DNA of 64,000 bases from Candidatus Aminicenantes bacterium (lineage in GTDB: Bacteria > Acidobacteriota > Aminicenantia > Aminicenantales > JAFGBC01), in NCBI GenBank assembly GCA_963702005.1, contig OY969696.1, positions 1,536,001 through 1,600,000 of the forward strand, given 5' to 3'. How positions within the stretch are numbered: position 1 is the first letter of the stretch; each line of letters starts with the position of its first letter. A program made the translations under genes and the position numbers. This document shows, piece by piece, positions 1 to 64,000 of this stretch. The notes under the pieces are model-generated. The model saw only the letters and a list, made by a program, of their open reading frames with translations, was not told the origin of the DNA and made no database searches.

Positions 1-35
1 CGCACAAAGAATACGATAATTGGGTAATAGATTAA
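1..35 (+). CDS. 3' end of probable HigB-family toxin (cut by window edge)
   Basis: Frame from base 3 reads HKEYDNWVID*, resembling the HigB C-terminal GTHxEYD motif; stop lies 16 bp upstream of a HigA-like gene. Confidence 0.6.
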   Translation, partial: HKEYDNWVID

Positions 36-51
36 GATTAGGCAAAAAACT

Positions 52-1266
52 ATGAGCAAAATCAAAGTTATTAAAACAAAAAAAGACTACGAAGATGCAC
101 TCAAATTAGTCGAAGTGCTAATGAGTCATGATCCCGACCCAGATTCAGAAGAAGGGGAACAGCTCAGTCTTCTCAGCACGCTTATTGAAGATTACGAAAC
201 TAAGGTATTTCCAGAGACATTACCTAATCCTATTGATGCGATCAAATACAGAATGGAACAAATTGGGCTTAAACCAGCCGACCTCATACCATACATTGGC
301 AGCCGAAGCAGAGTATCAGAAATTCTTTCAGGCAAACGTCAGCTAACTCTTGAGATGGTAAGAGCGCTAGAAGCTGGTCTTGGAATTCCCGCAAAAGTGT
401 TAATTAAGAAACAGGAGCTGGACGAGAATCTCGATTATCAGAATTGGGACAATCGTTTACTAGCAGAATTGGAAGCACGTGGTTATTTCGGCAGCTATTC
501 CATAAAGAAATATAATAAAGATGAACTTCTTAAAAACTTCTTTGCGCCAATCGGATCTCCTGCGCAGCTCGTCGGGATGCTACGAAAATCTAACTACAGA
601 TCTTCGCCACTTACTGATAAGCGCGCGTTAAGCGCTTGGGCCGCTTGCGTGCTTAGAAAAGCGAATAAAATAAGAGTATCTGAGAAATACAGACATGGGT
701 TCGTAAATTCCACGTTTATGCAGGAATTAGCAAAATTAAGTGTAAAAGGTAACGGACCAGTTCTAGCTCAGGAATTATTGAAAAAAGGGGGAATCAAATT
801 GGTGATTGAACCTCACTTCCCCAAAACATACCTAGATGGAGCAACAATTCTTATCAACAAAGATAATCCGGTTATCGGATTAACCTTAAGATATGATCGA
901 TTGGATAACTTTTGGTTCACAATGATGCATGAATTAGCGCACATAGCCTTGCATTATGACAGTGGCATTAATCTTTTTTATGATGAGATTGAGGGGATAA
1001 AAACGATCGATATAGATGAGAGAGAACGAGAAGCTGACGCATTAGCTGAAGAAACTCTTTTACCAAAGGCAAAATGGGAGATCAGCCCAGCCAGATTAAT
1101 TCCTTCTTTTATGGCAGCAAACAGTTTGGCCAATGAGCTTGGAGTACATGTAGCCATCATCGCCGGCCAAATCAGGCATAAAGGCAATAAATATATCTAC
1201 CTAAACAAAATTGTAAATGGGGCAAAAATTAGAAAATATTTTCCTCATGAAAAATGGAATAAATAA
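52..1266 (+). CDS. HigA-type HTH antitoxin fused to ImmA/IrrE-family metallopeptidase
   Basis: HigA-like N-terminus (IKTKKDYEDAL...LIEDYE...IGSRSRVSEILSGKRQLTLEMVRAL); C-terminal RYDRLDNFWFTMMHELAH (HEXXH) and EREADALA. Confidence 0.88.
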   Translation: MSKIKVIKTKKDYEDALKLVEVLMSHDPDPDSEEGEQLSLLSTLIEDYETKVFPETLPNPIDAIKYRMEQIGLKPADLIPYIGSRSRVSEILSGKRQLTLEMVRALEAGLGIPAKVLIKKQELDENLDYQNWDNRLLAELEARGYFGSYSIKKYNKDELLKNFFAPIGSPAQLVGMLRKSNYRSSPLTDKRALSAWAACVLRKANKIRVSEKYRHGFVNSTFMQELAKLSVKGNGPVLAQELLKKGGIKLVIEPHFPKTYLDGATILINKDNPVIGLTLRYDRLDNFWFTMMHELAHIALHYDSGINLFYDEIEGIKTIDIDEREREADALAEETLLPKAKWEISPARLIPSFMAANSLANELGVHVAIIAGQIRHKGNKYIYLNKIVNGAKIRKYFPHEKWNK

Positions 1267-1267
1267 T

Positions 1268-2347
1268 ATGTTTGATTCAAAACATTACGTGCCAATATTA
1301 AAATGGAAACGCGCCGAGCAAGGCGCGCTAAAGGAATTGGAAGAAAAACATAAAAGGATTATAACTCCTTTAATTCAATTCGTAATGCCGAAAAACAAGC
1401 CAGAAGACAAGCTTGAAGATGTTATTGCAAGATTTGATGGTCAATTAGCCGAAATACCAGGAAAAATAATTGATATCTGGGGCAAGTCCCCGATCTTTAT
1501 TGGTGTTAATTTGTTATATTCTACATCCCTGAAAGAAAAAGCTCTCGATGTTATTTCACATGGAGGGCATAAGCTCGGAGGTATTTTTATTCCCGTTATA
1601 CATCTTAATGATGACGAGAAGATTAAGAAATCAGCATTGAATGTCGCAAAAGAGACTGGGAGCGGCTTATGTGTAAGATTAATATGTTCTGATTTTTCCG
1701 ATATAACGAAATTAGATCACGATATTGGTAGCCTTCTTTCATTCGGATTAAACGAAAACGATATCGATCTATTAATTGATATCAAAGAAACCGAAAAAGA
1801 TGAGGAAAAATACGCTAAATATTTCAATTTGAGTCAAAAGGTTCCCAATCTAATGAAGTGGCGAACATTAATATTTGCCAGCGGATCATTTCCCGAAGAT
1901 TTATCTGAGTGTAAAGTTGATGAAGAAAATCTTATACCACGCAACGACTGGAAAAGTTGGAAAGAATGTATTGGTAAAAAGTTGCAAAGAAAACCAACCT
2001 TCTCGGACTACACTATTCAGCATCCTATTTACAAAGAAGCTGTCCAATTTTATCACCCGACTTCAAGCATTAAATATACATTAAAAAATGAATGGCTGAT
2101 TATGAAAGGTCAAAGGCAAAGATTTGAACAATATTTGGCACATGCAGCTGAGCTGGTAAAGGATAAAAGATATTGTGGGGAAGATTTTAGTAATGGTGAT
2201 AAATATATAGCCGAAAAGGCAAAACATTTTTATGTATATACAAAGAATCCCGCCATCAAGGGTACGGGAAGCACAGAAACTTGGCTTAAAGCTGGCCTTA
2301 GCCACCATTTAGTATTAGTGGCGCATCAGGTCTCCACTCTGGCCTGA
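1268..2347 (+). CDS. Beta family protein (P4 beta / sce7725-like)
   Basis: N-terminal YVPILKWKRAEQGAL, internal SGSFP and FSDYTIQHP, C-terminal W..AGLSHHL typical of the family; ATG at 1268 follows the upstream stop. Confidence 0.8.
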   Translation: MFDSKHYVPILKWKRAEQGALKELEEKHKRIITPLIQFVMPKNKPEDKLEDVIARFDGQLAEIPGKIIDIWGKSPIFIGVNLLYSTSLKEKALDVISHGGHKLGGIFIPVIHLNDDEKIKKSALNVAKETGSGLCVRLICSDFSDITKLDHDIGSLLSFGLNENDIDLLIDIKETEKDEEKYAKYFNLSQKVPNLMKWRTLIFASGSFPEDLSECKVDEENLIPRNDWKSWKECIGKKLQRKPTFSDYTIQHPIYKEAVQFYHPTSSIKYTLKNEWLIMKGQRQRFEQYLAHAAELVKDKRYCGEDFSNGDKYIAEKAKHFYVYTKNPAIKGTGSTETWLKAGLSHHLVLVAHQVSTLA

Positions 2348-2924
2348 AAAATATTTTATCTCTTACTTTTTTTCCAAGAGTTTCTTTGTCAAAATAAATG
2401 GATAATTTTTCATAAATACAGTCTCTAGGCTTTGAATAGAGACCGATGGCTTTACCAGCCTCTTCTAAGATCTTCAATGCCTCTTCTCTCCACAAGAGCC
2501 TGGCAATAGAAATTCCATCCTGTTCTTTATTATTTTCTCCCTCTCGGATGAGATTAAAGATTACTGAGCCGTTAAGATCAATCTTGGCAACCGTGATACC
2601 CCACCAATCAGGCACCATGTTTATTGCATTATATAGATGACTTTTTCCGACTACCAAAGTGACCTTGTCGAACACAGCATTAAAAATATTCATCTGTTCT
2701 GGTAATCGTTGTAATGTATCTTGATCGCTCTTTATTTCATAACCGTGCATCATTCCATTAACAACAGCAATATCAATTCTTGAAGTGCCATGGTTGACAC
2801 CCAATTCTTCAATTATTCGTAATTTCTTATCTTGGGCGTGACGCTTTTTTAAATCCTCCATTAAGGCGGATCGTATAATCAAATCGGTTGTTGGAAGATT
2901 CTTCTTCGAATTGTTTTTCTTCAT
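2298..2924 (-). CDS. sce7726 family protein (PD-(D/E)XK-like)
   Basis: EELG...RIDIAVVNG.MHGYEIKSDQDTLQRLPEQ...FDKVTLVV...PDWWG motif; convergent with the beta gene, 50-bp overlap. Confidence 0.82.
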   Translation of the reverse strand: MKKNNSKKNLPTTDLIIRSALMEDLKKRHAQDKKLRIIEELGVNHGTSRIDIAVVNGMMHGYEIKSDQDTLQRLPEQMNIFNAVFDKVTLVVGKSHLYNAINMVPDWWGITVAKIDLNGSVIFNLIREGENNKEQDGISIARLLWREEALKILEEAGKAIGLYSKPRDCIYEKLSIYFDKETLGKKVRDKIFFRPEWRPDAPLILNGG

Positions 2925-3034
2925 AATTTATGTTTCTTTTTTTAAGTATAACATAAGATAAGACAGAACAACATATAGGATGACATGACCGACATGGCTT
3001 TATATCTTGTTGGAAATAATATCTTTTGTTAGAA

Positions 3035-4648
3035 TTAAACAAACACTTCTTCCGATTGGGGCAGTTTTTCATAAAAAGTTCTAACGTCCTCCACGGTGGT
3101 GTACCAGGAAAGAAATTGGGAAGTGGAGAGGTCCGATTTAGCTTCAAAAATGGCGTTTTTCGGAGATTCGAGCGTATTGTTTCTCCTTCGGACTACCATT
3201 AAGCCTTTTTCGATAATTTGGAGCGGTTTTTCAAGCCGAATTTCGAGTTCTTTATCTTTCAGAAAAAGGTTCGAGCCGAGTTCTTGGAGGATCGTCCGTT
3301 TGTCTTCCAAGGAGCCGTTTTGGAAGTTCTTTTTAGCCCGCGCTGCGAAAATGAAGGTTTCCGCAGTAAGATCGAGCGAGCGTTTTATCGGGTCCTCCAT
3401 TAAGCTTCTTTCTAGCCGGGCTCTTTCTTCTGCGAGCCGTTTCTTCTCTTCGACATATTCTTCGTCGTTGATTAAATCCTTGAGCCTCATCTGGTTCAGA
3501 TTAGCGAGTCGCTTCTCGCAATCGGCAAGGGCTTTCTCCAATGATCGCCGAACATTGTTTTCTTTTTGATGTCCATCCTTTTCTTCTTCGCGCAAATACT
3601 CGAAAGCTAAATCGAGAAGCGTTTGGGGAACGTGGACATTTTCCAGATATGCGGCGACCTGGCTTTCGAGGACTTTCAATTCGATATATTTCTGATGACA
3701 ACGCGGCCCGTGTTTCTTTTTTGTACAATGATAATAAGTGTAGTGATAGCCGTATCTATTGATTTTCTCCTCTGCTGTAATCATACAACCACACTCAGCG
3801 CATCTGATCAGGCCGGTAAATGCGAATTCATGGGTCTTCGGCCTTGGCCTTCCGCGCCGCCCGAGAATGTCTTGAGCTTTCCAGAATTCATCTTCGGTAA
3901 TCATAGGCTCGTGCTTTCCCGGATATGTGCCTTCTTTTCTCTCCATAAGGCCGTAGTAAAAAGGATTTCCGAAGATTTCATAAATTCCGCTCATACTCAA
4001 CGGCTTGCCGCCGATTTTATTCCCTTGTCTTGTCCTAAAGCCCCATTTATTGTTTGCGATATCGAGTATCTTGGAAGGCGAAACTCCTTTTAAAAGAAGC
4101 TCCCACATTCTGCGGACGATGGGGAAACGCTTCGGATCTATGACAATCGTTCTTTCTTTCGGCTCATTGAGATAGCCTAAAGGCGGGAGAGAAGGAAGCC
4201 AGCCCCTTTCGAGTTTCGCCCGAAGTCCTCTTTTCACGTTATCGCTCAGGTCGTCCACATACTTTTTCGCCATACCGAATTCGATTTGCATTAGGAATTT
4301 ATCGTTGCTGTTGTTCTTAAAGCTTCCATGCGGCGTTTGAATATCGGATATCTTGCCTTGATCCAGAGCCCAGACCAGGGCCGCGCCATCTATCGGATTT
4401 CGGGCTAAGCGATCAAGCTTCCAGCAGACGATCCCTTTGTATTGGCCCTTATAGAGTTTTTTCATCATATCGTTAAAGATCGGCCTGCCGGGAGATTTGG
4501 CAGATTTAGACTCAGTAAGAATATCGGAGATCGGAAGGCTCATTCTTTTGCCGAACTCCTCCAATTCCTTGATTTGGGAGTCGATTGATAAGACCTGTTT
4601 TTCTTCTGATTCCGTAGATTTACGACAGTAGAGAACATATTGGGACAT
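3035..4648 (-). CDS. Large serine recombinase (resolvase + recombinase + Zn-ribbon + coiled coil)
   Basis: YCRKSTE catalytic Ser, SAK...GRP.F, WKLDRLARN, P.GY, NPFYYG, GKHEPMIT, CAECG...YYHC zinc ribbon. Confidence 0.95.
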   Translation of the reverse strand: MSQYVLYCRKSTESEEKQVLSIDSQIKELEEFGKRMSLPISDILTESKSAKSPGRPIFNDMMKKLYKGQYKGIVCWKLDRLARNPIDGAALVWALDQGKISDIQTPHGSFKNNSNDKFLMQIEFGMAKKYVDDLSDNVKRGLRAKLERGWLPSLPPLGYLNEPKERTIVIDPKRFPIVRRMWELLLKGVSPSKILDIANNKWGFRTRQGNKIGGKPLSMSGIYEIFGNPFYYGLMERKEGTYPGKHEPMITEDEFWKAQDILGRRGRPRPKTHEFAFTGLIRCAECGCMITAEEKINRYGYHYTYYHCTKKKHGPRCHQKYIELKVLESQVAAYLENVHVPQTLLDLAFEYLREEEKDGHQKENNVRRSLEKALADCEKRLANLNQMRLKDLINDEEYVEEKKRLAEERARLERSLMEDPIKRSLDLTAETFIFAARAKKNFQNGSLEDKRTILQELGSNLFLKDKELEIRLEKPLQIIEKGLMVVRRRNNTLESPKNAIFEAKSDLSTSQFLSWYTTVEDVRTFYEKLPQSEEVFV

Positions 4649-4712
4649 AAAATTGTGGCCCTTGGAAGACGATTTGCGATAAATCTTAATCCGAAGACCG
4701 GTTAAGAGCTTA

Positions 4713-4934
4713 TTATTCTTTCAGCTTATCATCTTTTAAATGATCGTCAAATAAACGAGGCCCGGACAAAGCGTTTGCCCGGCTGCTAGTCGAAGGTTCT
4801 TTAAGAATCACCCTCAATAGATTAACCAGCCTAAGAAATTTCTCGTAGGCCTGGCTGTCGGATATTGTCTCGTTAAACTCATCCTGATAGATTTTCTTGA
4901 ATTCTTCGATTGTTTCCTTGCTTGGACTCATCAA
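4713..4934 (-). CDS. Small helical hypothetical protein upstream of the recombinase
   Basis: 73-aa ORF (SKETIEEFKKIYQDEFNETISDSQAYE) co-oriented 64 bp upstream of the LSR. Confidence 0.6.
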   Translation of the reverse strand: MMSPSKETIEEFKKIYQDEFNETISDSQAYEKFLRLVNLLRVILKEPSTSSRANALSGPRLFDDHLKDDKLKE

Positions 4935-5419
4935 TTATCAGGATAAGACAAGGAAAATCATGATATAAGACAGGAAAAATTGCCTATTAAAGCCATAAAG
5001 CAGGAGGAAGGATAGAGCAATTCTAAAGGAGGTCCAGTAAATGTCTTTCCGCGCCCACTAAAGAGGACATTTTCGAACAGATCGTGAGTTTTAATCTTTC
5101 AGCACAGAATTTAGAAATAAAGGGATTAGTTGAGCTCTTAATAGAAAAATCTGAATCTTTTTTGATAGTAGCAGGCTAATCTAGAAAATATTCAAATCTT
5201 ATATCCCGTAATAATAGGTTAATCTCCCTTTCTTCATCCAAAAAAACTAAACAAAAGTAATCCTTTTGTTTAGGAGATATTTTATAAATCAAAGAATAAA
5301 AAAAAACAAGCCCTTTGGCGCTAGCCAATGGCTTAGAGAAGGAAAGGAGGTGAGAATGGTTTGAATAAGGGGAAAAATCGGAAAAGGCGGAGGCAGAAAT
5401 ATTAAAAAAAGGAGGAACA

Positions 5420-5905
5420 ATGAAGATTTCAAAAATTTCCGTCTTTTTCTTTTCTATTCTTTCTGGACTCCTAGTCCTTGCTGCCTGTGCAACACTCCCG
5501 GAAGAAGGTTTAACTCCAAAAACCGAGGAGACAGCTATTGAGATCAATGCTCCCAAGCTGGATATTTTTGATGCAGCTAGTCAAGTATTTATTGAACACG
5601 GGTTTTCAATTTCGAGTTCAAATGAAAGACTGGGATTAATCGCTACCGACTACAAAGATGTAAAAAAGACATTCGGATCAAGCTTTGTTCTCGCTCTTTT
5701 TGGGAAAGAGGACGTGGAAGTCATGCTGACGACAAGCATTAAATCTTCAAGTACAGGCTGCACACTCACTATTTTGCCTAAAGGACGGGCTAGGAAGAGT
5801 AGCCGTTTCAAGTCAGAATATGATGAGGTCAAACTTTCCAAATCATTTTTAAAGAACGTTGAGAAAATAGCTGAGGAAATTAAAGACCTGGCCGAGAAAA
5901 AGTAA
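5420..5905 (+). CDS. Hypothetical lipoprotein
   Basis: AGGAGG RBS; signal peptide with lipobox LAAC. Confidence 0.75.
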   Translation: MKISKISVFFFSILSGLLVLAACATLPEEGLTPKTEETAIEINAPKLDIFDAASQVFIEHGFSISSSNERLGLIATDYKDVKKTFGSSFVLALFGKEDVEVMLTTSIKSSSTGCTLTILPKGRARKSSRFKSEYDEVKLSKSFLKNVEKIAEEIKDLAEKK

Positions 5906-6133
5906 GACATCTTATATTTTGGCCCCTCTTTTCCATACTGGCAAAAAGATTACGGATCTCCGCCAAAGCGCAAGGCATATTTCAGCCCCGTGCTGGCGAA
6001 GTTGGAGACAGATAACTCTAGGACCACCTATAAAGCTATTTGCGCTTCAGCAGACGTCGAACAGGTATCAAACCTGTATCCATGGGCAAGATTGGGCCAG
6101 GTTCTGAGAAGAGTGGTTATGGAGTGAAAAATA

Positions 6134-6844
6134 GTGATGGAGCGGAAGATGAAAAGAATGACTATTTTATCAGGGATGCTGGCGCTTCTGCTTCAGCCGT
6201 GCATTCTTCAGGCCACATTAGACAAAAGTGACAGTAACAAGGATTATCTAAGCCTGCAACTGTATTTCATAGACTATTATTCAAGCTGGAGTTACTTCAA
6301 ATTTAAAGTATACGATGAACGCTGGAACGAATATGGGTGGATTAATAATGAGCCTGGATGTGCGGGTGGATATTTAGAATTAAATATTGGCGTTTCCTGG
6401 AAGCATTTTTTATCGAAAAGAGTATTCGGCGAATTATCTCTGGCAACGGGTGTCAGGGCATTGGAGAAGTCCGATATTTATCGCCGGAGTCCTGAAATAT
6501 TTGCGAGAATAAGAATCCCTCCTCCGGAATATATTGCTCAAGCAGGAATAGGATATTGTTTCTTTCAATCGAAAAGACTGCGTGTTTTTGCGGAAATTAC
6601 AGGCTCAATAAATTCTCTTAGAGAATTCCCTTCTGACATAAATGTAGCCTGCGAGCAATTCAGAAACCCGAATTTTGCCTGGAGAGGGGAACTAGGCGTA
6701 ATCCTCCATCTTGGAAAAAGCTCATTCCTTGAGGTGGAGGTAGGGCTTTTTCATAATTCCAACAACTACCACAATACCGGGCATCAGGTAAGACTGGGCA
6801 TTGGAAAGATATTTATACACAACGGTCCGCGGGCTTTGCCCTAA
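6134..6844 (+). CDS. Secreted protein, putative outer-membrane beta-barrel; C-terminus altered by IS insertion
   Basis: Signal peptide, alternating hydrophobic strands, terminal VRLGIGKIF strand; the last residues are read from IS DNA. Confidence 0.55.
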   Translation: MMERKMKRMTILSGMLALLLQPCILQATLDKSDSNKDYLSLQLYFIDYYSSWSYFKFKVYDERWNEYGWINNEPGCAGGYLELNIGVSWKHFLSKRVFGELSLATGVRALEKSDIYRRSPEIFARIRIPPPEYIAQAGIGYCFFQSKRLRVFAEITGSINSLREFPSDINVACEQFRNPNFAWRGELGVILHLGKSSFLEVEVGLFHNSNNYHNTGHQVRLGIGKIFIHNGPRALP

Positions 6845-7062
6845 AAGGGTTGCGATCTCATAAGAACTCATACCGGAACAGGAGAGAAGCACGCCGTGGA
6901 GTCGTTGGTCATAGCGAGATTCCTGGGACCTTTGGATTTCGTTCTGAATGGCGAGCCTCATGATGTCCGCATCCGCAATTTTCAAGCGACGCATGACGGC
7001 CCCTTTCGGAGTCCACCATACCAAAAATCGCAATAATGCGTGATTATTTATGACGCCATGTA
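6816..7062 (-). mobile_element. Internally deleted IS630-family element (247 bp) with TA duplication
   Basis: Minus strand from 6994 encodes an IS630-like HTH N-terminus (MRRLKIADADIMRLAIQNEIQRSQESRYDQRLHGVLL...PRTV); ends TACACAACG / TACATGGCG form an imperfect IR; TA at 6814-15 and 7063-64. Confidence 0.75.
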
Positions 7063-7228
7063 TAGATTGTAGGAACACTCGGAAGATCCAAGCGCTCAAT
7101 ATTGAATTGGAGAACTAAACAAAAGGATTACTTTTGTCTAGTTACTGAAAGTTTACTTTTAATTCTGATGGAAGTCAAGCTTTTTTGATGCCAACTAATA
7201 AAAAGCCTTTATTGCTCAATTCTCAAAT

Positions 7229-7825
7229 ATGCGGAATAATATGTCAAATTTTAAATGTGGATCGTTCACGAGCTCATCTAGAATTGTCCCTTATCTGTTG
7301 TCGGATGAGGTTCAGAAGCTGGCCGCAGAAGCAGGAAAAAGGCGGAATGGAGAACGAGATTGTCTGTTTATTTTGCTTTTATATCAAACAGGGTTAAGGA
7401 TATCTGAGGCTTTATCTTTAACTCCAGCTAAAATTGATCAGTTCGATGGAAAGCCGGTCCTAAACATTATTGGGAAAGGCAACAAACCCCGCCTTGTCTC
7501 CTGCCCGCAAAATCTGGCAGGAAGAATGGCCGCCTATGGAAAGAAAATGGATCTGAATGCCCATGACAGATTCTTCCCCTTTAACAGAATACGCGGTTGG
7601 CAGATAATCAAGACGGCTGCGGAAAACGCGGGATTTCAAAAGAGAATTTTTCCGCATCTTCTAAGACATTCGGACGCAATTGAAAGATTGAGGCAGACGG
7701 GAAATCCCAAGGCCCTTCAGCACCACCTGGGCCACTCCTCGATTTCCATGGTGATGAGATATCTTTCAACTTTAACCCAGGAGGAGTCGTTGAGGATTCA
7801 GCAGAAAGTGGAATTTAAGAAATAG
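7229..7825 (+). CDS. Tyrosine recombinase, catalytic domain only
   Basis: TGLRISEAL, GKGNKPR, HLLRHS, LGHSSISMVMRYL give a full R-K-H-R-H-Y set; start may be 7241. Confidence 0.9.
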   Translation: MRNNMSNFKCGSFTSSSRIVPYLLSDEVQKLAAEAGKRRNGERDCLFILLLYQTGLRISEALSLTPAKIDQFDGKPVLNIIGKGNKPRLVSCPQNLAGRMAAYGKKMDLNAHDRFFPFNRIRGWQIIKTAAENAGFQKRIFPHLLRHSDAIERLRQTGNPKALQHHLGHSSISMVMRYLSTLTQEESLRIQQKVEFKK

Positions 7826-7931
7826 AGTTAATATTAGCCTTGGAATTTAAAAGTATATATTAAATTGCTCAGTTGTTTAAAAAAATCCTTGACGAATCCT
7901 AAATATGCCCCGGCGACTTGTAGCGAGTTGA

Positions 7932-8573
7932 TTACATTTTTTGACAAACAAATGTGACACGATGATCAAGGTATATTCTTTGCTTGAATTGAAAACTGGC
8001 TTTTTCTGCATAGTTCATCAACTCTTCTAATGTCATATTTTTATAAAATGTATAATAATTTCCTCTGGACATTATATAGCCATCCTCATAGGGTTTGGCA
8101 GTTTTTACTATATTTCTATAGTAAGTTTCATTAGAGGGTACATCTATAAAAATAAAGCCTCTCTTTTTTAAGTTTCGATGTACTCCATTTAAAAGTTCTA
8201 TCCTTTTTGTAATCAAGGGAAGTATATGCAAGACATTAATTATTATTGCACCATCAAGTTGTAGTTCTTTATTTAGAAAAGACTCGACATCCATAAATTC
8301 TTTATATGAAGAATAGATAGACTTTAAATCATCTAGTTTATTCTTGATACGCTGATATTGAGCCTTTGTATCAACTAATATAACAAATGGGAATGAATCG
8401 AGAATGTGAGGAGTATTGGCTAGTAAGCCACATCCTATTTCGGCAACTTTATTTAAGTTTTCTTGTTTGAAGGCTTCTGTTGCTGCCTGAACAGCTCTAG
8501 ATGGTCTAAAAGGATATTGTGCTGCAACTGCTGAATATTCAGGATTTATAATGATTTTATTCTTTTTAAGCAC
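7932..8573 (-). CDS. Class I SAM-dependent methyltransferase-like protein
   Basis: VAEIGCG motif I, ILVDT, INVLHILP, LKKRGFIFIDVP. Confidence 0.7.
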   Translation of the reverse strand: MLKKNKIIINPEYSAVAAQYPFRPSRAVQAATEAFKQENLNKVAEIGCGLLANTPHILDSFPFVILVDTKAQYQRIKNKLDDLKSIYSSYKEFMDVESFLNKELQLDGAIIINVLHILPLITKRIELLNGVHRNLKKRGFIFIDVPSNETYYRNIVKTAKPYEDGYIMSRGNYYTFYKNMTLEELMNYAEKASFQFKQRIYLDHRVTFVCQKM

Positions 8574-9303
8574 TATGACTCCTCTTATGAATTAAGGGAC
8601 AGTACTTACGGCATCCAATTCGATAATCGGGGAGTCTTTTTTTTAATGTTTGTTTATCCTGTGTTAATATCCTTTTTGTCTGTGCGTTGGCAGGATAAAT
8701 GAGCCTTTTTTTTGTTTTATAATGGAGCACATAAAAAGGAACAGGCAATATAAGAGATAATATGAAACTTAAATGAAGAAATTTACATAAATGTTGAGTA
8801 ACGCAAATAATAATGACGTATATTAGTGCTATTATAAAACCAATTGTAGAAAATACGCTTAAATTTGTTGAGACAAAATAATCTCCCCAATATTGAAAAG
8901 CTCGATGGCGTTCGGTATCATTGTCAGGAATAAAAGTATAAAAAAGATCCATCAACTTGCTTTCCTCATCCTTTAAAATACCTCTATCAGCTATTTTGCA
9001 TTTTTGATCCTTACAAGGTTTGGTAAGTTGCTCTCTAATAAAATTGTTAATCCTCTGTCTTTCTTTAAATATTTTTTTATCAAACCAATTATGTATATCA
9101 AAAATAATAAAATATGAAGCAAATGCAATAAGTGCTAACGGTACAATCCAAATAATAAGTGTGGCCTTAGAGTGAATATCAATAATAAAAATACTAAGCC
9201 ATTTAGGAAATATCAAATAAATTAACAGTATGAAGTATACTCCTATTATGAAAGCGGTAGCTTTTTTAATTTTATTTTTCATTTTTTCAAAAGGATCAGC
9301 CAT
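8566..9303 (-). CDS. Hypothetical membrane protein (about 4 TM)
   Basis: Two pairs of hydrophobic helices around a soluble loop; 8-bp overlaps with both neighbours. Confidence 0.7.
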   Translation of the reverse strand: MADPFEKMKNKIKKATAFIIGVYFILLIYLIFPKWLSIFIIDIHSKATLIIWIVPLALIAFASYFIIFDIHNWFDKKIFKERQRINNFIREQLTKPCKDQKCKIADRGILKDEESKLMDLFYTFIPDNDTERHRAFQYWGDYFVSTNLSVFSTIGFIIALIYVIIICVTQHLCKFLHLSFILSLILPVPFYVLHYKTKKRLIYPANAQTKRILTQDKQTLKKRLPDYRIGCRKYCPLIHKRSHSA

Positions 9304-9703
9304 TATTCTCTTTTACCTCCTTAATATTGTAGTATCTGCATAGGTAATGGTCTTTTTCAGAAAATTCAATAAAGCCTGAGATCTTTTCTTTTAGAAAAAT
9401 AGTGAAGTTTGTATACTCATTCTTAAAAACTATATGGTCAATTATTCCTTTTCGAAGTAATATTGCCCTTTTTTTTACTCCGATTTCCCAAATAGCAAAA
9501 ATCGCTTCAGTTCCAGATTTTATTTTTCTAGATTTTATTTGCTTAATAACAAGAGGATGAATATAATTTACAAAATAACCCCAGCTCATCCATTTAACAT
9601 CGGAATTATTTAATATATTTTTTACATAATGATACGGGCCTCTTGAACATACTCCCATTATAAGAATTGGAGTTTCAGTGCTGTTATTTTGTTCTTTTCT
9701 CAC
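9296..9703 (-). CDS. Hypothetical protein
   Basis: 135-aa ORF, first gene of a coupled three-gene unit; the true start may be the RBS-preceded ATG at 9775, which is in another frame. Confidence 0.5.
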   Translation of the reverse strand: MRKEQNNSTETPILIMGVCSRGPYHYVKNILNNSDVKWMSWGYFVNYIHPLVIKQIKSRKIKSGTEAIFAIWEIGVKKRAILLRKGIIDHIVFKNEYTNFTIFLKEKISGFIEFSEKDHYLCRYYNIKEVKENNG

Positions 9704-9915
9704 TTTGAAGTATCTCTATGGACATTTTAGATAAAATCTTGGCTTTATTAGATGCTCTAATATTTTTTAAGTTCATACTCCTTTAAGAAAATGTTTTGTT
9801 CCTCCCCTTTATTCACTTTATAACAAAAATTTTATGTTTATTCAATTGAAATCTTTTTTCTGCTAATTTTAAGTGGTTTTCTAATTTTATCCCCATCTTC
9901 TCCACAATTGATATC

Positions 9916-9941
9916 AAAAATTGCCTTTTAGGGCAATTTTT
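9916..9941. promoter_or_regulatory. Palindromic operator candidate AAAAATTGCC-N6-GGCAATTTTT
   Basis: Perfect 10-bp inverted arms, ~65 bp upstream of the XRE gene; a half-site recurs at 4976-4985. Confidence 0.6.
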
Positions 9942-10005
9942 TGTGTCTTGTCTTGTATAAGCCCTCCATATATTCTTGAAAATATAACTATTAATCAAGG
10001 AGGGT

Positions 10006-10284
10006 ATGAGAAAAGATGATTTAAAAAGGATTCCGAACAACTTGAGAAGGTACAGAAGAGCCATGGGATTGAAACAGAAGGAAGTCGCTAGAATTCTGAA
10101 TCTCAAGAGCGCGGGAATGATCTCCCGTTGGGAGAATGGCGTATGCCTACCAAGCTTAATAAACGCGATTAAGTTGTCAGGCTTGTATAGTGTGTTATTA
10201 GACGCTTTGTTTTTTCCTTTGATACGGATGATAAAGAGAAAGATTATGGAACGGGAAGAATATCTGAAACACAAGCATGCCTAA
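10006..10284 (+). CDS. XRE-family HTH transcriptional regulator
   Basis: NNLRRYRRAMGLKQKEVARIL...MISRWENGVCLPSL; GGAGG RBS. Confidence 0.9.
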   Translation: MRKDDLKRIPNNLRRYRRAMGLKQKEVARILNLKSAGMISRWENGVCLPSLINAIKLSGLYSVLLDALFFPLIRMIKRKIMEREEYLKHKHA

Positions 10285-10435
10285 GAGAAAGAGACGCCCG
10301 GATATCTTTGAGAAATATCGCCGCATTCTCGGAATGCCGAGTTTGTCTAATAAAAGAATTGAGGAAATGAGGAGAAATCTTTGTCTTGTCGCTCAAATTA
10401 TCTGCGAGCACGTGTGGAGAAAGAAATTCTATTGA
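10277..10435 (+). CDS. Small hypothetical protein (52 aa, not in the ORF track)
   Basis: MPKRKRRPDIFEKYRRILGMPSLSNKRIEEMRRNLCLVAQIICEHVWRKKFY*; fills the gap between the XRE and HTH_36 genes. Confidence 0.6.
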   Translation: MPKRKRRPDIFEKYRRILGMPSLSNKRIEEMRRNLCLVAQIICEHVWRKKFY

Positions 10436-10438
10436 TTT

Positions 10439-10894
10439 ATGAACAATGATGAGAAGAACGAAATAAGGAGCATAACGGAAAGAGAGTGGTATTGGATAAG
10501 CAGAGCTTTATTGAAACGATATGGCAGAATTTTAAAAAGCTCAGGAATTGCCGTCTATAATGTTTTGGCTTCCTATGCGAATTCAAAAAGCCAAACCTGT
10601 TTTCCGTCTCAGAAATCCATAGCCGGGCATTTAGGGCTCAGCATAAGGACAGTAAACCGAAAAATCCGGCTAATGAAGGATTTCAGGCTAATAAAGGTTA
10701 GGAGAAAAGGAAGTCGGTGCTTCTATTTTTTACTCAGAGTTGATACGACAAAAGAGATACGACTATGCGACAAACGGGATATTAGAGATAGGACACTAGG
10801 GAAATCAAACAATATTAAACTAATAAGAATTAATAACAAAAATAACCACGGCAGCGAGAAAACTAATATTTTAAGACCTATGAACTACTTTTAA
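10439..10894 (+). CDS. Winged-HTH (HTH_36-like) protein resembling a phage/ICE replication-initiator N-terminus
   Basis: IAVYNVLASYAN...CFPSQKSIAGHLGLSIRTVNRKIRLM. Confidence 0.75.
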   Translation: MNNDEKNEIRSITEREWYWISRALLKRYGRILKSSGIAVYNVLASYANSKSQTCFPSQKSIAGHLGLSIRTVNRKIRLMKDFRLIKVRRKGSRCFYFLLRVDTTKEIRLCDKRDIRDRTLGKSNNIKLIRINNKNNHGSEKTNILRPMNYF

Positions 10895-10903
10895 AAAAAA
10901 CGT

Positions 10904-11425
10904 ATGGTCAAAGAACCTCTAAAAGTCATCGGCATTAATCCGGGAACAAGATATCTAGGAATAGCCGTACTTCACGGAGCTGAGCTTTTAGATTGGAGGA
11001 TTAAGGTATTGGACGGAAGGTGGTCGAACTCCAAAATAGAAAAGGTAAAAGAAATCATTTCTGACCAGGTTGAGAGATATGAGACGCGATATGTGGCAAT
11101 TAAAAAAGTCCATGCCTCAAGAAGCTCTAAGAATTTAGATAAGATTGTTATGCGAATCAAAGAAATCGCCCGAAAGAAAAATTTGAAGCTCTGTCACTTT
11201 AGCATAAAGGATCTTGAAAATATCTTTGTAACAGAGGTTAAGCTTAACAGAAAGAACTTGGCCGAAGCGCTTGCCAGCCAGTATCCTGAACTCCGGGATG
11301 AACTTCAGAAGGAGCGATTAAACAAAAATCCATATTTCTTGAGAGCGCATGAAGCCGTAGCCCTGGCAGCTGCTTGTTATAAGAAATCCATGATATTTGA
11401 AGAATCAAAAACCCGGCTAAGCTGA
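10904..11425 (+). CDS. RuvC-like RNase H-fold protein with atypical active site
   Basis: VIGINPGTRYLGIAV N-terminal strand and HEAVALA C-terminal helix match the RuvC layout. Confidence 0.7.
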   Translation: MVKEPLKVIGINPGTRYLGIAVLHGAELLDWRIKVLDGRWSNSKIEKVKEIISDQVERYETRYVAIKKVHASRSSKNLDKIVMRIKEIARKKNLKLCHFSIKDLENIFVTEVKLNRKNLAEALASQYPELRDELQKERLNKNPYFLRAHEAVALAAACYKKSMIFEESKTRLS

Positions 11426-11444
11426 TGATAATATTGATCTGGGC

Positions 11445-11472
11445 TTGACATGAATTCTTAACCGCTTATACT
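11445..11472 (+). promoter_or_regulatory. Sigma70-like promoter TTGACA-N16-TATACT
   Basis: Near-consensus -35/-10 pair upstream of the liv operon. Confidence 0.5.
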
Positions 11473-11559
11473 TCAAAATAGAGGGAGCGTTGAGGGCGAA
11501 ATTAGTAAAACTGTGAAGTTGAGAATTTTATAGTCTAAGGATTTGTCTCAAGCACGGCT

Positions 11560-11723
11560 AAAAAGGCGATCTGCGGATATCGCAGGGCCAGTAGAAAAAG
11601 AGGTTGCTAACGCTCTCGTTTCAACATTCCCTGAGCTGACGGTATATTTAAGCCATGATAGAGCCTGGAAAGAGGAGTATCGCCAGAATATGTGATACTG
11701 TGGCGATGGAGATGATGGTTTAA
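11560..11723 (+). pseudogene. Remnant of a second RuvC-like gene (C-terminal part)
   Basis: EKEVANALVSTFPELTVYLSHDRAWKEEYRQNM/DTVAM parallels KNLAEALASQYPELRDELQKERLNKNPYFLRAHEAVAL of the upstream gene; frameshift near 11692. Confidence 0.55.
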
Positions 11724-11861
11724 GAATGCCATCAACGTCCATTAACCTTGACCTTTTTTGCCATATTTTGTAAGCTTACGCCAGATAAACTTATGATGGG
11801 GAGGATCTTAATTAAAGGTCGGAAATTTATCAATAAAATTCAAGGAGGGAAAATATAAAAT

Positions 11862-12995
11862 ATGAAAAAGATAAATATTCTCATTCTTGTTTTTTTAATC
11901 GTGATTATAGCCGTCGTGTTCGTTGTTTTTTTGAAGCGGGGGGAATCGAAAGAAATTGAATTAGGTGCTGTACTTGTGATGACTGGTCCGGATGCAAAGG
12001 CCGGTCAGAGCGCGAGACAAGGCATTGATCTGGCGGCCGACGAAATTAATAATTCTGGAGGAATCCAACGCAAGAAAATCCGAATTATTTATGAAGACGA
12101 CCAAGGAGATCCACAAAAGGCAGTTTCTGCGGTAACGAAATTAATAAATATAGACAGAGTTCCGGTGATAATCGGACCTATGTGGAGTTCTCCTGTTCTG
12201 GCAGTTGCACCGTTGGTGGAAAAGAAGCATGTTGTGCTTTTATCTCCCACAGCATCCAATCCGGATATCACTAATGCTGGAGATTATGTCTTCCGAAATA
12301 CATATTCCGATCTGTTCGAAGGAAGTAAAACCGCCGAATATGCTTATAAGAAATTAGGTTATAGGAAGATGGGTATTTTATATATTAACAATGATTTTGG
12401 AAGAGGGCTTGATCGAGTGTTTATGAATAAGTTTAAAAATATGGGCGGGGATGTATTAGTAGAAGAAAATTATGACCCAAAGGCTGTTGATTTCAAATCA
12501 CAACTCGCAAAAATAAAGGGGAGTGATATCGAGGCTATTTATCTTGTTGGCTATAGCGAAGTTGGCCAGATTCTTAAACAAGCAAAAGAGCTTGGATTAA
12601 GAACGGGATTCATTAGTACGATAATGTTTGAAATATCCGATGTAATTAAAATTGCAGGGGATGCCGCAGAAGGGGTAGTATATGCGTTTGTTTCTTTCGA
12701 TCCCGAACTTGGAGATGCAAAAGTAACAGATTTTTCTCAAAAGTATGAAATGAAATTTGGAATCCCGCCAGATCCTGAAGCAGCTTTTTCCTACGACGCT
12801 CTGAAAATAATAGCTTCGGTCATAGAACGTGTGGGGACGAACCCAGAAAATATAAAAAATGCTTTGTACCAAGTAAAAAATTATAATGGAGTCACGGGGG
12901 AAACTACATTTGATGTTAATGGGGATGTAAGCAAGCCAATAGGGTTTAAAAAAGTAAAAAATGGCAATTATACTTGGGAAGTGTATCAATTCTAG
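11862..12995 (+). CDS. Branched-chain amino acid-type ABC transporter substrate-binding protein (LivK/LivJ-like)
   Basis: IELGAVLVMTG, INNSGGI, YEDDQGDP, IIGPMWSS, NNDFGRG, YDALKII, GVTGETTFD. Confidence 0.92.
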   Translation: MKKINILILVFLIVIIAVVFVVFLKRGESKEIELGAVLVMTGPDAKAGQSARQGIDLAADEINNSGGIQRKKIRIIYEDDQGDPQKAVSAVTKLINIDRVPVIIGPMWSSPVLAVAPLVEKKHVVLLSPTASNPDITNAGDYVFRNTYSDLFEGSKTAEYAYKKLGYRKMGILYINNDFGRGLDRVFMNKFKNMGGDVLVEENYDPKAVDFKSQLAKIKGSDIEAIYLVGYSEVGQILKQAKELGLRTGFISTIMFEISDVIKIAGDAAEGVVYAFVSFDPELGDAKVTDFSQKYEMKFGIPPDPEAAFSYDALKIIASVIERVGTNPENIKNALYQVKNYNGVTGETTFDVNGDVSKPIGFKKVKNGNYTWEVYQF

Positions 12996-13474
12996 ACACA
13001 TCCATTGTGGCGAAATCTATAACAGATAAATTTAAATATCCAGAAAGGCTGGGAACGCTGGGAATATGTAAGTATGGGGATGAATATCTTATTTTAAGGA
13101 TCGCGGAGGACTGGAAATATTGTCCCGGCGATTGGGATTTTGTAATGGGGACGTTCCAAGACGACAAAAAAACCCCTGAACAAAATGCAGTTATTAATAT
13201 AGAAATACATGCAGGTCTGCAGTCGATTAAGATTATAAACAGATTTCCTCTTTTTAAATGGAATGATGATGAAAGCAGGGTGTTATTCGTCTTACATCCA
13301 TTTCTGGTAAAAGCAAATGATAGAAAGCTCAAACTTAGCAGAAAATTTAGCGAAGGGAAGTGGGTCAAGTGGGAAAGCATCCTTGAAAACGATAGGAATG
13401 ATTACCTAAATAATGTATTGTCTCACATAGAAATAAATTTAATATTAGCAAGAGGACAACATGCCATGCTTTAA
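12974..13474 (+). CDS. NUDIX-fold-like hypothetical protein with degenerate Nudix box
   Basis: YLILR...YCPGDWDFVMG...KTPEQNAVINIEIHAGL...KLSRKFSEGKWV follows the NUDIX layout but lacks REXXEE. Confidence 0.5.
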   Translation: MGSVSILDTSIVAKSITDKFKYPERLGTLGICKYGDEYLILRIAEDWKYCPGDWDFVMGTFQDDKKTPEQNAVINIEIHAGLQSIKIINRFPLFKWNDDESRVLFVLHPFLVKANDRKLKLSRKFSEGKWVKWESILENDRNDYLNNVLSHIEINLILARGQHAML

Positions 13475-14162
13475 CGACGTGATTAATGTTAGTTCTCCTA
13501 TATTTTTTATTTATATCGGATTTAATATCGCTGCTTTTGCTTTTTTAACTCAGTACCTTACCTTTCCTAGGAGCATGTTATCAGATCTTAGTAATATGAA
13601 AAAAAACACGACAGCAAGTCCACGCATTATGGATTCTGAAGTTGTTAAAGTAGTGGATGATACTTATTGGCCGATTATTTCATATTTTTTTCAATTGGAT
13701 TATGTGACGTTTTCTCTATTAATGTTTATTCTTTATTCGATTCTACTGATAATAATTCTGACAGCAATCCACTTCGGGATCAAATTATTATCCGCAGCTG
13801 CAATTTTCCTCGTATCTTTTATTACAATTATATATTTTTTACTTAGGGCGTATTTAATAAAGGAATATGTATTAAAAAAGGAAACAATAAGGATTAAGGA
13901 AAAAGAAGTAAAGAGATATATAAGAGGAGATCCCTACTGGACCAAGACAGAAAGAGAAAGACTTGTAAAAATTGAAATATGCATTTCTTCATTTCTTTTA
14001 ATTGGAATTATAATAGCCTGTGCGATTAATAGTGGAATGGCGCTTTTTCTTTTTCTGGTTTTCATTTTGGTATGCAAATTAGCTTGGCACCTTTGGGTTA
14101 CTGCGAGCATAAATCCTGTTACTAGGTTAATAAAACTATGGGAGGAATTAACAAAGCTGTAG
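13461..14162 (+). CDS. Hypothetical integral membrane protein
   Basis: About 5 hydrophobic segments; overlaps the upstream ORF and ends 9 bp before livH. Confidence 0.7.
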   Translation: MPCFNDVINVSSPIFFIYIGFNIAAFAFLTQYLTFPRSMLSDLSNMKKNTTASPRIMDSEVVKVVDDTYWPIISYFFQLDYVTFSLLMFILYSILLIIILTAIHFGIKLLSAAAIFLVSFITIIYFLLRAYLIKEYVLKKETIRIKEKEVKRYIRGDPYWTKTERERLVKIEICISSFLLIGIIIACAINSGMALFLFLVFILVCKLAWHLWVTASINPVTRLIKLWEELTKL

Positions 14163-14171
14163 GCAATCAAA

Positions 14172-15050
14172 ATGTTTAGTCAATTTTTTGTTAATGGAGT
14201 AATTGCGGGAATTATTTATGCTATTACAGCATTGGGATTTTCCATTATTTACAGGACAGTCAAATTCTTCCATTTTACCCATGGCATCGTTTATGCTGCA
14301 GGAGCCTATTTAGCTTATACTTTATTTAGTATTCTCCAAATTAATCCTCTTATAAGTTTATTTTTATCCATCATACTCGCGGCGATTCTGGGCGTAGCTA
14401 TTGATAGATTTGTGTATTATCCCCTTCGCAAAAATAAAACCTCGAGCTTGGTCTTTCTCCTCGCCTCTTTCGGCGTTTTTATATTCCTCCAAAACCTTCT
14501 CCAGCTTATCTTCGGCGCTCAAATCCTGACTCTGAGAGCAGGGCCGGTAAGAGAAGGGCATCATTTCCTCGGAGCCGTAATTACGGATAATCAGATTCTA
14601 ATAATCGTCTCAAGCCTTGTCTTATTCTTACTTTGCTGGTTCTTTATTCAGAAAACGAAATTCGGCAAAGCAATCCGGGCCGTCTCAGACGATCCGATTG
14701 GGGCGAGAGTGGTCGGTATCAATTCGGAAAAAATCATCATGATCGCCTTTGCCATCGGCTCGGCTCTCGCTGGAGCTGCTGGAATCCTTATTTCCCTTGA
14801 AACCAATATCGAGCCTACGATGGGCTTGAACGCCATACTTAAAGGCATTATCGCTTCAATAGTCGGCGGGATAGGAAGCATCCCCGGCGCCTTATTGGGT
14901 GGCCTTTTTCTAGGGCTAGCTGAGAATCTCGGAATTTGGCACATTCAGGCTGGATGGAAGGATGCGATCGCGTTTGGGATATTAATTCTATTTCTGCTTT
15001 TCCGGCCTTCGGGAATCATGGGCATAAGAACTGAGAAAGAAAAAATCTAA
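14172..15050 (+). CDS. livH: BCAA ABC transporter permease LivH
   Basis: ALGFSII...FTHG, TKFGKAIRAVSDD, GGIGSIPGALLGG, LLFRPSGIMG. Confidence 0.93.
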   Translation: MFSQFFVNGVIAGIIYAITALGFSIIYRTVKFFHFTHGIVYAAGAYLAYTLFSILQINPLISLFLSIILAAILGVAIDRFVYYPLRKNKTSSLVFLLASFGVFIFLQNLLQLIFGAQILTLRAGPVREGHHFLGAVITDNQILIIVSSLVLFLLCWFFIQKTKFGKAIRAVSDDPIGARVVGINSEKIIMIAFAIGSALAGAAGILISLETNIEPTMGLNAILKGIIASIVGGIGSIPGALLGGLFLGLAENLGIWHIQAGWKDAIAFGILILFLLFRPSGIMGIRTEKEKI

Positions 15051-15053
15051 TTC

Positions 15054-15920
15054 ATGGAATACCTGATTCACATTCTTATAATCGCAGGCATATACATTAT
15101 TTATACTCTCAGCCTGAATCTGATCGTTGGCTATACGGGACTGGCCGCTTTGGGCCATATCGCCTTTGCCTGCGTTGGGGCCTATACCTCAAGCCTTCTC
15201 GCTTTGAATTTCGGAATCTCGCCTTGGATAGGGCTTTTAGTAGGAGCGATCCTGGCCTCCATTCTAGGCGCAATCGTTGCCTATCCGTCTTTAAGACTCA
15301 AAGGCGATTACCTTGCCCTGGCGACTTTCGGGTTGGGTGTTATTGTTTATTCGGTTGCCAAGAACTGGGTTAGCTTGACTCGGGGGCCGATGGGGCTCCC
15401 TGGTATTCCCTCGTTCTCCATATTCGGCTATCAGATCTCAAATGTCTGGAGCTATTTGATCCTGGTTTTAATCTTCGTTTTCATCACATATATAGTGATC
15501 AAAAACATCACCAACTCTCCCTTCGGAAGGATTCTTAAGGGAATCAGAGAGGATGAGATCGCTTCTCATGCGATGGGGAAGAATGTAAACAAATACAAGC
15601 TCATCGTCTTCATCGTCGGTGCGTTCTTCGCCGGAATTGCAGGGAGCCTCTACGCTCACTATATTTCATTCATCGACCCTTCAAGCTTCACAATTATGGA
15701 ATCCATCGCGGTTCTCCTCATGGTTGTGTTCGGAGGTTTGGGAAGCATAAAGGGGTCTTTTGTTGGGGCTTTTCTTCTTGTGATATTGCCTGAGCTTTTA
15801 AGATTCCTGGGCATGCCAAGCTCGGTCGCCGCTCCCCTGAGACAGATGATTTACGGGCTCTTGCTCGTTATCCTGATGATTTGGCGGCCACAGGGTTTAA
15901 TGGGAAAATACAAGTTTTAG
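15054..15920 (+). CDS. livM: BCAA ABC transporter permease LivM
   Basis: SLNLIVGYTG..LGH.AF, RLKGDYLALAT, SPFGR.L.GIREDE, WRPQGLMG. Confidence 0.93.
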   Translation: MEYLIHILIIAGIYIIYTLSLNLIVGYTGLAALGHIAFACVGAYTSSLLALNFGISPWIGLLVGAILASILGAIVAYPSLRLKGDYLALATFGLGVIVYSVAKNWVSLTRGPMGLPGIPSFSIFGYQISNVWSYLILVLIFVFITYIVIKNITNSPFGRILKGIREDEIASHAMGKNVNKYKLIVFIVGAFFAGIAGSLYAHYISFIDPSSFTIMESIAVLLMVVFGGLGSIKGSFVGAFLLVILPELLRFLGMPSSVAAPLRQMIYGLLLVILMIWRPQGLMGKYKF

Positions 15921-15924
15921 TAGC

Positions 15925-16689
15925 ATGACCATGCTTCAGGTTCAGAATCTAAATAAGGAATTCGACGGAATTAAGGCTGTTGATAACCTTTCTTTTACCA
16001 TAGAAGACAATTCCATCGTTGCCCTGGTCGGCCCCAATGGATCAGGAAAGACAACGATCTTTAATATCATAAGCGGATTCTTAAAAGCCGAAAAAGGAAA
16101 GATTGTATTTGACGGCAGAAATATCACATTTTTGAATTCATTCAAGATAGCTCGTCTTGGTATCGGCAGGACTTTTCAAAATATTCGGCTTTTTCCTCAG
16201 ATTTCAGTCCTCGATAATGTAATGCTTGGGCTGAATTGTGAGACCGGAGAACGCTTCTTATCCGCGCTTTTTCAGACAAAGAGAATGAAGAAGGAAGAAG
16301 CGGAGAACATATTAAAAACCGAAGAGCTTCTAAAATTTGTAGGTTTATCTGAGAAACGAGATTCCTTGGCCGAGAACCTCTCCCATGGTCAAAGGAAACT
16401 GCTCGAATTAGCCCGTATTTTAGCCTTAGAGCCAAAAATCTTCCTCTTGGATGAGCCGGTAGCCGGGCTTTTCCCTGAGGCCAAAAAAACGGTGTTCGAC
16501 TTAATTAGAAAACTCAAAGATAGTGGGAAGACAATCCTTTTTATCGAGCACGATCTTCATTCGGCAATGGATATCGCTGAAAAAATCATTGTCCTGGATC
16601 ACGGGAAAAAGGTCGCGGAAGGTGCGCCGGAGGATATCAAACAAAACAGAGAAGTCTTAAAAGCCTATCTTGGAAAAGAATCCTTATGA
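15925..16689 (+). CDS. livG: BCAA ABC transporter ATPase LivG
   Basis: GPNGSGKTT, GIGRTFQ, LSHGQRK, LLDEP, IEHD. Confidence 0.93.
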   Translation: MTMLQVQNLNKEFDGIKAVDNLSFTIEDNSIVALVGPNGSGKTTIFNIISGFLKAEKGKIVFDGRNITFLNSFKIARLGIGRTFQNIRLFPQISVLDNVMLGLNCETGERFLSALFQTKRMKKEEAENILKTEELLKFVGLSEKRDSLAENLSHGQRKLLELARILALEPKIFLLDEPVAGLFPEAKKTVFDLIRKLKDSGKTILFIEHDLHSAMDIAEKIIVLDHGKKVAEGAPEDIKQNREVLKAYLGKESL

Positions 16690-17405
16690 ATAAACTCCTT
16701 GAAGCGAACAACCTCACCGTCTATTACGGCACTATCCGGGCTTTGGAAAAAGCCTCTTTTTATGTAAATTCCGGCGAGATTGTAGCCATGATCGGCCCAA
16801 ATGGAGCCGGTAAATCCACGGCCCTTAATGTTGTTTGCGGATTGATTCCTGCTGAAGAGGGCGAGATTAAATTCAGAAGTGAAGATATAAAAGGTCATAC
16901 TCCTGATGAGCTGGTAAAAAAAGGTCTATCTTTAGTCCCAGAAGGCCGGAGAATCTTCTCTACAATGACGGTTCAAGAGAACATGGAGATGGGCGCGTTC
17001 ACGATTTCCGGCAAAGAGAAAATTCTTATCAAAGAAAGACTAGGGAAGATGTTTGGGCTTTTCCCGATTCTTGAAGAAAGACGAAAACAGAAAGCCGGGA
17101 CGCTCTCCAGCGGAGAGCAGCAAATGCTGGCCATCGGCAGGGCATTGATGTTGGAGCCGAAACTGCTTATGTTAGACGAGCCCTCATTAGGGCTTTCGCC
17201 TAACTATGTCGATATTGTCTTTGAAAAACTCCAGGAGATAAACAAAGCCGGAACTGCAATTCTTTTAGTTGAGCAGAACGCCTCGAAAGCTCTTGAGATC
17301 TGCAACAGAGGATATGTATTCGATATTGGGACGATTGCCTTGGAAGGAAGCCGGGATTCGCTCCTCAAAGATGGGCGGATAAAGAAGATCCTCGTAGGCG
17401 GATAA
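16686..17405 (+). CDS. livF: BCAA ABC transporter ATPase LivF
   Basis: GPNGAGKST, VPEGRRIF, LSSGEQQMLAIGRAL, LDEPSLGL, LVEQN. Confidence 0.93.
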   Translation: MNKLLEANNLTVYYGTIRALEKASFYVNSGEIVAMIGPNGAGKSTALNVVCGLIPAEEGEIKFRSEDIKGHTPDELVKKGLSLVPEGRRIFSTMTVQENMEMGAFTISGKEKILIKERLGKMFGLFPILEERRKQKAGTLSSGEQQMLAIGRALMLEPKLLMLDEPSLGLSPNYVDIVFEKLQEINKAGTAILLVEQNASKALEICNRGYVFDIGTIALEGSRDSLLKDGRIKKILVGG

Positions 17406-17556
17406 TTTTTCCTTGCTTTTTACTTAAGAATACGAATAAAATACTTCTCTTAAGGGGAAAAGTTGTTCGGCAAAGGGAAGAATCTTATTATCGATGAAAA
17501 TCAAGGGTTCCTGCCTTTCTTCTTTCCTCGACTAATATTAAGATAAGGGGGATTCT

Positions 17557-18081
17557 ATGTTCGGCAAAGTAACCTTAAAAGACGAAAAGATCATTGACCG
17601 CTGGTCAATGATCGTGGAGAACGCTCAAGGCTTGGCAGAGCAGATTTACGCGGACACCGAAGCCAATATCAAGGAAACAAAAGCGCCGGGGATTAATTTC
17701 GAGCGGGTTCAGGTCAGGCCAAGTTGGCTCAAGGGCCTCTTGGGAAACGAGCGAAGCTATATGATGGTCACAAACGACGCTCTGGGCGACTATCGAATGT
17801 TCATCAGCGCCAGGGATTATGGAAACAATCTTGATATTCAATGGTATATGACTTGTGAACCCGGCTTCTTTTCAAAAAAGCTGTCTAATGTCCTTACCAG
17901 CGGGGCTTCAGACAAGGCCTTGTCCCTGAATCTCGATATCTTCCAACAGCAAGACCTGAGTGCGTACGCGACCGTAGCGCACCATTGCTTTTTGAAGGCG
18001 ATCGAAAAAATGATGGCAGGGAAAGGCCAGGACACCTCGACGATAGACCGGAAGTCCAAAGGGTTCTTAGGAATTTCTTAA
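17557..18081 (+). CDS. Hypothetical protein upstream of the coupling ATPase
   Basis: 174-aa ORF with RBS, ending 39 bp before the next gene. Confidence 0.75.
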   Translation: MFGKVTLKDEKIIDRWSMIVENAQGLAEQIYADTEANIKETKAPGINFERVQVRPSWLKGLLGNERSYMMVTNDALGDYRMFISARDYGNNLDIQWYMTCEPGFFSKKLSNVLTSGASDKALSLNLDIFQQQDLSAYATVAHHCFLKAIEKMMAGKGQDTSTIDRKSKGFLGIS

Positions 18082-18120
18082 GGAAATTCTTTTTTATTTG
18101 TGTAAAATATCGTTGGGCAA

Positions 18121-20311
18121 ATGGGTCTATTCAAAAGAAAGGGAATACAGCTTTTTGAAGAACCTGAAGAATCCGCCCTGCCCGAGCAGAAAGTCGAAAA
18201 CAAACCCGTTGAAGAAGAATCCATAACTCAGACCGAAGTTAAGCCCGATAAGGAACCAGAAAAAACTCTTGATCTCGGCTGGTATTATTCCGATAACAAA
18301 GAAGAATTTCAGATTGCGAAAATCGCGGAAAAAGACCGAGCCACGCATTTATACGTTGTCGGAGCTACGGGAACGGGCAAGACGAAATTTCTCGAATACC
18401 TGATTAGCCAGGATATCGAGAAAGGAAACGGCTTCGGGGTCATTGATCCGCATGGCGATTTAATCGAAGACGTTAAAGGCTTTTTGATCCTGCAATACAA
18501 TCCGGACGATCCGGAGATAACGGACAAGGTTATTCTTATCGATCCGACAGATCCGATTTTCACCGTGACATTCAATCCTTTGGAGAAAATGCTTGGCGTC
18601 CCTCTTGCGGAACAGGCAAATGAACTTATCTGCGCTTTCCGAAAAATCTGGTCCGACTTCCTGGGGCGTAAGGATGGAAGACCTGATGCGGAATTCTCTG
18701 ATTGCTCTGGGAGAGGCCGGGTTGACATTAATCGAGCTTCCGGCGTTCCTGAGCGATCGGGCTGTTCGGCAGGGCGTCTTGGAGAAAATCACGCATCCTT
18801 TAGCCAGAGAGTATTTCCGAAGGTTTGATACCGTGACCGACCGGGGCCAGATCACCTGGATCGAGCCGGTAATGAATAAAATCAATGCCTTTTTCTCAGA
18901 TGAGAGAATTAGGCATATTTTTTCCTCCGCGAAAAGCTCTTTCAACCTTAGAGAGATCATGGATTCACAAAAAATCCTACTGATCAAGCTCGATAAGGGA
19001 AAATTGAAGGATTCGGCCGACCTTCTCGGCTCGCTTCTCATGGCCCAAATCCAGATGGCCGCGTTCTCAAGATCAGACGTTCCCCAGGGCAAACGAACTA
19101 CGTTTTATTTGTATATCGACGAATTCCAGAATTTTGCCAGCGAATCGTTCTCCGTAGTATTGTCCGAAGCCCGCAAGTACGGGCTTTCTTTAATCATGGC
19201 TCATCAGACGCTCGCTCAGGTTCCCGAAGAATTAAGAAGCTTGATCTTGGGGAATGCCGGAATCCAAGTCTATTTCCGGCTTAATCGCCACGATGCCTCG
19301 ATTCTCGCCAAAGAAGCTTTCGAGTATTCGGGATTCGAAGTGAAGAACGTCAGCGGGTTCAAGCCTCGATACTGGAGTCTTGGCGAAGAATGGGAGCAGC
19401 ATACTAAAGACCTTCAGACCTTAGAGCCGAGAATCTGCTATGTGAAGCATAAAGTCGAAGGCGGAGTGATTCCCGTCCAGACGGCCTATATCGAAACTGC
19501 CCAGGAGGTTTTCGTCGAATTATTAGGGCGGGCTGAAGATGAGTATCTCAAATGGTTTGGAACGATTCCTTTTGGCCGGAAATACCTCGTGGAGCGGGGA
19601 AAACTTGATGCCGAAAGCAGAGCGAGAGAAGCGGAGGTTCAAGGGAAAGCCAAGCCGTACCAGAAAGAGACGCCGTACCGAAAAGAACCAGCACCGGCAA
19701 AGCCTGTGCCGAAAGCAGAATTACCGGCCGGAGGAAGGGTAATTGACGTAGAATCCATCGTAGTTCTGCCTAAAATAGAACTCCCGCCCCCAAAGGATAA
19801 AGCCGTATCTCAGCATCGGTATCTTCAAAATCTCATTAAGAAGATAGCGGAGGATAAAGGATACAAAGCGTCTATTGAGCAAACGATTCTTAACGGCGCA
19901 GGGAAGATTGACGTAAGCTTAGAAAAAATGGGGAAGAAAATCGCTTGTGAAATATCTATTACTACAAGCGGCGATCAGGAGCTAAAGAATATCGATAAAT
20001 GCCTTTCCGCTGGATATAAACAAGTGGTTCTTTGCTCGCCCGACCAAAAGACATTAGAGAATGTGCGAACCTTGGCTTCTCAGAAGCTGGGTCAAACTGA
20101 TCTGCTAAAAGTATTATTTTTCAAGCCCGAAGATCTCTTTTATTATTTAGAAAAAGAAGCGGCAGCCGAAGCATCGAAGGAAGCGCGGGTGAAAGGATAT
20201 AAGGTCAAAGTTCAGTATCAGCCCGTTAAAGAATCCGAGAAGAAAGCCAAGCGAGAAGCCGTGGCCCAGGTCATCCTTCAGGCGATGAAGAGGATGAGGG
20301 ACAAAAAATGA
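18121..20311 (+). pseudogene. VirD4/TraD/TrwB-like coupling ATPase with a single frameshift near 18658; C-terminal PD-(D/E)XK-like domain
   Basis: HLYVVGATGTGKT (Walker A), IDPHGDL and FNPL in the first frame; SWGVRMEDLMRNSL, LYIDEFQNF (Walker B), SEARKYGLSLIMAHQ and ILGN in the second; removing one T in GACTTCCTGG joins them. Confidence 0.85.
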
Positions 20312-20475
20312 CTATTGCTGCAAAAATTCAAAATATGGTTTGTGAAATCGTCGAATCGAAAATATATTTTCTATTTCCCCCTAGTAAGACGACTAAATAT
20401 ATAAAAGGGAGAAATATATAAAATTGGAATATGGTTAGAAATCGCACATTATTATAGCAAAAAGGAGGTAAGACA

Positions 20476-20763
20476 ATGGCAACTCTCCACGAGGTGAAAT
20501 GCGTGAACAAGAGTGATAGGGATAATCCGCATGAGCGGATTCTCTCTATTGGCGGGCTTAATAGTGACGGAACCAGATGGAAATTAAAACAAGAGGAGGC
20601 TATTAAGGGAATTGAAGAAGGGAAATGGTCATTTTACGTCACCAAGAACGGGAAGACGGTCAAAGTCATAGTTGCTACAAGTAGGTTTGGACATAAGTAT
20701 TTAAAAACCGAAGCTGATGGAGAACAGCCGAATAACCTGCTAAGTCTTCCTGAATGTCTTTAA
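20476..20763 (+). CDS. DUF3892 domain protein
   Basis: NPHERILSIGG...EEAIKGIEEG...FYV...KYLKTEADG...NNLLSLPEC; AGGAGG RBS. Confidence 0.85.
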   Translation: MATLHEVKCVNKSDRDNPHERILSIGGLNSDGTRWKLKQEEAIKGIEEGKWSFYVTKNGKTVKVIVATSRFGHKYLKTEADGEQPNNLLSLPECL

Positions 20764-21046
20764 TTAGCAGTTTAATCTATGAGTGTCCAACATATGATTA
20801 TATCGGCAAAGCTAAATGAGATATAAAACTACATGAAATATGTAATCACGTGCAACCTGAGAATAGCTGATTAACTTTTTTACCTAAAATGTCGAAATTC
20901 ATCGTTAAAGGCTATCCAGCGCCAGGAGGCGGGGCTAAGCAGCGATTAATTTGGACGAAAAATGTCCACTCACTGAATTAAAGCCAAGAAAGAAGATAGT
21001 TATATCGCAAAAATGAATTCATAGTCCATAGATTTGAGGAGGGGGA

Positions 21047-22942
21047 ATGAGCCATATTGCTTCAAAGGAAAGTAAGTTAGAAAAAATACTGAATTACTTA
21101 CTCGAAGGTTTCCAGATTATTAGATTTGACTGGCGCTATTTATATGTCAATGATGCCGTTGCCAGGCAGGGGCGTATGACAAAGGAAAGACTGCTGGGCA
21201 AAACAATGATGGAAGCATATCCGGGAATAGATAAAACGCACATGTTCAGTGTGCTCAGAAGATGCATGGAAGAACGGACTTCAGCTTTTTTAGAAAATGA
21301 ATTCACTTTTCCAGACGGCTCTAAAGGTTGGTTTGAACTCAGAATGGAGCCCGTGCCAGAAGGTATTTCTATACTCTCTATTGAGATTAGTGAACGCAAG
21401 AAAGCGCTGGAAAGAAACGAGGAAATCGGCGAGCGATACCAAACGCTATTTGGCCGTTCAATGGACTGTGTCTATCTTCACGATTTCGAAGGAAGATTTA
21501 TCGATGCCAATCGTGCTGCTTTAGATCTCTTGGGCTACAGTATTGGGGAGTTTACATCTCTTAATTTTGCGTCTTTATTGACTCCAGACCAAATTCCAAC
21601 GGCACTTAAAGCCATAGAAGAAATTAAGAGAATTGGTTTCCAGAAAGATGTATCTGAATTTAGATTAACTAAAAAGAATGGCGAAAACATTTTTGTAGAG
21701 ACTAATGGATCTCTTATATATCGTGAGGGTCAACCTTATGCCATCCAAGGAATCGCCAGAGATATCACCAGCAGAAAGAAGATGGAAGATGAGTTAAGAA
21801 GGGTCAATCGTGCGCTCAAGACACTCAGTAAGTGTAACGATTCTGTAATCCGTGCTACAGATGAGAAATGTCTGCTGCAGAGCATCTGTAGAGATATTGT
21901 CGATATCGGAGGATATCGTTTAGCCTGGGTCGGATTCGCTGAACACGATGAAAAGAAATCTGTTCGGCCCATAGCTCAAGTCGGATATGAAGAAGGATAT
22001 ATCGAAACTTTGAACATCACGTGGGCAGATACAGAGCGGGGTCGAGGCCCGACCGGCAGGGCTATAAGAAAAGGCAAGCCTTCCATTGCCAGAAGAATCT
22101 TAACCGATCCCGATTTTGAGCCATGGAGAAAAGAAGCAGCAAAGCGGGGATATGCCTCATCTATCTCTCTTCCTTTATTCGCCAATGGCCTGTGCTTTGG
22201 AGCATTGAATATTTACTCTGTCGAACCGGATGCCTTTGACGATGAGGAAGAAAAGCTTCTTATAGACCTGGCGGATGATTTGGCCTATGGCATTGTTACG
22301 CTCCGCATGCGGGCTGAAGGAAAACGGGCAGAAGAAGAACTAAAGCATACGCTCGAAATGCTACGAAAAACTCACGGAGCGACTATTCAAGCCATCAATA
22401 GGATAGTTGAAAACAGAGATCCCTACACAGCCGGCCATCAAAGACGCGTCGCCGATCTTGCCCGGGCCATCGCCACTGAAATGAATTTATCAAGGCATAC
22501 CATCGATGGAATACGCGTTGCTGCCCAACTTCATGATCTAGGAAAAATATCTGTTCCATCCGAAATTCTCAGTAAGACGGGCAAGCTAACTGAAGCTGAA
22601 TATAGCTTGATAAAAAATCACCCCAAAGTTGCTTATGAAATATTGAGGACCATTGAATTCCCCTGGCCGATCGCTGATATTATTCTGCAGCATCATGAAA
22701 GAATGGATGGTTCAGGATACCCCCTGAGCTTAGCTGGTAATGATATATTAATAGAGGCAAGAATAATCGGGGTGGCTGATGTTGTTGAAGCAATGGTTTC
22801 TCACCGTCCCTATAGACCCGCCCTTCAATTAGAGGATGCTCTTAATGAAATATCTCAGAAGAGCGGCGTATTATATGATCCGAACGTGGCAGACGCTTGT
22901 ATAAGGCTTTTAAAAGAAAAAGATTTTCATTTCAGGGCATAA
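21047..22942 (+). CDS. PAS-PAS-GAF-HD-GYP phosphodiesterase
   Basis: Two PAS domains, a GAF domain (GRGPTGRAIR), DPYTAGHQRRV, HDLGKI, HHERMDGSGYP. Confidence 0.93.
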   Translation: MSHIASKESKLEKILNYLLEGFQIIRFDWRYLYVNDAVARQGRMTKERLLGKTMMEAYPGIDKTHMFSVLRRCMEERTSAFLENEFTFPDGSKGWFELRMEPVPEGISILSIEISERKKALERNEEIGERYQTLFGRSMDCVYLHDFEGRFIDANRAALDLLGYSIGEFTSLNFASLLTPDQIPTALKAIEEIKRIGFQKDVSEFRLTKKNGENIFVETNGSLIYREGQPYAIQGIARDITSRKKMEDELRRVNRALKTLSKCNDSVIRATDEKCLLQSICRDIVDIGGYRLAWVGFAEHDEKKSVRPIAQVGYEEGYIETLNITWADTERGRGPTGRAIRKGKPSIARRILTDPDFEPWRKEAAKRGYASSISLPLFANGLCFGALNIYSVEPDAFDDEEEKLLIDLADDLAYGIVTLRMRAEGKRAEEELKHTLEMLRKTHGATIQAINRIVENRDPYTAGHQRRVADLARAIATEMNLSRHTIDGIRVAAQLHDLGKISVPSEILSKTGKLTEAEYSLIKNHPKVAYEILRTIEFPWPIADIILQHHERMDGSGYPLSLAGNDILIEARIIGVADVVEAMVSHRPYRPALQLEDALNEISQKSGVLYDPNVADACIRLLKEKDFHFRA

Positions 22943-23012
22943 TGATGAGCTGCGATATATGAGAGCTACAATTGCAAGTGTTAAACAAAGTTCGCGGCAC
23001 AAATTAAATAGA

Positions 23013-23262
23013 CTATTTTAAAGATGTCATAAAAAAAGTAATTGTATCTGAAGGCTTCTTCGCAGGCTTATGTAAGTTTCTCTCCCACCCCGCAAGTGTC
23101 GTTGGATCAACTCCCAATTGCTCCGCCATCTTTTTCTGTGTCAGCCCGTGAACCCGCCGATATTCACGAATCCTTTCTCTTAAATTATCTGTCTTTATTT
23201 CGAACGGATCACGTCCCAGAGATTCGATTATTTCCGGAATTTGAGCCAAAGAGGCTTGAACT
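23013..23262 (-). pseudogene. XRE double-HTH repeat, copy A (5' truncated)
   Basis: SLAQIPEIIESLGRDPFE...IREYRRVHGLTQKKMAEQLGVDPTTLAGWER matches the intact copy at 28789-29232. Confidence 0.85.
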
Positions 23263-23524
23263 GTTTGCATGGTTTGAGGCAAATTGGGAGCACATAAAGG
23301 ACATAGTGGAGCGAACGGTTTTGATTTGGCTGCGTCCCTGGAACGTCCCCGGAATTCTGGGATCCCAGGTCGTTCTCTGCGCACAAAGGTGCCGGCTGTT
23401 AGCAAAAGGGGGGTTTTGATGGGAACCATCAAGGTGGGGGCTTTCTCCAACCGGCGAAAGAAAGCCATAAATATTATATCACAAGTCCGCGTGAAGAGGG
23501 TGAAGTCCGAGCCTCATCACGTGT

Positions 23525-23750
23525 CTATTCTTCAGGCGAAGAAAGATAGGTTTCGAGCTTTTCAAATAGCCTATTCGTGGGCCGATGCTCCCCTCTCTCC
23601 CACCCTGCCAGAGTTGTCTGATCGACCCCCAACTGTTCAGCCAACATCTTCTGGGTCAGCACATGAACCCGCCGGTATTCTCGAATCCTTTCTCCCAGAT
23701 TCTCTGTTTCTTTCTCAAAAGGGTCGCGGCCCAGAAACTCGGTGATCTTG
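23525..23750 (-). pseudogene. XRE double-HTH repeat, copy B (5' truncated)
   Basis: KITEFLGRDPFEKETENLGERIREYRRVH.LTQKMLAEQLGVDQTTLAGWERGEHRP. Confidence 0.85.
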
Positions 23751-23779
23751 GTGACGCTGAGGTCCACAAGTGATCACGG

Positions 23780-23910
23780 GAGAGTCGTTCTTCCCAAAGG
23801 GTCTTACGATAGCGGGCGTTTTACGTAGTGATGCAAACAACGGTGAAGAACCGGCTCCAGGCGTTTTTGGCCCAGCAGGGGGAAGAGATACGCTCAGAGG
23901 TATCGCGGGT
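23780..23910 (+). mobile_element. Probable IS110-family transposase fragment
   Basis: RVLR*RAFYVVMQTTVKNRLQAFLAQ resembles the IS110 LRxR..LV...T..KNR helix; in-frame stop. Confidence 0.5.
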
Positions 23911-24005
23911 GGAGAACCTTCCCGCCCCTCAGACATACGACATATTCCCGCTGACCTCCAAAAACATCATGGCGGAATGGAGGGCAGACCAGGAGAGCGA
24001 TCGTT

Positions 24006-25382
24006 TTATACGTTCTTTATCCTGAGCTTTGAAACCTTGCTTTCATTGAGAACAATGGGTATTCCTTTTATCCTTCCATTTCGCTCAATGGTCACATCAA
24101 CTTTTTTGCCCCATTTGCCATTCATAATGTCTTGCCTGATTTTGTTAAACTCAGGGATGCTCTTGATGGTCTCTTTTCCCACCTTAATGACCCGATCATT
24201 AACTAATAAACCGGCGTTTTGAGCGCTTGAACCATAAGATATCCAATTCACATAAAACTTCCCTTCCTTTTCGTAAAGATCAAATGAAAAATCTAGGACG
24301 ATCTCTTCAAATGGTTCCAATTGATCAAGCAGGGAAAGAATTTCGGGGAAAAAGGATTCATAGGTGGGGAATTTCGACCTATTCTTTTCGTAATCACCCA
24401 ATTTTTCGTAGATAAAAGGGATGAGCAGAAAGGGAGTGTGTCCTCCCTCCCACTTGTCTTTGGGTGTCTGTCTCGTGACGTATTTATAGATTCTTGTCGT
24501 TGCCGCTCTGACAATATTCTCATTCAGACAGCTTCCCCATGTGGGATAATAAAGCTTCGTCATCACGTCATCTTGGTTTAACGTTTTGAATAGCCATTCT
24601 CTCTTGGCCACTTCAGATTGAAATTTGGCGGTGACGGGGTTGACGAACGAATGGCCAAATTCGTGGATGGCTCCACCGATCAAATCCTTGCCACTCGTCT
24701 GGTCATAGCTGGCTGAATCCGGGGGGACAGGCGTCGGGCTGATGACAGAATATCTGACCTTATGTTCTTCAAGTTCAGGGGACCCAAACAAGAATCCGGC
24801 TGGAGTGAGGAACGAGACATAGATATTAAATCTAAATTCTGGCTTAGATTGACCAAAATAATCTTCAAGGGGCTTTCTTACCGAAATTTGAGCAATCTCT
24901 TGATTAAACCTTTCAGCTACTCTCGCGTACTCATTGACGTGTTCTTCCCAGAATTTTTCAAAATGCGTGTCTTGATAAAAGTCTTTCACCGCCTTGGCAA
25001 AGTCCTCCAGAATCTTAGAATTACCAATTTCCAGGCCAATGTTCTGCGGAAATTTGCTGACGGTGAGGTCAGAAATGCTCCGGAACGAAAGGGCAAGGCC
25101 AGGGAAACGATCCAAGAAAATGTGATCGAGAATTTCGTCGGCTATCTGAACGGCTTTGTGATTTTTGTAGGATTCAAAGTATTCTAGGGCACTCCTTCGG
25201 ATAGGATGGACAAATTGGGCTTGTTGGGAACTGCCGTGGGGAGTCAGAATTCCAATACAGGTGAGCAATTCTATGCGTTCATCAAAGCTCACCACCACTT
25301 CATTTTGGGAATGGCCAGAGATCGTCATGAAAAATATCAGGAATACTAGAAGAGTTAAAATATGCTTGCTTTGCTTTTTCAT
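24006..25382 (-). CDS. Secreted DUF4932-like metallopeptidase with C-terminal PDZ domain
   Basis: Signal peptide, DERIELL, FYQDTHFEKFW, HEFGHSFVNP, NENIVRA; PDZ motif GSSAQNAGLLVNDRVIKV. Confidence 0.8.
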   Translation of the reverse strand: MKKQSKHILTLLVFLIFFMTISGHSQNEVVVSFDERIELLTCIGILTPHGSSQQAQFVHPIRRSALEYFESYKNHKAVQIADEILDHIFLDRFPGLALSFRSISDLTVSKFPQNIGLEIGNSKILEDFAKAVKDFYQDTHFEKFWEEHVNEYARVAERFNQEIAQISVRKPLEDYFGQSKPEFRFNIYVSFLTPAGFLFGSPELEEHKVRYSVISPTPVPPDSASYDQTSGKDLIGGAIHEFGHSFVNPVTAKFQSEVAKREWLFKTLNQDDVMTKLYYPTWGSCLNENIVRAATTRIYKYVTRQTPKDKWEGGHTPFLLIPFIYEKLGDYEKNRSKFPTYESFFPEILSLLDQLEPFEEIVLDFSFDLYEKEGKFYVNWISYGSSAQNAGLLVNDRVIKVGKETIKSIPEFNKIRQDIMNGKWGKKVDVTIERNGRIKGIPIVLNESKVSKLRIKNV

Positions 25383-25505
25383 CCACTCAATATATTATTT
25401 TATATCATAATGATATTTAAAAGCATTATATTATTAGTATAAAATAATACCTCCAGGCAGTGTCAACTCTTATTCGCAATTTCGGGGGCCGAGGAGCCAA
25501 AAAGG

Positions 25506-25714
25506 TTAGTGAAAATAAGCAAGTAATTTGGCCAAATTATCAACAAGTTTCTTCGAGGGCTGATGTTCTCCTCTTTTCCACCCCGCTAGGGTCGATTCCG
25601 ATTTGCTCGGCAAATATTTTTTGCGATACCCCATGAACCCGTTGATAATCCCGAATCGTATCTCGTAGGCTTCTTGAAGTGACCTCAGACGGATCGCGGC
25701 TCAGGAATTCGATC
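25506..25714 (-). pseudogene. XRE double-HTH repeat, copy C (degenerate; not in the ORF track)
   Basis: IEFLSRDPSE...IRDYQRVHGVSQKIFAEQIGIDP / LAGWKRGEHQPSKKL, with a small deletion frameshift. Confidence 0.75.
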
Positions 25715-25943
25715 ATAAGGCAATGATTCCTTAGCTCGATTTATTTCTTATAGATGCATCTCTGGTGTGGACCTCCTTGATCTAAATGCAAGCTATTAGG
25801 TAACTTTTTTCTTATAAAAAGAGTCTTATAAAGGAGAAGATATTATTAGGAGTCACGCAATGCGAACCAGGCCGCTCATTTCTATATTGTTTATTTTTCC
25901 TGGGGTGGAAAATATAGGCCCGATAAAGCAATTGCATTCCATA

Positions 25944-27848
25944 ATGAGGCGAATTCTCATTTCTATCATGCTTTTAATATCCAGTTTAAATAACCCAGGT
26001 ATTTGCAAAGATCAAAAACCGTGTTCGATAAAATCTCATAATCTTAAGATAGAGTTTAACTCCGATATTCATGAGATGAGAGTAGTCGATAAAATCTTTT
26101 TATCTGAAAATTGGAATAAGAATTCTCCTTTCCTAGCTAAAATTGACTCTCTCTTCTTGATTTCCAGCATTTGTTCACAAGAAGGAAGGCCCGTGGCCTA
26201 TAAATATCAAGACGGCAAACTTGAAATACCGAGTCTGGCTGGAATGGAGAGCTTCACTGTCGAATATTCGGGCGTTCTTAATACGGATTTGAGAAGCGAT
26301 CCCTTTGCCAAAGTGGCTGGTTCATTTTATCTTCTGAAGGAGCTCGATTGGATTTTTACTCCTGCGGGCACTGAAGCAGAAAAGGCCGTTATGGAGTATC
26401 GTATTCCTAAGGAATTTGACATCATCACAGAAGGTCACCCGGTCAGTGAAAGGGTCATAGGCGACAAAAAAATAAGCGTCTGGGAAGTGGATGGGTGCGA
26501 ATCGTGGTTGTACTGCATGATAGGCAAATGGCATAAGACGAACAGGAAAGTCGGTCAATCTGAAGTTAGAGTCTGGCTGGCCTCCCATAAACCGGAATTG
26601 GCGGAAAAGCTTGTTGAAACAATAGAGAAAATCTTCTGTTTCTATTCAGAGATCTACACTGCTTATCCGCGTCCCGACTTTACTTACCTGGAATTTCCAA
26701 ACGATTATGCGGCCTGGAATGGCTATCTGAAAGTGGTTTTTATGCGCGAATCCGCAACTTGGGGAATTCCAGACGATATTGAATTTGTGGCCCACGAGAT
26801 AGCTCATAACTGGTGGCCCAACTACATCGGTTTGAAAAGGGATGAAGAACTCGACCTTGATGGCGAAGCGTTTTGTGACTTTTCTGCCGCGCTGGCCAAT
26901 GAATTTCTGTTCGGCTCAGTAAAAAAGCAGGAACGTGCAAAAGAATTGGTATGGTTCATGGCCTATCCAGAAGAGAAATATCGAAAAGGCAAGTTTCTTC
27001 TGCACAATCTTAGACTGATTTATGGGGATAAACTATTTTTCAAGTGGGTTAAAGACTTTTCTGAAAGATATAAAGGAAGAAGAACAAGCACAGAGGATTT
27101 CTTTGCTATGGCTCCTCGGAAAGAAGGATTTGATTTGAATGGATTCCTGGCAACTTGGAAGGAGGTTAAGATCCTTCCTGTTTTCGAGCTACAATATGAT
27201 AAAAAGAAAATGAAATCGGGAAACCGGTATGAGATAACGATAAGTATTCATCAACAGCCGAATCCGCCGATTATTGGGTGGCATATCCCCGTTCTTGTTC
27301 GCTCAAAAGACACGGAAGTTCAGAAACTCGTGGAATTAACTGGGGAAGTTACAAAAAGTCGCTTGGAGACGGAGTTTGAACCTGAAGAGGTTTTGCTCGA
27401 TCCAAATTATATAATTCCCAGGCGAGTGCCAGAATTTCAAAAGTATGCCGAAGCCCTGATTTTAATAGACGCCAAGGCATTCCCGCTTATCTTCAAGAAG
27501 AATTTTCAAGACTGCCTCCCCTTTCTATTTCAGGCCCTGGAACTGGACACGGAAAATGCCGAAACACACTACCTCATCGGGAGGGCATACAAGAATCTTA
27601 ATCAGCCAGACAAGGCAAAAGAGTTTTTTTCCACGGCGACTGCCAAAATCCTTGGCTGGTATATGGGGAATCGTTACACGACGGACCAGCTCCATGTTTA
27701 TTCTCTTTGGGAATTGGCCCAGATCTTTCTCAAAGAAGGGAATTATGCTTTAGCTCGGAAAAACCTCGAAGCGATATTAATAAAGCCCGACATTGAAGGT
27801 TATCACGCAAAAGCATCAGATGAGCTAAAGAAGATCAAGAATATCTAA
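25944..27848 (+). CDS. Secreted M1-family (gluzincin) aminopeptidase-like protein with C-terminal TPR
   Basis: HEIAHNWW plus downstream EAF, KGKFLLHNLRLIYGD, LDP.Y.I, TPR helices; start chosen at the signal peptide MRRILIS. Confidence 0.82.
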   Translation: MRRILISIMLLISSLNNPGICKDQKPCSIKSHNLKIEFNSDIHEMRVVDKIFLSENWNKNSPFLAKIDSLFLISSICSQEGRPVAYKYQDGKLEIPSLAGMESFTVEYSGVLNTDLRSDPFAKVAGSFYLLKELDWIFTPAGTEAEKAVMEYRIPKEFDIITEGHPVSERVIGDKKISVWEVDGCESWLYCMIGKWHKTNRKVGQSEVRVWLASHKPELAEKLVETIEKIFCFYSEIYTAYPRPDFTYLEFPNDYAAWNGYLKVVFMRESATWGIPDDIEFVAHEIAHNWWPNYIGLKRDEELDLDGEAFCDFSAALANEFLFGSVKKQERAKELVWFMAYPEEKYRKGKFLLHNLRLIYGDKLFFKWVKDFSERYKGRRTSTEDFFAMAPRKEGFDLNGFLATWKEVKILPVFELQYDKKKMKSGNRYEITISIHQQPNPPIIGWHIPVLVRSKDTEVQKLVELTGEVTKSRLETEFEPEEVLLDPNYIIPRRVPEFQKYAEALILIDAKAFPLIFKKNFQDCLPFLFQALELDTENAETHYLIGRAYKNLNQPDKAKEFFSTATAKILGWYMGNRYTTDQLHVYSLWELAQIFLKEGNYALARKNLEAILIKPDIEGYHAKASDELKKIKNI

Positions 27849-27904
27849 TTGTTTGATCCGCTAGCGTATAGCAATGTTTGCTCTAGAGGAGGAGCGATCG
27901 TAGA

Positions 27905-28038
27905 CTCTGGAAACCGGCTTTTTTGTCCTTAAGGCTAAATAGCAGAAAAGCATCACGACCCTGCGAGGAGGTTCTGCGTGCGCCGGGACGATCCGGAAAG
28001 GTCCGGGGCGACTCGCGGACGCGTACTGGCCGCCCGCG
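27905..28038. repeat. Copy D: XRE 5' end / comM junction plus collapsed comM remnant
   Basis: ctggaaaccggctttttt...taaggctaaatagcagaaaagcatcacgaccctgcgaggagg matches 29183-29248; tggccgcccgcgagcgtcagctc matches 29433-29456. Confidence 0.85.
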
Positions 28039-28100
28039 AGCGTCAGCTCCGCCGATTCTGCATGTGATATAATATCTTGGGAAGCGAGTGGGTAGTGGAC

Positions 28101-28643
28101 ATGAGAAAAAGAGGATTGTTTTCAGCCGGCCTCATCCTTTTCCTGTGGGCCGGACTCCTGGCCCCCGCTCCGAACGATTTTCCTAAAAAGACGCCAGGAA
28201 AGGAGCAGCCGCAACGGCCGATATTTTATGCCCTCCAGGTCGTTTGCGAAAAGGACGTCCAAAACTCAAGAGATTCGCTGGGTGCGCCGGATGGCCGCTC
28301 TGCGGAGATCCTTCCGGGCGGCGGGCTCGTCGTGCTCATGGAGAAAAAGCTTTATCCCTTCCCGAGTTCCCCCTCGCCGGAGGGAGAAGGAGGACTGGCG
28401 GAAAGCGGCTCAGTAGTTGGCAAAGGAGGGCCGGACTTCATCCTCGAAGGCTGGTTCCTAGTACAGGATACGCAGGCCAAGCACCGCTATGTCTGGGTGC
28501 CTCTAGGATTGTCGGCGGGCGGCTTTTGCGTCGGGCTTGAAGGCAGTGAGGGTGTGAACATGATCAGGATCACGAACCCAGGCAACAAATCCTTGTTTGT
28601 GGACGCCGTAGTCGGACGCGGCAGGGAAACACAAGGAAGATAG
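28101..28643 (+). CDS. Secreted hypothetical protein
   Basis: Signal peptide MRKRGLFSAGLILFLWAG; LGAPDGRSAEI and VDAV beta-rich motifs. Confidence 0.65.
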   Translation: MRKRGLFSAGLILFLWAGLLAPAPNDFPKKTPGKEQPQRPIFYALQVVCEKDVQNSRDSLGAPDGRSAEILPGGGLVVLMEKKLYPFPSSPSPEGEGGLAESGSVVGKGGPDFILEGWFLVQDTQAKHRYVWVPLGLSAGGFCVGLEGSEGVNMIRITNPGNKSLFVDAVVGRGRETQGR

Positions 28644-28788
28644 AAGGCACTAGCCGCCCTTGCCAGCGGCACCCTTGACTTTCCCGCGCTCGAGGATGCC
28701 AAGAAGAAGCTGGCGGCGCTGAAGTGAATGTGATTTCTTCATAGGGACTTATAGCCGCATCGAGATTATCTACCATCCCAAGCCTCGA

Positions 28789-29232
28789 TTAAATTTGAGT
28801 TTGAAATAGCTCAATTCCGGTCAATTTTTCAAGAAACCTTTTCATCGGCCGATGCTTCCCTCTCTCCCATCCCGCCAACGTCGTCTGATCAATTCCTAAT
28901 AGAGTAGCAAATTTCTTCTGCGTCAGCCCGTGGATCCGCCGGTATTCCCGAATCTTTTCGCCTAAATTCTCTGTCCTTTTCTCAAACGGATCGCAGCCAA
29001 GGAACTCGATAATCTTAGGAATCTGGGCTAGAGACGGCTGGACTCGGTTCTTTTCCCAAAGATATATCGTGAGGTCCGAAACATTAAGCTTTAGGGAAAG
29101 TTGGCGCTTGGTGAGCTTCAAATCAATCCTTCGGGCTCTAATCCAGTCGCCCCACGTCTTCATAAAATCAGGGTATTTCTCCCTGGAAACCGGCTTTTTT
29201 GCCTTTAAGGTTAAATGGCAGAAAGGCAACAC
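28789..29232 (-). CDS. XRE double-HTH regulator, copy E (intact)
   Basis: LPFCHLTLKAKKP...YP...WGDWIRARRIDLKLTK...IYLWEKN plus a second HTH IREYRRIHGLTQK...TTLAGWERG. Confidence 0.88.
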   Translation of the reverse strand: MLPFCHLTLKAKKPVSREKYPDFMKTWGDWIRARRIDLKLTKRQLSLKLNVSDLTIYLWEKNRVQPSLAQIPKIIEFLGCDPFEKRTENLGEKIREYRRIHGLTQKKFATLLGIDQTTLAGWERGKHRPMKRFLEKLTGIELFQTQI

Positions 29233-29711
29233 AACCCTGCGAGGAGGTCCTGCGCGGGCTGGCCGGGACCGGGGTCGAATGCACGGAGAGCCAACGGCGG
29301 CGCTACTACTCCAAGATCTCCGGCCCGCTCCTCGACCGTATCGACATCCTCATCGAAGTCCCCGCCGTCCGCTTCCACGAGGTCGTGGGGCGCGTTGAAA
29401 CCGAGAGCTCAGAAAAAATTCGAGCCCGCGTTGTGGCCGCCCGCGAACGTCAGCTCGGCCGCTTCCGGAAGAAGCGGATCTTCGCCAACGCCCACATGGG
29501 GCCGCGCGAGGTCAGGGCCCACTGCCGGGTGGACGGGGAAGGGGAGAGGCTCCTGGAGGCGGCGATTAAAAGGCTGGGGTTAAGCGCGAGGGGCTACGAC
29601 CGGGTCCTCAAGGTCGCCCGGACCATCGCTGATCTGGCGGGTGAAGAGGCGATTTCCCCCGCTCATTTGAGCGAAGCCATCCAGTACCGCATGATGGACA
29701 GGTACCCGTGA
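29233..29711 (+). pseudogene. comM: 3' fragment of comM (YifB family Mg-chelatase-like AAA+ ATPase)
   Basis: PC...RYYSKISGPLLDRIDI, SSEKIRARVVAARERQ, LSARGYDRVLKVARTIADL, HLSEAIQYR; starts abruptly at the (N)PC motif; GC-rich like the core. Confidence 0.92.
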
Positions 29712-29863
29712 TTCCCTCCCCTATTCAGGTGAGAAAAGCTCCCCATAAATCACCCCTTCAATCATTCTTAGTGGTGATTTACTTATTTTAAATTAAACTA
29801 TATAAATAATATTTAGATTTCATTATCTAGCAAAGGAATCAAGTCTATGAAAGGGTTACTGAA

Positions 29864-31675
29864 GTGGGAACGACTGGAGCTAAGTACAAGTTAACTGAGG
29901 AAGTACTTCGAGATAAAGAGAGTATATATAATTTCCTTTTGGATAATTCAAAAGGGATTATTCTCATCCTTAGCAGAAGAGGGAAAATACTTTTTGCCGA
30001 TAAAACCATCTTAGACAACTTTGGTTATTCTGAAGAAGAAATAGCCGGCAAATCAATCACAAGTTTCTTAACGAAAGATAGCATCACGAGGGCATTATAT
30101 GCTCTTGCGCAAGAATTTCTTGGTCAGCCTCAACCAGAGATGGAAGTTCGAGCTAAGACGAAATCTGGTGAAATAAGATATTTAAAAGTCGCCAAGGGCT
30201 CATCCCCTATTTATGAAGAAGGCAAATTGATTGGGGTAATGGTTAGCGCCAGCGACATCACTGATTCCAAGAAAGCCGAGAAAGAGCTGGGGGAAAGCGA
30301 GCAACGCTTCAAGGAATTGTGGGATAATGCCCCTGTTGCCTATCACATATTGGATGCCAAAGGGATTATCACTAATGTAAATCAAACCGAAGCGAAAATG
30401 CTCGGATATGCCAAGGAAGAAATGACAGGGAAATCAATATTCGAATTTATTTTGCCTGATCAGAAAGAAGAAGCAAAAAAACGATTTCAACACAAGATGT
30501 CCGGTCGGCATGTCCCAAAAGCAGGTAACAGGATATATGTTAAAAAAGATGGTTCAAAGATTTATGTTGATATCGATGAGGTATTGGAACGAGATTATGA
30601 CGACAAGATCATCGGTGTCCGGACAACGATGATTGATATTACAAAACAAAAAGAGACAGATGCGGGTTTAAAGACATCGATGGAACTTTATAGAGACCTG
30701 GTTGAAGGGGCGGGTGTCGCTATTCTAGTTGATGACAGAGAAGGAAGTTCCAAATATATAAATGAAAAATATGCTGAGATTTTCGGATACTCTGTGGAGG
30801 AGATAAAAAAACAATCTATTCGATCGATTGTTTATCCTGATGATGTTGAGAGAGTACTAGCCTATCATACAAGACAAATTCAGGGTAGCGAGACTCACTC
30901 CAAATATGAATTTAGAGGAGTCAAGAAGGATGGAACTGTCATATATCTTGAAGTGGCATCAATTGCCTTAAAAGAAGGGGAAAACATTGTGGGAACTCGC
31001 TCATACCTATGGGATATTTCCGAGCGTAAGACGACAGAAATGGAACTAAAAAATGTTCTGGAGACGCTGCGTAAAGCTATGGGCGCAACTGTTCAAGCCA
31101 TTAGCAGGCTCGTCGAAATGAAGGACCCTTATACTGCTGGGCATCAAAGACGCGTTGCTGACCTTGCTCGTGCAATAGCCAAAGAAATGGGGCTTTCGAA
31201 TGACCAAATCGATGGTATTCGTGTTACAGCATTAATTCATGATATAGGCAAAATATCTATTCCGGCCGAAATCCTCAGCAAGCCAGGTCGATTAACAGAA
31301 GTAGAATTCAATATGATTAAGACTCACCCACAATGTGGTTATGAAATATTAAGATCAATAGAATTTCCATGGCCCGTTGCTCAAATTGTTCTTCAGCATC
31401 ATGAAAGGATCGATGGATCAGGTTATCCATCAGGCATATCAGACAAAGAAATTACCCAAGAAGCAAAAATATTGGCAGTAGCGGATGTTGTTGAAGCCAT
31501 GATCTCTCACCGACCTTATCGACCAGCTCTCGGCATAGATAAAGCCCTCGAGGAGATATCTAAAAATAGTGGGGTTCTTTTTGATCCTAAGGTGGTAGAA
31601 GTTTGCACAAACCTTTTTGTCCAGAAAGGCTTTAACTTCAGAAAACAGAAAAATCTGTCAGTTTTGCCTTATTAA
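29864..31675 (+). CDS. PAS-PAS-PAS-HD-GYP phosphodiesterase
   Basis: Three PAS/PAC domains; DPYTAGHQRRV, HDIGKI, HHERIDGSGYP. Confidence 0.93.
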   Translation: MGTTGAKYKLTEEVLRDKESIYNFLLDNSKGIILILSRRGKILFADKTILDNFGYSEEEIAGKSITSFLTKDSITRALYALAQEFLGQPQPEMEVRAKTKSGEIRYLKVAKGSSPIYEEGKLIGVMVSASDITDSKKAEKELGESEQRFKELWDNAPVAYHILDAKGIITNVNQTEAKMLGYAKEEMTGKSIFEFILPDQKEEAKKRFQHKMSGRHVPKAGNRIYVKKDGSKIYVDIDEVLERDYDDKIIGVRTTMIDITKQKETDAGLKTSMELYRDLVEGAGVAILVDDREGSSKYINEKYAEIFGYSVEEIKKQSIRSIVYPDDVERVLAYHTRQIQGSETHSKYEFRGVKKDGTVIYLEVASIALKEGENIVGTRSYLWDISERKTTEMELKNVLETLRKAMGATVQAISRLVEMKDPYTAGHQRRVADLARAIAKEMGLSNDQIDGIRVTALIHDIGKISIPAEILSKPGRLTEVEFNMIKTHPQCGYEILRSIEFPWPVAQIVLQHHERIDGSGYPSGISDKEITQEAKILAVADVVEAMISHRPYRPALGIDKALEEISKNSGVLFDPKVVEVCTNLFVQKGFNFRKQKNLSVLPY

Positions 31676-31749
31676 TCATTTATGACATTTCAAACCATTT
31701 TTTTCACTGTTTCTGTGAATAAGTTTATTGAAAAAGAGGAAATTCCTTT

Positions 31750-32128
31750 CAAAGAAATATTGCCATTTGGTCAAGGTTCAGTGTCGGCCTTTTCCCACCC
31801 TGCCAGCGTGGTCTGGTCGACTCCCAACTGTCCGGCCATCTTTTTCTGTGTCAGCCTATGAGCTCGCCTATATTCCCGAATTTTATCTCCTAAATTCTCC
31901 TTTTCTTTTTCAAACGGATCACGGCCAAGGAACTCGATGATCTTCGGAATCTGGGCCAAAGACGGCTTGACCTTGTTCTTTTCCCAGAGATATATCGTGA
32001 CGTCCGAAACATTAAGGTTGAGGGAAAGTTGGCGCTTAGTGAGCTTCAAATCCAGCCTCCGGACCTTGATGTAGTCGCCCCACGTCTTCATAAAATCAGG
32101 GTATTTCTCCCTGGAAACCGGTTTTTTC
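31750..32128 (-). pseudogene. XRE double-HTH repeat, copy F (frameshifted near the 3' end)
   Basis: MKTWGDYIKVRRLDLKLTKRQLSLNLNVSDVTIYLWEKNKVKPSLAQIPKIIEFLGRDPFE..., very similar to copy E. Confidence 0.88.
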
Positions 32129-32132
32129 GTCT

Positions 32133-32200
32133 TCGAGGTCGGGGCCTACTGCCGGGTGGACAGGGAAGGGGAGCGGCGATCCAGTACCGGATGCTGGACA
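32133..32200 (+). pseudogene. Collapsed comM 3' remnant marking the island right edge
   Basis: gaggtcggggcctactgccgggtggacagggaaggggag matches 29508-29546; atccagtaccggatgctggaca matches 29679-29700. Confidence 0.8.
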
Positions 32201-32257
32201 AAGCTTAATTTGGTACAATGACTGTCTCGACCGTTGTCATAGGGAGGCAGCAGCGCC

Positions 32258-33736
32258 ATGATCGATCGTCGATGGCTCCTGGGGATCGTCTGCGGAATGG
32301 GGATCGCGATTGCGGGTCAGGCCGCTCCGGTTCGCGACGGGGATGCCATCCCGGTCAAGCCGGCCAAGCTCACGCCGCAGAAGAAAGAAGCGCTCTACTG
32401 GATCGACGCGGCCCTCCCCGAACTCAACCGGATGAACGACGAGATCTGGCGGGCGGCCGAGCTCGCCCTCGAAGAAAAAGAATCGGCCGAAATCCTCGTT
32501 TCGTTCCTTGAGAAGAGCGGATTCAGAATCGAACGGGGCGTCGCCGGCCTGCCTACGGCCTTCGTCGCGACCTGGGGGCAGGGCGAGCCCGTCATCGGCG
32601 TGCTTGGCGAGTACGACGCGCTTCCCGGGCTGTCGCAGGAAGCCGTGGCCTTCAAGAAGCCGTTGGCCGAGGGGAAACCCGGCCACGGCTGCGGCCATAA
32701 CATCTTCGGCGTCGCCAGCGTTGCCGCCGCGGCGGCCCTCAAGCACGTCATGGAAAGCGGCAAGCTCGGAGGGACGATCAAATTCTTCGGCTGCCCCGGC
32801 GAGGAAACGGTGACCGGCAAGGTGTTCATGGCCCGGGAGGGCGTCTTCAACGGCCTGTCCTGCTGCATCCAGTGGCACCCGGGCGGCGAAACCGAGGTCT
32901 CGCTCGACTCGTCGAACGCCCTCAACCAGTTCGAGGTCGAGTTCTTCGGCCGGTCCGCCCATGCCGCCGGCGACCCCTGGGACGGCCGGAGCGCCCTGGA
33001 CGGCGTCGAGCTCGCCGACGTGGGACTCAACTTTCTCCGCGAGCACCTCAAGCCCACGGCCCGGATTCATTACGTCATCGTCAACGGCGGCGGCGCTCCC
33101 AACGTCGTCCCCGACTATGCCCGGGCCTGGTACTATGTGCGAGACTTGGATCGGGACGGCGTGGAGAAGGACTACGCCCGGGTGCTCGACGTCATCGACG
33201 GCGCGGCCAAGATGAGCGGAACGACCTATAAAATCCGTTTCATCAGCGGCGTCCATGAAGTCCTGCCCAACAGGTCCGGCGCGGAAGCGGTCTACGCCAA
33301 CCTTCTCCTAGTCGGGGCGCCCGCCTTCAGCCCCGAGGAGCAGGCTTTCGCCAAGGAGATCCAGAAGAACTTGGGCGTCGCGGAAAAGGGCTTGAAGACG
33401 GGGATCGAGCCGTTCCGCGAGCCGGAAAAAAGCTGGGGAGGCGGCTCGACCGACGTGGCCGAGGTGAGCTGGCTGACGCCGACGACCTCGCTGTCCGTGA
33501 CCAGCGAGCCCGAGGGAACTCCCGGGCATCATTGGGCGGTCGTGGCCTGCGCCGGAACCTCGATCGCCCACAAATGCCTTCAGACAGCGGCCAAGATTAT
33601 GGCGGCGACCGGGCTGGATATGCTCCAAAGCCCGGCCCTCCTCAAGAAAATGAAGGACGAGTGGGCGGCGAAGACTAAAGGGAAGCCCTACATTTCGCCC
33701 CTGCCCCCGGACTTAACGCCTCCCGTCAAGAATTAA
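32258..33736 (+). CDS. M20 amidohydrolase (AbgB-like) with signal peptide
   Basis: EYDALPGLSQ, GHGCGHN, GCPGEE, WHPG, GRSALD, GGSTDVAEVSW. Confidence 0.92.
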   Translation: MIDRRWLLGIVCGMGIAIAGQAAPVRDGDAIPVKPAKLTPQKKEALYWIDAALPELNRMNDEIWRAAELALEEKESAEILVSFLEKSGFRIERGVAGLPTAFVATWGQGEPVIGVLGEYDALPGLSQEAVAFKKPLAEGKPGHGCGHNIFGVASVAAAAALKHVMESGKLGGTIKFFGCPGEETVTGKVFMAREGVFNGLSCCIQWHPGGETEVSLDSSNALNQFEVEFFGRSAHAAGDPWDGRSALDGVELADVGLNFLREHLKPTARIHYVIVNGGGAPNVVPDYARAWYYVRDLDRDGVEKDYARVLDVIDGAAKMSGTTYKIRFISGVHEVLPNRSGAEAVYANLLLVGAPAFSPEEQAFAKEIQKNLGVAEKGLKTGIEPFREPEKSWGGGSTDVAEVSWLTPTTSLSVTSEPEGTPGHHWAVVACAGTSIAHKCLQTAAKIMAATGLDMLQSPALLKKMKDEWAAKTKGKPYISPLPPDLTPPVKN

Positions 33737-33740
33737 TGGC

Positions 33741-34709
33741 TCAGCGCCCTTTGAGCGAAGCCTTCCAGGCGTTGTACCAAACGTTGAGGAGGCTTACGAA
33801 CTCGGCGCTGGCCTTCTTCCCGCCGGCGGCCGTCGGATGGCTGTCGTCCGAGCTCGAGCCGTAGGCGCTGTAATTATTGGCCACGGTCTGGATGTGCTGA
33901 ATGGCTCCGTTCCGGAAGCGGTGGTGGTTGCCGGTCGCCTTGCCCAGGTCGTTCTTGTTGACATTCCCGCCGTTCGAGGTCAGGACGTTATAGAAATCGA
34001 AAACGGCGACGTTTTTGTAGGGGCAGTTTTTGAGCCAGCTCTTGACGAGCCAGTCGTTGACGGCCCGGGCGTTGGCGGCGTGAGCCGCGTCGGTCGCGTC
34101 CTCGACGAGGGGCGGGGAGGCGATCAGGATGAACAATTTGTCCTGCCGGGTTTTAAAATAGACGAGGAGGTCGTTGTAGATCCCCTTGACGTTGGCGACC
34201 TTCATGTAGGGCGAGCTCGAATCCTGGCCGCGCAGCGGGTTGCTGCCCGTCTTGGGCGGGTCGCCGGGTTTTCCCCCGATCTGGGAATTGGGGAAGCAGG
34301 ACTTGAACATGATGATCGTGTTCTCTCCGCCCGGGTCGGCGGCCAACCGGGTGTAATCGCAGTTCTGGCCGCTTTCCTTGAAAAGGGCGTTGAGGTAGGT
34401 CGTCCGCTTGGCGGCGCGGAACCAGAGCCACCACTGGCCGGTGTCGGTCTTGTCGCCGATCGCGTCAGGTCCCCAGCCGTAGTTCGTGTCGCTCACGAAG
34501 TAATTATTGTTCTTGAGGGTGATCCCCAGCCGTCCCCCGTAGTCCACCAGCCAGCCTTCGCCCGTCGAGTGGTGGATGAAAATGAGCTTGACCGGCTTCG
34601 CCGGGGGCCGCGGCGAGAGGGCTTCCGGGCCGCTTCCGGCCGAAGCTAGGACGGCGCCGCCGCTGAGGATAAGGATCATGGCTAAGATTGTCAGGAAGCG
34701 CTTGGGCAT
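33741..34709 (-). CDS. Secreted hypothetical protein (SGNH-like)
   Basis: Signal peptide; LIFIHHSTG, IMFKSCFP, VFDFYNVL, DDSHPTAAG. Confidence 0.7.
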   Translation of the reverse strand: MPKRFLTILAMILILSGGAVLASAGSGPEALSPRPPAKPVKLIFIHHSTGEGWLVDYGGRLGITLKNNNYFVSDTNYGWGPDAIGDKTDTGQWWLWFRAAKRTTYLNALFKESGQNCDYTRLAADPGGENTIIMFKSCFPNSQIGGKPGDPPKTGSNPLRGQDSSSPYMKVANVKGIYNDLLVYFKTRQDKLFILIASPPLVEDATDAAHAANARAVNDWLVKSWLKNCPYKNVAVFDFYNVLTSNGGNVNKNDLGKATGNHHRFRNGAIQHIQTVANNYSAYGSSSDDSHPTAAGGKKASAEFVSLLNVWYNAWKASLKGR

Positions 34710-34793
34710 AATGACCTCCTCGAGAATCCCTATGAAAGAATCATATCATTTTCCGCCCTTGCTCGCCATCCGTTCTTGGGATATCCTTTTTCC

Positions 34794-36176
34794 ATGAACA
34801 CGACGACCGCGGCTTCAGAACACCCATTGCCTATCCGGCCGAGCCTCCCCCGCGTCCTCGGCCTTTGGGACATCGTCAGCATCGTCATCGGCGGCGTCAT
34901 CGGGTCGGGGATTTTCCTCTCGCCGTCCGAGATCGCCACGGCCGTGCCCGCGCCGCTCCTTATGATCGGGGTCTGGGTCGTGGGCGGCCTGTTCAGCTTC
35001 TTCGGAGCCGTTTCCTTCGCCGAGCTCGGCGCGGCCATGCCCGAGGCGGGCGGCATCTACATCTATCTCAGGGAAGCCTACGGCTCCCTCATCTCGTTCC
35101 TGTTCGGCTGGACCCTGTTCCTGGTCATCGACTCGGGAGCTATCGCCACCCTGGCCGTCGCCTTCTCCTATAACATGTTGCCCAAGTTCGCCGACATGAC
35201 GCCTCTCGTCAAAAAGCTGGTGGCGGCCGGCTTCGTCGTCTTCCTGGGCGCGGTCAATTACGTCGGCGTGCGCTGGGGCGCCCGGCTCCAGAACCTGTTG
35301 ACCATCATCAAAACGGGCGCCATCGGCATCATCTGCGTCGCCGTGTTCTTCTTCGCCAAGGGAGCAGGCCACGTCGCCAACTTCATCGAGCCCAAGCCGG
35401 GCTCCTTCAACTTCGGCTTGCTGGGCGCCTTCGGGGTCGGGCTGGTCGCCTCCCTCTGGGCCTACAAGGGCTGGGAAGCCGCGACCTACAGCGCGGGAGA
35501 GACGAAGAATCCCCAACGGAACCTGCCCCTCGGCATCCTGATCGGCACCGTGGCCGTCATCGTCCTCTACGTGCTGGCCAACCTGGCTTATCTCTATGTC
35601 CTGCCGGTCGGAAAGATCGCCGCTTCCGAAAACCGCGTCGCCCTCGACGCCATGGCCATCGTGACGGGGCCGTTCGGGGCCTCGCTGATCGCCTTCCTGA
35701 TCCTGTTTTCCATCCTGGGCGCCGCGAACCAGAACGTCCTGACCTCTCCCCGCGTCTATTTCGCCATGGCCAAGGACGGGCTGTTCTTCCGGAAGATCGC
35801 GACCGTCCACCCCAAGTACCTGACTCCGAGCGTCTCGATCGTCGCCATCTGCGCCTGGAGCATCGTGCTGACCCTGACCGGCACGTTCAAGCAGCTCTTC
35901 ACCTACGTCATTTTCGGGGAGTGGATTTTCTTCGGCCTGACGGTCGCCGCCGTCATCATCCTGAGGAAAAAACTTCCCAGCCTGCCCCGGCCCTATAAGA
36001 CCTGGGGGTATCCGGTGACGCCGATCATCTTTGTCCTGGCCGCGCTCTACGTGGCGGTGGGGGCCCTGCTCAGCGCTTTCTGGAATTCGCTGGGCGGGTT
36101 GGCCATCATCTTGCTAGGCGTTCCAGCTTATATCTACTGGCGGCGGAAATTGAAGTCCTCCGGCGCCGGGGCTTGA
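34794..36176 (+). CDS. APC-family amino acid permease
   Basis: IGSGIF, FAELGAAMPEAGG, AYKGWE, GETKNPQRNLP, PRVYFAMAKDG, RPYKTWGYP. Confidence 0.93.
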   Translation: MNTTTAASEHPLPIRPSLPRVLGLWDIVSIVIGGVIGSGIFLSPSEIATAVPAPLLMIGVWVVGGLFSFFGAVSFAELGAAMPEAGGIYIYLREAYGSLISFLFGWTLFLVIDSGAIATLAVAFSYNMLPKFADMTPLVKKLVAAGFVVFLGAVNYVGVRWGARLQNLLTIIKTGAIGIICVAVFFFAKGAGHVANFIEPKPGSFNFGLLGAFGVGLVASLWAYKGWEAATYSAGETKNPQRNLPLGILIGTVAVIVLYVLANLAYLYVLPVGKIAASENRVALDAMAIVTGPFGASLIAFLILFSILGAANQNVLTSPRVYFAMAKDGLFFRKIATVHPKYLTPSVSIVAICAWSIVLTLTGTFKQLFTYVIFGEWIFFGLTVAAVIILRKKLPSLPRPYKTWGYPVTPIIFVLAALYVAVGALLSAFWNSLGGLAIILLGVPAYIYWRRKLKSSGAGA

Positions 36177-36179
36177 TCC

Positions 36180-36950
36180 TCAGAATTTAAGGCGGGCCTG
36201 GAGGAACTCCTGGAAAGCGGGCATGTCCCGGACTTTGTTGAAAGCCGTGTCGGTTAGGACTTTCCGCCAATCTCCGAAACCGGCCCGTTCCGCCTTGGCC
36301 AGGTAGAGCACGGTCTTGGCGGCGTTCCCGGCCTGGGCGAACAGCCGGGCATACAGAAAAAAAGCCTCCGAAGGCTTGAATCCTTCCTGGGCCGTTTCGG
36401 TGATGAGGCTCTGGTGGGTCTCTAAATAATTGGGGTCGAGCGCGATCGCTTTGGCGAGGCAGGCCGTCCCCTCCTCGTTTCGGTCGCGGGATAGAAGGAG
36501 ATTTCCGAGACTGTAGAGGGTCGAGATGAGGTCGGGCTTGATCTCCAGGGCTTTCTTAAAGGACGCCTCGGCTTGATCGTAATCCCCCTGGACGAAATAG
36601 ACGCTGGCCAGGTTGTTGAAGGCTTGGGCGTAGGAAGGATCGGCCGCGGCCGCTTTCTCAAAATGAATCCGGGCCGCCGCGTAGTCTTTCCGCTGGAAGT
36701 GGCAAATCCCGAGAAGGTTGAGAGCCACCGCCGAGCCGGGATTGACGGCCAAGGCTCGGCTCAGGGCGCTCGCCGCGCCGAAGTACTCCCCACGGTTGAA
36801 GAGATCGACGCCGCGGTTGAAGTAGACTTGAAAATCTTTCTCCGACGGCTCCCCGCTGGCCGGCCGTGGACCCGGGGCGCATCCGGACGCGAAGACAATC
36901 GCAAGGATCGAAAGGACGAAACCGGCTTTTAGAAAGGGATGGTCTCTCAT
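36180..36950 (-). CDS. TPR lipoprotein
   Basis: Lipobox ASGC; several TPR repeats. Confidence 0.85.
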   Translation of the reverse strand: MRDHPFLKAGFVLSILAIVFASGCAPGPRPASGEPSEKDFQVYFNRGVDLFNRGEYFGAASALSRALAVNPGSAVALNLLGICHFQRKDYAAARIHFEKAAAADPSYAQAFNNLASVYFVQGDYDQAEASFKKALEIKPDLISTLYSLGNLLLSRDRNEEGTACLAKAIALDPNYLETHQSLITETAQEGFKPSEAFFLYARLFAQAGNAAKTVLYLAKAERAGFGDWRKVLTDTAFNKVRDMPAFQEFLQARLKF

Positions 36951-37033
36951 GGTATCTGTTCCTCGTTATCTTGCCTATCGGTTAATTTTATTCTCTTTTC
37001 AAGGCCCGCACAATATTTGATAGAATACGGCCG

Positions 37034-37807
37034 ATGACGATTCCGCTGACGACGGACGGACAAGGGCGGGCCCGTGCGCTCTTCCTGCTGGCCGAGGCCC
37101 GCTCCGGGTCGAGCTGGCTCATGAAGACCTTGGATTCCGTCTCCTCGGTCTCCCTACGGGGGGAGCTCCTCAATCACGCCGTCCATCCCGAGGTTCTCCG
37201 TTTCCAAAACGCTTCGCGCCGGGACTTCGCCGAATGCTTTCGCTACCTGGAGGAGAAACTGGCGGGCGGCGCCGGGTACGTCGGCTGCAAGATTCTTTTC
37301 AACCAGCTTTTTTTCGTCGCCGAGGATTTCCCGGACTCTTTCCTGGAGCGGTTCCGGGAAGCGGTTTTTCTGGTCCTGACCAGAGAGAATATCGTCCAGG
37401 CCCAGATCTCGCTCCGGCTGGCCCACGCGACCGGCGTCTGGCACCGCCGGGGTGAAGAAATCCGCCCCCCCTCCAAAGTCCGCATCCAGCCGCGGGACTT
37501 CTGCCTCCGGATCCGCCGGGCCCTGAGGCAAAGGGAGATGATCCTGGGCGGACTCGATCGCACCGGCGCGCGGACGTTCCGGCTCGAGTACGAGTCCCTT
37601 TTCGCGGACAGGATCGGCTCCCTACGCGCCATTTGCGGCTTCATCGGGGTTTCCTGCGAAAGGATCCGCTTCGGCCGCGAGATCAAGGGCGGGCCGGCTT
37701 CCTACGCGGACCTCATCGAGAATTACGATGAGCTCGTTTCCTTCCTAAAAAAGGAGAAGGATCTCTATCGGATGCTGATCCGGCCGCTTCCGGAATTTCC
37801 GGCCTGA
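37034..37807 (+). CDS. Sulfotransferase (Stf0-like)
   Basis: ARSGSSWL PAPS loop, GELLN, GCKIL, LTREN...ISL, YESL. Confidence 0.75.
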   Translation: MTIPLTTDGQGRARALFLLAEARSGSSWLMKTLDSVSSVSLRGELLNHAVHPEVLRFQNASRRDFAECFRYLEEKLAGGAGYVGCKILFNQLFFVAEDFPDSFLERFREAVFLVLTRENIVQAQISLRLAHATGVWHRRGEEIRPPSKVRIQPRDFCLRIRRALRQREMILGGLDRTGARTFRLEYESLFADRIGSLRAICGFIGVSCERIRFGREIKGGPASYADLIENYDELVSFLKKEKDLYRMLIRPLPEFPA

Positions 37808-37811
37808 GGCG

Positions 37812-39083
37812 TCAAACCCGCCGGCCGTCCCGGACGACCAGCCGTCCGTTCTTGATGACGTGGCGGACCGGGTTCGGCCCCAGCTCGTAGACGAGATGGG
37901 CATAGCCGGGGACGTCGCAGAGGATGACGTCCATCTTTTTCCCCGGTTCGAGGCTCCCGACCTCGGCCTGGCGTCCGACGGCGCAGGCGCCGTTGGCCGT
38001 GCAGGCGTTAAGGGCTTCTTCGACCGTCAACCGGAGCGTAAAGACGCCGAGCTGGAGGACGAAGAGCATGGAGCCGACCATGGAGCTTCCGGGATTGAAA
38101 TCAGAGGCTAGGGCCGGGGCGGCGCCCGCGTCGATCAGGTCGCGGGCCGGCGGCCGCTTGTCGAGCATCAGGAAGAAAGGGACTCCCGGCAGGAGAAGGG
38201 CGACGGTCCGGCTCCCCGCCAGGGCCCGGATACCGCTCGGCGTGATCTGGATGAGGTGTTCTGCCGAAACCGCCCCGACCTCGACCGCGAGCTCGGTCGC
38301 TCCCAAGGCGGCGAACTCGTCACTGTGGATCTTGATCCCGAATCCGGCCCGCTGGGCGGCCCGGACCAAACGACGCGTTTCCTCGAGGCTGAAGACGCCC
38401 CGCTCGCAGAAGACGTCGAAGAAATCGGCCAGCCGCCGCTCCCGGACGGCCGGCATGAGCTTCTCGGTCAAGAAATCGACGTAGGCGTCCGTCCGATCCC
38501 GGTACTCGGGCGGGATGTCATGGGCGCCCATGAAGGTCGGGACGACGTCGACCGGATGGAGGCGGTCGACATCGGCCAGGACCTCGAGCTGCTTGATTTC
38601 ATCGTCGAAGTTGAGGCCATAGCCGCTCTTGGCCTCGACCGTCGTCGCTCCCTGGAGAAGCATCCGGTCAAGGCGGCGGAGGCAGAGGCCGGTCAGCTCT
38701 TCGCGCGAGGCGGCCCGGGTCGCCTCGACCGTCGTCCGGATTCCCATCCCTTGTTCGGCGAGCTGGGTGTAAGTCCAGCCTTGGAGGCGGAGGCCGAACT
38801 CCCGGATCCGGTCGCCTGCAAAGGGGAGGTGAGTGTGGCTGTCCACGAAGCCGGGCAGGGCGACCAGGCCCCGTCCGTCGATCCAAACGGCGTCGTCCCC
38901 GGCGACGACCTCGTTCCGGAACTCCGGCTCGGTCCCCGCGAACACGATCCGGCCCTGGAAGGACGCGATCCAGCCCTTCTCGATCAGGCCGCAGTCGCGG
39001 AGGGCGTCCTTGCGCTTGGGCAGCGGCCCGCGGCAGGTCAGGAGCTCGGCGCAGTCCCGGACGACGAGGTCGGCCCGGATCAT
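37812..39083 (-). CDS. hutI: Imidazolonepropionase
   Basis: [50 protein letters not shown]. Confidence 0.95.
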
Positions 39084-40279
39084 GACGGATTCTTACGGAC
39101 GGCCGTCTGCCGGGAGCGGCGGATGAAAGCGGGCGTTTCGTAGCGGTCGAACTGGTTTTCCCAAGCCGGAGGCGTCCAGGCCGGCGCGTGGCCCCTCGGC
39201 TCGAAGAGGTAGGGAGGCGTCTCCCTCTTGACCGGAAAGGGCGGCGGCGTCGGCGCCGACCGCGGCCGGAAGTCCTCCTCCGCCTCGTCCTCGAGCGGCC
39301 GGGCGTTCTCGAAGCCGGTGGCGATGACGGTGACCTTGGTCAGGTCCTTCATGGTTTCGTCGATGACCGTCCCGAAGATGATGTTGGCTTCGGAATGGGA
39401 CAGGCCGTGGATGAGCTCGGCGGCCTTGGAGACCTCGCTTAGGGCGAGGTCCTTGCCGCCGGTGATATTGATCAGAATGCCCCGGGCGCCCTCGATCGAG
39501 GTGTCGATGAGGAGGGGCGAGGAGATGGCTTTCTGGGCGGCGTCGACGGCCCGGTTCTCGCCCGAGGCGATCCCCGTCCCCAGGAAGGCCATGCCCATCC
39601 CCTTCATGACCGATTTGACGTCGGCGAAGTCGAGGTTGATCAGCCCCGGTTTGGTGATCAGGTCCGAGATCCCCTGGACCGCCTGGCGGAGGATGTCGTC
39701 GGCCATTTTAAAGGCGTCCTGGATCGAGGTGTTGAGGTTGACCGTCTGGAGGAGCCGCTCGTTGGGGATGGAGATGACCGTATCGACGGCCGACTTGAGC
39801 TCTCCCAGTCCGGCCTCGGCCTGGCGGGCCCGGATCTTACCCTCGAACTCGAAGGGAAGCGTCACGATGGCGATGGCCAGGATATCCATCTCGGCGGCAA
39901 GGTTGGCCAGGATGGGAGTCGCGCCGGTCCCGGTCCCGCCGCCCAGGCCCGTCGTCAGGAAAACCATGTCCGATCCATGGAGGATCTCGATCAGAAGCTC
40001 GGTGTCCTCCATGGCCGCCTGCCGGCCGATCTCGGGACGGCCGCCCGAGCCGAGGCCCTTGGTCAGGTTGGCCCCGATCTGGACTTTCTTGTCCGCCCGG
40101 TTCGACTGGAGGGCCTGAAGATCCGTGTTGACGGCGATGAATTCAACGCCCTTGATCCCGGCCTCGATCATCCGGTTGACGGCGTTCCCCCCGCCCCCTC
40201 CGATGCCGATGACCCGGATCTTGGCCGCCAGGCCTTCGTCGACGAGCTGAAACTTGAGTTTGGTGATGGTGTCGGTCAT
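39080..40279 (-). CDS. ftsZ: Cell division protein FtsZ
   Basis: [27 protein letters not shown]-terminal TPAFIRR. Confidence 0.98.
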
Positions 40280-40289
40280 GGTTGCCTCC

Positions 40290-41513
40290 TTATGCCTCTT
40301 TGAACCAGTCTTTGACCTTGGTCCAGACGCCTTTTTTACGATCCTTGGACAGGCCCTTGTCCTGCCACTGGTTGTAGCCGGTCAGGATGAGCCCGACGGC
40401 CGTCGCGTAGTCGGGCGTGCTGACCCGGTCCATGAGCCCGCTGACCCCGGTCGGGTCGCCGCGCCGGACCGGGAGGTCGAAGATCTCCTCGGCGACTTCC
40501 TCGAGGCCCTCAAGGAGGGCCGTGCCGCCGGTCAGGACGATCCCGGAGTTGAGGGACTTTTCATAGCCCATCCGCTTGATGTCGTTGTCGACCAGGCGGA
40601 AGATCTCCTCGGCCCGGGGCTGGATGATATCGGCCAGGAGCTGGCGGGACAGGACGCGCGGCTTGCGGCCCCGGCCGACGGCCGGGACGTCGATCGTCTC
40701 CTGCTCGTCGAGGGCGGGCGAGGCGACGCAGCCGAATTTTTTCTTGATCTTTTCGGCCTCGGGGATGGGCGTCCGGAGCCCGACGGCGATGTCATTGGTG
40801 AAGTTGTCTCCGCCGATCGGGATGATCGAGGTGTACCAGAGGCTGCCCCGCTCGAAAATGGCGACCTCGGTCGTGCCGGCCCCGATGTCGACCAGCCCGA
40901 CGCCGAGCTCCCGCTCGTCGTGGGTCAGGACGGCGGCCGCCGTCGCGATCTGGTTGAGGATGATCTGCCGGATGTCGACCTCGGCCCGCTCCAGCGAGCT
41001 GCGCAAGTTTTGAACCGAGGTGATGGCCGAGGTCACGATGTGGACGTTGACCTCGAGCTTGATCCCGCTCATGCCCAGCGGATCCTTGATGCCGTCCTGC
41101 TCGTCGACGACGAACTCCTGGGGGATGATATGGATGATCTCCCGGTCGGGCGGGATGGAGACGGCCTTGGATTGGTCGATGACGCGGCGGATGTCCTCCC
41201 GGGTGATGACCCGGTTCTTGCCCGAGACGGCGACCACGCCCCGGCTGTTGAAACTCTTGATATGGGCCCCCGAAATCCCGATGAAGGCGGAGTCCATCTC
41301 GACCCCGGCCATCAGCTCGGCCTCTTCCTGGGCCTTCTTGACGGCGGCCGTCGTCGCCTCGAGGTTGACGACGACCCCCTTGCGGAGCCCGCGCGACTCG
41401 GCCGTCCCGATCCCGATGACCTCGAGCTTGCGGTCCTCCGTGATCTCGGCGATGACGGCGGCCACCTTGCGGGTCCCGATGTCGATCCCGAACACATAGT
41501 TGTTCTTAGGCAT
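40290..41513 (-). CDS. ftsA: Cell division protein FtsA
   Basis: [36 protein letters not shown]. Confidence 0.97.
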
Positions 41514-42403
41514 CAGTCGGCCTCCTTCGAGGAAGTGGGGGGGAGCGCCGCCGGCGGCGACTCCTGGGGAAGGGGGACCTGCCTTACGGTCAAGCGGTCC
41601 TGGAACAGGCGCAGGTCCACGTAATCGAGCTCTCCGAGCTGTTTTTTCAGCCAGACTTCGGCCTCCAAATAGAGAGCGAGTTTTTCCGGGAAGCGGTCCC
41701 CCCCCAGGATAAGACGGGTCGGGTTGCCCTTGAGGGTAAGGACGACTTTTCCGAACTCGGAGAGGTCCAGGCTCTCGACCCGGCTCCGTTCGTCGGGTCC
41801 GAGGCTGTCGATGCAGGACCAGGCCAGCTCGAGCTTCTCCGCGGCGTCCGTCCGGAAACCGTCTTCATCCCGGAGAAGAGGCAGGTCCAGCCCCTCCGGA
41901 GAGGCCAGGTTTTCGAGAATGACGCCGTCCCGGTCGATGAGGCGGAGACCGTCGGCCGAGCCGAGGACGGCCGCCGGGCGGCGTTCGCGAATCTCGACCC
42001 TCAGCGTCGCGGGGAAGTCCTTGCGGATGACGGCCTCCCGGACCCAGCGATGCCGCTCGAGGGCGTCCTTGAGACGGGCGATGTCGAGGAGAAGGATGTT
42101 TCCCAGCCGGCAATCGGCCAGGGCCGCTTCGAGCTCCGTGCGAGCGGATTCGACCCGGCAGTCGAGAATGACGGTCTTGATCGTAAAAACGTCCCAGCCG
42201 ATCAAGAACAGATAGGCCCGGCTCAGCCCGAATAGGAGGGCCGATATAGCGAGGACCGCGAGCGCGATGTGTTTGGGCCGGAGAAGAATCCGGCGCTGGG
42301 CCCTTTGGACCCGGCCCCGGATCTCGCCCCGCTGGAAGTGGGAGGTCCCGGCGCGGAGGGCGTCCTCCCAGCGCGGGAAGGCATGGGGAGCCGTCGCGTT
42401 CAT
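41513..42403 (-). CDS. ftsQ: Cell division protein FtsQ/DivIB
   Basis: Single TM, POTRA (WVREAVIRKDFPATL.V.I.ER.P), YVDLR; position before ftsA. Confidence 0.9.
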   Translation of the reverse strand: MNATAPHAFPRWEDALRAGTSHFQRGEIRGRVQRAQRRILLRPKHIALAVLAISALLFGLSRAYLFLIGWDVFTIKTVILDCRVESARTELEAALADCRLGNILLLDIARLKDALERHRWVREAVIRKDFPATLRVEIRERRPAAVLGSADGLRLIDRDGVILENLASPEGLDLPLLRDEDGFRTDAAEKLELAWSCIDSLGPDERSRVESLDLSEFGKVVLTLKGNPTRLILGGDRFPEKLALYLEAEVWLKKQLGELDYVDLRLFQDRLTVRQVPLPQESPPAALPPTSSKEAD

Positions 42404-42407
42404 TGTC

Positions 42408-43796
42408 CTATCTTCGCGCCTCCAACCGCTCGACGAGGCCGGGGATGACCTGGCTGATGTTCCCCGCTCCCATGATGAGGATGATGTCCTTGGGCCCGGC
42501 GATTCCGGCCACCAGCTCGGGGATCCGCTTTAAGTCGGCTTCGAACCGGACGTCGTGATGGCCCAGCCGGCGCGTTTCCTCGAAGAGGGCCTTGCCGGTC
42601 ACGCCGGGAATGGGGTCCTCGCTGGCCGGATAGATCTCGGTCATGACGACGACGTCGGCCTGGTTGAAGGCCGTCGCGAACTGGGCCGTCAGGGCCGCGA
42701 CCCGTGTATAGCGGTGCGGCTGGAAGACGGCCACGACCCGGCGCGGCCAGCCCCGCTTGGCCGCCTCGAGGGTTGCCCGGATCTCGGTCGGGTGGTGGGC
42801 GTAGTCCTCGATGATCATGATGTCTCCGATCTCCTTTTTGAGTTCGAAGCGGCGGCCCGTTCCCGGGTAGGACTCGAGGGCCTTGAGGATGATGTCGAGG
42901 GGGATGTCGAGGTCCATCCCGACGGCGGCCGCGGCCATGGCGTTGAGGATGTTGTGCTTGCCGGGGACGCTCAGGCGAAGCGTGCCCAGCATCCGGCCGC
43001 GCACGAAAAGGGACGAACTGCTCGTGAACCGGTCGAAGGCGTGGTCGCGGGCGAAGAAATCGGCCTGGGCCGAGAATCCGTAGCTGATGATCTTCCGGTC
43101 GATTTGGGGGATGAGGCTCTGGAGGTTCGGGTCGTCCAGGCAAAGGACGACCGGACAGTAGAAAGGGACCTTATTGGCGAAGTTGACGAAGGTCCGCTGG
43201 ATCTCCTCGACGTCCCGGTATTGGTCGAGATGTTCCTCGTCGATGTTGGTCAGGACGGCGATGAACGGAGACAGATAGAGAAAGGAGCGATCGCTCTCGT
43301 CGGCCTCGGCGACGATGAAATCGCCCGCCCCGAGCTTGGCGTTGGCGCCGATCGTATTAAGCCGGCCGCCGACGATGATGGTCGGGTCGAAACCGCCCGC
43401 CTCCAGGACCTGGGCGATCATGGATGTCGTCGAGGTCTTGCCGTGGGAGCCGGCGATCGCGATCCCGTATTTCATCCTCATCAGCTCGGCCAGCATCTCG
43501 GCCCGGGGGATGACGGGGATCTTGAGGGCCTTGGCCTCTTGGACCTCGACGTTGTCCTCGCGGATGGCCGAGGAGATGACGACGACATCGGCCCCCCGGA
43601 CGGACTCGGCTTTATGGCCGATGCGCACGGTCGCCCCTAGTTTAACAAGGCGGCGGGTCGCCTCGTTCTCCTGGACATCCGATCCGCTGATGGCGTAATC
43701 GAGGTTCAGGAGGACCTCGGCGATGCCGTTCATGCCCGTCCCGCCGATGCCGACCATGTGAATTCGCTTGAGCTTCCGGTAGCCTTTTTTGACCAT
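42408..43796 (-). CDS. murC: UDP-N-acetylmuramate--L-alanine ligase
   Basis: GIGGTGM, GSHGKTSTT, EADESD, DYAHHPTE, FQPHRYTR. Confidence 0.97.
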   Translation of the reverse strand: MVKKGYRKLKRIHMVGIGGTGMNGIAEVLLNLDYAISGSDVQENEATRRLVKLGATVRIGHKAESVRGADVVVISSAIREDNVEVQEAKALKIPVIPRAEMLAELMRMKYGIAIAGSHGKTSTTSMIAQVLEAGGFDPTIIVGGRLNTIGANAKLGAGDFIVAEADESDRSFLYLSPFIAVLTNIDEEHLDQYRDVEEIQRTFVNFANKVPFYCPVVLCLDDPNLQSLIPQIDRKIISYGFSAQADFFARDHAFDRFTSSSSLFVRGRMLGTLRLSVPGKHNILNAMAAAAVGMDLDIPLDIILKALESYPGTGRRFELKKEIGDIMIIEDYAHHPTEIRATLEAAKRGWPRRVVAVFQPHRYTRVAALTAQFATAFNQADVVVMTEIYPASEDPIPGVTGKALFEETRRLGHHDVRFEADLKRIPELVAGIAGPKDIILIMGAGNISQVIPGLVERLEARR

Positions 43797-43797
43797 G

Positions 43798-44892
43798 TCA
43801 ATCCTTCCTGCCGGTCCGGCCCATCAATTCCAGACAGAGCCGGGCGATCCTGTCCGCGGCGCCCGGCCGCCGGAGGGCGGCGAGCCTCGACTCCAGGGCC
43901 GTGAGCGTCGTCCCGTCCGAGGCGAGCTTGAGGACGATCTCGGCCAGGGCCGCCGCCGTGCAATTTTTCTCCTCGAGAACGACGGCGGCACCCGCCTCCT
44001 CCAGAGCCCGCGCGTTCAGGAGCTGATGGTCCTCCGCGGCCCCGGCGAACGGGATGAGGACGGCGGCCCGCCCGGCCGCGATGAGCTCAGCGCAGGTCGT
44101 GGCGCCGGCCCGGCTGATAATGAGGTGGGCGCGGGCGAAGCGGTCGGCCATATCGGCGAAAAAGGGCGCGACTATGACGTCCTTGAATCCCAGCTCCCGG
44201 TAGCGTTCGCTGACGCGGGCAAGGTCCTTGTCGCCGGTCTGGTGAAGGAAACGGAAGCGGTCTTTCCGGGCGGCCAGGATGGGGAGGGCGGCGACAACGG
44301 CCTCGTTCAAAAAGGCGGATCCCTGGCTTCCCCCGAAGACGAGGATGGTGAAGGGCGCGCCGGCCCGCGCGCGGGGAAGATTCTCGAACTCGGCGCGGAC
44401 CGGATTTCCCAGGACGGCGGCCTTGCCCTTGAAGTAGGGGAGCGACTCTTCGAAGGCGACCGCCGCCTTTCGGACCCAAGGCCGGAGGAGGCGGTTTGTG
44501 AACCCGGGCCGGACGTTTTGCTCAAGGATGAGCGTCGGGAGCCGAAGGAGCGCGGCCAGCAGCACGACCGGCCCCGAGCTGTACCCGCCGGCCCCGATGA
44601 CGAGACGGGGCCGCGTCCGGGCTAGCAACACGAGGGCCTGGACCAACGAGACCGGAAGCAGGACGAGGGTTCGCAGGCTTTTCCAGCCTCGGCCCTTGAG
44701 GCCTTCGATCGTCATCGGGACGAACTCAAAGCCGGTATCCTTCAGGATGCCGGATTCGATGCGGCGTCGGCTGCCGACGAAGACGATCGGAAGTCCGGGG
44801 ACGAGCTCGCGAAGTTTGCGGGCCACGGCAAGGGCGGGGAAGAGATGTCCGCCCGTCCCTCCGCCGCTGATGACGACGCCCCTCCCGGTCAT
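43798..44892 (-). CDS. murG: MurG glycosyltransferase
   Basis: GGGTGGHLFP, GGY.S.P, EQN, GNPVR, GGSQG, HQ..NA. Confidence 0.97.
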   Translation of the reverse strand: MTGRGVVISGGGTGGHLFPALAVARKLRELVPGLPIVFVGSRRRIESGILKDTGFEFVPMTIEGLKGRGWKSLRTLVLLPVSLVQALVLLARTRPRLVIGAGGYSSGPVVLLAALLRLPTLILEQNVRPGFTNRLLRPWVRKAAVAFEESLPYFKGKAAVLGNPVRAEFENLPRARAGAPFTILVFGGSQGSAFLNEAVVAALPILAARKDRFRFLHQTGDKDLARVSERYRELGFKDVIVAPFFADMADRFARAHLIISRAGATTCAELIAAGRAAVLIPFAGAAEDHQLLNARALEEAGAAVVLEEKNCTAAALAEIVLKLASDGTTLTALESRLAALRRPGAADRIARLCLELMGRTGRKD

Positions 44893-46004
44893 GGCTGGTA
44901 GGGGTCCTTTTTGCCCCTGCGCTGGGAAATATTGAGGATGATGCCGAGCGCGGCCAAGGTCATGACTAGAGATGAGCGGCCGTAGCTCATAAGCGGCAGG
45001 GGGATTCCTTTGGCCGGGCCGATTCCTAGGACGATCGTGATATTGAGGAGGGCCTGGGTCCCGATCATGAGGATGAGTCCGAGGACGGTCAGCTGGGCGG
45101 CCAGTCCGGGCGCCCGGGAGAAAACGACGATTCCCCTCCAGATGAGAAGGCCGAACAGGGCCAGAACGGCCAGCGTCCCGAGGAGTCCGGTTTCCTCGCC
45201 CAGGATGGCGTAAATGAAGTCGGTGTGGGCGCAGGGAAGGAAGAACAGTTTTTGGGTGCTCTCGCCGATGCTCACGCCGACGAGTCCGCCCGTGCCGACG
45301 GCCAGCTTGGACTGAATAATCTGGAAACCGGCGCCGAGCGGGTCCCGGTTGGGAAAGAGGAAGGTCAGAACCCGCTCAATTCGGTAGGGGGCCTGGACGA
45401 GGTAGAGCCCGAACAGCGCTGCCGAGCCGGCCCCGAGCAGTCCGAGATGCTTGAGGCGGACACCGCTCACAAACAGGATCAGGAGGCAATTCAGAAAGAC
45501 AAGAAGCCCGGTCCCATAGTCGGGCTCGAGGAGGATCAGGAGCGTGAAGACGGCGATTACGGCCAGCGGCAAGACGAGAGAGCGGGCCTCATGGAGAGCG
45601 TCCCTTTTTCTCTCGAGCGTATGGGCGAGGAACAAGACCAGGCTGATCTTGGCGAGCTCGGAGGGCTGGAAGCGAATCCCGCGCAGGAGGACCCAGCGGT
45701 GGGTGCCGGCCACGCTGGGCATGAGGAAGCAGAGGAGGAGAAGTCCTCCGGCGCCGGCGAGCAGGCCGTAGACGATGACCGGGTTCCGGAAGAACGGGGA
45801 ACGGACCCGGAGGAGGGCCACCAAGAGACCGATCCCCAGGGCGGCTCCCAAGGCCTGTTGGGCCAGGAAGTAGAACGGCTGGTGGAACTTCTCATCGGCC
45901 AGGACACCCGACGAACTGAAGACCATCACCACACCCCCCGCGACAAGGAGCAGGGTGATGACGAAGAGGGTCTTGTCGAAGCCGCCGGTCCGGAAGCTCT
46001 CCAT
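44889..46004 (-). CDS. ftsW: Peptidoglycan glycosyltransferase FtsW
   Basis: FQPSELAK, EPDYGT, HTDFIYAILGEE, KGIPLPLMSYG. Confidence 0.96.
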   Translation of the reverse strand: MESFRTGGFDKTLFVITLLLVAGGVVMVFSSSGVLADEKFHQPFYFLAQQALGAALGIGLLVALLRVRSPFFRNPVIVYGLLAGAGGLLLLCFLMPSVAGTHRWVLLRGIRFQPSELAKISLVLFLAHTLERKRDALHEARSLVLPLAVIAVFTLLILLEPDYGTGLLVFLNCLLILFVSGVRLKHLGLLGAGSAALFGLYLVQAPYRIERVLTFLFPNRDPLGAGFQIIQSKLAVGTGGLVGVSIGESTQKLFFLPCAHTDFIYAILGEETGLLGTLAVLALFGLLIWRGIVVFSRAPGLAAQLTVLGLILMIGTQALLNITIVLGIGPAKGIPLPLMSYGRSSLVMTLAALGIILNISQRRGKKDPYQP

Positions 46005-46007
46005 GGC

Positions 46008-47375
46008 CTAGGGCCGCTCCTTTCGCAGGCGCTTGTCCAGGGCCCGGACGGCGCTCTTGAAGACGCGGCCGCGCTGCTCGTAATTCCGGAACCAGTCGAA
46101 GCTCGCGCAGGCGGGCGCGAGAAGGACGACGTCGCCGGAACGGGCCGCCGCGAAGCTCCGGGCGACCGCCTCTTTCATCGAGCCCGTCTCGACGATCGGG
46201 GCCGCGTCCTCCAGGCCTTTCCGGATTTTGTCCTTGGACTCGCCGATGAGGACCAGCGTTCGAACTCGGGCCCGGATGTCCCGGCGGAGCGCGCTGAAGT
46301 CGCCGCCCTTGTCCTTTCCGCCGATGATCAGGACGATTGTCCTGGTGAAGGATTGAAGGGCTTTGAGCGTTGCGTCGACCGTCGTGGCCTTGGAGTCGTT
46401 GACGAAACGAACCCCGCGCACGGTTAAAACGGGCTCGAGGCGGTGTTCGAGGCCCCGGAAAGTCCGGATGGTCGCGCGCATTGACTCGGCCGGGACTTCG
46501 AACAGGTGGCCGATGAGGGCGGCCGCCATGACGTTCTCTTGGTTGTGGCCTCCCGGGATCGGGATCTCGGCGGTCCGGATGAGCCGGCGCTCCGTCCCGT
46601 CCCGGAGCACGATCCAGCCTTGCTCGAGGAAGCAGCCGGCCCGGACCCGGCGGCGCCGGCTGAAACTCAGCACCCGGGCGGGGAGGTCCTTGGCGAGCGA
46701 CCAGACCAGGGCATCCTCCCGGTTCAGGATGGCCGTGTCTTCGGCCGTCTGAGTCGCGAACAACTTCCGCTTGGCCTCGTAGTATTCCTCGAAGGAGGCG
46801 TGCCAGTCGAGATGATTGAGGGAGATGTTGAGGAAGGCCGCGACGCGGGCCCGGAAGAAATCCGTGCGCTGGAGCTGAAAGCTCGAGATCTCGGTCACGT
46901 AGACATCCGCCGTCCGGCTCTTCTCGACGAAGCCGATGAGCGGCGTTCCGATGTTCCCGACCAGGCGGGCCCGGAATCCCGCATCCTTGAGAATCCGCTG
47001 GGCGAGGGTCGTCGTCGTCGACTTCCCGTTCGATCCCGTGATCCCGATGATGGTCCCCTTCAGGAATCGGAAGGCGATTTCGATCTCGGATAGAACCGGG
47101 ACGCCCTTGGCCCGCGCGGCCCGGAGTTCGGGAATGTCGGGGACGCCCGGACTGGGGACGATCAGGTCCGCTCGAAGGAAGGTGTCCGGGACGTGGCCGC
47201 ACGTTTCGAGGACGGCCCCCCGCGACCTCAGGTCCGCGACGGCCCGGCCCAGTTCGGTCTCCGGCTTCTTGTCGCTGACCGTGACCCGCGCCCCCCGGCC
47301 GAGGAAGAAGCGGGCGGTCGCCTCGCCCGTCTTGGCGAGCCCGACGATGAGGACCTTCTTGTTCGCGAATTCCAT
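46008..47375 (-). CDS. murD: UDP-MurNAc-L-Ala--D-glutamate ligase
   Basis: GSNGKSTTT, GNIG.P, EISSFQL, NDSKAT, PACASFD.F.NYEQRG. Confidence 0.97.
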   Translation of the reverse strand: MEFANKKVLIVGLAKTGEATARFFLGRGARVTVSDKKPETELGRAVADLRSRGAVLETCGHVPDTFLRADLIVPSPGVPDIPELRAARAKGVPVLSEIEIAFRFLKGTIIGITGSNGKSTTTTLAQRILKDAGFRARLVGNIGTPLIGFVEKSRTADVYVTEISSFQLQRTDFFRARVAAFLNISLNHLDWHASFEEYYEAKRKLFATQTAEDTAILNREDALVWSLAKDLPARVLSFSRRRRVRAGCFLEQGWIVLRDGTERRLIRTAEIPIPGGHNQENVMAAALIGHLFEVPAESMRATIRTFRGLEHRLEPVLTVRGVRFVNDSKATTVDATLKALQSFTRTIVLIIGGKDKGGDFSALRRDIRARVRTLVLIGESKDKIRKGLEDAAPIVETGSMKEAVARSFAAARSGDVVLLAPACASFDWFRNYEQRGRVFKSAVRALDKRLRKERP

Positions 47376-47379
47376 GCGT

Positions 47380-48468
47380 CTATCTCAACTTCAAGGTCGT
47401 CAAGCTGAACAGGGCGAAGATGATGGCCAGGATCCAAAAACGGACGACGACCTTCTCTTCGCGCCAGCCGGCCAGCTCGAAGTGATGGTGGAGGGGCGCC
47501 ATCCGGAAGATCCGCTTGCCCTTGGTCAGCTTGAAGTAGGAGATCTGGGCCAGGACCGAGAGCGCCTCCAGGATGAACACGCCGGCGACCGAGAAGAGGA
47601 GGAATTCCTGCTTGATGAGGATGGCGATGACGGCCAGGGTCGCGCCCAGGGATAAAGCCCCCACGTCGCCCATGAAGATTTGGGCCGGATGGCAGTTGAA
47701 CCACAGAAAACCCAGGCAGGCGCCGGTCAGGGCTCCGGCGAAGACGGTCAGCTCGGCCGCGCGGGGGACGCGGGCGATGGCCAGATACTGGGAGAAAACG
47801 GCGTGGCCCGCGATATAGGTCAGCGTCGTCAAAGCCGCTGCGCTGATCAGGGTCAGGCCGATGGCCAGCCCATCCAGACCGTCGGCGAGGTTGACCGCGT
47901 TCGAGGAACCGACCAGGATGAAGACGATCAAGGGCAGGTAGAGCCAGCCGAGGAAGGGGACCCACTCCTTGAGGAACGGAAAACTCAACCGGAGGCTGAA
48001 CGCTCCTTCCATCCCGAGCGAGATGAGAATGAGTCCGATGCCGACGGCGAGGGCACTTTGGAGGAAGAGCTTGGGCCAGATCCGGAGGCCCAAGGACCTT
48101 TTCCGGCGGAACTTGACGTAATCGTCCCAGAACCCGATCAGGCCGAAGCACACCATGGTCAGCATGGCGACCCAGACATAAGTGTTGCCGAGGTTGCCCC
48201 AGAGGAGAGTCGGGAGAAGGGTCGAGGCGATGATGAGGAGCCCGCCCATGGACGGCGTCCCCTTCTTGCTCAGGTGGGATTGCGGACCCTCGAGGCGGAC
48301 CTCCTGGCCGATCTGCATTTTTTTGAGCATCCGTATGAGCCAGGGGCCGAGGAGGAAGCTGAGGAGGAGGGCCGTGATCCCGGCCAGGGCCGTCCGGACC
48401 GTGATGTAGCGGAAGATGTTGAAGAAGAACAGGGATTTTCGGAGCGGAACGAGGAGCCAGTAGAGCAC
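47380..48468 (-). CDS. mraY: Phospho-MurNAc-pentapeptide transferase
   Basis: KKGTPSMGG, NAVNLADGLDGL, IFMGDVG, MAPLHHHFE. Confidence 0.97.
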   Translation of the reverse strand: MLYWLLVPLRKSLFFFNIFRYITVRTALAGITALLLSFLLGPWLIRMLKKMQIGQEVRLEGPQSHLSKKGTPSMGGLLIIASTLLPTLLWGNLGNTYVWVAMLTMVCFGLIGFWDDYVKFRRKRSLGLRIWPKLFLQSALAVGIGLILISLGMEGAFSLRLSFPFLKEWVPFLGWLYLPLIVFILVGSSNAVNLADGLDGLAIGLTLISAAALTTLTYIAGHAVFSQYLAIARVPRAAELTVFAGALTGACLGFLWFNCHPAQIFMGDVGALSLGATLAVIAILIKQEFLLFSVAGVFILEALSVLAQISYFKLTKGKRIFRMAPLHHHFELAGWREEKVVVRFWILAIIFALFSLTTLKLR

Positions 48469-48469
48469 G

Positions 48470-49858
48470 TCATCCCTCCTTGAAATGGGCCGTCAAGCTT
48501 TCGACGACCTTTTCGAGCTCGATCCCCCGCGACCCTTTAATGAGGATCAAATCCCCGGGCCGGATGAGACCCGGGACCACCGCGGCGGCTTCCTCGGCCG
48601 TGTCGAAGGACGCGACCTCGGCCGCGTCCCGTCCCGCCTCCCGCGCCGCCTCGGCCATCCGGCGGCTGAGGGGACCGACCGTGATGAGCAAAGTCCATCC
48701 GGCCCGCGCAGCCTGACGGCCGGCCTCGGCATGAAAAGCCGGACCGTCCTGTCCCAGCTCCAGCATGTCGCCCAGGACGGCGACCCTCCTCCGCCCGGGA
48801 AGGCCGGCCAAGCCCCTGAGCGCAGCTTCGAGCGCCCTCGGGTTTGAGTTGTAGGATTCGTCGATGAGCGTGACGTCCCGGCCGAGACGAAGGACCGAGC
48901 CCCGTTTGGAGAACGGCTGGAATCCGCGGATGGGGTCGGCCAGGTTCTCGACCGGAATTCCGCACGCATAGGCCGCGCCGCAGGCGGCCAGAATATCGAC
49001 GAGATAGCTGTCATAGAGGAAGGGCGTCCGGAGCCGGACACGGTCCTTGCCGTAGACGAGATCGAATTCCAAGCCGTCCACGCCCTTGGCCTCGACGTGA
49101 GCAGCCCGGATCCGGCAGGAGTTCGTGAAGCCGAACGTGATGAGCGGTCCCCGCCAGCCTTCGGCCATCTTTCGAACGAGCGGGTCGTCGCCGTTGAGGA
49201 CGGCCGTCGCTCCGGGCTTGGCTCCATCCAGGATTTCCCGCTTGGCCCGGGCGATATCCTCCACGGACCCGAAGAACTCGAGGTGAACGGGATGAACGTT
49301 GATGACGACGGCGACATCGGGAGGGGCGATGCGGGTCAGCGTCCGGATTTCGCCCGGATGGTTCATGGCCATTTCGACGACGGCCGTATCGTCGCCCGGT
49401 TCGAGCTTGAGAAGGGACAGGGCGAGCCCGAGGTGGTTGTTGAGGTTGCCCTCCGACTTGAGGACATGGTGCCGGGTCGCGATCAGGGCGGCCGCGATTT
49501 CCTTGGTCGTCGTTTTCCCACCGCTTCCCGTGATGGCGATGACCCGGACCGGCCGCTCGGACAGGACGCGGGCCGCCAGCCGGTGGAGGGCGCGAACGGC
49601 GTCATCGACCCGGACGATCGCGAAATCGGGCCCGGGCAGGGCGACGTCTTGGGAGACGACGGCCCCGGCCGCGCCCGCTCGAGCCGCCTGGGGGATGAAA
49701 TCGTGGCCGTTGCGCTCGGCCACGATGGCGAAAAACAGCTCGCCCGGTTCCGTCAAGCGGGAGTCGATGTTGTATCTCCGGACGACGATGTCGGGGCGGC
49801 CCTGGATAAGGGTTCCCCCCATTTTGGCCGCGGCCTCGACGAGGCGGAGCTGGGCCAT
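48470..49858 (-). CDS. murF: UDP-MurNAc-tripeptide--D-Ala-D-Ala ligase
   Basis: ITGSGGKTTTKE, NLNNHLG, DESYNSNP, LGDMLELG, KGSRG; start set at MAQLRL behind a GGAG RBS. Confidence 0.95.
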   Translation of the reverse strand: MAQLRLVEAAAKMGGTLIQGRPDIVVRRYNIDSRLTEPGELFFAIVAERNGHDFIPQAARAGAAGAVVSQDVALPGPDFAIVRVDDAVRALHRLAARVLSERPVRVIAITGSGGKTTTKEIAAALIATRHHVLKSEGNLNNHLGLALSLLKLEPGDDTAVVEMAMNHPGEIRTLTRIAPPDVAVVINVHPVHLEFFGSVEDIARAKREILDGAKPGATAVLNGDDPLVRKMAEGWRGPLITFGFTNSCRIRAAHVEAKGVDGLEFDLVYGKDRVRLRTPFLYDSYLVDILAACGAAYACGIPVENLADPIRGFQPFSKRGSVLRLGRDVTLIDESYNSNPRALEAALRGLAGLPGRRRVAVLGDMLELGQDGPAFHAEAGRQAARAGWTLLITVGPLSRRMAEAAREAGRDAAEVASFDTAEEAAAVVPGLIRPGDLILIKGSRGIELEKVVESLTAHFKEG

Positions 49859-49859
49859 C

Positions 49860-51335
49860 TCAGGAGGCTCCCTTCTCTCCCAGGATCTCCCGGATGACCG
49901 CGATGTCGTCGAAGGGAATCGTGTGGTCTTTGAAAATCTGGTAGGTCTCATGTCCCTTGCCGGCGATGAGGACGTAATCCCCCTTCCGGGCCTGGGCCAG
50001 GGCCTCCCGGATGGCGGCTCGGCGGTCGGGCTGAACGGCGTAGGCCTTCGACCCGGCCTTGGCGAATCCCGTCTCGATGGCCGCGATGATGGCCATCGGG
50101 TCCTCCTGGCGCGGGTTGTCGGAGGTGATGACGGTCCAGTCGGCCAGGCGCCCGGCGACTTCCCCCATCCGTTCACGCTTGGTCGAGTCGCGGTTGCCGC
50201 CCGCCCCGAAGACTAGGATGATCCGTCGGGGCTTCATGTCGCGGACGCATTCGAGCAGGTTCTTGAGCGCGTTGTCGGTGTGGGCGTAATCGACGATGAT
50301 CTGAAGGCCGACGGCGTTGGGAATCCTCTCGAACCGGCCCGGGACTCCGCTCAGGCCGGCGATCCCCTCCTCGACGGCTTTAACCGAAATGTTGAGGGAC
50401 AGGGCGGCCGCGGCCGCGGCCAGGATGTTGTAGAGGTTGTGACGGCCGACCAGACGGGACTCGGCTTGGATCTTCCCGCCCGGATATTCGAGGACGGCCC
50501 GGATGCCGTCCTCGCGGAAGACGGCCTTGGAGGCCCGGATGATGGCGGCCGGCTCGAACCCAAACGAGACCGTCCGCATCGGGAGTTCGGCCAGAAGCTT
50601 CTGGCCCCAGGGGTCGTCCATGTTGACGACGGCCGTGTTCTTTTTATGGTTGAGGAAGAAAAGTTTCTTCTTGGCCTCGAAATAGTCCTCCAGGGAGTGA
50701 TGGTAGTCCATGTGTTCGCCGCTCAGGTTCGTGAAGACGACGACATCGAAGCTGACGCCCCACACCCTCTTGAGTTCGAGCGAGTGAGAGGATACCTCGA
50801 GCAGGCCGTGAGTAGCGCCCCCGTCAAGGAACGTTCGGAGGTAGCGCTGAAGGTCGGGCGCCTCGGGGGTCGTCCGGCCGGCCTCGACCGAAATCCCCGG
50901 CCCCCGGTAGGAGATCGTGCCCAGGACGGCGGGGACGCCGCCGGCCTTTTGGACGATTGACTCCAGGACATAGGTCACGGTCGTTTTCCCTTTCGTCCCC
51001 GTGACCCCGGCGATCTTGAGGCGGTCCGAGGGATGGCCGTAGTAATTGGCCGCGCACAGGGCGAGGCATTCCCGGGCGTCGTAGACATGGACCCAGTTCG
51101 CGTCGAGCTGGGGAGGCCGGGGACGCTCGGAGAGGACGGCCGCCGCCCCCCTGGCCAGGGCGTCGGCGACGAAGGCGTTCCCGTCCGCCTTCTCTCCTTT
51201 GAGCGCGGCGAACAGGAATCCTGGCCGGACGTCTTTCGAGGAGAAGGCGAGGCCGCGGATCTCCGTCCGGTCGTTCCCGCTCATAAAAAGGACGGGAACT
51301 TCGGCGAAGAGGTCCTTGAGCGTCAAGCCGCTCAT
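49860..51335 (-). CDS. murE: UDP-MurNAc-dipeptide--mDAP ligase
   Basis: TGTKGKTT, TTPE, EVSSH, VDYAHT, DNPR (mDAP-type), GKGHE. Confidence 0.97.
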   Translation of the reverse strand: MSGLTLKDLFAEVPVLFMSGNDRTEIRGLAFSSKDVRPGFLFAALKGEKADGNAFVADALARGAAAVLSERPRPPQLDANWVHVYDARECLALCAANYYGHPSDRLKIAGVTGTKGKTTVTYVLESIVQKAGGVPAVLGTISYRGPGISVEAGRTTPEAPDLQRYLRTFLDGGATHGLLEVSSHSLELKRVWGVSFDVVVFTNLSGEHMDYHHSLEDYFEAKKKLFFLNHKKNTAVVNMDDPWGQKLLAELPMRTVSFGFEPAAIIRASKAVFREDGIRAVLEYPGGKIQAESRLVGRHNLYNILAAAAAALSLNISVKAVEEGIAGLSGVPGRFERIPNAVGLQIIVDYAHTDNALKNLLECVRDMKPRRIILVFGAGGNRDSTKRERMGEVAGRLADWTVITSDNPRQEDPMAIIAAIETGFAKAGSKAYAVQPDRRAAIREALAQARKGDYVLIAGKGHETYQIFKDHTIPFDDIAVIREILGEKGAS

Positions 51336-53062
51336 CGGCGCCCCCCGCTGCCGAGGTCGGCGGTCAGAATCCGGGCGTCGGTCAAGGCGGGCGGGATCCG
51401 GAGGTAGCGGAGGGTTCGCAGCGCGATCTCCCGGAAAACGGGAGCCGCCACCAGCCCGCCGTATTGGTCGTCGCCTTGGGGATTGTCGATGACGACGATC
51501 ATAGAGAAGGCGGCCGGCTCCGTGTCTACGAACCCGACGAAGGACGCCAAGTGACGGAAGGAGGTGTAGCGCCGCAGCGCCTCATCCCATTTCTGGGTGG
51601 TCCCGGTCTTTCCGGCGATCGCGTAGCCGGGGATCCGGGCCGCCTGTCCCGTCCCTCCCTCGACGACCCCGCGCAGGATGGCCTTCATCTCGCGGGCGAT
51701 CGGAACCGGGAGAACGGGCCTGGCCGCCGCGGCAGGCGCGCCGGTTTGGTCCCCGACGATACGCGGCGTCATCAGGACGCCGTCATTGGCGATGATATTC
51801 AGGGCTTGGAGGACTTGGACGGCCGTCACGGAGATGCCGTAGCCGATGGACTGATAGGCCTGGCCGTTCGCCCCCCATTTGTCGGGAGGATGGATGATTC
51901 CGCGAACCTCGCCGGGGAGCTCGATGCCGCTCCTCTCGCCGAACCCGAAAGCCTTCATGGACGCGTAGAAATCCCCGCGAGCGAGCCGAGTCCCGACCTG
52001 GATCATGCCCACGTTGGAGGACTGGAAGAGGACCTCGGGGAAGCTGAGGATTCCGAACGGCTTGTGGTCGTGGACGAAATTTCCGGCCAAGGCGACGGCT
52101 CCCTCGCTGCAGTCGAAGCGGTCCTCGACCCGGACGGCGCCATTCTCCAGGGCGGTGGCGGCCGTGACGATCTTGAAGGTTGAACCAGGTTCGAAGATGA
52201 CGGAGACGGCCCGGTTCGGTTCGGCCTCGCGCGGGGCCGCGGCCTGATTGGGATCGAAATCCGGGTAGGAGACCAAAGCCAGGATCTCTCCCGTCCCGGG
52301 ATGGGACACCACGACCGTTCCCCACGAGGCCCGGTGGGATTCGATGGCGCGGTCCAGAGCCTGCTGGGCGATGTACTGGATGGTTTCGTCGATCGTAAGC
52401 TCGAGGTCGCGGCCCGGGACGGCCCGGCTGAGGACTTCGAGATGATAGGCTCGGCGCCGGGCGTCCCTCAGGATGAGCGATTTCCCCGTCACGCCCGAGA
52501 GGGCCTCGTTGAAGACTCTTTCAACGCCGTGCCGGCCCTTCTCGTCGATATCCACGTAGCCCAGGGCGTGGGCGGCCAGCCGGCCTTGCGGGTAGAACCG
52601 CTTTGTCTCCTCCTGCATAAAGACGCCCGGAAGACGGAGGGCTTCGACGGCCTGGGCGGCGGCTTCGTCGATCTTGCGCTTGATCCAGATGAATTTGTCC
52701 CCCTTCTCGATCCGCGCTCCGATCCTGTCCTTGTCTTCGCGGGACAGGTCCAGGATTCCGGACAGTTTGGCCAGGACCTGGCGCTGGATCTCGGGCGTCT
52801 CCTTGGCCGAGGGCGAGAGAAACACCGACTGAGCGGGAAGGCTCCGGGCCAGGATCTGGCCCCGGCGGTCGTAGATCGTTCCCCGGAGCGGTTGGACCGT
52901 CCGGATGTTCTGGTTTTGTTCGATGATGTCGGCCTTGAAGCGGTCATGGCGAAGGATCTGGAGTTGAACGAGCCGTCCGGCGAGGACGATCGACCAGGCC
53001 AGAAGCGCCAGGCTGAGGACCTTCAGGCGCCGCAGCGACCGTTGGGAGTCGAAGGCTTTCAT
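51332..53062 (-). CDS. ftsI: Class B PBP FtsI (PBP3)
   Basis: RGTIYDR, EPGSTFK (SxxK), SSN, GKTGT. Confidence 0.93.
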   Translation of the reverse strand: MKAFDSQRSLRRLKVLSLALLAWSIVLAGRLVQLQILRHDRFKADIIEQNQNIRTVQPLRGTIYDRRGQILARSLPAQSVFLSPSAKETPEIQRQVLAKLSGILDLSREDKDRIGARIEKGDKFIWIKRKIDEAAAQAVEALRLPGVFMQEETKRFYPQGRLAAHALGYVDIDEKGRHGVERVFNEALSGVTGKSLILRDARRRAYHLEVLSRAVPGRDLELTIDETIQYIAQQALDRAIESHRASWGTVVVSHPGTGEILALVSYPDFDPNQAAAPREAEPNRAVSVIFEPGSTFKIVTAATALENGAVRVEDRFDCSEGAVALAGNFVHDHKPFGILSFPEVLFQSSNVGMIQVGTRLARGDFYASMKAFGFGERSGIELPGEVRGIIHPPDKWGANGQAYQSIGYGISVTAVQVLQALNIIANDGVLMTPRIVGDQTGAPAAAARPVLPVPIAREMKAILRGVVEGGTGQAARIPGYAIAGKTGTTQKWDEALRRYTSFRHLASFVGFVDTEPAAFSMIVVIDNPQGDDQYGGLVAAPVFREIALRTLRYLRIPPALTDARILTADLGSGGRR

Positions 53063-53063
53063 G

Positions 53064-53369
53064 TCACCATCTCTCGCGGTTGAACACGAAATCGTGGTAG
53101 ATGATTTGATCGTCCCGGAGATCGTCGAGGCCCAGCTCGTCCCGGGCCGTCCGCTCGACCCGGCTCAAGGCGAGCAGGGCCGCCCGCCGCGTTTCGAGCG
53201 TTTTAATCTCCTCGATGAGGTCCGTCATTTTTTTTTCGAGAATCCCCGTTTCGTAGCCGATCCGGATCGATTCCGTCTGCTGCCAGAGGTAAAACGTCAG
53301 GATGGAAACGACGCAGACGGCGGCCGCCCCGAGGAGAAGGATGTCCTTGCGGCCGAACCGGCTTCGCAT
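53064..53369 (-). CDS. ftsL: Cell division protein FtsL
   Basis: TM plus coiled coil RVERTARDELGL, between rsmH and ftsI. Confidence 0.82.
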   Translation of the reverse strand: MRSRFGRKDILLLGAAAVCVVSILTFYLWQQTESIRIGYETGILEKKMTDLIEEIKTLETRRAALLALSRVERTARDELGLDDLRDDQIIYHDFVFNRERW

Positions 53370-53372
53370 CCC

Positions 53373-54269
53373 TCAGGTCCTTTCTCCGGCCCGGAGCTTG
53401 GCCGAACGGGCTCTCGAGTTCGAGAGCAGTTCGTCCTCCGAGGCCATGACCGGCTTCCGGGTCAGGATCCGGAAAGACGGCCCTCCATTGCCCTGGGCGG
53501 CCAGGCTGAGGAACGTCCGCTTGACGGCTCTGTCCTCGAGCGAATGGAAGGAAATGGCGACGATCCGCGTCCCGACGGGGGCCAGGACGGCGAGCCGCTC
53601 CAAGAACTCGGGAAGGCCGGCGAGCTCCCGGTTGACTTCGATCCGCAGGGCTTGAAAAACCTTGGCCGCCGGATGGATCTTGCCCTTCTGCGGTCTCCAG
53701 GCGCAGACCTCCTCGACGATCCGGCACAAGGCGGTCGTCGTCGTGATCGGCGCCGCTTTACGGAGGGTCGCGATCCGGCGAGCCAGCCGGGTCGCCTGTT
53801 TGAGCTCGCCGTATTCGCGGAACAGCTCGGCCAGCTTCGGCTCCGAGTACTTCTCGATGATCCGCTCGGCCGTGATTTTGTTGCGGAAGTCCATCCGCAT
53901 GTCCAAGGGGCCTTCCTTCTGGAAGCTGAACCCCCGTTCGGGATTATCGAGCTGGAAGGAGGACATCCCCAGGTCGAGCAGGACGCCCTTGAGCGCGGAC
54001 AGGTCGATTTTCAGGTCGGGGATGTAGCGGAAATCGGAATGAAAGAGCCGGACCCGGTCGACGAAGGGCCGGAGCCGCGATTCCGCTTCCAGGAGGGCGC
54101 TCTCGTCGATGTCGAAACCGATGACTTCGGCGCGGGGATTCCGCTTGAGGATTTCGAGGCTGTGGCCCCCCAGGCCGAAGGTGCAATCGAGATAACTCCC
54201 GGGCCGCTCGATGTCTAAGAACCCCAAGGCCTCTTCCAGGAGGACCGGGACATGGGTCTCATCGCTCAT
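53373..54269 (-). CDS. rsmH: 16S rRNA m4C1402 methyltransferase
   Basis: HVPVLL, DCTFGLGGHS, DLGMSSFQLD, FQALRIEVN, SFHSLEDR, RSAKLR. Confidence 0.97.
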   Translation of the reverse strand: MSDETHVPVLLEEALGFLDIERPGSYLDCTFGLGGHSLEILKRNPRAEVIGFDIDESALLEAESRLRPFVDRVRLFHSDFRYIPDLKIDLSALKGVLLDLGMSSFQLDNPERGFSFQKEGPLDMRMDFRNKITAERIIEKYSEPKLAELFREYGELKQATRLARRIATLRKAAPITTTTALCRIVEEVCAWRPQKGKIHPAAKVFQALRIEVNRELAGLPEFLERLAVLAPVGTRIVAISFHSLEDRAVKRTFLSLAAQGNGGPSFRILTRKPVMASEDELLSNSRARSAKLRAGERT

Positions 54270-54733
54270 TCGGATTTTCCCCGCGGCGCAAGGAGCTTGG
54301 CGATCGTCTCGAAATCCTCGTCCGTGAGGGGCTTTTCCTCGAGCATGCGCTCGAGGTTGGTCTTGTTCCAGATTTCGAGATGGCTGGTCATCCCGACCAC
54401 CTCGACTTCATCGGGGAGCTGGGCCTTGTCGCGCAGGGTCTGCTTGATCAAAACCCGGCCTTTGGGGTCCAGTTGCTGATGATTCCCCTGGAAGTTGACC
54501 TGGGCCAGGAACTTGCGGATCTTGGGTTGAAGCGACAGCGGCATCTCGGGATTCGCCCCCGTCATCCGCTCCCAGACCGGAAGCGGATAGACCTGGACGG
54601 CCTCGTTGGCGAGCGATGTCACCACGACGTCCTTGCCGTAGGTTTCCTCGATGACTTCGCGGAATTTTTCCGGGATCTTGACGCGACCGCTCGCGTCGAG
54701 CTTGGCCGGATAGCTGCCTATGAGAAGCTTCAT
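54266..54733 (-). CDS. mraZ: Transcriptional regulator MraZ
   Basis: LDASGRV.IP.KFR and LDPKGRVLI SpoVT-AbrB repeats, LEIW. Confidence 0.93.
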   Translation of the reverse strand: MKLLIGSYPAKLDASGRVKIPEKFREVIEETYGKDVVVTSLANEAVQVYPLPVWERMTGANPEMPLSLQPKIRKFLAQVNFQGNHQQLDPKGRVLIKQTLRDKAQLPDEVEVVGMTSHLEIWNKTNLERMLEEKPLTDEDFETIAKLLAPRGKSE

Positions 54734-54738
54734 TGTCG

Positions 54739-54801
54739 TCCCAAAATATCCCGTTTTATCCCATTTGCCATCAATATATGGGTAAAAAAACCAAAAGTCA
54801 A
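54739..54801 (-). promoter_or_regulatory. dcw promoter (TTGACT-N17-TATATT) and MraZ operator (TGGGA-N5-CGGGA-N5-TGGGA)
   Basis: Read on the minus strand: -35 at 54801-54796, -10 at 54778-54773, three boxes at 10-bp period in 54763-54739, like the TGGGN repeats bound by E. coli MraZ. Confidence 0.85.
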
Positions 54802-55091
54802 GAAAAAAAACAATTAAATTCAGGCTAATGAAGGCGGGTTTTCTATATATAGTAGTGTGAAAAAAACCCCGGCTAGAGGTTGTTGGACAAACCCAAAAAT
54901 GGCTTATTCCCCGTTTACATTACGTGATGGCGGAGGGCATTTATAGGCTTGCGGGGCTGTGGAAAAATCGGCTTTTAGGTTTCTTCCCCGTCTTCTCGAG
55001 ATTTTCTTGCGTTTCCGAGGAGCCCCCCGGCGGAGGGTCGGATTGATTGACAGTGTTGCCGATCGTGGGCTAACATGATTTTTCTGCGGAG

Positions 55092-56423
55092 ATGAAAATG
55101 AAAAGGACGCTGGGCAAAAGGATCAAGGACTTTTTCATCGGTGCGATCTGGGGAAACCGCTTCTATCATGCTTTGCTCAAGCCTTTTGACCGCTACCTCG
55201 TCGATGTCAGGAAAGCGTCCGAATTCGATTCCGGCCGGATCGGCCTCAACAAACTTTGTCGCAGGTCGGATCGAGAAAACCCGCTGTGGCAGAAAGGATT
55301 TGATGATCTTCTCTTCCCTCGGCAGCCGGAGCTCTTCCACAGGAAGGTCTGGGAGTTTTGTCAGGCTCTCTACGGGCTCAGGCGTCTCAGAAGGCTATCG
55401 CCCCAAGCGGTCGGCCTCGGGGTCGGATGCGGACATGAAGAAATCATGTATTTCTTGGCGAACCGGGTCCAAATGGTGTATGCCACGGATATCTATGACA
55501 AGCGCTACCTGGGGGGAGAGGCCGAGCCCGATGTCCTGATTCACCCCGATAAATACGCTCCGTTCCGCTATCGGAGCGAACACCTGAAAGTTTTGTTGAT
55601 GGACGCGCGCAAGCTGACCTTTGAGGAGGAGAGTTTTGATTTCGTTTTTTGCCTATCCTCGCTCGAGCATCTCGGCGGGAGGAAGCATAAGCTCGCGGCG
55701 CTTCAAGAGATGTACAGAGTTTTAAAGCCGAATGGCGTGGCGGTGCTGACGACCGAACTCATCCTGAACCGTTTAGGCCGGGGAAGGGGCTATTTCCGCT
55801 TGCGAGAGCTCCTGGGACTGATTCGAGAGGCGAACTTCCTCCTCGAGGAGCCCTTGGACCTTGCCGTCGAGGAGGACTTCGCTTTCCCGCCTTTGGCGCT
55901 GCCCATGGAAGTCCAACGGACGCCGCATCTGATTCTCAGGAATTTCCGGACGATCTACACCTCGCTTTCGCTATTCCTTAAAAAGCCGGGAGATCCTCAA
56001 TCCGGAAGGTCCGCCGTCAGCGGCGACGAGGTCGAGATCCCGACGCGGCCCTTGGACTATCGAGCCCGGATCGAGGTCCTGGAATATCCCGAACGAGTCC
56101 GCGCCGATCAAGGCTTCCTTCTCAGGGTTCGTATCGGGAACGCCGGAGATACGGTTTGGTACAGGAATTCTTCCCTGAGTCACATGGTGAGAGTGGGGGT
56201 CGTGATACGGGATGCCGATGCGAAGATCGTCGACCTGGGTCTCCCGCACTTCGAACTTCCCCGGGATATCCGCCCCGGAGAGAGGGCGGAAGTGGAGGCC
56301 GCCATCCCTCCCTTATATCGGATCGGATCGTTTGCGATTCATATCGATCTGGTCCAGGAGCTTCGTTTCTGGTTCAAGGACAGGGGCTCGGAAGAGAAAG
56401 TCCTCGGGCTTGAAGTGGCTTGA
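55092..56423 (+). CDS. Class I SAM methyltransferase with C-terminal Ig-like domain
   Basis: LGVGCGHE, MDARKL.F....FDFVFCLSSLEH, RVLKPNG; C-terminal N.G..W...LPRDI.PGE...DLVQE..WF. Confidence 0.85.
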   Translation: MKMKRTLGKRIKDFFIGAIWGNRFYHALLKPFDRYLVDVRKASEFDSGRIGLNKLCRRSDRENPLWQKGFDDLLFPRQPELFHRKVWEFCQALYGLRRLRRLSPQAVGLGVGCGHEEIMYFLANRVQMVYATDIYDKRYLGGEAEPDVLIHPDKYAPFRYRSEHLKVLLMDARKLTFEEESFDFVFCLSSLEHLGGRKHKLAALQEMYRVLKPNGVAVLTTELILNRLGRGRGYFRLRELLGLIREANFLLEEPLDLAVEEDFAFPPLALPMEVQRTPHLILRNFRTIYTSLSLFLKKPGDPQSGRSAVSGDEVEIPTRPLDYRARIEVLEYPERVRADQGFLLRVRIGNAGDTVWYRNSSLSHMVRVGVVIRDADAKIVDLGLPHFELPRDIRPGERAEVEAAIPPLYRIGSFAIHIDLVQELRFWFKDRGSEEKVLGLEVA

Positions 56424-56441
56424 ACGGGGATAAAACGCTTC

Positions 56442-56714
56442 TTAGATCTCTTCTTCGTCGTCCTGGAATTTTGTCGCGCTTTCCAGAAGGCCGTCGGCGG
56501 CCTCGTAATCCTTTTCCGCCACCAGGACCCTGATCTCGGCCAGCCCGTCCACGGTATAGGGCATGACCGATTGGACCATCCGTCCCTGCAGGACGCAGGT
56601 TATGCCATGGCTTTCGAGGAAGCTCTTGATGACGTCCGCTTCGACCGGGCCGTAGACCTTGCGCAATTCCTTGAGCCCCGAGTTTTTGTCAGCCCCGTCT
56701 TTGTCCTTGGCCAT
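56442..56714 (-). CDS. DUF2007-like small protein
   Basis: [14 protein letters not shown]...IRVLV...DYEAA; AGGAG RBS before MAKDK. Confidence 0.8.
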
Positions 56715-57135
56715 GTGCGGCTCCTCTTTTTTCTCGGTAATAATCCTCGATGATCCGGGCGTGGTCGAAGGCCAGAACCGCGGGAATCTCGTCGGGTCCG
56801 AAAATCCCGATATCCTTGGCGTCATCCCGGGCCTTGGGCCGGCCCTGCGCCCGGGCGATGAAGACGGTCGTGATCGTGTGCCCCCGCGGGTCGCGTGCCG
56901 GGTCCGAGTAGGCATGAAATTGTGAGACAAGGACGACGTCCAGCGATGTCTCTTCCCGCGCCTCCCTGAGGGCCGCGTCCTCGAGACTCTCGCCGTAATC
57001 CACGAACCCGCCGGGCAGGGCCCAACCCGGGGGAGGATTCTTCCGTTTAATCAGGACGATGCCCGGCTTGCCGTCGGCTTTTTTCATCTCGATGATGAGG
57101 TCGACGGTCGGGACTGGATTTTTACATAGGCTCAT
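56689..57135 (-). CDS. NUDIX hydrolase
   Basis: [37 protein letters not shown]. Confidence 0.93.
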
Positions 57136-57316
57136 CGAGGGATCTTTTCTCCCCCCTATTTTAGGAACCGGACGGATCGTCTGTCAACAGGCATGAAGCG
57201 GTACATCTGTCCTCAAAACGGGACATGAAAATCATCGATTCCGAGTCCGGTCCAGGGCAAGAATTGGCATAAAATATGCTGGTATGTATAATGGAATCCA
57301 TGGGAGGAGCGGAGAA

Positions 57317-59188
57317 ATGAACAAGAAGCGCATTTGGGGAATCGTGTTCCTGGGGCTCCTTTTCGTCCTTCCGGCCGCGGCCCAGTCCGAGGCCGGCCGG
57401 GATTTCTATCTCGGCCATATCTCCCTGGCCGACATCCGGAACGACGGAAAAGACGTCCTAGTCTTCCGGGAAGGGGCCGACAAGGGCGAGCCGGCTTTGC
57501 TCAATATGCCGATAGGGCCGGGCGACACGGTCCGGACCTTGGACGGCCGGCGCACCGAGATCCAGTTCGACAACGGCACCCTTATCCGCCTGGATTACAG
57601 CACCGACCTCAAGGTTGAAACCATCCTGGCGCCGAGCCTTAGCTCTTTCGACAACGTCTCGAACGTCGTCCTGACCATAGGCCGCGCCTACATCATGTAC
57701 ACGGAGTACGACCGCCGCGAGCTTTTCCAGGTCATGACGCCCAACGCGGCCCTCAAGATGAAGAACCATACCGTCGCCCAGGTCATGGCCGCCAAGGACG
57801 GCTCGACCGGCGTCCAAGTCGCTAGCGGCAAGGTGGAAATTCTATACGGACCCTCGGAGAAGAGGACTCAGGGAGAGAAGGTTCACGCGGGCGAGAGCGC
57901 CCTCGTGGCCGCCGACGGCAGCCTCCACAAGGCTGAATTCCCCGTGGGGATGGAATTCGAGGCTTGGAATAAATCCCTGAACGAGGGTTTTGTGAAAGCG
58001 CACGACGGCCTTACGCCACTTCCCAAACCCATCCAGAAGATGTCCAAGGCCGTTTTTTATTTCGCCCAGAATTATTCCAACCTCTATGGCGATTGGATTT
58101 GGGACCAGTATCTGGGCTACGTCTGGCGGCCGTTCGTCAACGACCATAATTATCCCTGGGGGAGCTGGCAGCCTTACTATTGTGGACAATGGGCTAGAGT
58201 CGACGGCCGGCTTTTCTGGATTCCCCAGGAGCCCTGGGGCTGGATTCCCTTTCACCTGGGCGTCTGGCAGTGGGATAAAAAGAAAGGCTGGCTGTGGATC
58301 CCCGGCTCCGCCTTCGCCCCGGCCTGGGTGGCCTGGGATTTCTATTTCGGCCAAAGAACCTGGAGGCCGTGGACGTTGTGGGATTGGTATGTCGATTGGA
58401 ATATGTATGACTATTGGAACATGTGGGGTTATTGGTGGAATTGGTCTTATTGGGGTGGGGCTGGCTTGTTGGGTGGGGCCGGCTGGCATGGTTACGGGTG
58501 GTACTACCCGGGATACTACGAATACTACCCGGAACCCTACGAACCCTCGGGTAAGACGATCGTGACCAAAGTCAACAAGGACCAGCTCAAGGGAAAGGCG
58601 CCCAAGATCGTCGCGCCCCTGCCCAATGATATGAAGGGGATTTACAAGAACTTCATCGCGGCTATCAAGCGGGGCGATCCCAATGTCGTCGATTCCTTCC
58701 TCAGGATGCCTCGGCAAGCCGCGCCCCGCTCCCTGAAATCCAACCCCATCCCCGTCGAATTCCGGACGCGGCCCGAACCGTCCCGGCTCCTCCTCGACCG
58801 CGACGCGATCCAGACCGTCATCCGAGATTCGGGGCTGGCTGAGCGTCCGCAGCCGCGATCGGGACCCCGGGGAATTGCGGGCGGCGTCCACTTCCGGTTC
58901 CGCGATTGGAATCCCGACGTCAAGGTCGCTTTAAGGCAGGGCGTCTCAATCCGCTACGACAGCCGCTCGAACCAGGTCATCTGCCCTCAGTTCGGGATCT
59001 CCTCGCGCGACTTAGGTCATAACTACGGGGGCGCGAGGGGCACCGGATACTTCCCTTCATCGGGCAGTGGGTCGGACGGCTCCTCGTCGATGACCGCCAG
59101 GGATTCTTCTCAAAGCTCGCAGAGTTCGGCCCACGGGAGTTCGTCCTCGGGGAGCAGCCACGGAGGGAGCGGGACTAAAAAAGACTGA
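57317..59188 (+). CDS. Secreted FecR-domain / DUF6600 protein
   Basis: Signal peptide; GDTVRT..EIQFDNG FecR-like region; YG.W...YVWRP...WQPY..G.W...PWGW.PFH.G.W. Confidence 0.8.
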   Translation: MNKKRIWGIVFLGLLFVLPAAAQSEAGRDFYLGHISLADIRNDGKDVLVFREGADKGEPALLNMPIGPGDTVRTLDGRRTEIQFDNGTLIRLDYSTDLKVETILAPSLSSFDNVSNVVLTIGRAYIMYTEYDRRELFQVMTPNAALKMKNHTVAQVMAAKDGSTGVQVASGKVEILYGPSEKRTQGEKVHAGESALVAADGSLHKAEFPVGMEFEAWNKSLNEGFVKAHDGLTPLPKPIQKMSKAVFYFAQNYSNLYGDWIWDQYLGYVWRPFVNDHNYPWGSWQPYYCGQWARVDGRLFWIPQEPWGWIPFHLGVWQWDKKKGWLWIPGSAFAPAWVAWDFYFGQRTWRPWTLWDWYVDWNMYDYWNMWGYWWNWSYWGGAGLLGGAGWHGYGWYYPGYYEYYPEPYEPSGKTIVTKVNKDQLKGKAPKIVAPLPNDMKGIYKNFIAAIKRGDPNVVDSFLRMPRQAAPRSLKSNPIPVEFRTRPEPSRLLLDRDAIQTVIRDSGLAERPQPRSGPRGIAGGVHFRFRDWNPDVKVALRQGVSIRYDSRSNQVICPQFGISSRDLGHNYGGARGTGYFPSSGSGSDGSSSMTARDSSQSSQSSAHGSSSSGSSHGGSGTKKD

Positions 59189-60446
59189 ACAGGAGGGCCC
59201 GGAGCCCGAACAAAAACGGGGCCTGGAATAAAAGGTTATATCCGGCGGCCGTCCTTTCGAAATCCCGCCCGAACTCGGCCCGCAGGGGGGCCGCCGGGCT
59301 GAATCGCCAGCTCAAAGGGTTGATGTACCGGTCATGGTACTGGACCCGGTAATCGAGGTGGGGTCCGGTGCTCTCTCCCGACGAGCCTACGGCGCCGATG
59401 ATCTGTCCGCTTCCGACCCGGGCGCCGGTCCGGATGCCGGCGGCCAGACCGCTCAGGTGAAGGTATATCGTCACATAAGCGTTGGCATGGCGGACCTTGA
59501 CCATCCGGCCCGCCGCGCCGTTCATCCCCGCGAACAGGACGGTTCCTTCCGCGGTGGCCTGGACCGGCGTCCCGATCGGCGCGGCATAATCGACGCCGTA
59601 GTGGGGCCGCAGGATCCGGCGGATGGGATGGAGGCGGCTTGAGCTGAAACGGGAGGTGATCCGGGGCGTGAACTTGAAGGGAGACCGCAGGAATTCCTTG
59701 CGGAGGGAGCCGCCGTCCGGATCGAAATAATCCGCCGTCTTGGTATCGGGATAGGCATAGCGGACCGCGCAGAAATCCTTGCCCCGGTTCGTGAAACGGG
59801 CGGCCAGAATATTTCCGTAGCCGGCGAAGCGGCCGTCGATGTAGCGTTTTTCGTAGTGGACGAAGAAGCGGTCGCCGGCCCGCAGGTCCGTGTAGAAGTC
59901 GATGTCCCAGCCGAAGATCTCGGCCAGCCCCAACGCCAAGGGGATCGTCTCTCCGCTCTTTTCGACGGCCGAGATGAGGTTGTCCTCGATCGTCCCCCAG
60001 ACGAAAGCCTTGCGGACTTGGTAGGGGTAGGAAAGGATTTCGGCCCTGTATCGTCCGCCCTCGGACCGGACTCGGAGGAAGTGAAGTTCGTCGATGTCGT
60101 ACTCGAACCCGACGATGCTGAGGTCGGGGGCGGGATAGAAGCGTAGGATCCGGCCAGCCTGGAGCTTGGCCAGGTCGTGGACCGGCCTGACGTCCTCGCG
60201 GAGCCGGGCGATTTCGGACGGACTGAACCCGTGGCGGGACAGGATGTCGGCGAGAGTCGCGCCCGGCCGAATCACCTCGAGGCGGGGGCGGGGGAGCGGC
60301 GGGGGGCCGACCCGAAGCCGCGCGACGACCGCCTCGCTCCGGCCCGGCGCTTCCGGCTTAAATACAAACACGGCGACGAGGATGAGCAGAAAGGAGAGGC
60401 CGATGATGAGCGCGAGAAGCCGGCGCGGGATCCTGCGGGCTGTCAT
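59175..60446 (-). CDS. M23 peptidoglycan endopeptidase (MepM-like)
   Basis: HYGVDYAAPIGTPV, YLHLS, STGPHLDY. Confidence 0.93.
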   Translation of the reverse strand: MTARRIPRRLLALIIGLSFLLILVAVFVFKPEAPGRSEAVVARLRVGPPPLPRPRLEVIRPGATLADILSRHGFSPSEIARLREDVRPVHDLAKLQAGRILRFYPAPDLSIVGFEYDIDELHFLRVRSEGGRYRAEILSYPYQVRKAFVWGTIEDNLISAVEKSGETIPLALGLAEIFGWDIDFYTDLRAGDRFFVHYEKRYIDGRFAGYGNILAARFTNRGKDFCAVRYAYPDTKTADYFDPDGGSLRKEFLRSPFKFTPRITSRFSSSRLHPIRRILRPHYGVDYAAPIGTPVQATAEGTVLFAGMNGAAGRMVKVRHANAYVTIYLHLSGLAAGIRTGARVGSGQIIGAVGSSGESTGPHLDYRVQYHDRYINPLSWRFSPAAPLRAEFGRDFERTAAGYNLLFQAPFLFGLRALLFSLF

Positions 60447-60471
60447 GCTCGGGTCGGGGCGCGGACCTCGA

Positions 60472-61260
60472 TCAGTCCGCTTTCTTGAGGGAGGTCTCCT
60501 TTTTAGCCCCGCGACGAAAAATCTTGGCGCCGAACCTCCTGGCCAGCGCGGTCGCCGGGCCGGACAGGACGTTGATGGTGAAGAAGGACACCAGAAAGAT
60601 CTTGGGATAAAAAATGAAGGTGCTGATGAGGATGGCGATGAGGAGGGCCGTCCGGATATCGATCCGCTTGCGGAGGTTGAAGCTCATGAAATTCCGGTAG
60701 GGGATGGTGCTGATCATGCAGAAGGCGAGGAACAGGGCGAGCAGGGCGATCAGGACGACGGACGTCCGCTCGGCGAGCGGCTGGGGGTGAAGGAAGACGA
60801 CCGAGGACAGAAACATAGATGAGGAGGGGATGGTCAAGCCCGTGTAGAAGCGTCGGTCGGGCTGCGTGACGGAGCGGACGTTGTAGCGGGCCAGCCGCAG
60901 GACGCCGGCCGCCAGGTAGACGAATGCGAAGAAAAGGCCGGCCGTCCGCGCGCTCCGCAGCCCCCAAAAGTAGAGGAGGATGGCCGGCGCGGCGCCGAAA
61001 GAAACGGCGTCGGCCAGCGAATCGAGCTCCCGGCCGAAATCGGAATGAGTCCGGGATGAGCGGGCCACGATGCCGTCCAGGGCGTCCATGGTCGCCGCGC
61101 AGATAACCCAAAAGCCGGCCCAGGCGAATCGCCCCCGAAAGCTCGAGAACAGGCTCAGGAAGCCGAAGAAAAGATTCCCCAGGGAACAAGAACTGGGAAG
61201 GAGGTAGATATCGCGATAGCTGGTCCTGACCCTGTCCCGGACCTTCATTTTCATGTTCAT
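60472..61260 (-). CDS. pssA: CDP-diacylglycerol--serine O-phosphatidyltransferase
   Basis: DALDGIVAR...FGRELDSLADAVSFG.AP, RLARYN; adjacent to psd. Confidence 0.92.
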   Translation of the reverse strand: MNMKMKVRDRVRTSYRDIYLLPSSCSLGNLFFGFLSLFSSFRGRFAWAGFWVICAATMDALDGIVARSSRTHSDFGRELDSLADAVSFGAAPAILLYFWGLRSARTAGLFFAFVYLAAGVLRLARYNVRSVTQPDRRFYTGLTIPSSSMFLSSVVFLHPQPLAERTSVVLIALLALFLAFCMISTIPYRNFMSFNLRKRIDIRTALLIAILISTFIFYPKIFLVSFFTINVLSGPATALARRFGAKIFRRGAKKETSLKKAD

Positions 61261-61898
61261 GGCTTTTCCTCGGCGATGACGGATATCCCGCCCTTGACCC
61301 TGGCGCCGGGCTTGACGCGGACGGGACAGGAAGCCGGAAGGGTAAGTTCCACCCGCGAGCCGAAGTACATGAGCCCGATCTTCTCCCCGCGCCCGACGGG
61401 TTGGCCCTCCCGGACGAAAACCTTGATGCGGCGGGCGGCGACCCCCACGATCTGCTTGAGATGAACGGTCGTGCCCCGGCCCTCAAGGACCATGGCGTTG
61501 GATTCGTTGACGCGTCCCGCCTCTTCCCGGTAGGCCGGAAGGAATCGTCCCGGCGTATAGCGGATGCCCCGGACGGCGCCGGCCAGCGGGGCCCTCGTCA
61601 GATGGACGTCCAGGAGCGACAGGAAGATCGTGATCCGGGTGACCGGGGATCGTCCCGTAAGGTCGGGATGGCCTTCGAGGCTTTCCACGGCCAGGACCCT
61701 TCCGTCGGCCGGCGAGACGATAAGCCCGGGGTCGGCCGGGACGGTCCGGCGCGGGTCTCTGAAGAAGAACGCGAAAACGAGCGAGAGGAGAAGGAAGGGG
61801 AGGGCCGCCGGCCACCAACCCAGCGCCAGAAAAGCGATGCCCAGTCCGAGGGCGGGCAGAAGAAATTTAAGGCCGTCCTTGGCGATGGTCATCCGCAT
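61257..61898 (-). CDS. psd: Phosphatidylserine decarboxylase
   Basis: FFRDP.R, SPADG, IFLS..DVH..RAP, NE, FGSRV cleavage motif. Confidence 0.93.
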   Translation of the reverse strand: MRMTIAKDGLKFLLPALGLGIAFLALGWWPAALPFLLLSLVFAFFFRDPRRTVPADPGLIVSPADGRVLAVESLEGHPDLTGRSPVTRITIFLSLLDVHLTRAPLAGAVRGIRYTPGRFLPAYREEAGRVNESNAMVLEGRGTTVHLKQIVGVAARRIKVFVREGQPVGRGEKIGLMYFGSRVELTLPASCPVRVKPGARVKGGISVIAEEKP

Positions 61899-61942
61899 CC
61901 CACTATAGGGGGCTTTTCCTTAAAAATCAACCCGTTCCGCCG

Positions 61943-63421
61943 TCAGCGGTCGGCCCAGGCGTAACCGGACAGGAAGGCCAGACGGGCGATGTCGGCCAGG
62001 ATATCCGGGTTGATCCGGTAGATCGTGTCCCCCGGCAGATGGTAGGCGAGATGGGGCCCGTTCGAGAAGAAGGACATGCAGGGAACGCCCTTGAGGAAGA
62101 AGGGAGCGAAGTCGGAGCTCCGGACGCCGACGTGGCCGATCGTCCCCGTATTCCGAAGGGTGTGGACGAAGGCGTCCGCCTCGTCGAGCATCCGCTTGAA
62201 GTCCGCGGCGTCGGCCGTGAACATGACGGCGGAGCCGTCGCCCTCGCCCACCATGTCGAAGTTGAACATGCCGTCCGCCTTGGCGAAAACCGCCGGCAGA
62301 TGCTCGGCGAAATAATGAGATCCCTGGAGCCCCATCTCCTCGCCGCCGAAAAGGACGAACAGGACGGAGCGGCGCGGCTTGCGGCCGAGCCGGGCGAAGG
62401 CCCGGGCCGTCTCCATGACGACGGAGCTCCCGCTCGCGTTGTCGTCGGCGCCGGGGAAGAGGATTCCGCAGTGGAAGCCGTTGTGGTCGAAATGGCCGCC
62501 GACGACGAGACACTCGCGGCGGAGGCGCGGGTCGGAGCCCTCGACATAGCCGGCCACGTTGTACCCGACGGCGCCGGCGTCATAGCGGGCCGTCACCGCG
62601 CAGGCGATCTTGGCGCGGAGCGGGAAGGACAGGGGCCGCTGGAAAGTCGTCAGGACCTTGCGCAGGTCGGCCGCGGTCGTCTTTTTCTCCTTGAAAAGGA
62701 TGTCGGCCGCCTTCTCGCTGACCTCGGCCGGAAGGAAGCCGGACAGCCAATCGCCGTTGGGATTCGAGACCGGCTCGGGATAGATGTAGATGAGCCCGGC
62801 GGCGCCCCTGTCCCGGGCCGCCGCCATCCGGGTCCGGTGCTGGTCGTAGGGTTCGAACCGTTCGGATCCGTCCGGCGTACCCCGGAAGCAGAGGACGAAC
62901 TTCCCCTTGACGTCGATCCCGGCGTAGTCATCGTAGCCGAGCTCGGGAGCGGATATCCCCCAGCCGGCGAAGACGACCTCGGCCGTGACCGCGCCGCTGT
63001 CCGTGAAAAAGAGGGGCAAAAAATCTTTCAGCAGTTCGAGCTTGGCTTCTTTGAGGACGGGCGTCCCGTCCGGCGCCGGCTTCTCTTCGGGAACGAGGAA
63101 GGTCATCTCGGCTTTTTCGACCTGGGTGTAGGGAGAGGGGTAGGGCTGAAGAAAGCCGGTCTTGGCGTCGATCGGCTTCAGCCCCCATTCCCGGTACTTG
63201 GCGGCGGCCCATTTGGCGGCGGCCGTATATCCGGGATGCCCGGTCTGCCGGCCCGCGAACTCTTTCGAGGCCATCATCCGGCACAGCTCGTAGGGGCTTG
63301 CGGGCCGGATCGAGTCCAGGGACTTCCGGACGTCGGGGGCGAGCGTCTTCTCCGTCGCCGCGGCCGCGAATAGGGCAAGGCCGGCGATTAGAAAAAGGGC
63401 GAATAACCTGATGCGCGACAT
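61943..63421 (-). CDS. M28 peptidase with PA domain
   Basis: GGHFDH, PGADDNASG, FGGEEMGLQGS, FDMVG, SDFAPF, YH.P.D. Confidence 0.92.
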   Translation of the reverse strand: MSRIRLFALFLIAGLALFAAAATEKTLAPDVRKSLDSIRPASPYELCRMMASKEFAGRQTGHPGYTAAAKWAAAKYREWGLKPIDAKTGFLQPYPSPYTQVEKAEMTFLVPEEKPAPDGTPVLKEAKLELLKDFLPLFFTDSGAVTAEVVFAGWGISAPELGYDDYAGIDVKGKFVLCFRGTPDGSERFEPYDQHRTRMAAARDRGAAGLIYIYPEPVSNPNGDWLSGFLPAEVSEKAADILFKEKKTTAADLRKVLTTFQRPLSFPLRAKIACAVTARYDAGAVGYNVAGYVEGSDPRLRRECLVVGGHFDHNGFHCGILFPGADDNASGSSVVMETARAFARLGRKPRRSVLFVLFGGEEMGLQGSHYFAEHLPAVFAKADGMFNFDMVGEGDGSAVMFTADAADFKRMLDEADAFVHTLRNTGTIGHVGVRSSDFAPFFLKGVPCMSFFSNGPHLAYHLPGDTIYRINPDILADIARLAFLSGYAWADR

Positions 63422-63441
63422 GTTTGGACCTCCAGAGGACC

Positions 63442-63636
63442 TTATTTCTTCAAACTTTTCTTCCGGGCGATCTCCTTCCGGACGGCCTTATGGAGCACCA
63501 GGAGGTAGTAGAGGGCCAGAAGGAGGATGAGCGTGAGAAAACGAAGGAGCTGGCCTTTGGCCAGCGAGATAAAAGCGTAGCCCAGGACGCCGAGGAGCAA
63601 GAAGAGATGGACGAAGGCGAAGATCCAATCGTACAT
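63442..63636 (-). CDS. Small 2-TM membrane protein
   Basis: 64 aa, two hydrophobic helices and a basic tail; fits the operon gap. Confidence 0.65.
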   Translation of the reverse strand: MYDWIFAFVHLFLLLGVLGYAFISLAKGQLLRFLTLILLLALYYLLVLHKAVRKEIARKKSLKK

Positions 63637-63684
63637 CGGTTCATCCCGGCCGGCCGGGGATCGCGGCCGCCGGCCCGGCGCCGA

Positions 63685-64000
63685 TCACTTGGCTTCGACG
63701 CGGCGGATGGAGAGAATGGTCACCGTCTCGCGGGGGGCGTCGCCGTAGCCCTTGATGGTCGCGGCCGGGACCAAGGCGATGGCGTCCACGACGTCGAGTC
63801 CCTGGACGACTTTTCCGAAAACGCAGTAGCCGAACCCGTCCGGCGTGTTGTCGCGGTGATTCAGGAAGGTATTGTCGGCATGGTTGATGAAGAACTGCGA
63901 GGTGGCGGAATCGACGACGTTCGTTCGGGCCATGGCGACCGTGCCCCGCAGGTTCTTGAGCCCGTTGGCGGCCTCGTTTTTGATGGGGGCCTGGGTTGCC
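63685..64000 (-). CDS. Cyclophilin-type PPIase (5' end outside the window)
   Basis: [21 protein letters not shown]...[17 protein letters not shown]. Confidence 0.93.

What the first reader, a model, noticed from the sequence alone, without database searches (positions are those of the whole stretch)
21047..32200. Cassette-like array: single cargo genes separated by a recurring XRE-HTH/comM-junction unit
Seen: the order is HD-GYP | repeats A and B | IS scrap, DUF4932-PDZ peptidase | repeat C | M1-TPR peptidase | repeat D | secreted protein | repeat E + comM 3' | HD-GYP | repeat F + comM scraps | core genome. All six repeats have the same orientation. They differ in decay, and three (D, E, F) carry comM 3' sequence. 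Established: comM/yifB is a recurrent integration target of mobile elements. Inference: repeated integration or recombination at one comM site, followed by deletion of each backbone, has stacked one-gene cassettes as an integron does, but with a protein-coding att end as spacer instead of attC hairpins. Alternatively the dispersed XRE repeat acts as a homology handle for cargo exchange.
Basis: partly seen in the sequence, partly recalled or inferred. Interest (0 to 1): 0.85.

Follow-up and report, generated by a model that had tools for sequence, protein, structure and literature searches.

The report
Stacked mobile-element relics at comM
A mobile element that inserts into the competence gene comM has left behind a stack of its old right-hand ends, each with a displaced comM tail and one or a few accessory genes; related bacteria carry the same kind of stack, so it is real but is a variant of a familiar way in which genomic islands grow.

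Summary
Window 23.0-32.2 kb has five same-strand copies of one XRE-HTH gene (A, B, C, E, F) plus a sixth junction (D). D, E and F carry comM 3' sequence, and single accessory genes lie between them. The copies occur nowhere else in the genome.

The array is the right end of a 58.6-kb low-GC integrative element. A large serine recombinase (LSR) inserted this element into comM. The 5' part of comM and the LSR lie 27 kb left of the window, and a same-genus relative has the empty site.

Each repeat is an element right end: XRE, a conserved P arm, the crossover TG, then a displaced comM 3' end. The XRE family is in 25 of 246 genomes of the order and the LSR in 9. Eight genomes have an intact comM followed by such units and no LSR. 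One unit (comM 3' tail plus 4.1 kb cargo) is 98% identical between two genera. In one genus it completes comM; in the other it is an inner array unit.

Best reading: tandem accretion of recombinase-less units, picked up or dropped through alternative attR sites and reshuffled by homologous recombination. It is not an integron. It is a new variant of a known kind.

The parts
1..20314 (.). Right two thirds of the current integrative element. It starts at G000:C1:1509576, 26.4 kb left of the window. The backbone is shared with the archetype elements of G225 and G216. It includes a second LSR (3035-4648, -), a tyrosine-integrase fragment (7229-7825), an inserted ABC transporter (11862-17405) and a split T4CP/FtsK-HerA-like ATPase (18121-20311).
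   Evidence: GC about 40% against 63% in the core. TBLASTX shows colinearity with G225 and G216 up to window 20314. Pfam annotation.
20476..22942 (+). Cargo region of the current element: DUF3892 (20476-20763) and PAS-GAF HD-GYP phosphodiesterase 1 (21047-22942).
   Evidence: Pfam. Its position between the last backbone block and XRE A matches the 2-2.5-kb cargo region of the archetypes.
23013..23468 (-). Repeat A, the current element's own XRE gene. Only 23037-23261 is XRE-like (aa 64-138 of E). The N-terminus, P arm and junction are replaced by a dispersed host repeat (23318-23481), so this attR is lost.
23525..23767 (-). Repeat B, the C-terminal XRE fragment (aa 71-137 of E). No junction is left.
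23759..23914 (+). Scrap of an IS110-family transposase.
   Evidence: TBLASTX to three other genome loci. The one examined (L069:1129-2166) carries DEDD_Tnp_IS110 and Transposase_20.
24006..25382 (-). Cargo: DUF4932-PDZ protein.
   Evidence: Pfam.
25530..25716 (-). Repeat C, an XRE scrap (aa 74-144 of the family, 48-52% aa identity).
25860..27848 (+). Cargo: M1-peptidase-like protein with TPR repeats.
   Evidence: Pfam.
27907..28058 (+). Repeat D, an attR-type junction. It has the P arm (27907-27961), crossover TG (27962-27963) and the first ~40 nt of comM 3'. A deletion follows, then a scrap equal to E 29427-29465. The XRE gene is deleted.
28077..28643 (+). Cargo: conserved hypothetical protein of about 180 aa with a signal-peptide-like N-terminus. 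The start is probably the ATG at 28101. GC is 58%.
28789..29232 (-). Repeat E, a complete XRE gene with two HTH domains. The likely true start is an ATG near 29166, behind a GGGAGA ribosome-binding site (read by eye from the printed sequence).
   Evidence: Pfam, NCBIfam, sequence printed.
29166..29239 (+). P arm of attR E, ending in the crossover dinucleotide TG (29238-29239). It is conserved in the junctions of 11 other genomes.
29240..29711 (+). Displaced but complete comM 3' end (E). It is 83-84% identical to the comM 3' of the same-genus genome G001. Joined in silico to the comM 5' part at the TG, it gives an open 506-aa ComM.
29864..31675 (+). Cargo: PAS HD-GYP phosphodiesterase 2.
   Evidence: Pfam. 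HD-GYP genes recur next to such units in G023, G018, G243, G010, G223 and G234.
31720..32139 (-). Repeat F, a nearly complete XRE (aa 8-147, one TGA inside) with the outer part of the P arm.
32134..32200 (+). comM 3' scraps of F. 32134-32177 equals E 29507-29550. 32175-32200 equals the last 26 nt of comM in G001. It runs directly into the native intergenic region and the M20 gene.
32258..33736 (+). Core flank: the M20 peptidase gene. In G001 it follows comM after 44 nt.

Best explanation
The array is a stack of right-end units of one family of integrative elements. A large serine recombinase (LSR) inserts these elements into comM at a TG dinucleotide near codon 345.

Each unit is [comM 3' end - one or a few cargo genes - XRE regulator gene - P arm]. 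It has no recombinase of its own, so it resembles a cis-mobilisable relic.

Shown:
- the current element with its LSR at attL, and the empty site in a relative;
- three attR-type junctions (D, E, F) and three further decayed XRE ends;
- the same units in 25 of 246 genomes of the order, often behind an intact comM without the LSR;
- one unit that is almost identical in two genera, completing comM in one and lying inside an array in the other.

Inferred: when an element sits in front of such units, the LSR (with its unknown directionality factor) can pair attL with any attR that is still intact. Use of an inner attR lets the element leave. comM is then re-completed by the next unit's comM 3' end, and the units stay behind. 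Use of an outer attR takes units along to the next host.

The re-completed comM is a fresh attB, so the next element enters at the left and the stack grows.

Recombination between the 480-nt comM 3' copies and between the XRE copies makes the copies alike in patches, deletes units and swaps neighbours. Deletions and IS activity erode the older junctions.

In this genome the element's own attR (A) is destroyed. Only D and E remain as possible partners.

How the very first unit with its own comM 3' end arose is not explained.
For: Element and site.
- The 359-aa comM 5' ORF ends at the low-GC boundary and abuts a 501-aa Resolvase+Recombinase protein.
- G001 has an intact comM followed after 44 nt by the M20 gene.
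- attL, attR E and attR D share only CCCTG with attB.
- The P arm and the reverse complement of the P' arm are alike around a central TG. I read this by eye from the sequences.
- Related LSRs (77-81% aa identity) abut a truncated comM in 7 of 7 loci fetched: G000, G028, G010, G225, G216, G231 and G229.

Archetypes.
- G225 (about 30 kb) and G216 (about 28.5 kb) run comM 5'|LSR...XRE-P|comM 3'. They are colinear with the G000 island up to window 20314.

Recurrence.
- The XRE family is in 25 of 246 genomes and 16 of 68 genera. The LSR family is in 9 of 246.
- 24 of 28 XRE copies that keep their N-terminus abut a comM 3' fragment on the other strand.
- An intact comM is followed within 2-8 kb by such units, with no LSR hit in the locus, in G030, G244, G017, G023, G222, G018, G234 and G237.

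Mobility.
- G229:C2 (locus positions 18793-23344) matches G018:C10 4169-8721 at 97.96% over 4554 bp. Another comM 3' copy of G229 matches G018 at only 72%.
- In G018 the block is the 3' end of an intact comM plus 4.1 kb. In G229 it lies behind an XRE-P arm.
- G018 and G223 share 1031 bp at 92% next to comM scraps.
- A contig of a run carrying another organism's label bridges attR E, comM 3' E and the start of HD-GYP2 (record 26).
- Fragment f2 of G023 has the tail type of the congener G039, including a 6-nt indel. The other copies in that array do not.

Feasibility.
- attL x attR E gives an open 506-aa ComM, 443 of 505 residues identical to G001.

Recombination.
- Identity profiles between copies are mosaic: G244 runs 95-98% then about 80%; G023 runs 91-100% then 58-71% in the last window.
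- The G229-G018 comparison inside comM 3' is a patchwork of divergent and near-identical stretches.
Against: - No excision product was observed. No run holds more than 0.24 of the sampled words, and all runs that were laid are contigs.
- LSRs are known to be strict about their sites. Whether this LSR accepts the diverged P arm of D is unknown.
- No directionality factor was identified.
- The near-identical block shared by G229 and G018 does not start at the TG. The first ~95 nt after the TG are about 78% identical. That transfer is therefore explained at least as well by homologous recombination inside comM 3' as by site-specific recombination.
- The model moves and merges existing units but cannot create a unit with a new comM 3' end. 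Yet within-genome copies are usually each other's closest relatives (G030 98%, G023 89-91%, G244 86%). This needs frequent gene conversion, donors of the same species, or duplication in place.
- No VirB4, relaxase or other clear conjugation gene was found in the backbone ORFs that I scanned. The transfer route of the element is therefore unknown.
Confidence: 0.6

Rival explanations
1. Homologous recombination only. The units spread and stack because the 480-nt comM 3' copies and the XRE copies serve as homology handles for DNA that arrives by any route. The LSR only ever performs the standard attP x attB and attL x attR reactions of the whole element.
For: The copies are mosaic, with sharp identity breaks at different positions. 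In the G229-G018 block the first ~95 nt after the TG are divergent (about 78%), and near-identity begins inside comM 3', not at the TG. Its far end lies about 20 nt beyond the XRE stop, at the conserved XRE flank.
Against: Donor and recipient comM 3' differ by 20-28% between genera, which is a poor substrate for RecA. 24 of 28 units keep the exact P arm-TG-comM junction, and this is what a site-specific origin predicts. This reading also fails to explain how the first unit arose.
Confidence: 0.2
2. One reading: full-length elements integrated one after another into comM, and each later lost its backbone by deletion, leaving one cargo gene and its att end.
For: Deletions are frequent in the array. 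D and F carry internal deletions, A and B are fused, and an IS110 scrap is present.
Against: Each new integration needs an intact attB, and a backbone deletion cannot restore it. No backbone-derived sequence lies between the units. In G030, G244, G023 and G000 E, homology between the copies ends at the comM stop codon and cargo follows directly. Units without a backbone follow an intact comM in eight genomes.
Confidence: 0.12
3. Duplication in place. A tandem duplication spanning [cargo-XRE-P arm-comM 3'] created a second attR, and excision at the inner one then restored comM. The arrays would be local products and not imported units.
For: Within-genome comM 3' copies are usually each other's closest relatives. 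In G030 they are 98% identical along the whole length, tail included.
Against: Cargo differs between neighbouring units, and the XRE copies of one array are only 67-82% identical. The two G229 copies compared are 74% identical, and one of them equals G018's at 98%.
Confidence: 0.06
4. Assembly artefact: repeats were collapsed or mis-joined.
For: None found. The assembly could not be checked with reads of this genome.
Against: The copies are 9-33% diverged. The genome is a single contig. The same architecture occurs in independent genomes, including the single-contig G023, G017 and G222.
Confidence: 0.02

Closest known systems
Tandem accretion and cis-mobilisable elements (CIMEs) of ICESt1/ICESt3-type elements at the 3' end of fda in Streptococcus thermophilus. 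Source: review PMC5704250, passages read. The primary papers, Pavlovic 2004 and Bellanger 2011, were seen only in its reference list.
   Same: An integrative element sits in tandem with relics that have lost their recombination and transfer genes but keep att sites. The whole composite can be excised and moved, which leads to gene capture.
   Different: That system uses a tyrosine recombinase whose att sites share an identity segment, so an incoming element can enter the att site of a relic. Here the recombinase is an LSR that needs a true attB. The stack can therefore only grow if comM is re-completed, and each unit carries a whole 480-nt comM 3' end.
ssrA-specific genomic islands of Dehalococcoides (PMC3146451, passages read).
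   Same: A serine recombinase of the CcrB type lies next to attL. There are tandem islands downstream of one single-copy gene, each bounded by a repeat of the gene's 3' end. Fifteen islands without an integration module are interpreted there as possible cis-mobilisable elements. Cargo is strain-specific.
   Different: The repeat there is 20 bp of a tmRNA gene and the islands are larger. Here the site is inside a protein-coding gene, the full-length element disrupts it, the displaced piece is 160 codons long, and a conserved XRE gene marks each right end. The best NCBIfam hit of the LSR is CcrB at 134 bits against a cut-off of 900, so it is not a Ccr or Dsi orthologue.
SCCmec composite islands at rlmH (orfX) in staphylococci. 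Recalled; mentioned in PMC3146451.
   Same: LSR-type recombinases act at a fixed chromosomal site at a gene end, with tandem arrays of elements and pseudo-elements.
   Different: The rlmH reading frame is kept by every SCC element and only short repeats separate the elements. No long gene fragments are left behind.
Integrons (recalled).
   Same: A one-site array of small cargo units, mostly in one direction, whose content differs between relatives.
   Different: There is no IntI, no attI/attC and no common promoter. The units carry their own regulator gene and a host-gene fragment.
e14 and phage 21 at icd in E. coli (recalled).
   Same: An integrating element brings a substitute 3' end for the target gene, and the host's own 3' end remains downstream as a pseudogene.
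   Different: Those use a tyrosine integrase and make single insertions. The substitute end belongs to the autonomous element itself. Here the full-length element does not restore comM; only the recombinase-less units do.
AbaR-type resistance islands in comM of Acinetobacter (recalled).
   Same: The same target gene, and insertion inactivates comM.
   Different: They are Tn7-like transposons with a different mechanism and a different site in the gene. No stacked comM 3' ends are known to me.

Membership tests
Integron | An IntI tyrosine recombinase gene with attI next to the array. | tested here: not met
   The only tyrosine-recombinase hit is a 198-aa Phage_integrase ORF at 7229-7825, 13 kb from the array. 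The recombinase at the element end is an LSR.
Integron | attC sites (imperfect inverted repeats) at cassette ends. | tested here: not met
   The repeat finder found 0 inverted pairs of 30 nt or more in 19000-34000. The unit ends are XRE, P arm and comM 3'.
Integron | Cassettes in one orientation, read from a common promoter. | tested here: not met
   DUF4932-PDZ lies on the minus strand and the other cargo genes on the plus strand.
Large-serine-recombinase integrative element | A recombinase with an N-terminal resolvase catalytic domain plus the Recombinase domain, about 450-600 aa long. | tested here: met
   L001:5518-7023 (-) encodes 501 aa with Resolvase (4.4e-31) and Recombinase (4.2e-18). 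A zinc-ribbon domain was detected only in the second LSR.
Large-serine-recombinase integrative element | attP and attB share only a short core around a central dinucleotide, and the attP arms are imperfectly symmetrical. | tested here: met
   attL, attR and attB share CCCTG. The P arm and the reverse complement of the P' arm are alike around TG, read by eye with no statistical test.
Large-serine-recombinase integrative element | An empty site in relatives equals attB, and precise joining restores the gene. | tested here: met
   G001 has an intact comM followed by M20. The virtual attL x attR E product is an open 506-aa ComM.
Accretion with cis-mobilisable relics (CIME type) | Relic units lack recombinase and transfer genes but are bounded by att sites of the neighbouring element's recombinase. 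| tested here: met
   Units D and E end in P arm-TG-comM 3' and hold only cargo and XRE. Junctions A, B, C and F are eroded.
Accretion with cis-mobilisable relics (CIME type) | A cognate element with an intact recombinase lies in tandem with the relics. | tested here: met
   The LSR ORF is full length and 77-81% identical to relatives over aa 4-501. The element's own attR is lost.
Accretion with cis-mobilisable relics (CIME type) | Excision and transfer of the composite, or of the element alone, through alternative att sites. | not testable with these tools
   There is only indirect support: the same unit lies in-gene in G018 and inside an array in G229. No reads of this strain are available.
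Integrative and conjugative element (ICE) | A complete conjugation module: relaxase, VirB4-type ATPase, coupling protein and mating-pair genes. | tested here: inconclusive
   Only two weak coupling-protein/FtsK-HerA-like ATPases (TrwB_AAD_bind 2.3e-12; TraG-D_C) and DUF932 were found. No relaxase or VirB4 appeared among the roughly 50 ORFs scanned. Some short ORFs were not scanned.
Ccr/Dsi-type cassette chromosome recombinases | Orthology to CcrA, CcrB or CcrC. | tested here: not met
   The best NCBIfam hit is CcrB at 134 bits against a cut-off of 900, then XisF at 121 against 375.

The most novel reading that the evidence does not exclude
The units form a true cassette system built on a split host gene. 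Each [comM 3' end - cargo - XRE - P arm] unit is portable. An LSR element picks units up or drops them off by choosing among several attR sites. Each drop-off re-completes comM with the unit's own 3' end and thereby re-creates the attB for the next arrival. This would be an integron-like gene-capture platform that needs no dedicated cassette integrase. It would also switch the transformation gene comM off when the element is present and on when it has left.
Probability: 0.3. Interest if true: 0.75.

Novelty: new variant of a known kind. Interest (0 to 1): 0.55.

Why it matters
The locus shows how an element whose serine recombinase needs an intact target can still build a growing stack of accessory genes at one site. 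The stack grows because the target gene is repeatedly re-completed by a 3' end carried in the neighbouring unit.

This offers a natural test bed for how strict LSRs are about their sites when several attR partners compete. That question matters for the use of LSRs as genome-engineering tools.

The locus also ties cargo flow to comM. ComM is recalled to be a helicase needed for natural transformation, so presence or absence of the element would toggle transformability. The accessory genes left behind include HD-GYP c-di-GMP phosphodiesterases, peptidases and small secreted proteins.

For genome annotation, extra comM 3' fragments next to an XRE gene are a simple marker of this element family. 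By my count of the table, 36 of 246 genomes of this order show two or more comM 3' matches. The tool warns that matches are not copy numbers.

Tried and rejected
1. C-terminal tail type as a marker of imported comM 3' ends. The tail MDR[YF]Y* first looked unit-specific. One search shows it is the ordinary native tail in most array-free genomes of the order, so I dropped it as a general test. Only the deviating tails of genus g1 (G001 QDRN*, F LDKA*, E MDRYP*) and of G039 and G023-f2 (MER*) remain as weak hints.

2. I first read G023-f2 as the outermost, native copy. Searches show a further comM tail scrap (L022:16485) next to the core flank. So f2 is an inner copy, and my first reading was wrong.

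3. I searched the 300 nt after the comM stop of 59 copies, and the sequence after the last backbone gene of three elements, for a conserved second site at the left boundary of units. No shared motif appeared, apart from orthologous flanks and one 27-nt match at E = 0.004.

4. Reads. The joint 29535->32163 in run X2 looked like a relative lacking the HD-GYP2 unit. However, that contig shares F's 125-nt deletion, so it is more likely the less-deleted orthologue of F aligning to E where F is deleted. It is not evidence for or against presence of the unit. Joints 29635/29641->32175 have only 24-25 letters on one side, which is too weak. Runs X1-X3 and X5 gave no cover of much of 20.5-28.3 kb, and X5 gave none of the core. 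I draw nothing from missing cover. No run held more than 0.24 of the words, and none is raw reads of this strain, so circles and excision could not be tested.

5. Pfam and NCBIfam gave nothing for ORFs 23284-23745, 23770-24222 and 28077-28643.

6. No conjugation genes beyond two weak ATPase hits were found.

7. Literature. Three searches for comM together with serine recombinase, large serine recombinase, attB or serine integrase returned nothing on a comM-targeting LSR element. 'comM' also matches journal abbreviations, so most hits were irrelevant. Paper supplements were not consulted.

Full report
**What is in the window.**
- From 21.0 to 32.2 kb the order is: HD-GYP 1, XRE A, XRE B, a transposase scrap, DUF4932-PDZ (minus strand), XRE scrap C, M1-TPR, junction D, a 188-aa ORF, XRE E, a 170-codon comM 3' ORF, HD-GYP 2, XRE F with comM scraps, then the M20 peptidase gene of the high-GC core.
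- The XRE copies all lie on the minus strand and are 67-82% identical.
- D shares with E only the stretch between the XRE start and comM (86% over 80 nt) and a comM scrap (87% over 39 nt).
- Outside 23.0-32.2 kb the genome holds no further copy, by BLASTN or TBLASTN against the 4.31-Mb contig.
- Window 23759-23914 is a scrap of an IS110-family transposase. Window 23318-23481 is a copy of a dispersed 165-nt repeat with at least five other copies.

**The wider context.**
- GC is about 40% from genome position ~1,509,600 to window ~32,200 and about 63% on both sides. This low-GC island is 58.6 kb long.
- At its left edge a 359-aa ORF carries ChlI and Mg_chelatase positions 1-162 of 207. This is the 5' part of comM. 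It abuts a 501-aa large serine recombinase (LSR) on the minus strand. The comM 3' ORF of unit E starts at Mg_chelatase position 155.
- In the same-genus genome G001, comM is intact and is followed after 44 nt by the M20 gene. G001 matches comM 3' E at 84.4% and the M20 gene at 84.5%.
- Aligning attB (G001), attL, attR E and attR D places the crossover in a shared CCCTG.
- Read from the printed sequences, the P arm (...GGCAACACAACCC) and the reverse complement of the P' arm (...GCAACGCAACTA) mirror each other around TG. This is the usual layout of an LSR attP. It is my reading by eye, not a test.
- Joining the comM 5' part to comM 3' E at that TG in a script gives an open 506-aa protein, 443 of 505 residues identical to ComM of G001.

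**What the current element is.**
- Two genomes of other genera hold simple versions of about 30 kb (G225) and 28.5 kb (G216): comM 5'|LSR ... XRE-P arm|comM 3'.
- They are colinear with the G000 island from attL to window 20314. The shared blocks include a second LSR, two coupling-protein/FtsK-HerA-like ATPases, DUF932 and a PD-(D/E)XK nuclease.
- In the archetypes about 2-2.5 kb of cargo separates the last backbone block from XRE. In G000 that place holds DUF3892 and HD-GYP 1, followed by XRE A. So A is the present element's own right end.
- The N-terminus, P arm and junction of A have been replaced by the dispersed repeat, so its own attR is gone.
- I found no relaxase or VirB4. I therefore call it an integrative element and not an ICE.

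**The units.** Everything right of A is older: B (XRE C-terminal fragment only), C (scrap), D (P arm, TG and a deleted comM 3'), E (complete) and F (XRE with one stop, part of the P arm, two comM scraps running into the native intergenic region). No backbone-like sequence lies between them.

**The pattern is general.**
- The XRE family occurs in 25 of 246 genomes of the order (16 of 68 genera) and the LSR family in 9 of 246.
- I fetched loci for 21 of the 25 genomes. In these, 24 of 28 XRE copies that keep their N-terminus abut a comM 3' fragment on the opposite strand. The 75-nt P arm is conserved across genera.
- In seven of seven fetched LSR loci the LSR abuts a comM truncated at codon 349-359.
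- In eight genomes (G030, G244, G017, G023, G222, G018, G234, G237) comM is intact. It is followed by 2-8 kb of mostly lower-GC cargo and then by XRE or scraps, in most of them with a comM 3' fragment. There is no LSR in the locus.
- Arrays of two or three units occur in G023, G229, G024 and G018.
- Cargo is varied: MGS-like, RsgA-type GTPase, SDH/ClpP-type protease, TPR proteins, aldehyde dehydrogenase and radical SAM. HD-GYP genes recur in seven genomes.

**Evidence that units move.**
- A 4554-bp block of G229 (genus g3) is 97.96% identical to G018 (genus g14), whereas another comM 3' copy of G229 matches G018 at 72%.
- In G018 the block is the 3' end of an intact comM plus the 4.1 kb behind it. 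In G229 the same block lies behind the XRE-P arm of the next unit or element.
- G018 and G223 share a further 1031 bp at 92% beside comM scraps.
- Contigs of a run labelled with another organism bridge attR E, comM 3' E and the start of HD-GYP 2 at about 91% (record 26).
- In G023, one fragment has the tail of the congener G039, including a 6-nt indel, unlike its neighbours.

**Evidence for homologous recombination.**
- Within a genome the comM 3' copies are usually each other's nearest relatives (98% in G030, 89-91% in G023, 86% in G244).
- The identity is patchy. In G244, five windows after the first (about 180 nt) are at 88-98% and the next six at 78-81%. In G023 the windows run 91-100% and fall to 58-71% in the last one.
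- In the G229-G018 pair, stretches of about 78%, 97%, 80% and 100% alternate inside comM 3' before the 99-100% cargo.
- Homology between an in-gene copy and its displaced copy ends at the stop codon in G030, G244 and G023. The same holds for E against F and G001.

**How it most likely works.**
- Shown: the site, the recombinase family, the junctions, the recurrence, the two states (element present with comM split; element absent with comM whole and units behind it), and the transfer of at least one unit between genera.
- Inferred: an LSR element that lies in front of units can pair attL with any intact attR. An inner choice frees the element and leaves the units, with comM completed by the next unit's 3' end. 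An outer choice carries units to a new host. The re-completed comM is a new attB, so arrivals enter at the left and older units are pushed right and decay.
- Recombination between the comM 3' and XRE repeats homogenises, deletes and reshuffles units.
- This is the accretion and cis-mobilisation scheme known for tyrosine-recombinase ICEs (PMC5704250, passages). It has also been suggested for the serine-recombinase ssrA islands of Dehalococcoides (PMC3146451, passages). Here it is adapted to a recombinase that needs a true attB.

**Open points.**
- I could not observe excision.
- The first ~95 nt after the TG differ between G229 and G018. That transfer may therefore have been completed by homologous recombination.
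- The scheme does not explain how the first unit with its own comM 3' end, cut exactly at the stop codon, arose. I found no conserved site at that boundary.
- Candidate origins are duplication in place, one-sided illegitimate recombination, or trimming by deletion up to the point where selection for comM stops it. None was tested.

**Verdict.** The integron analogy describes the look of the array but not its machinery. The array is a new variant of tandem accretion with recombinase-less relic units, at comM, driven by an LSR. I found no description of it in three literature searches.

Noticed in passing
window 3035-4648 (-) and L001:5518-7023 (-): The element carries two unrelated large serine recombinases. 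TBLASTN at 1e-3 finds no similarity between them. Both are conserved in the archetype elements of G225 and G216. Whether they act as a pair, as CcrA and CcrB do, or on different sites is unknown.
   Followed up: partly
window 18121-20311: The second coupling-protein/FtsK-HerA-like ATPase gene is split into two overlapping ORFs (18121-18828 and 18593-20311), which suggests a frameshift in this copy.
   Followed up: no
window 11862-17405: A complete-looking branched-chain-type ABC uptake system lies inside the element between two backbone blocks. It has a Peripla_BP_6 binding protein and an ABC ATPase at 16686-17405; the ORFs between them were not scanned. The archetype elements do not have it.
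   Followed up: partly
window 52-2347; L002:8407-11298; L002:12512-13039: Possible defence or addiction genes in the element: an HTH plus Peptidase_M78 (IrrE-like) protein followed by a PF14350 'Beta protein'; a 963-aa AAA_23/SMC-like ATPase; and a SocA/Panacea-domain antitoxin-like protein.
   Followed up: no
L001:7555-14999 (G000:C1:1511555-1518999): Directly behind the LSR lie an ion-channel gene, two radical-SAM genes and a metallo-beta-lactamase-fold gene. This may be a small peptide-modification cluster carried as cargo.
   Followed up: no
window 23318-23481: A 165-nt dispersed repeat has at least five other copies in the genome (74-84% identity), for example at G000:C1:3142862-3143029 and 166407-160560 region. 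It replaces the junction of XRE A.
   Followed up: partly
L022, L034, L036, L038, L039, L041, L066 and window 21047-22942, 29864-31675: PAS-HD-GYP phosphodiesterase genes (40-63% aa identity to the two window copies) recur beside the XRE/comM 3' units in seven other genomes of four families, in varying orientation. A 27-nt match links the spacer behind comM 3' E to that of G234 (E = 0.004).
   Followed up: partly
window 29199-29711 and the fragments listed: Displaced comM 3' fragments often keep an open frame of 181-198 codons that runs from the P arm into comM, antisense to the XRE start. Several others carry one stop. Whether the fragment is expressed is unknown.
   Followed up: no
L016/L038 (G010) against L022 (G023): Two species of one genus, 96% identical in comM 5', show the two states side by side. 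G010 has the LSR element in comM. G023 has an intact comM with two units and no LSR.
   Followed up: partly
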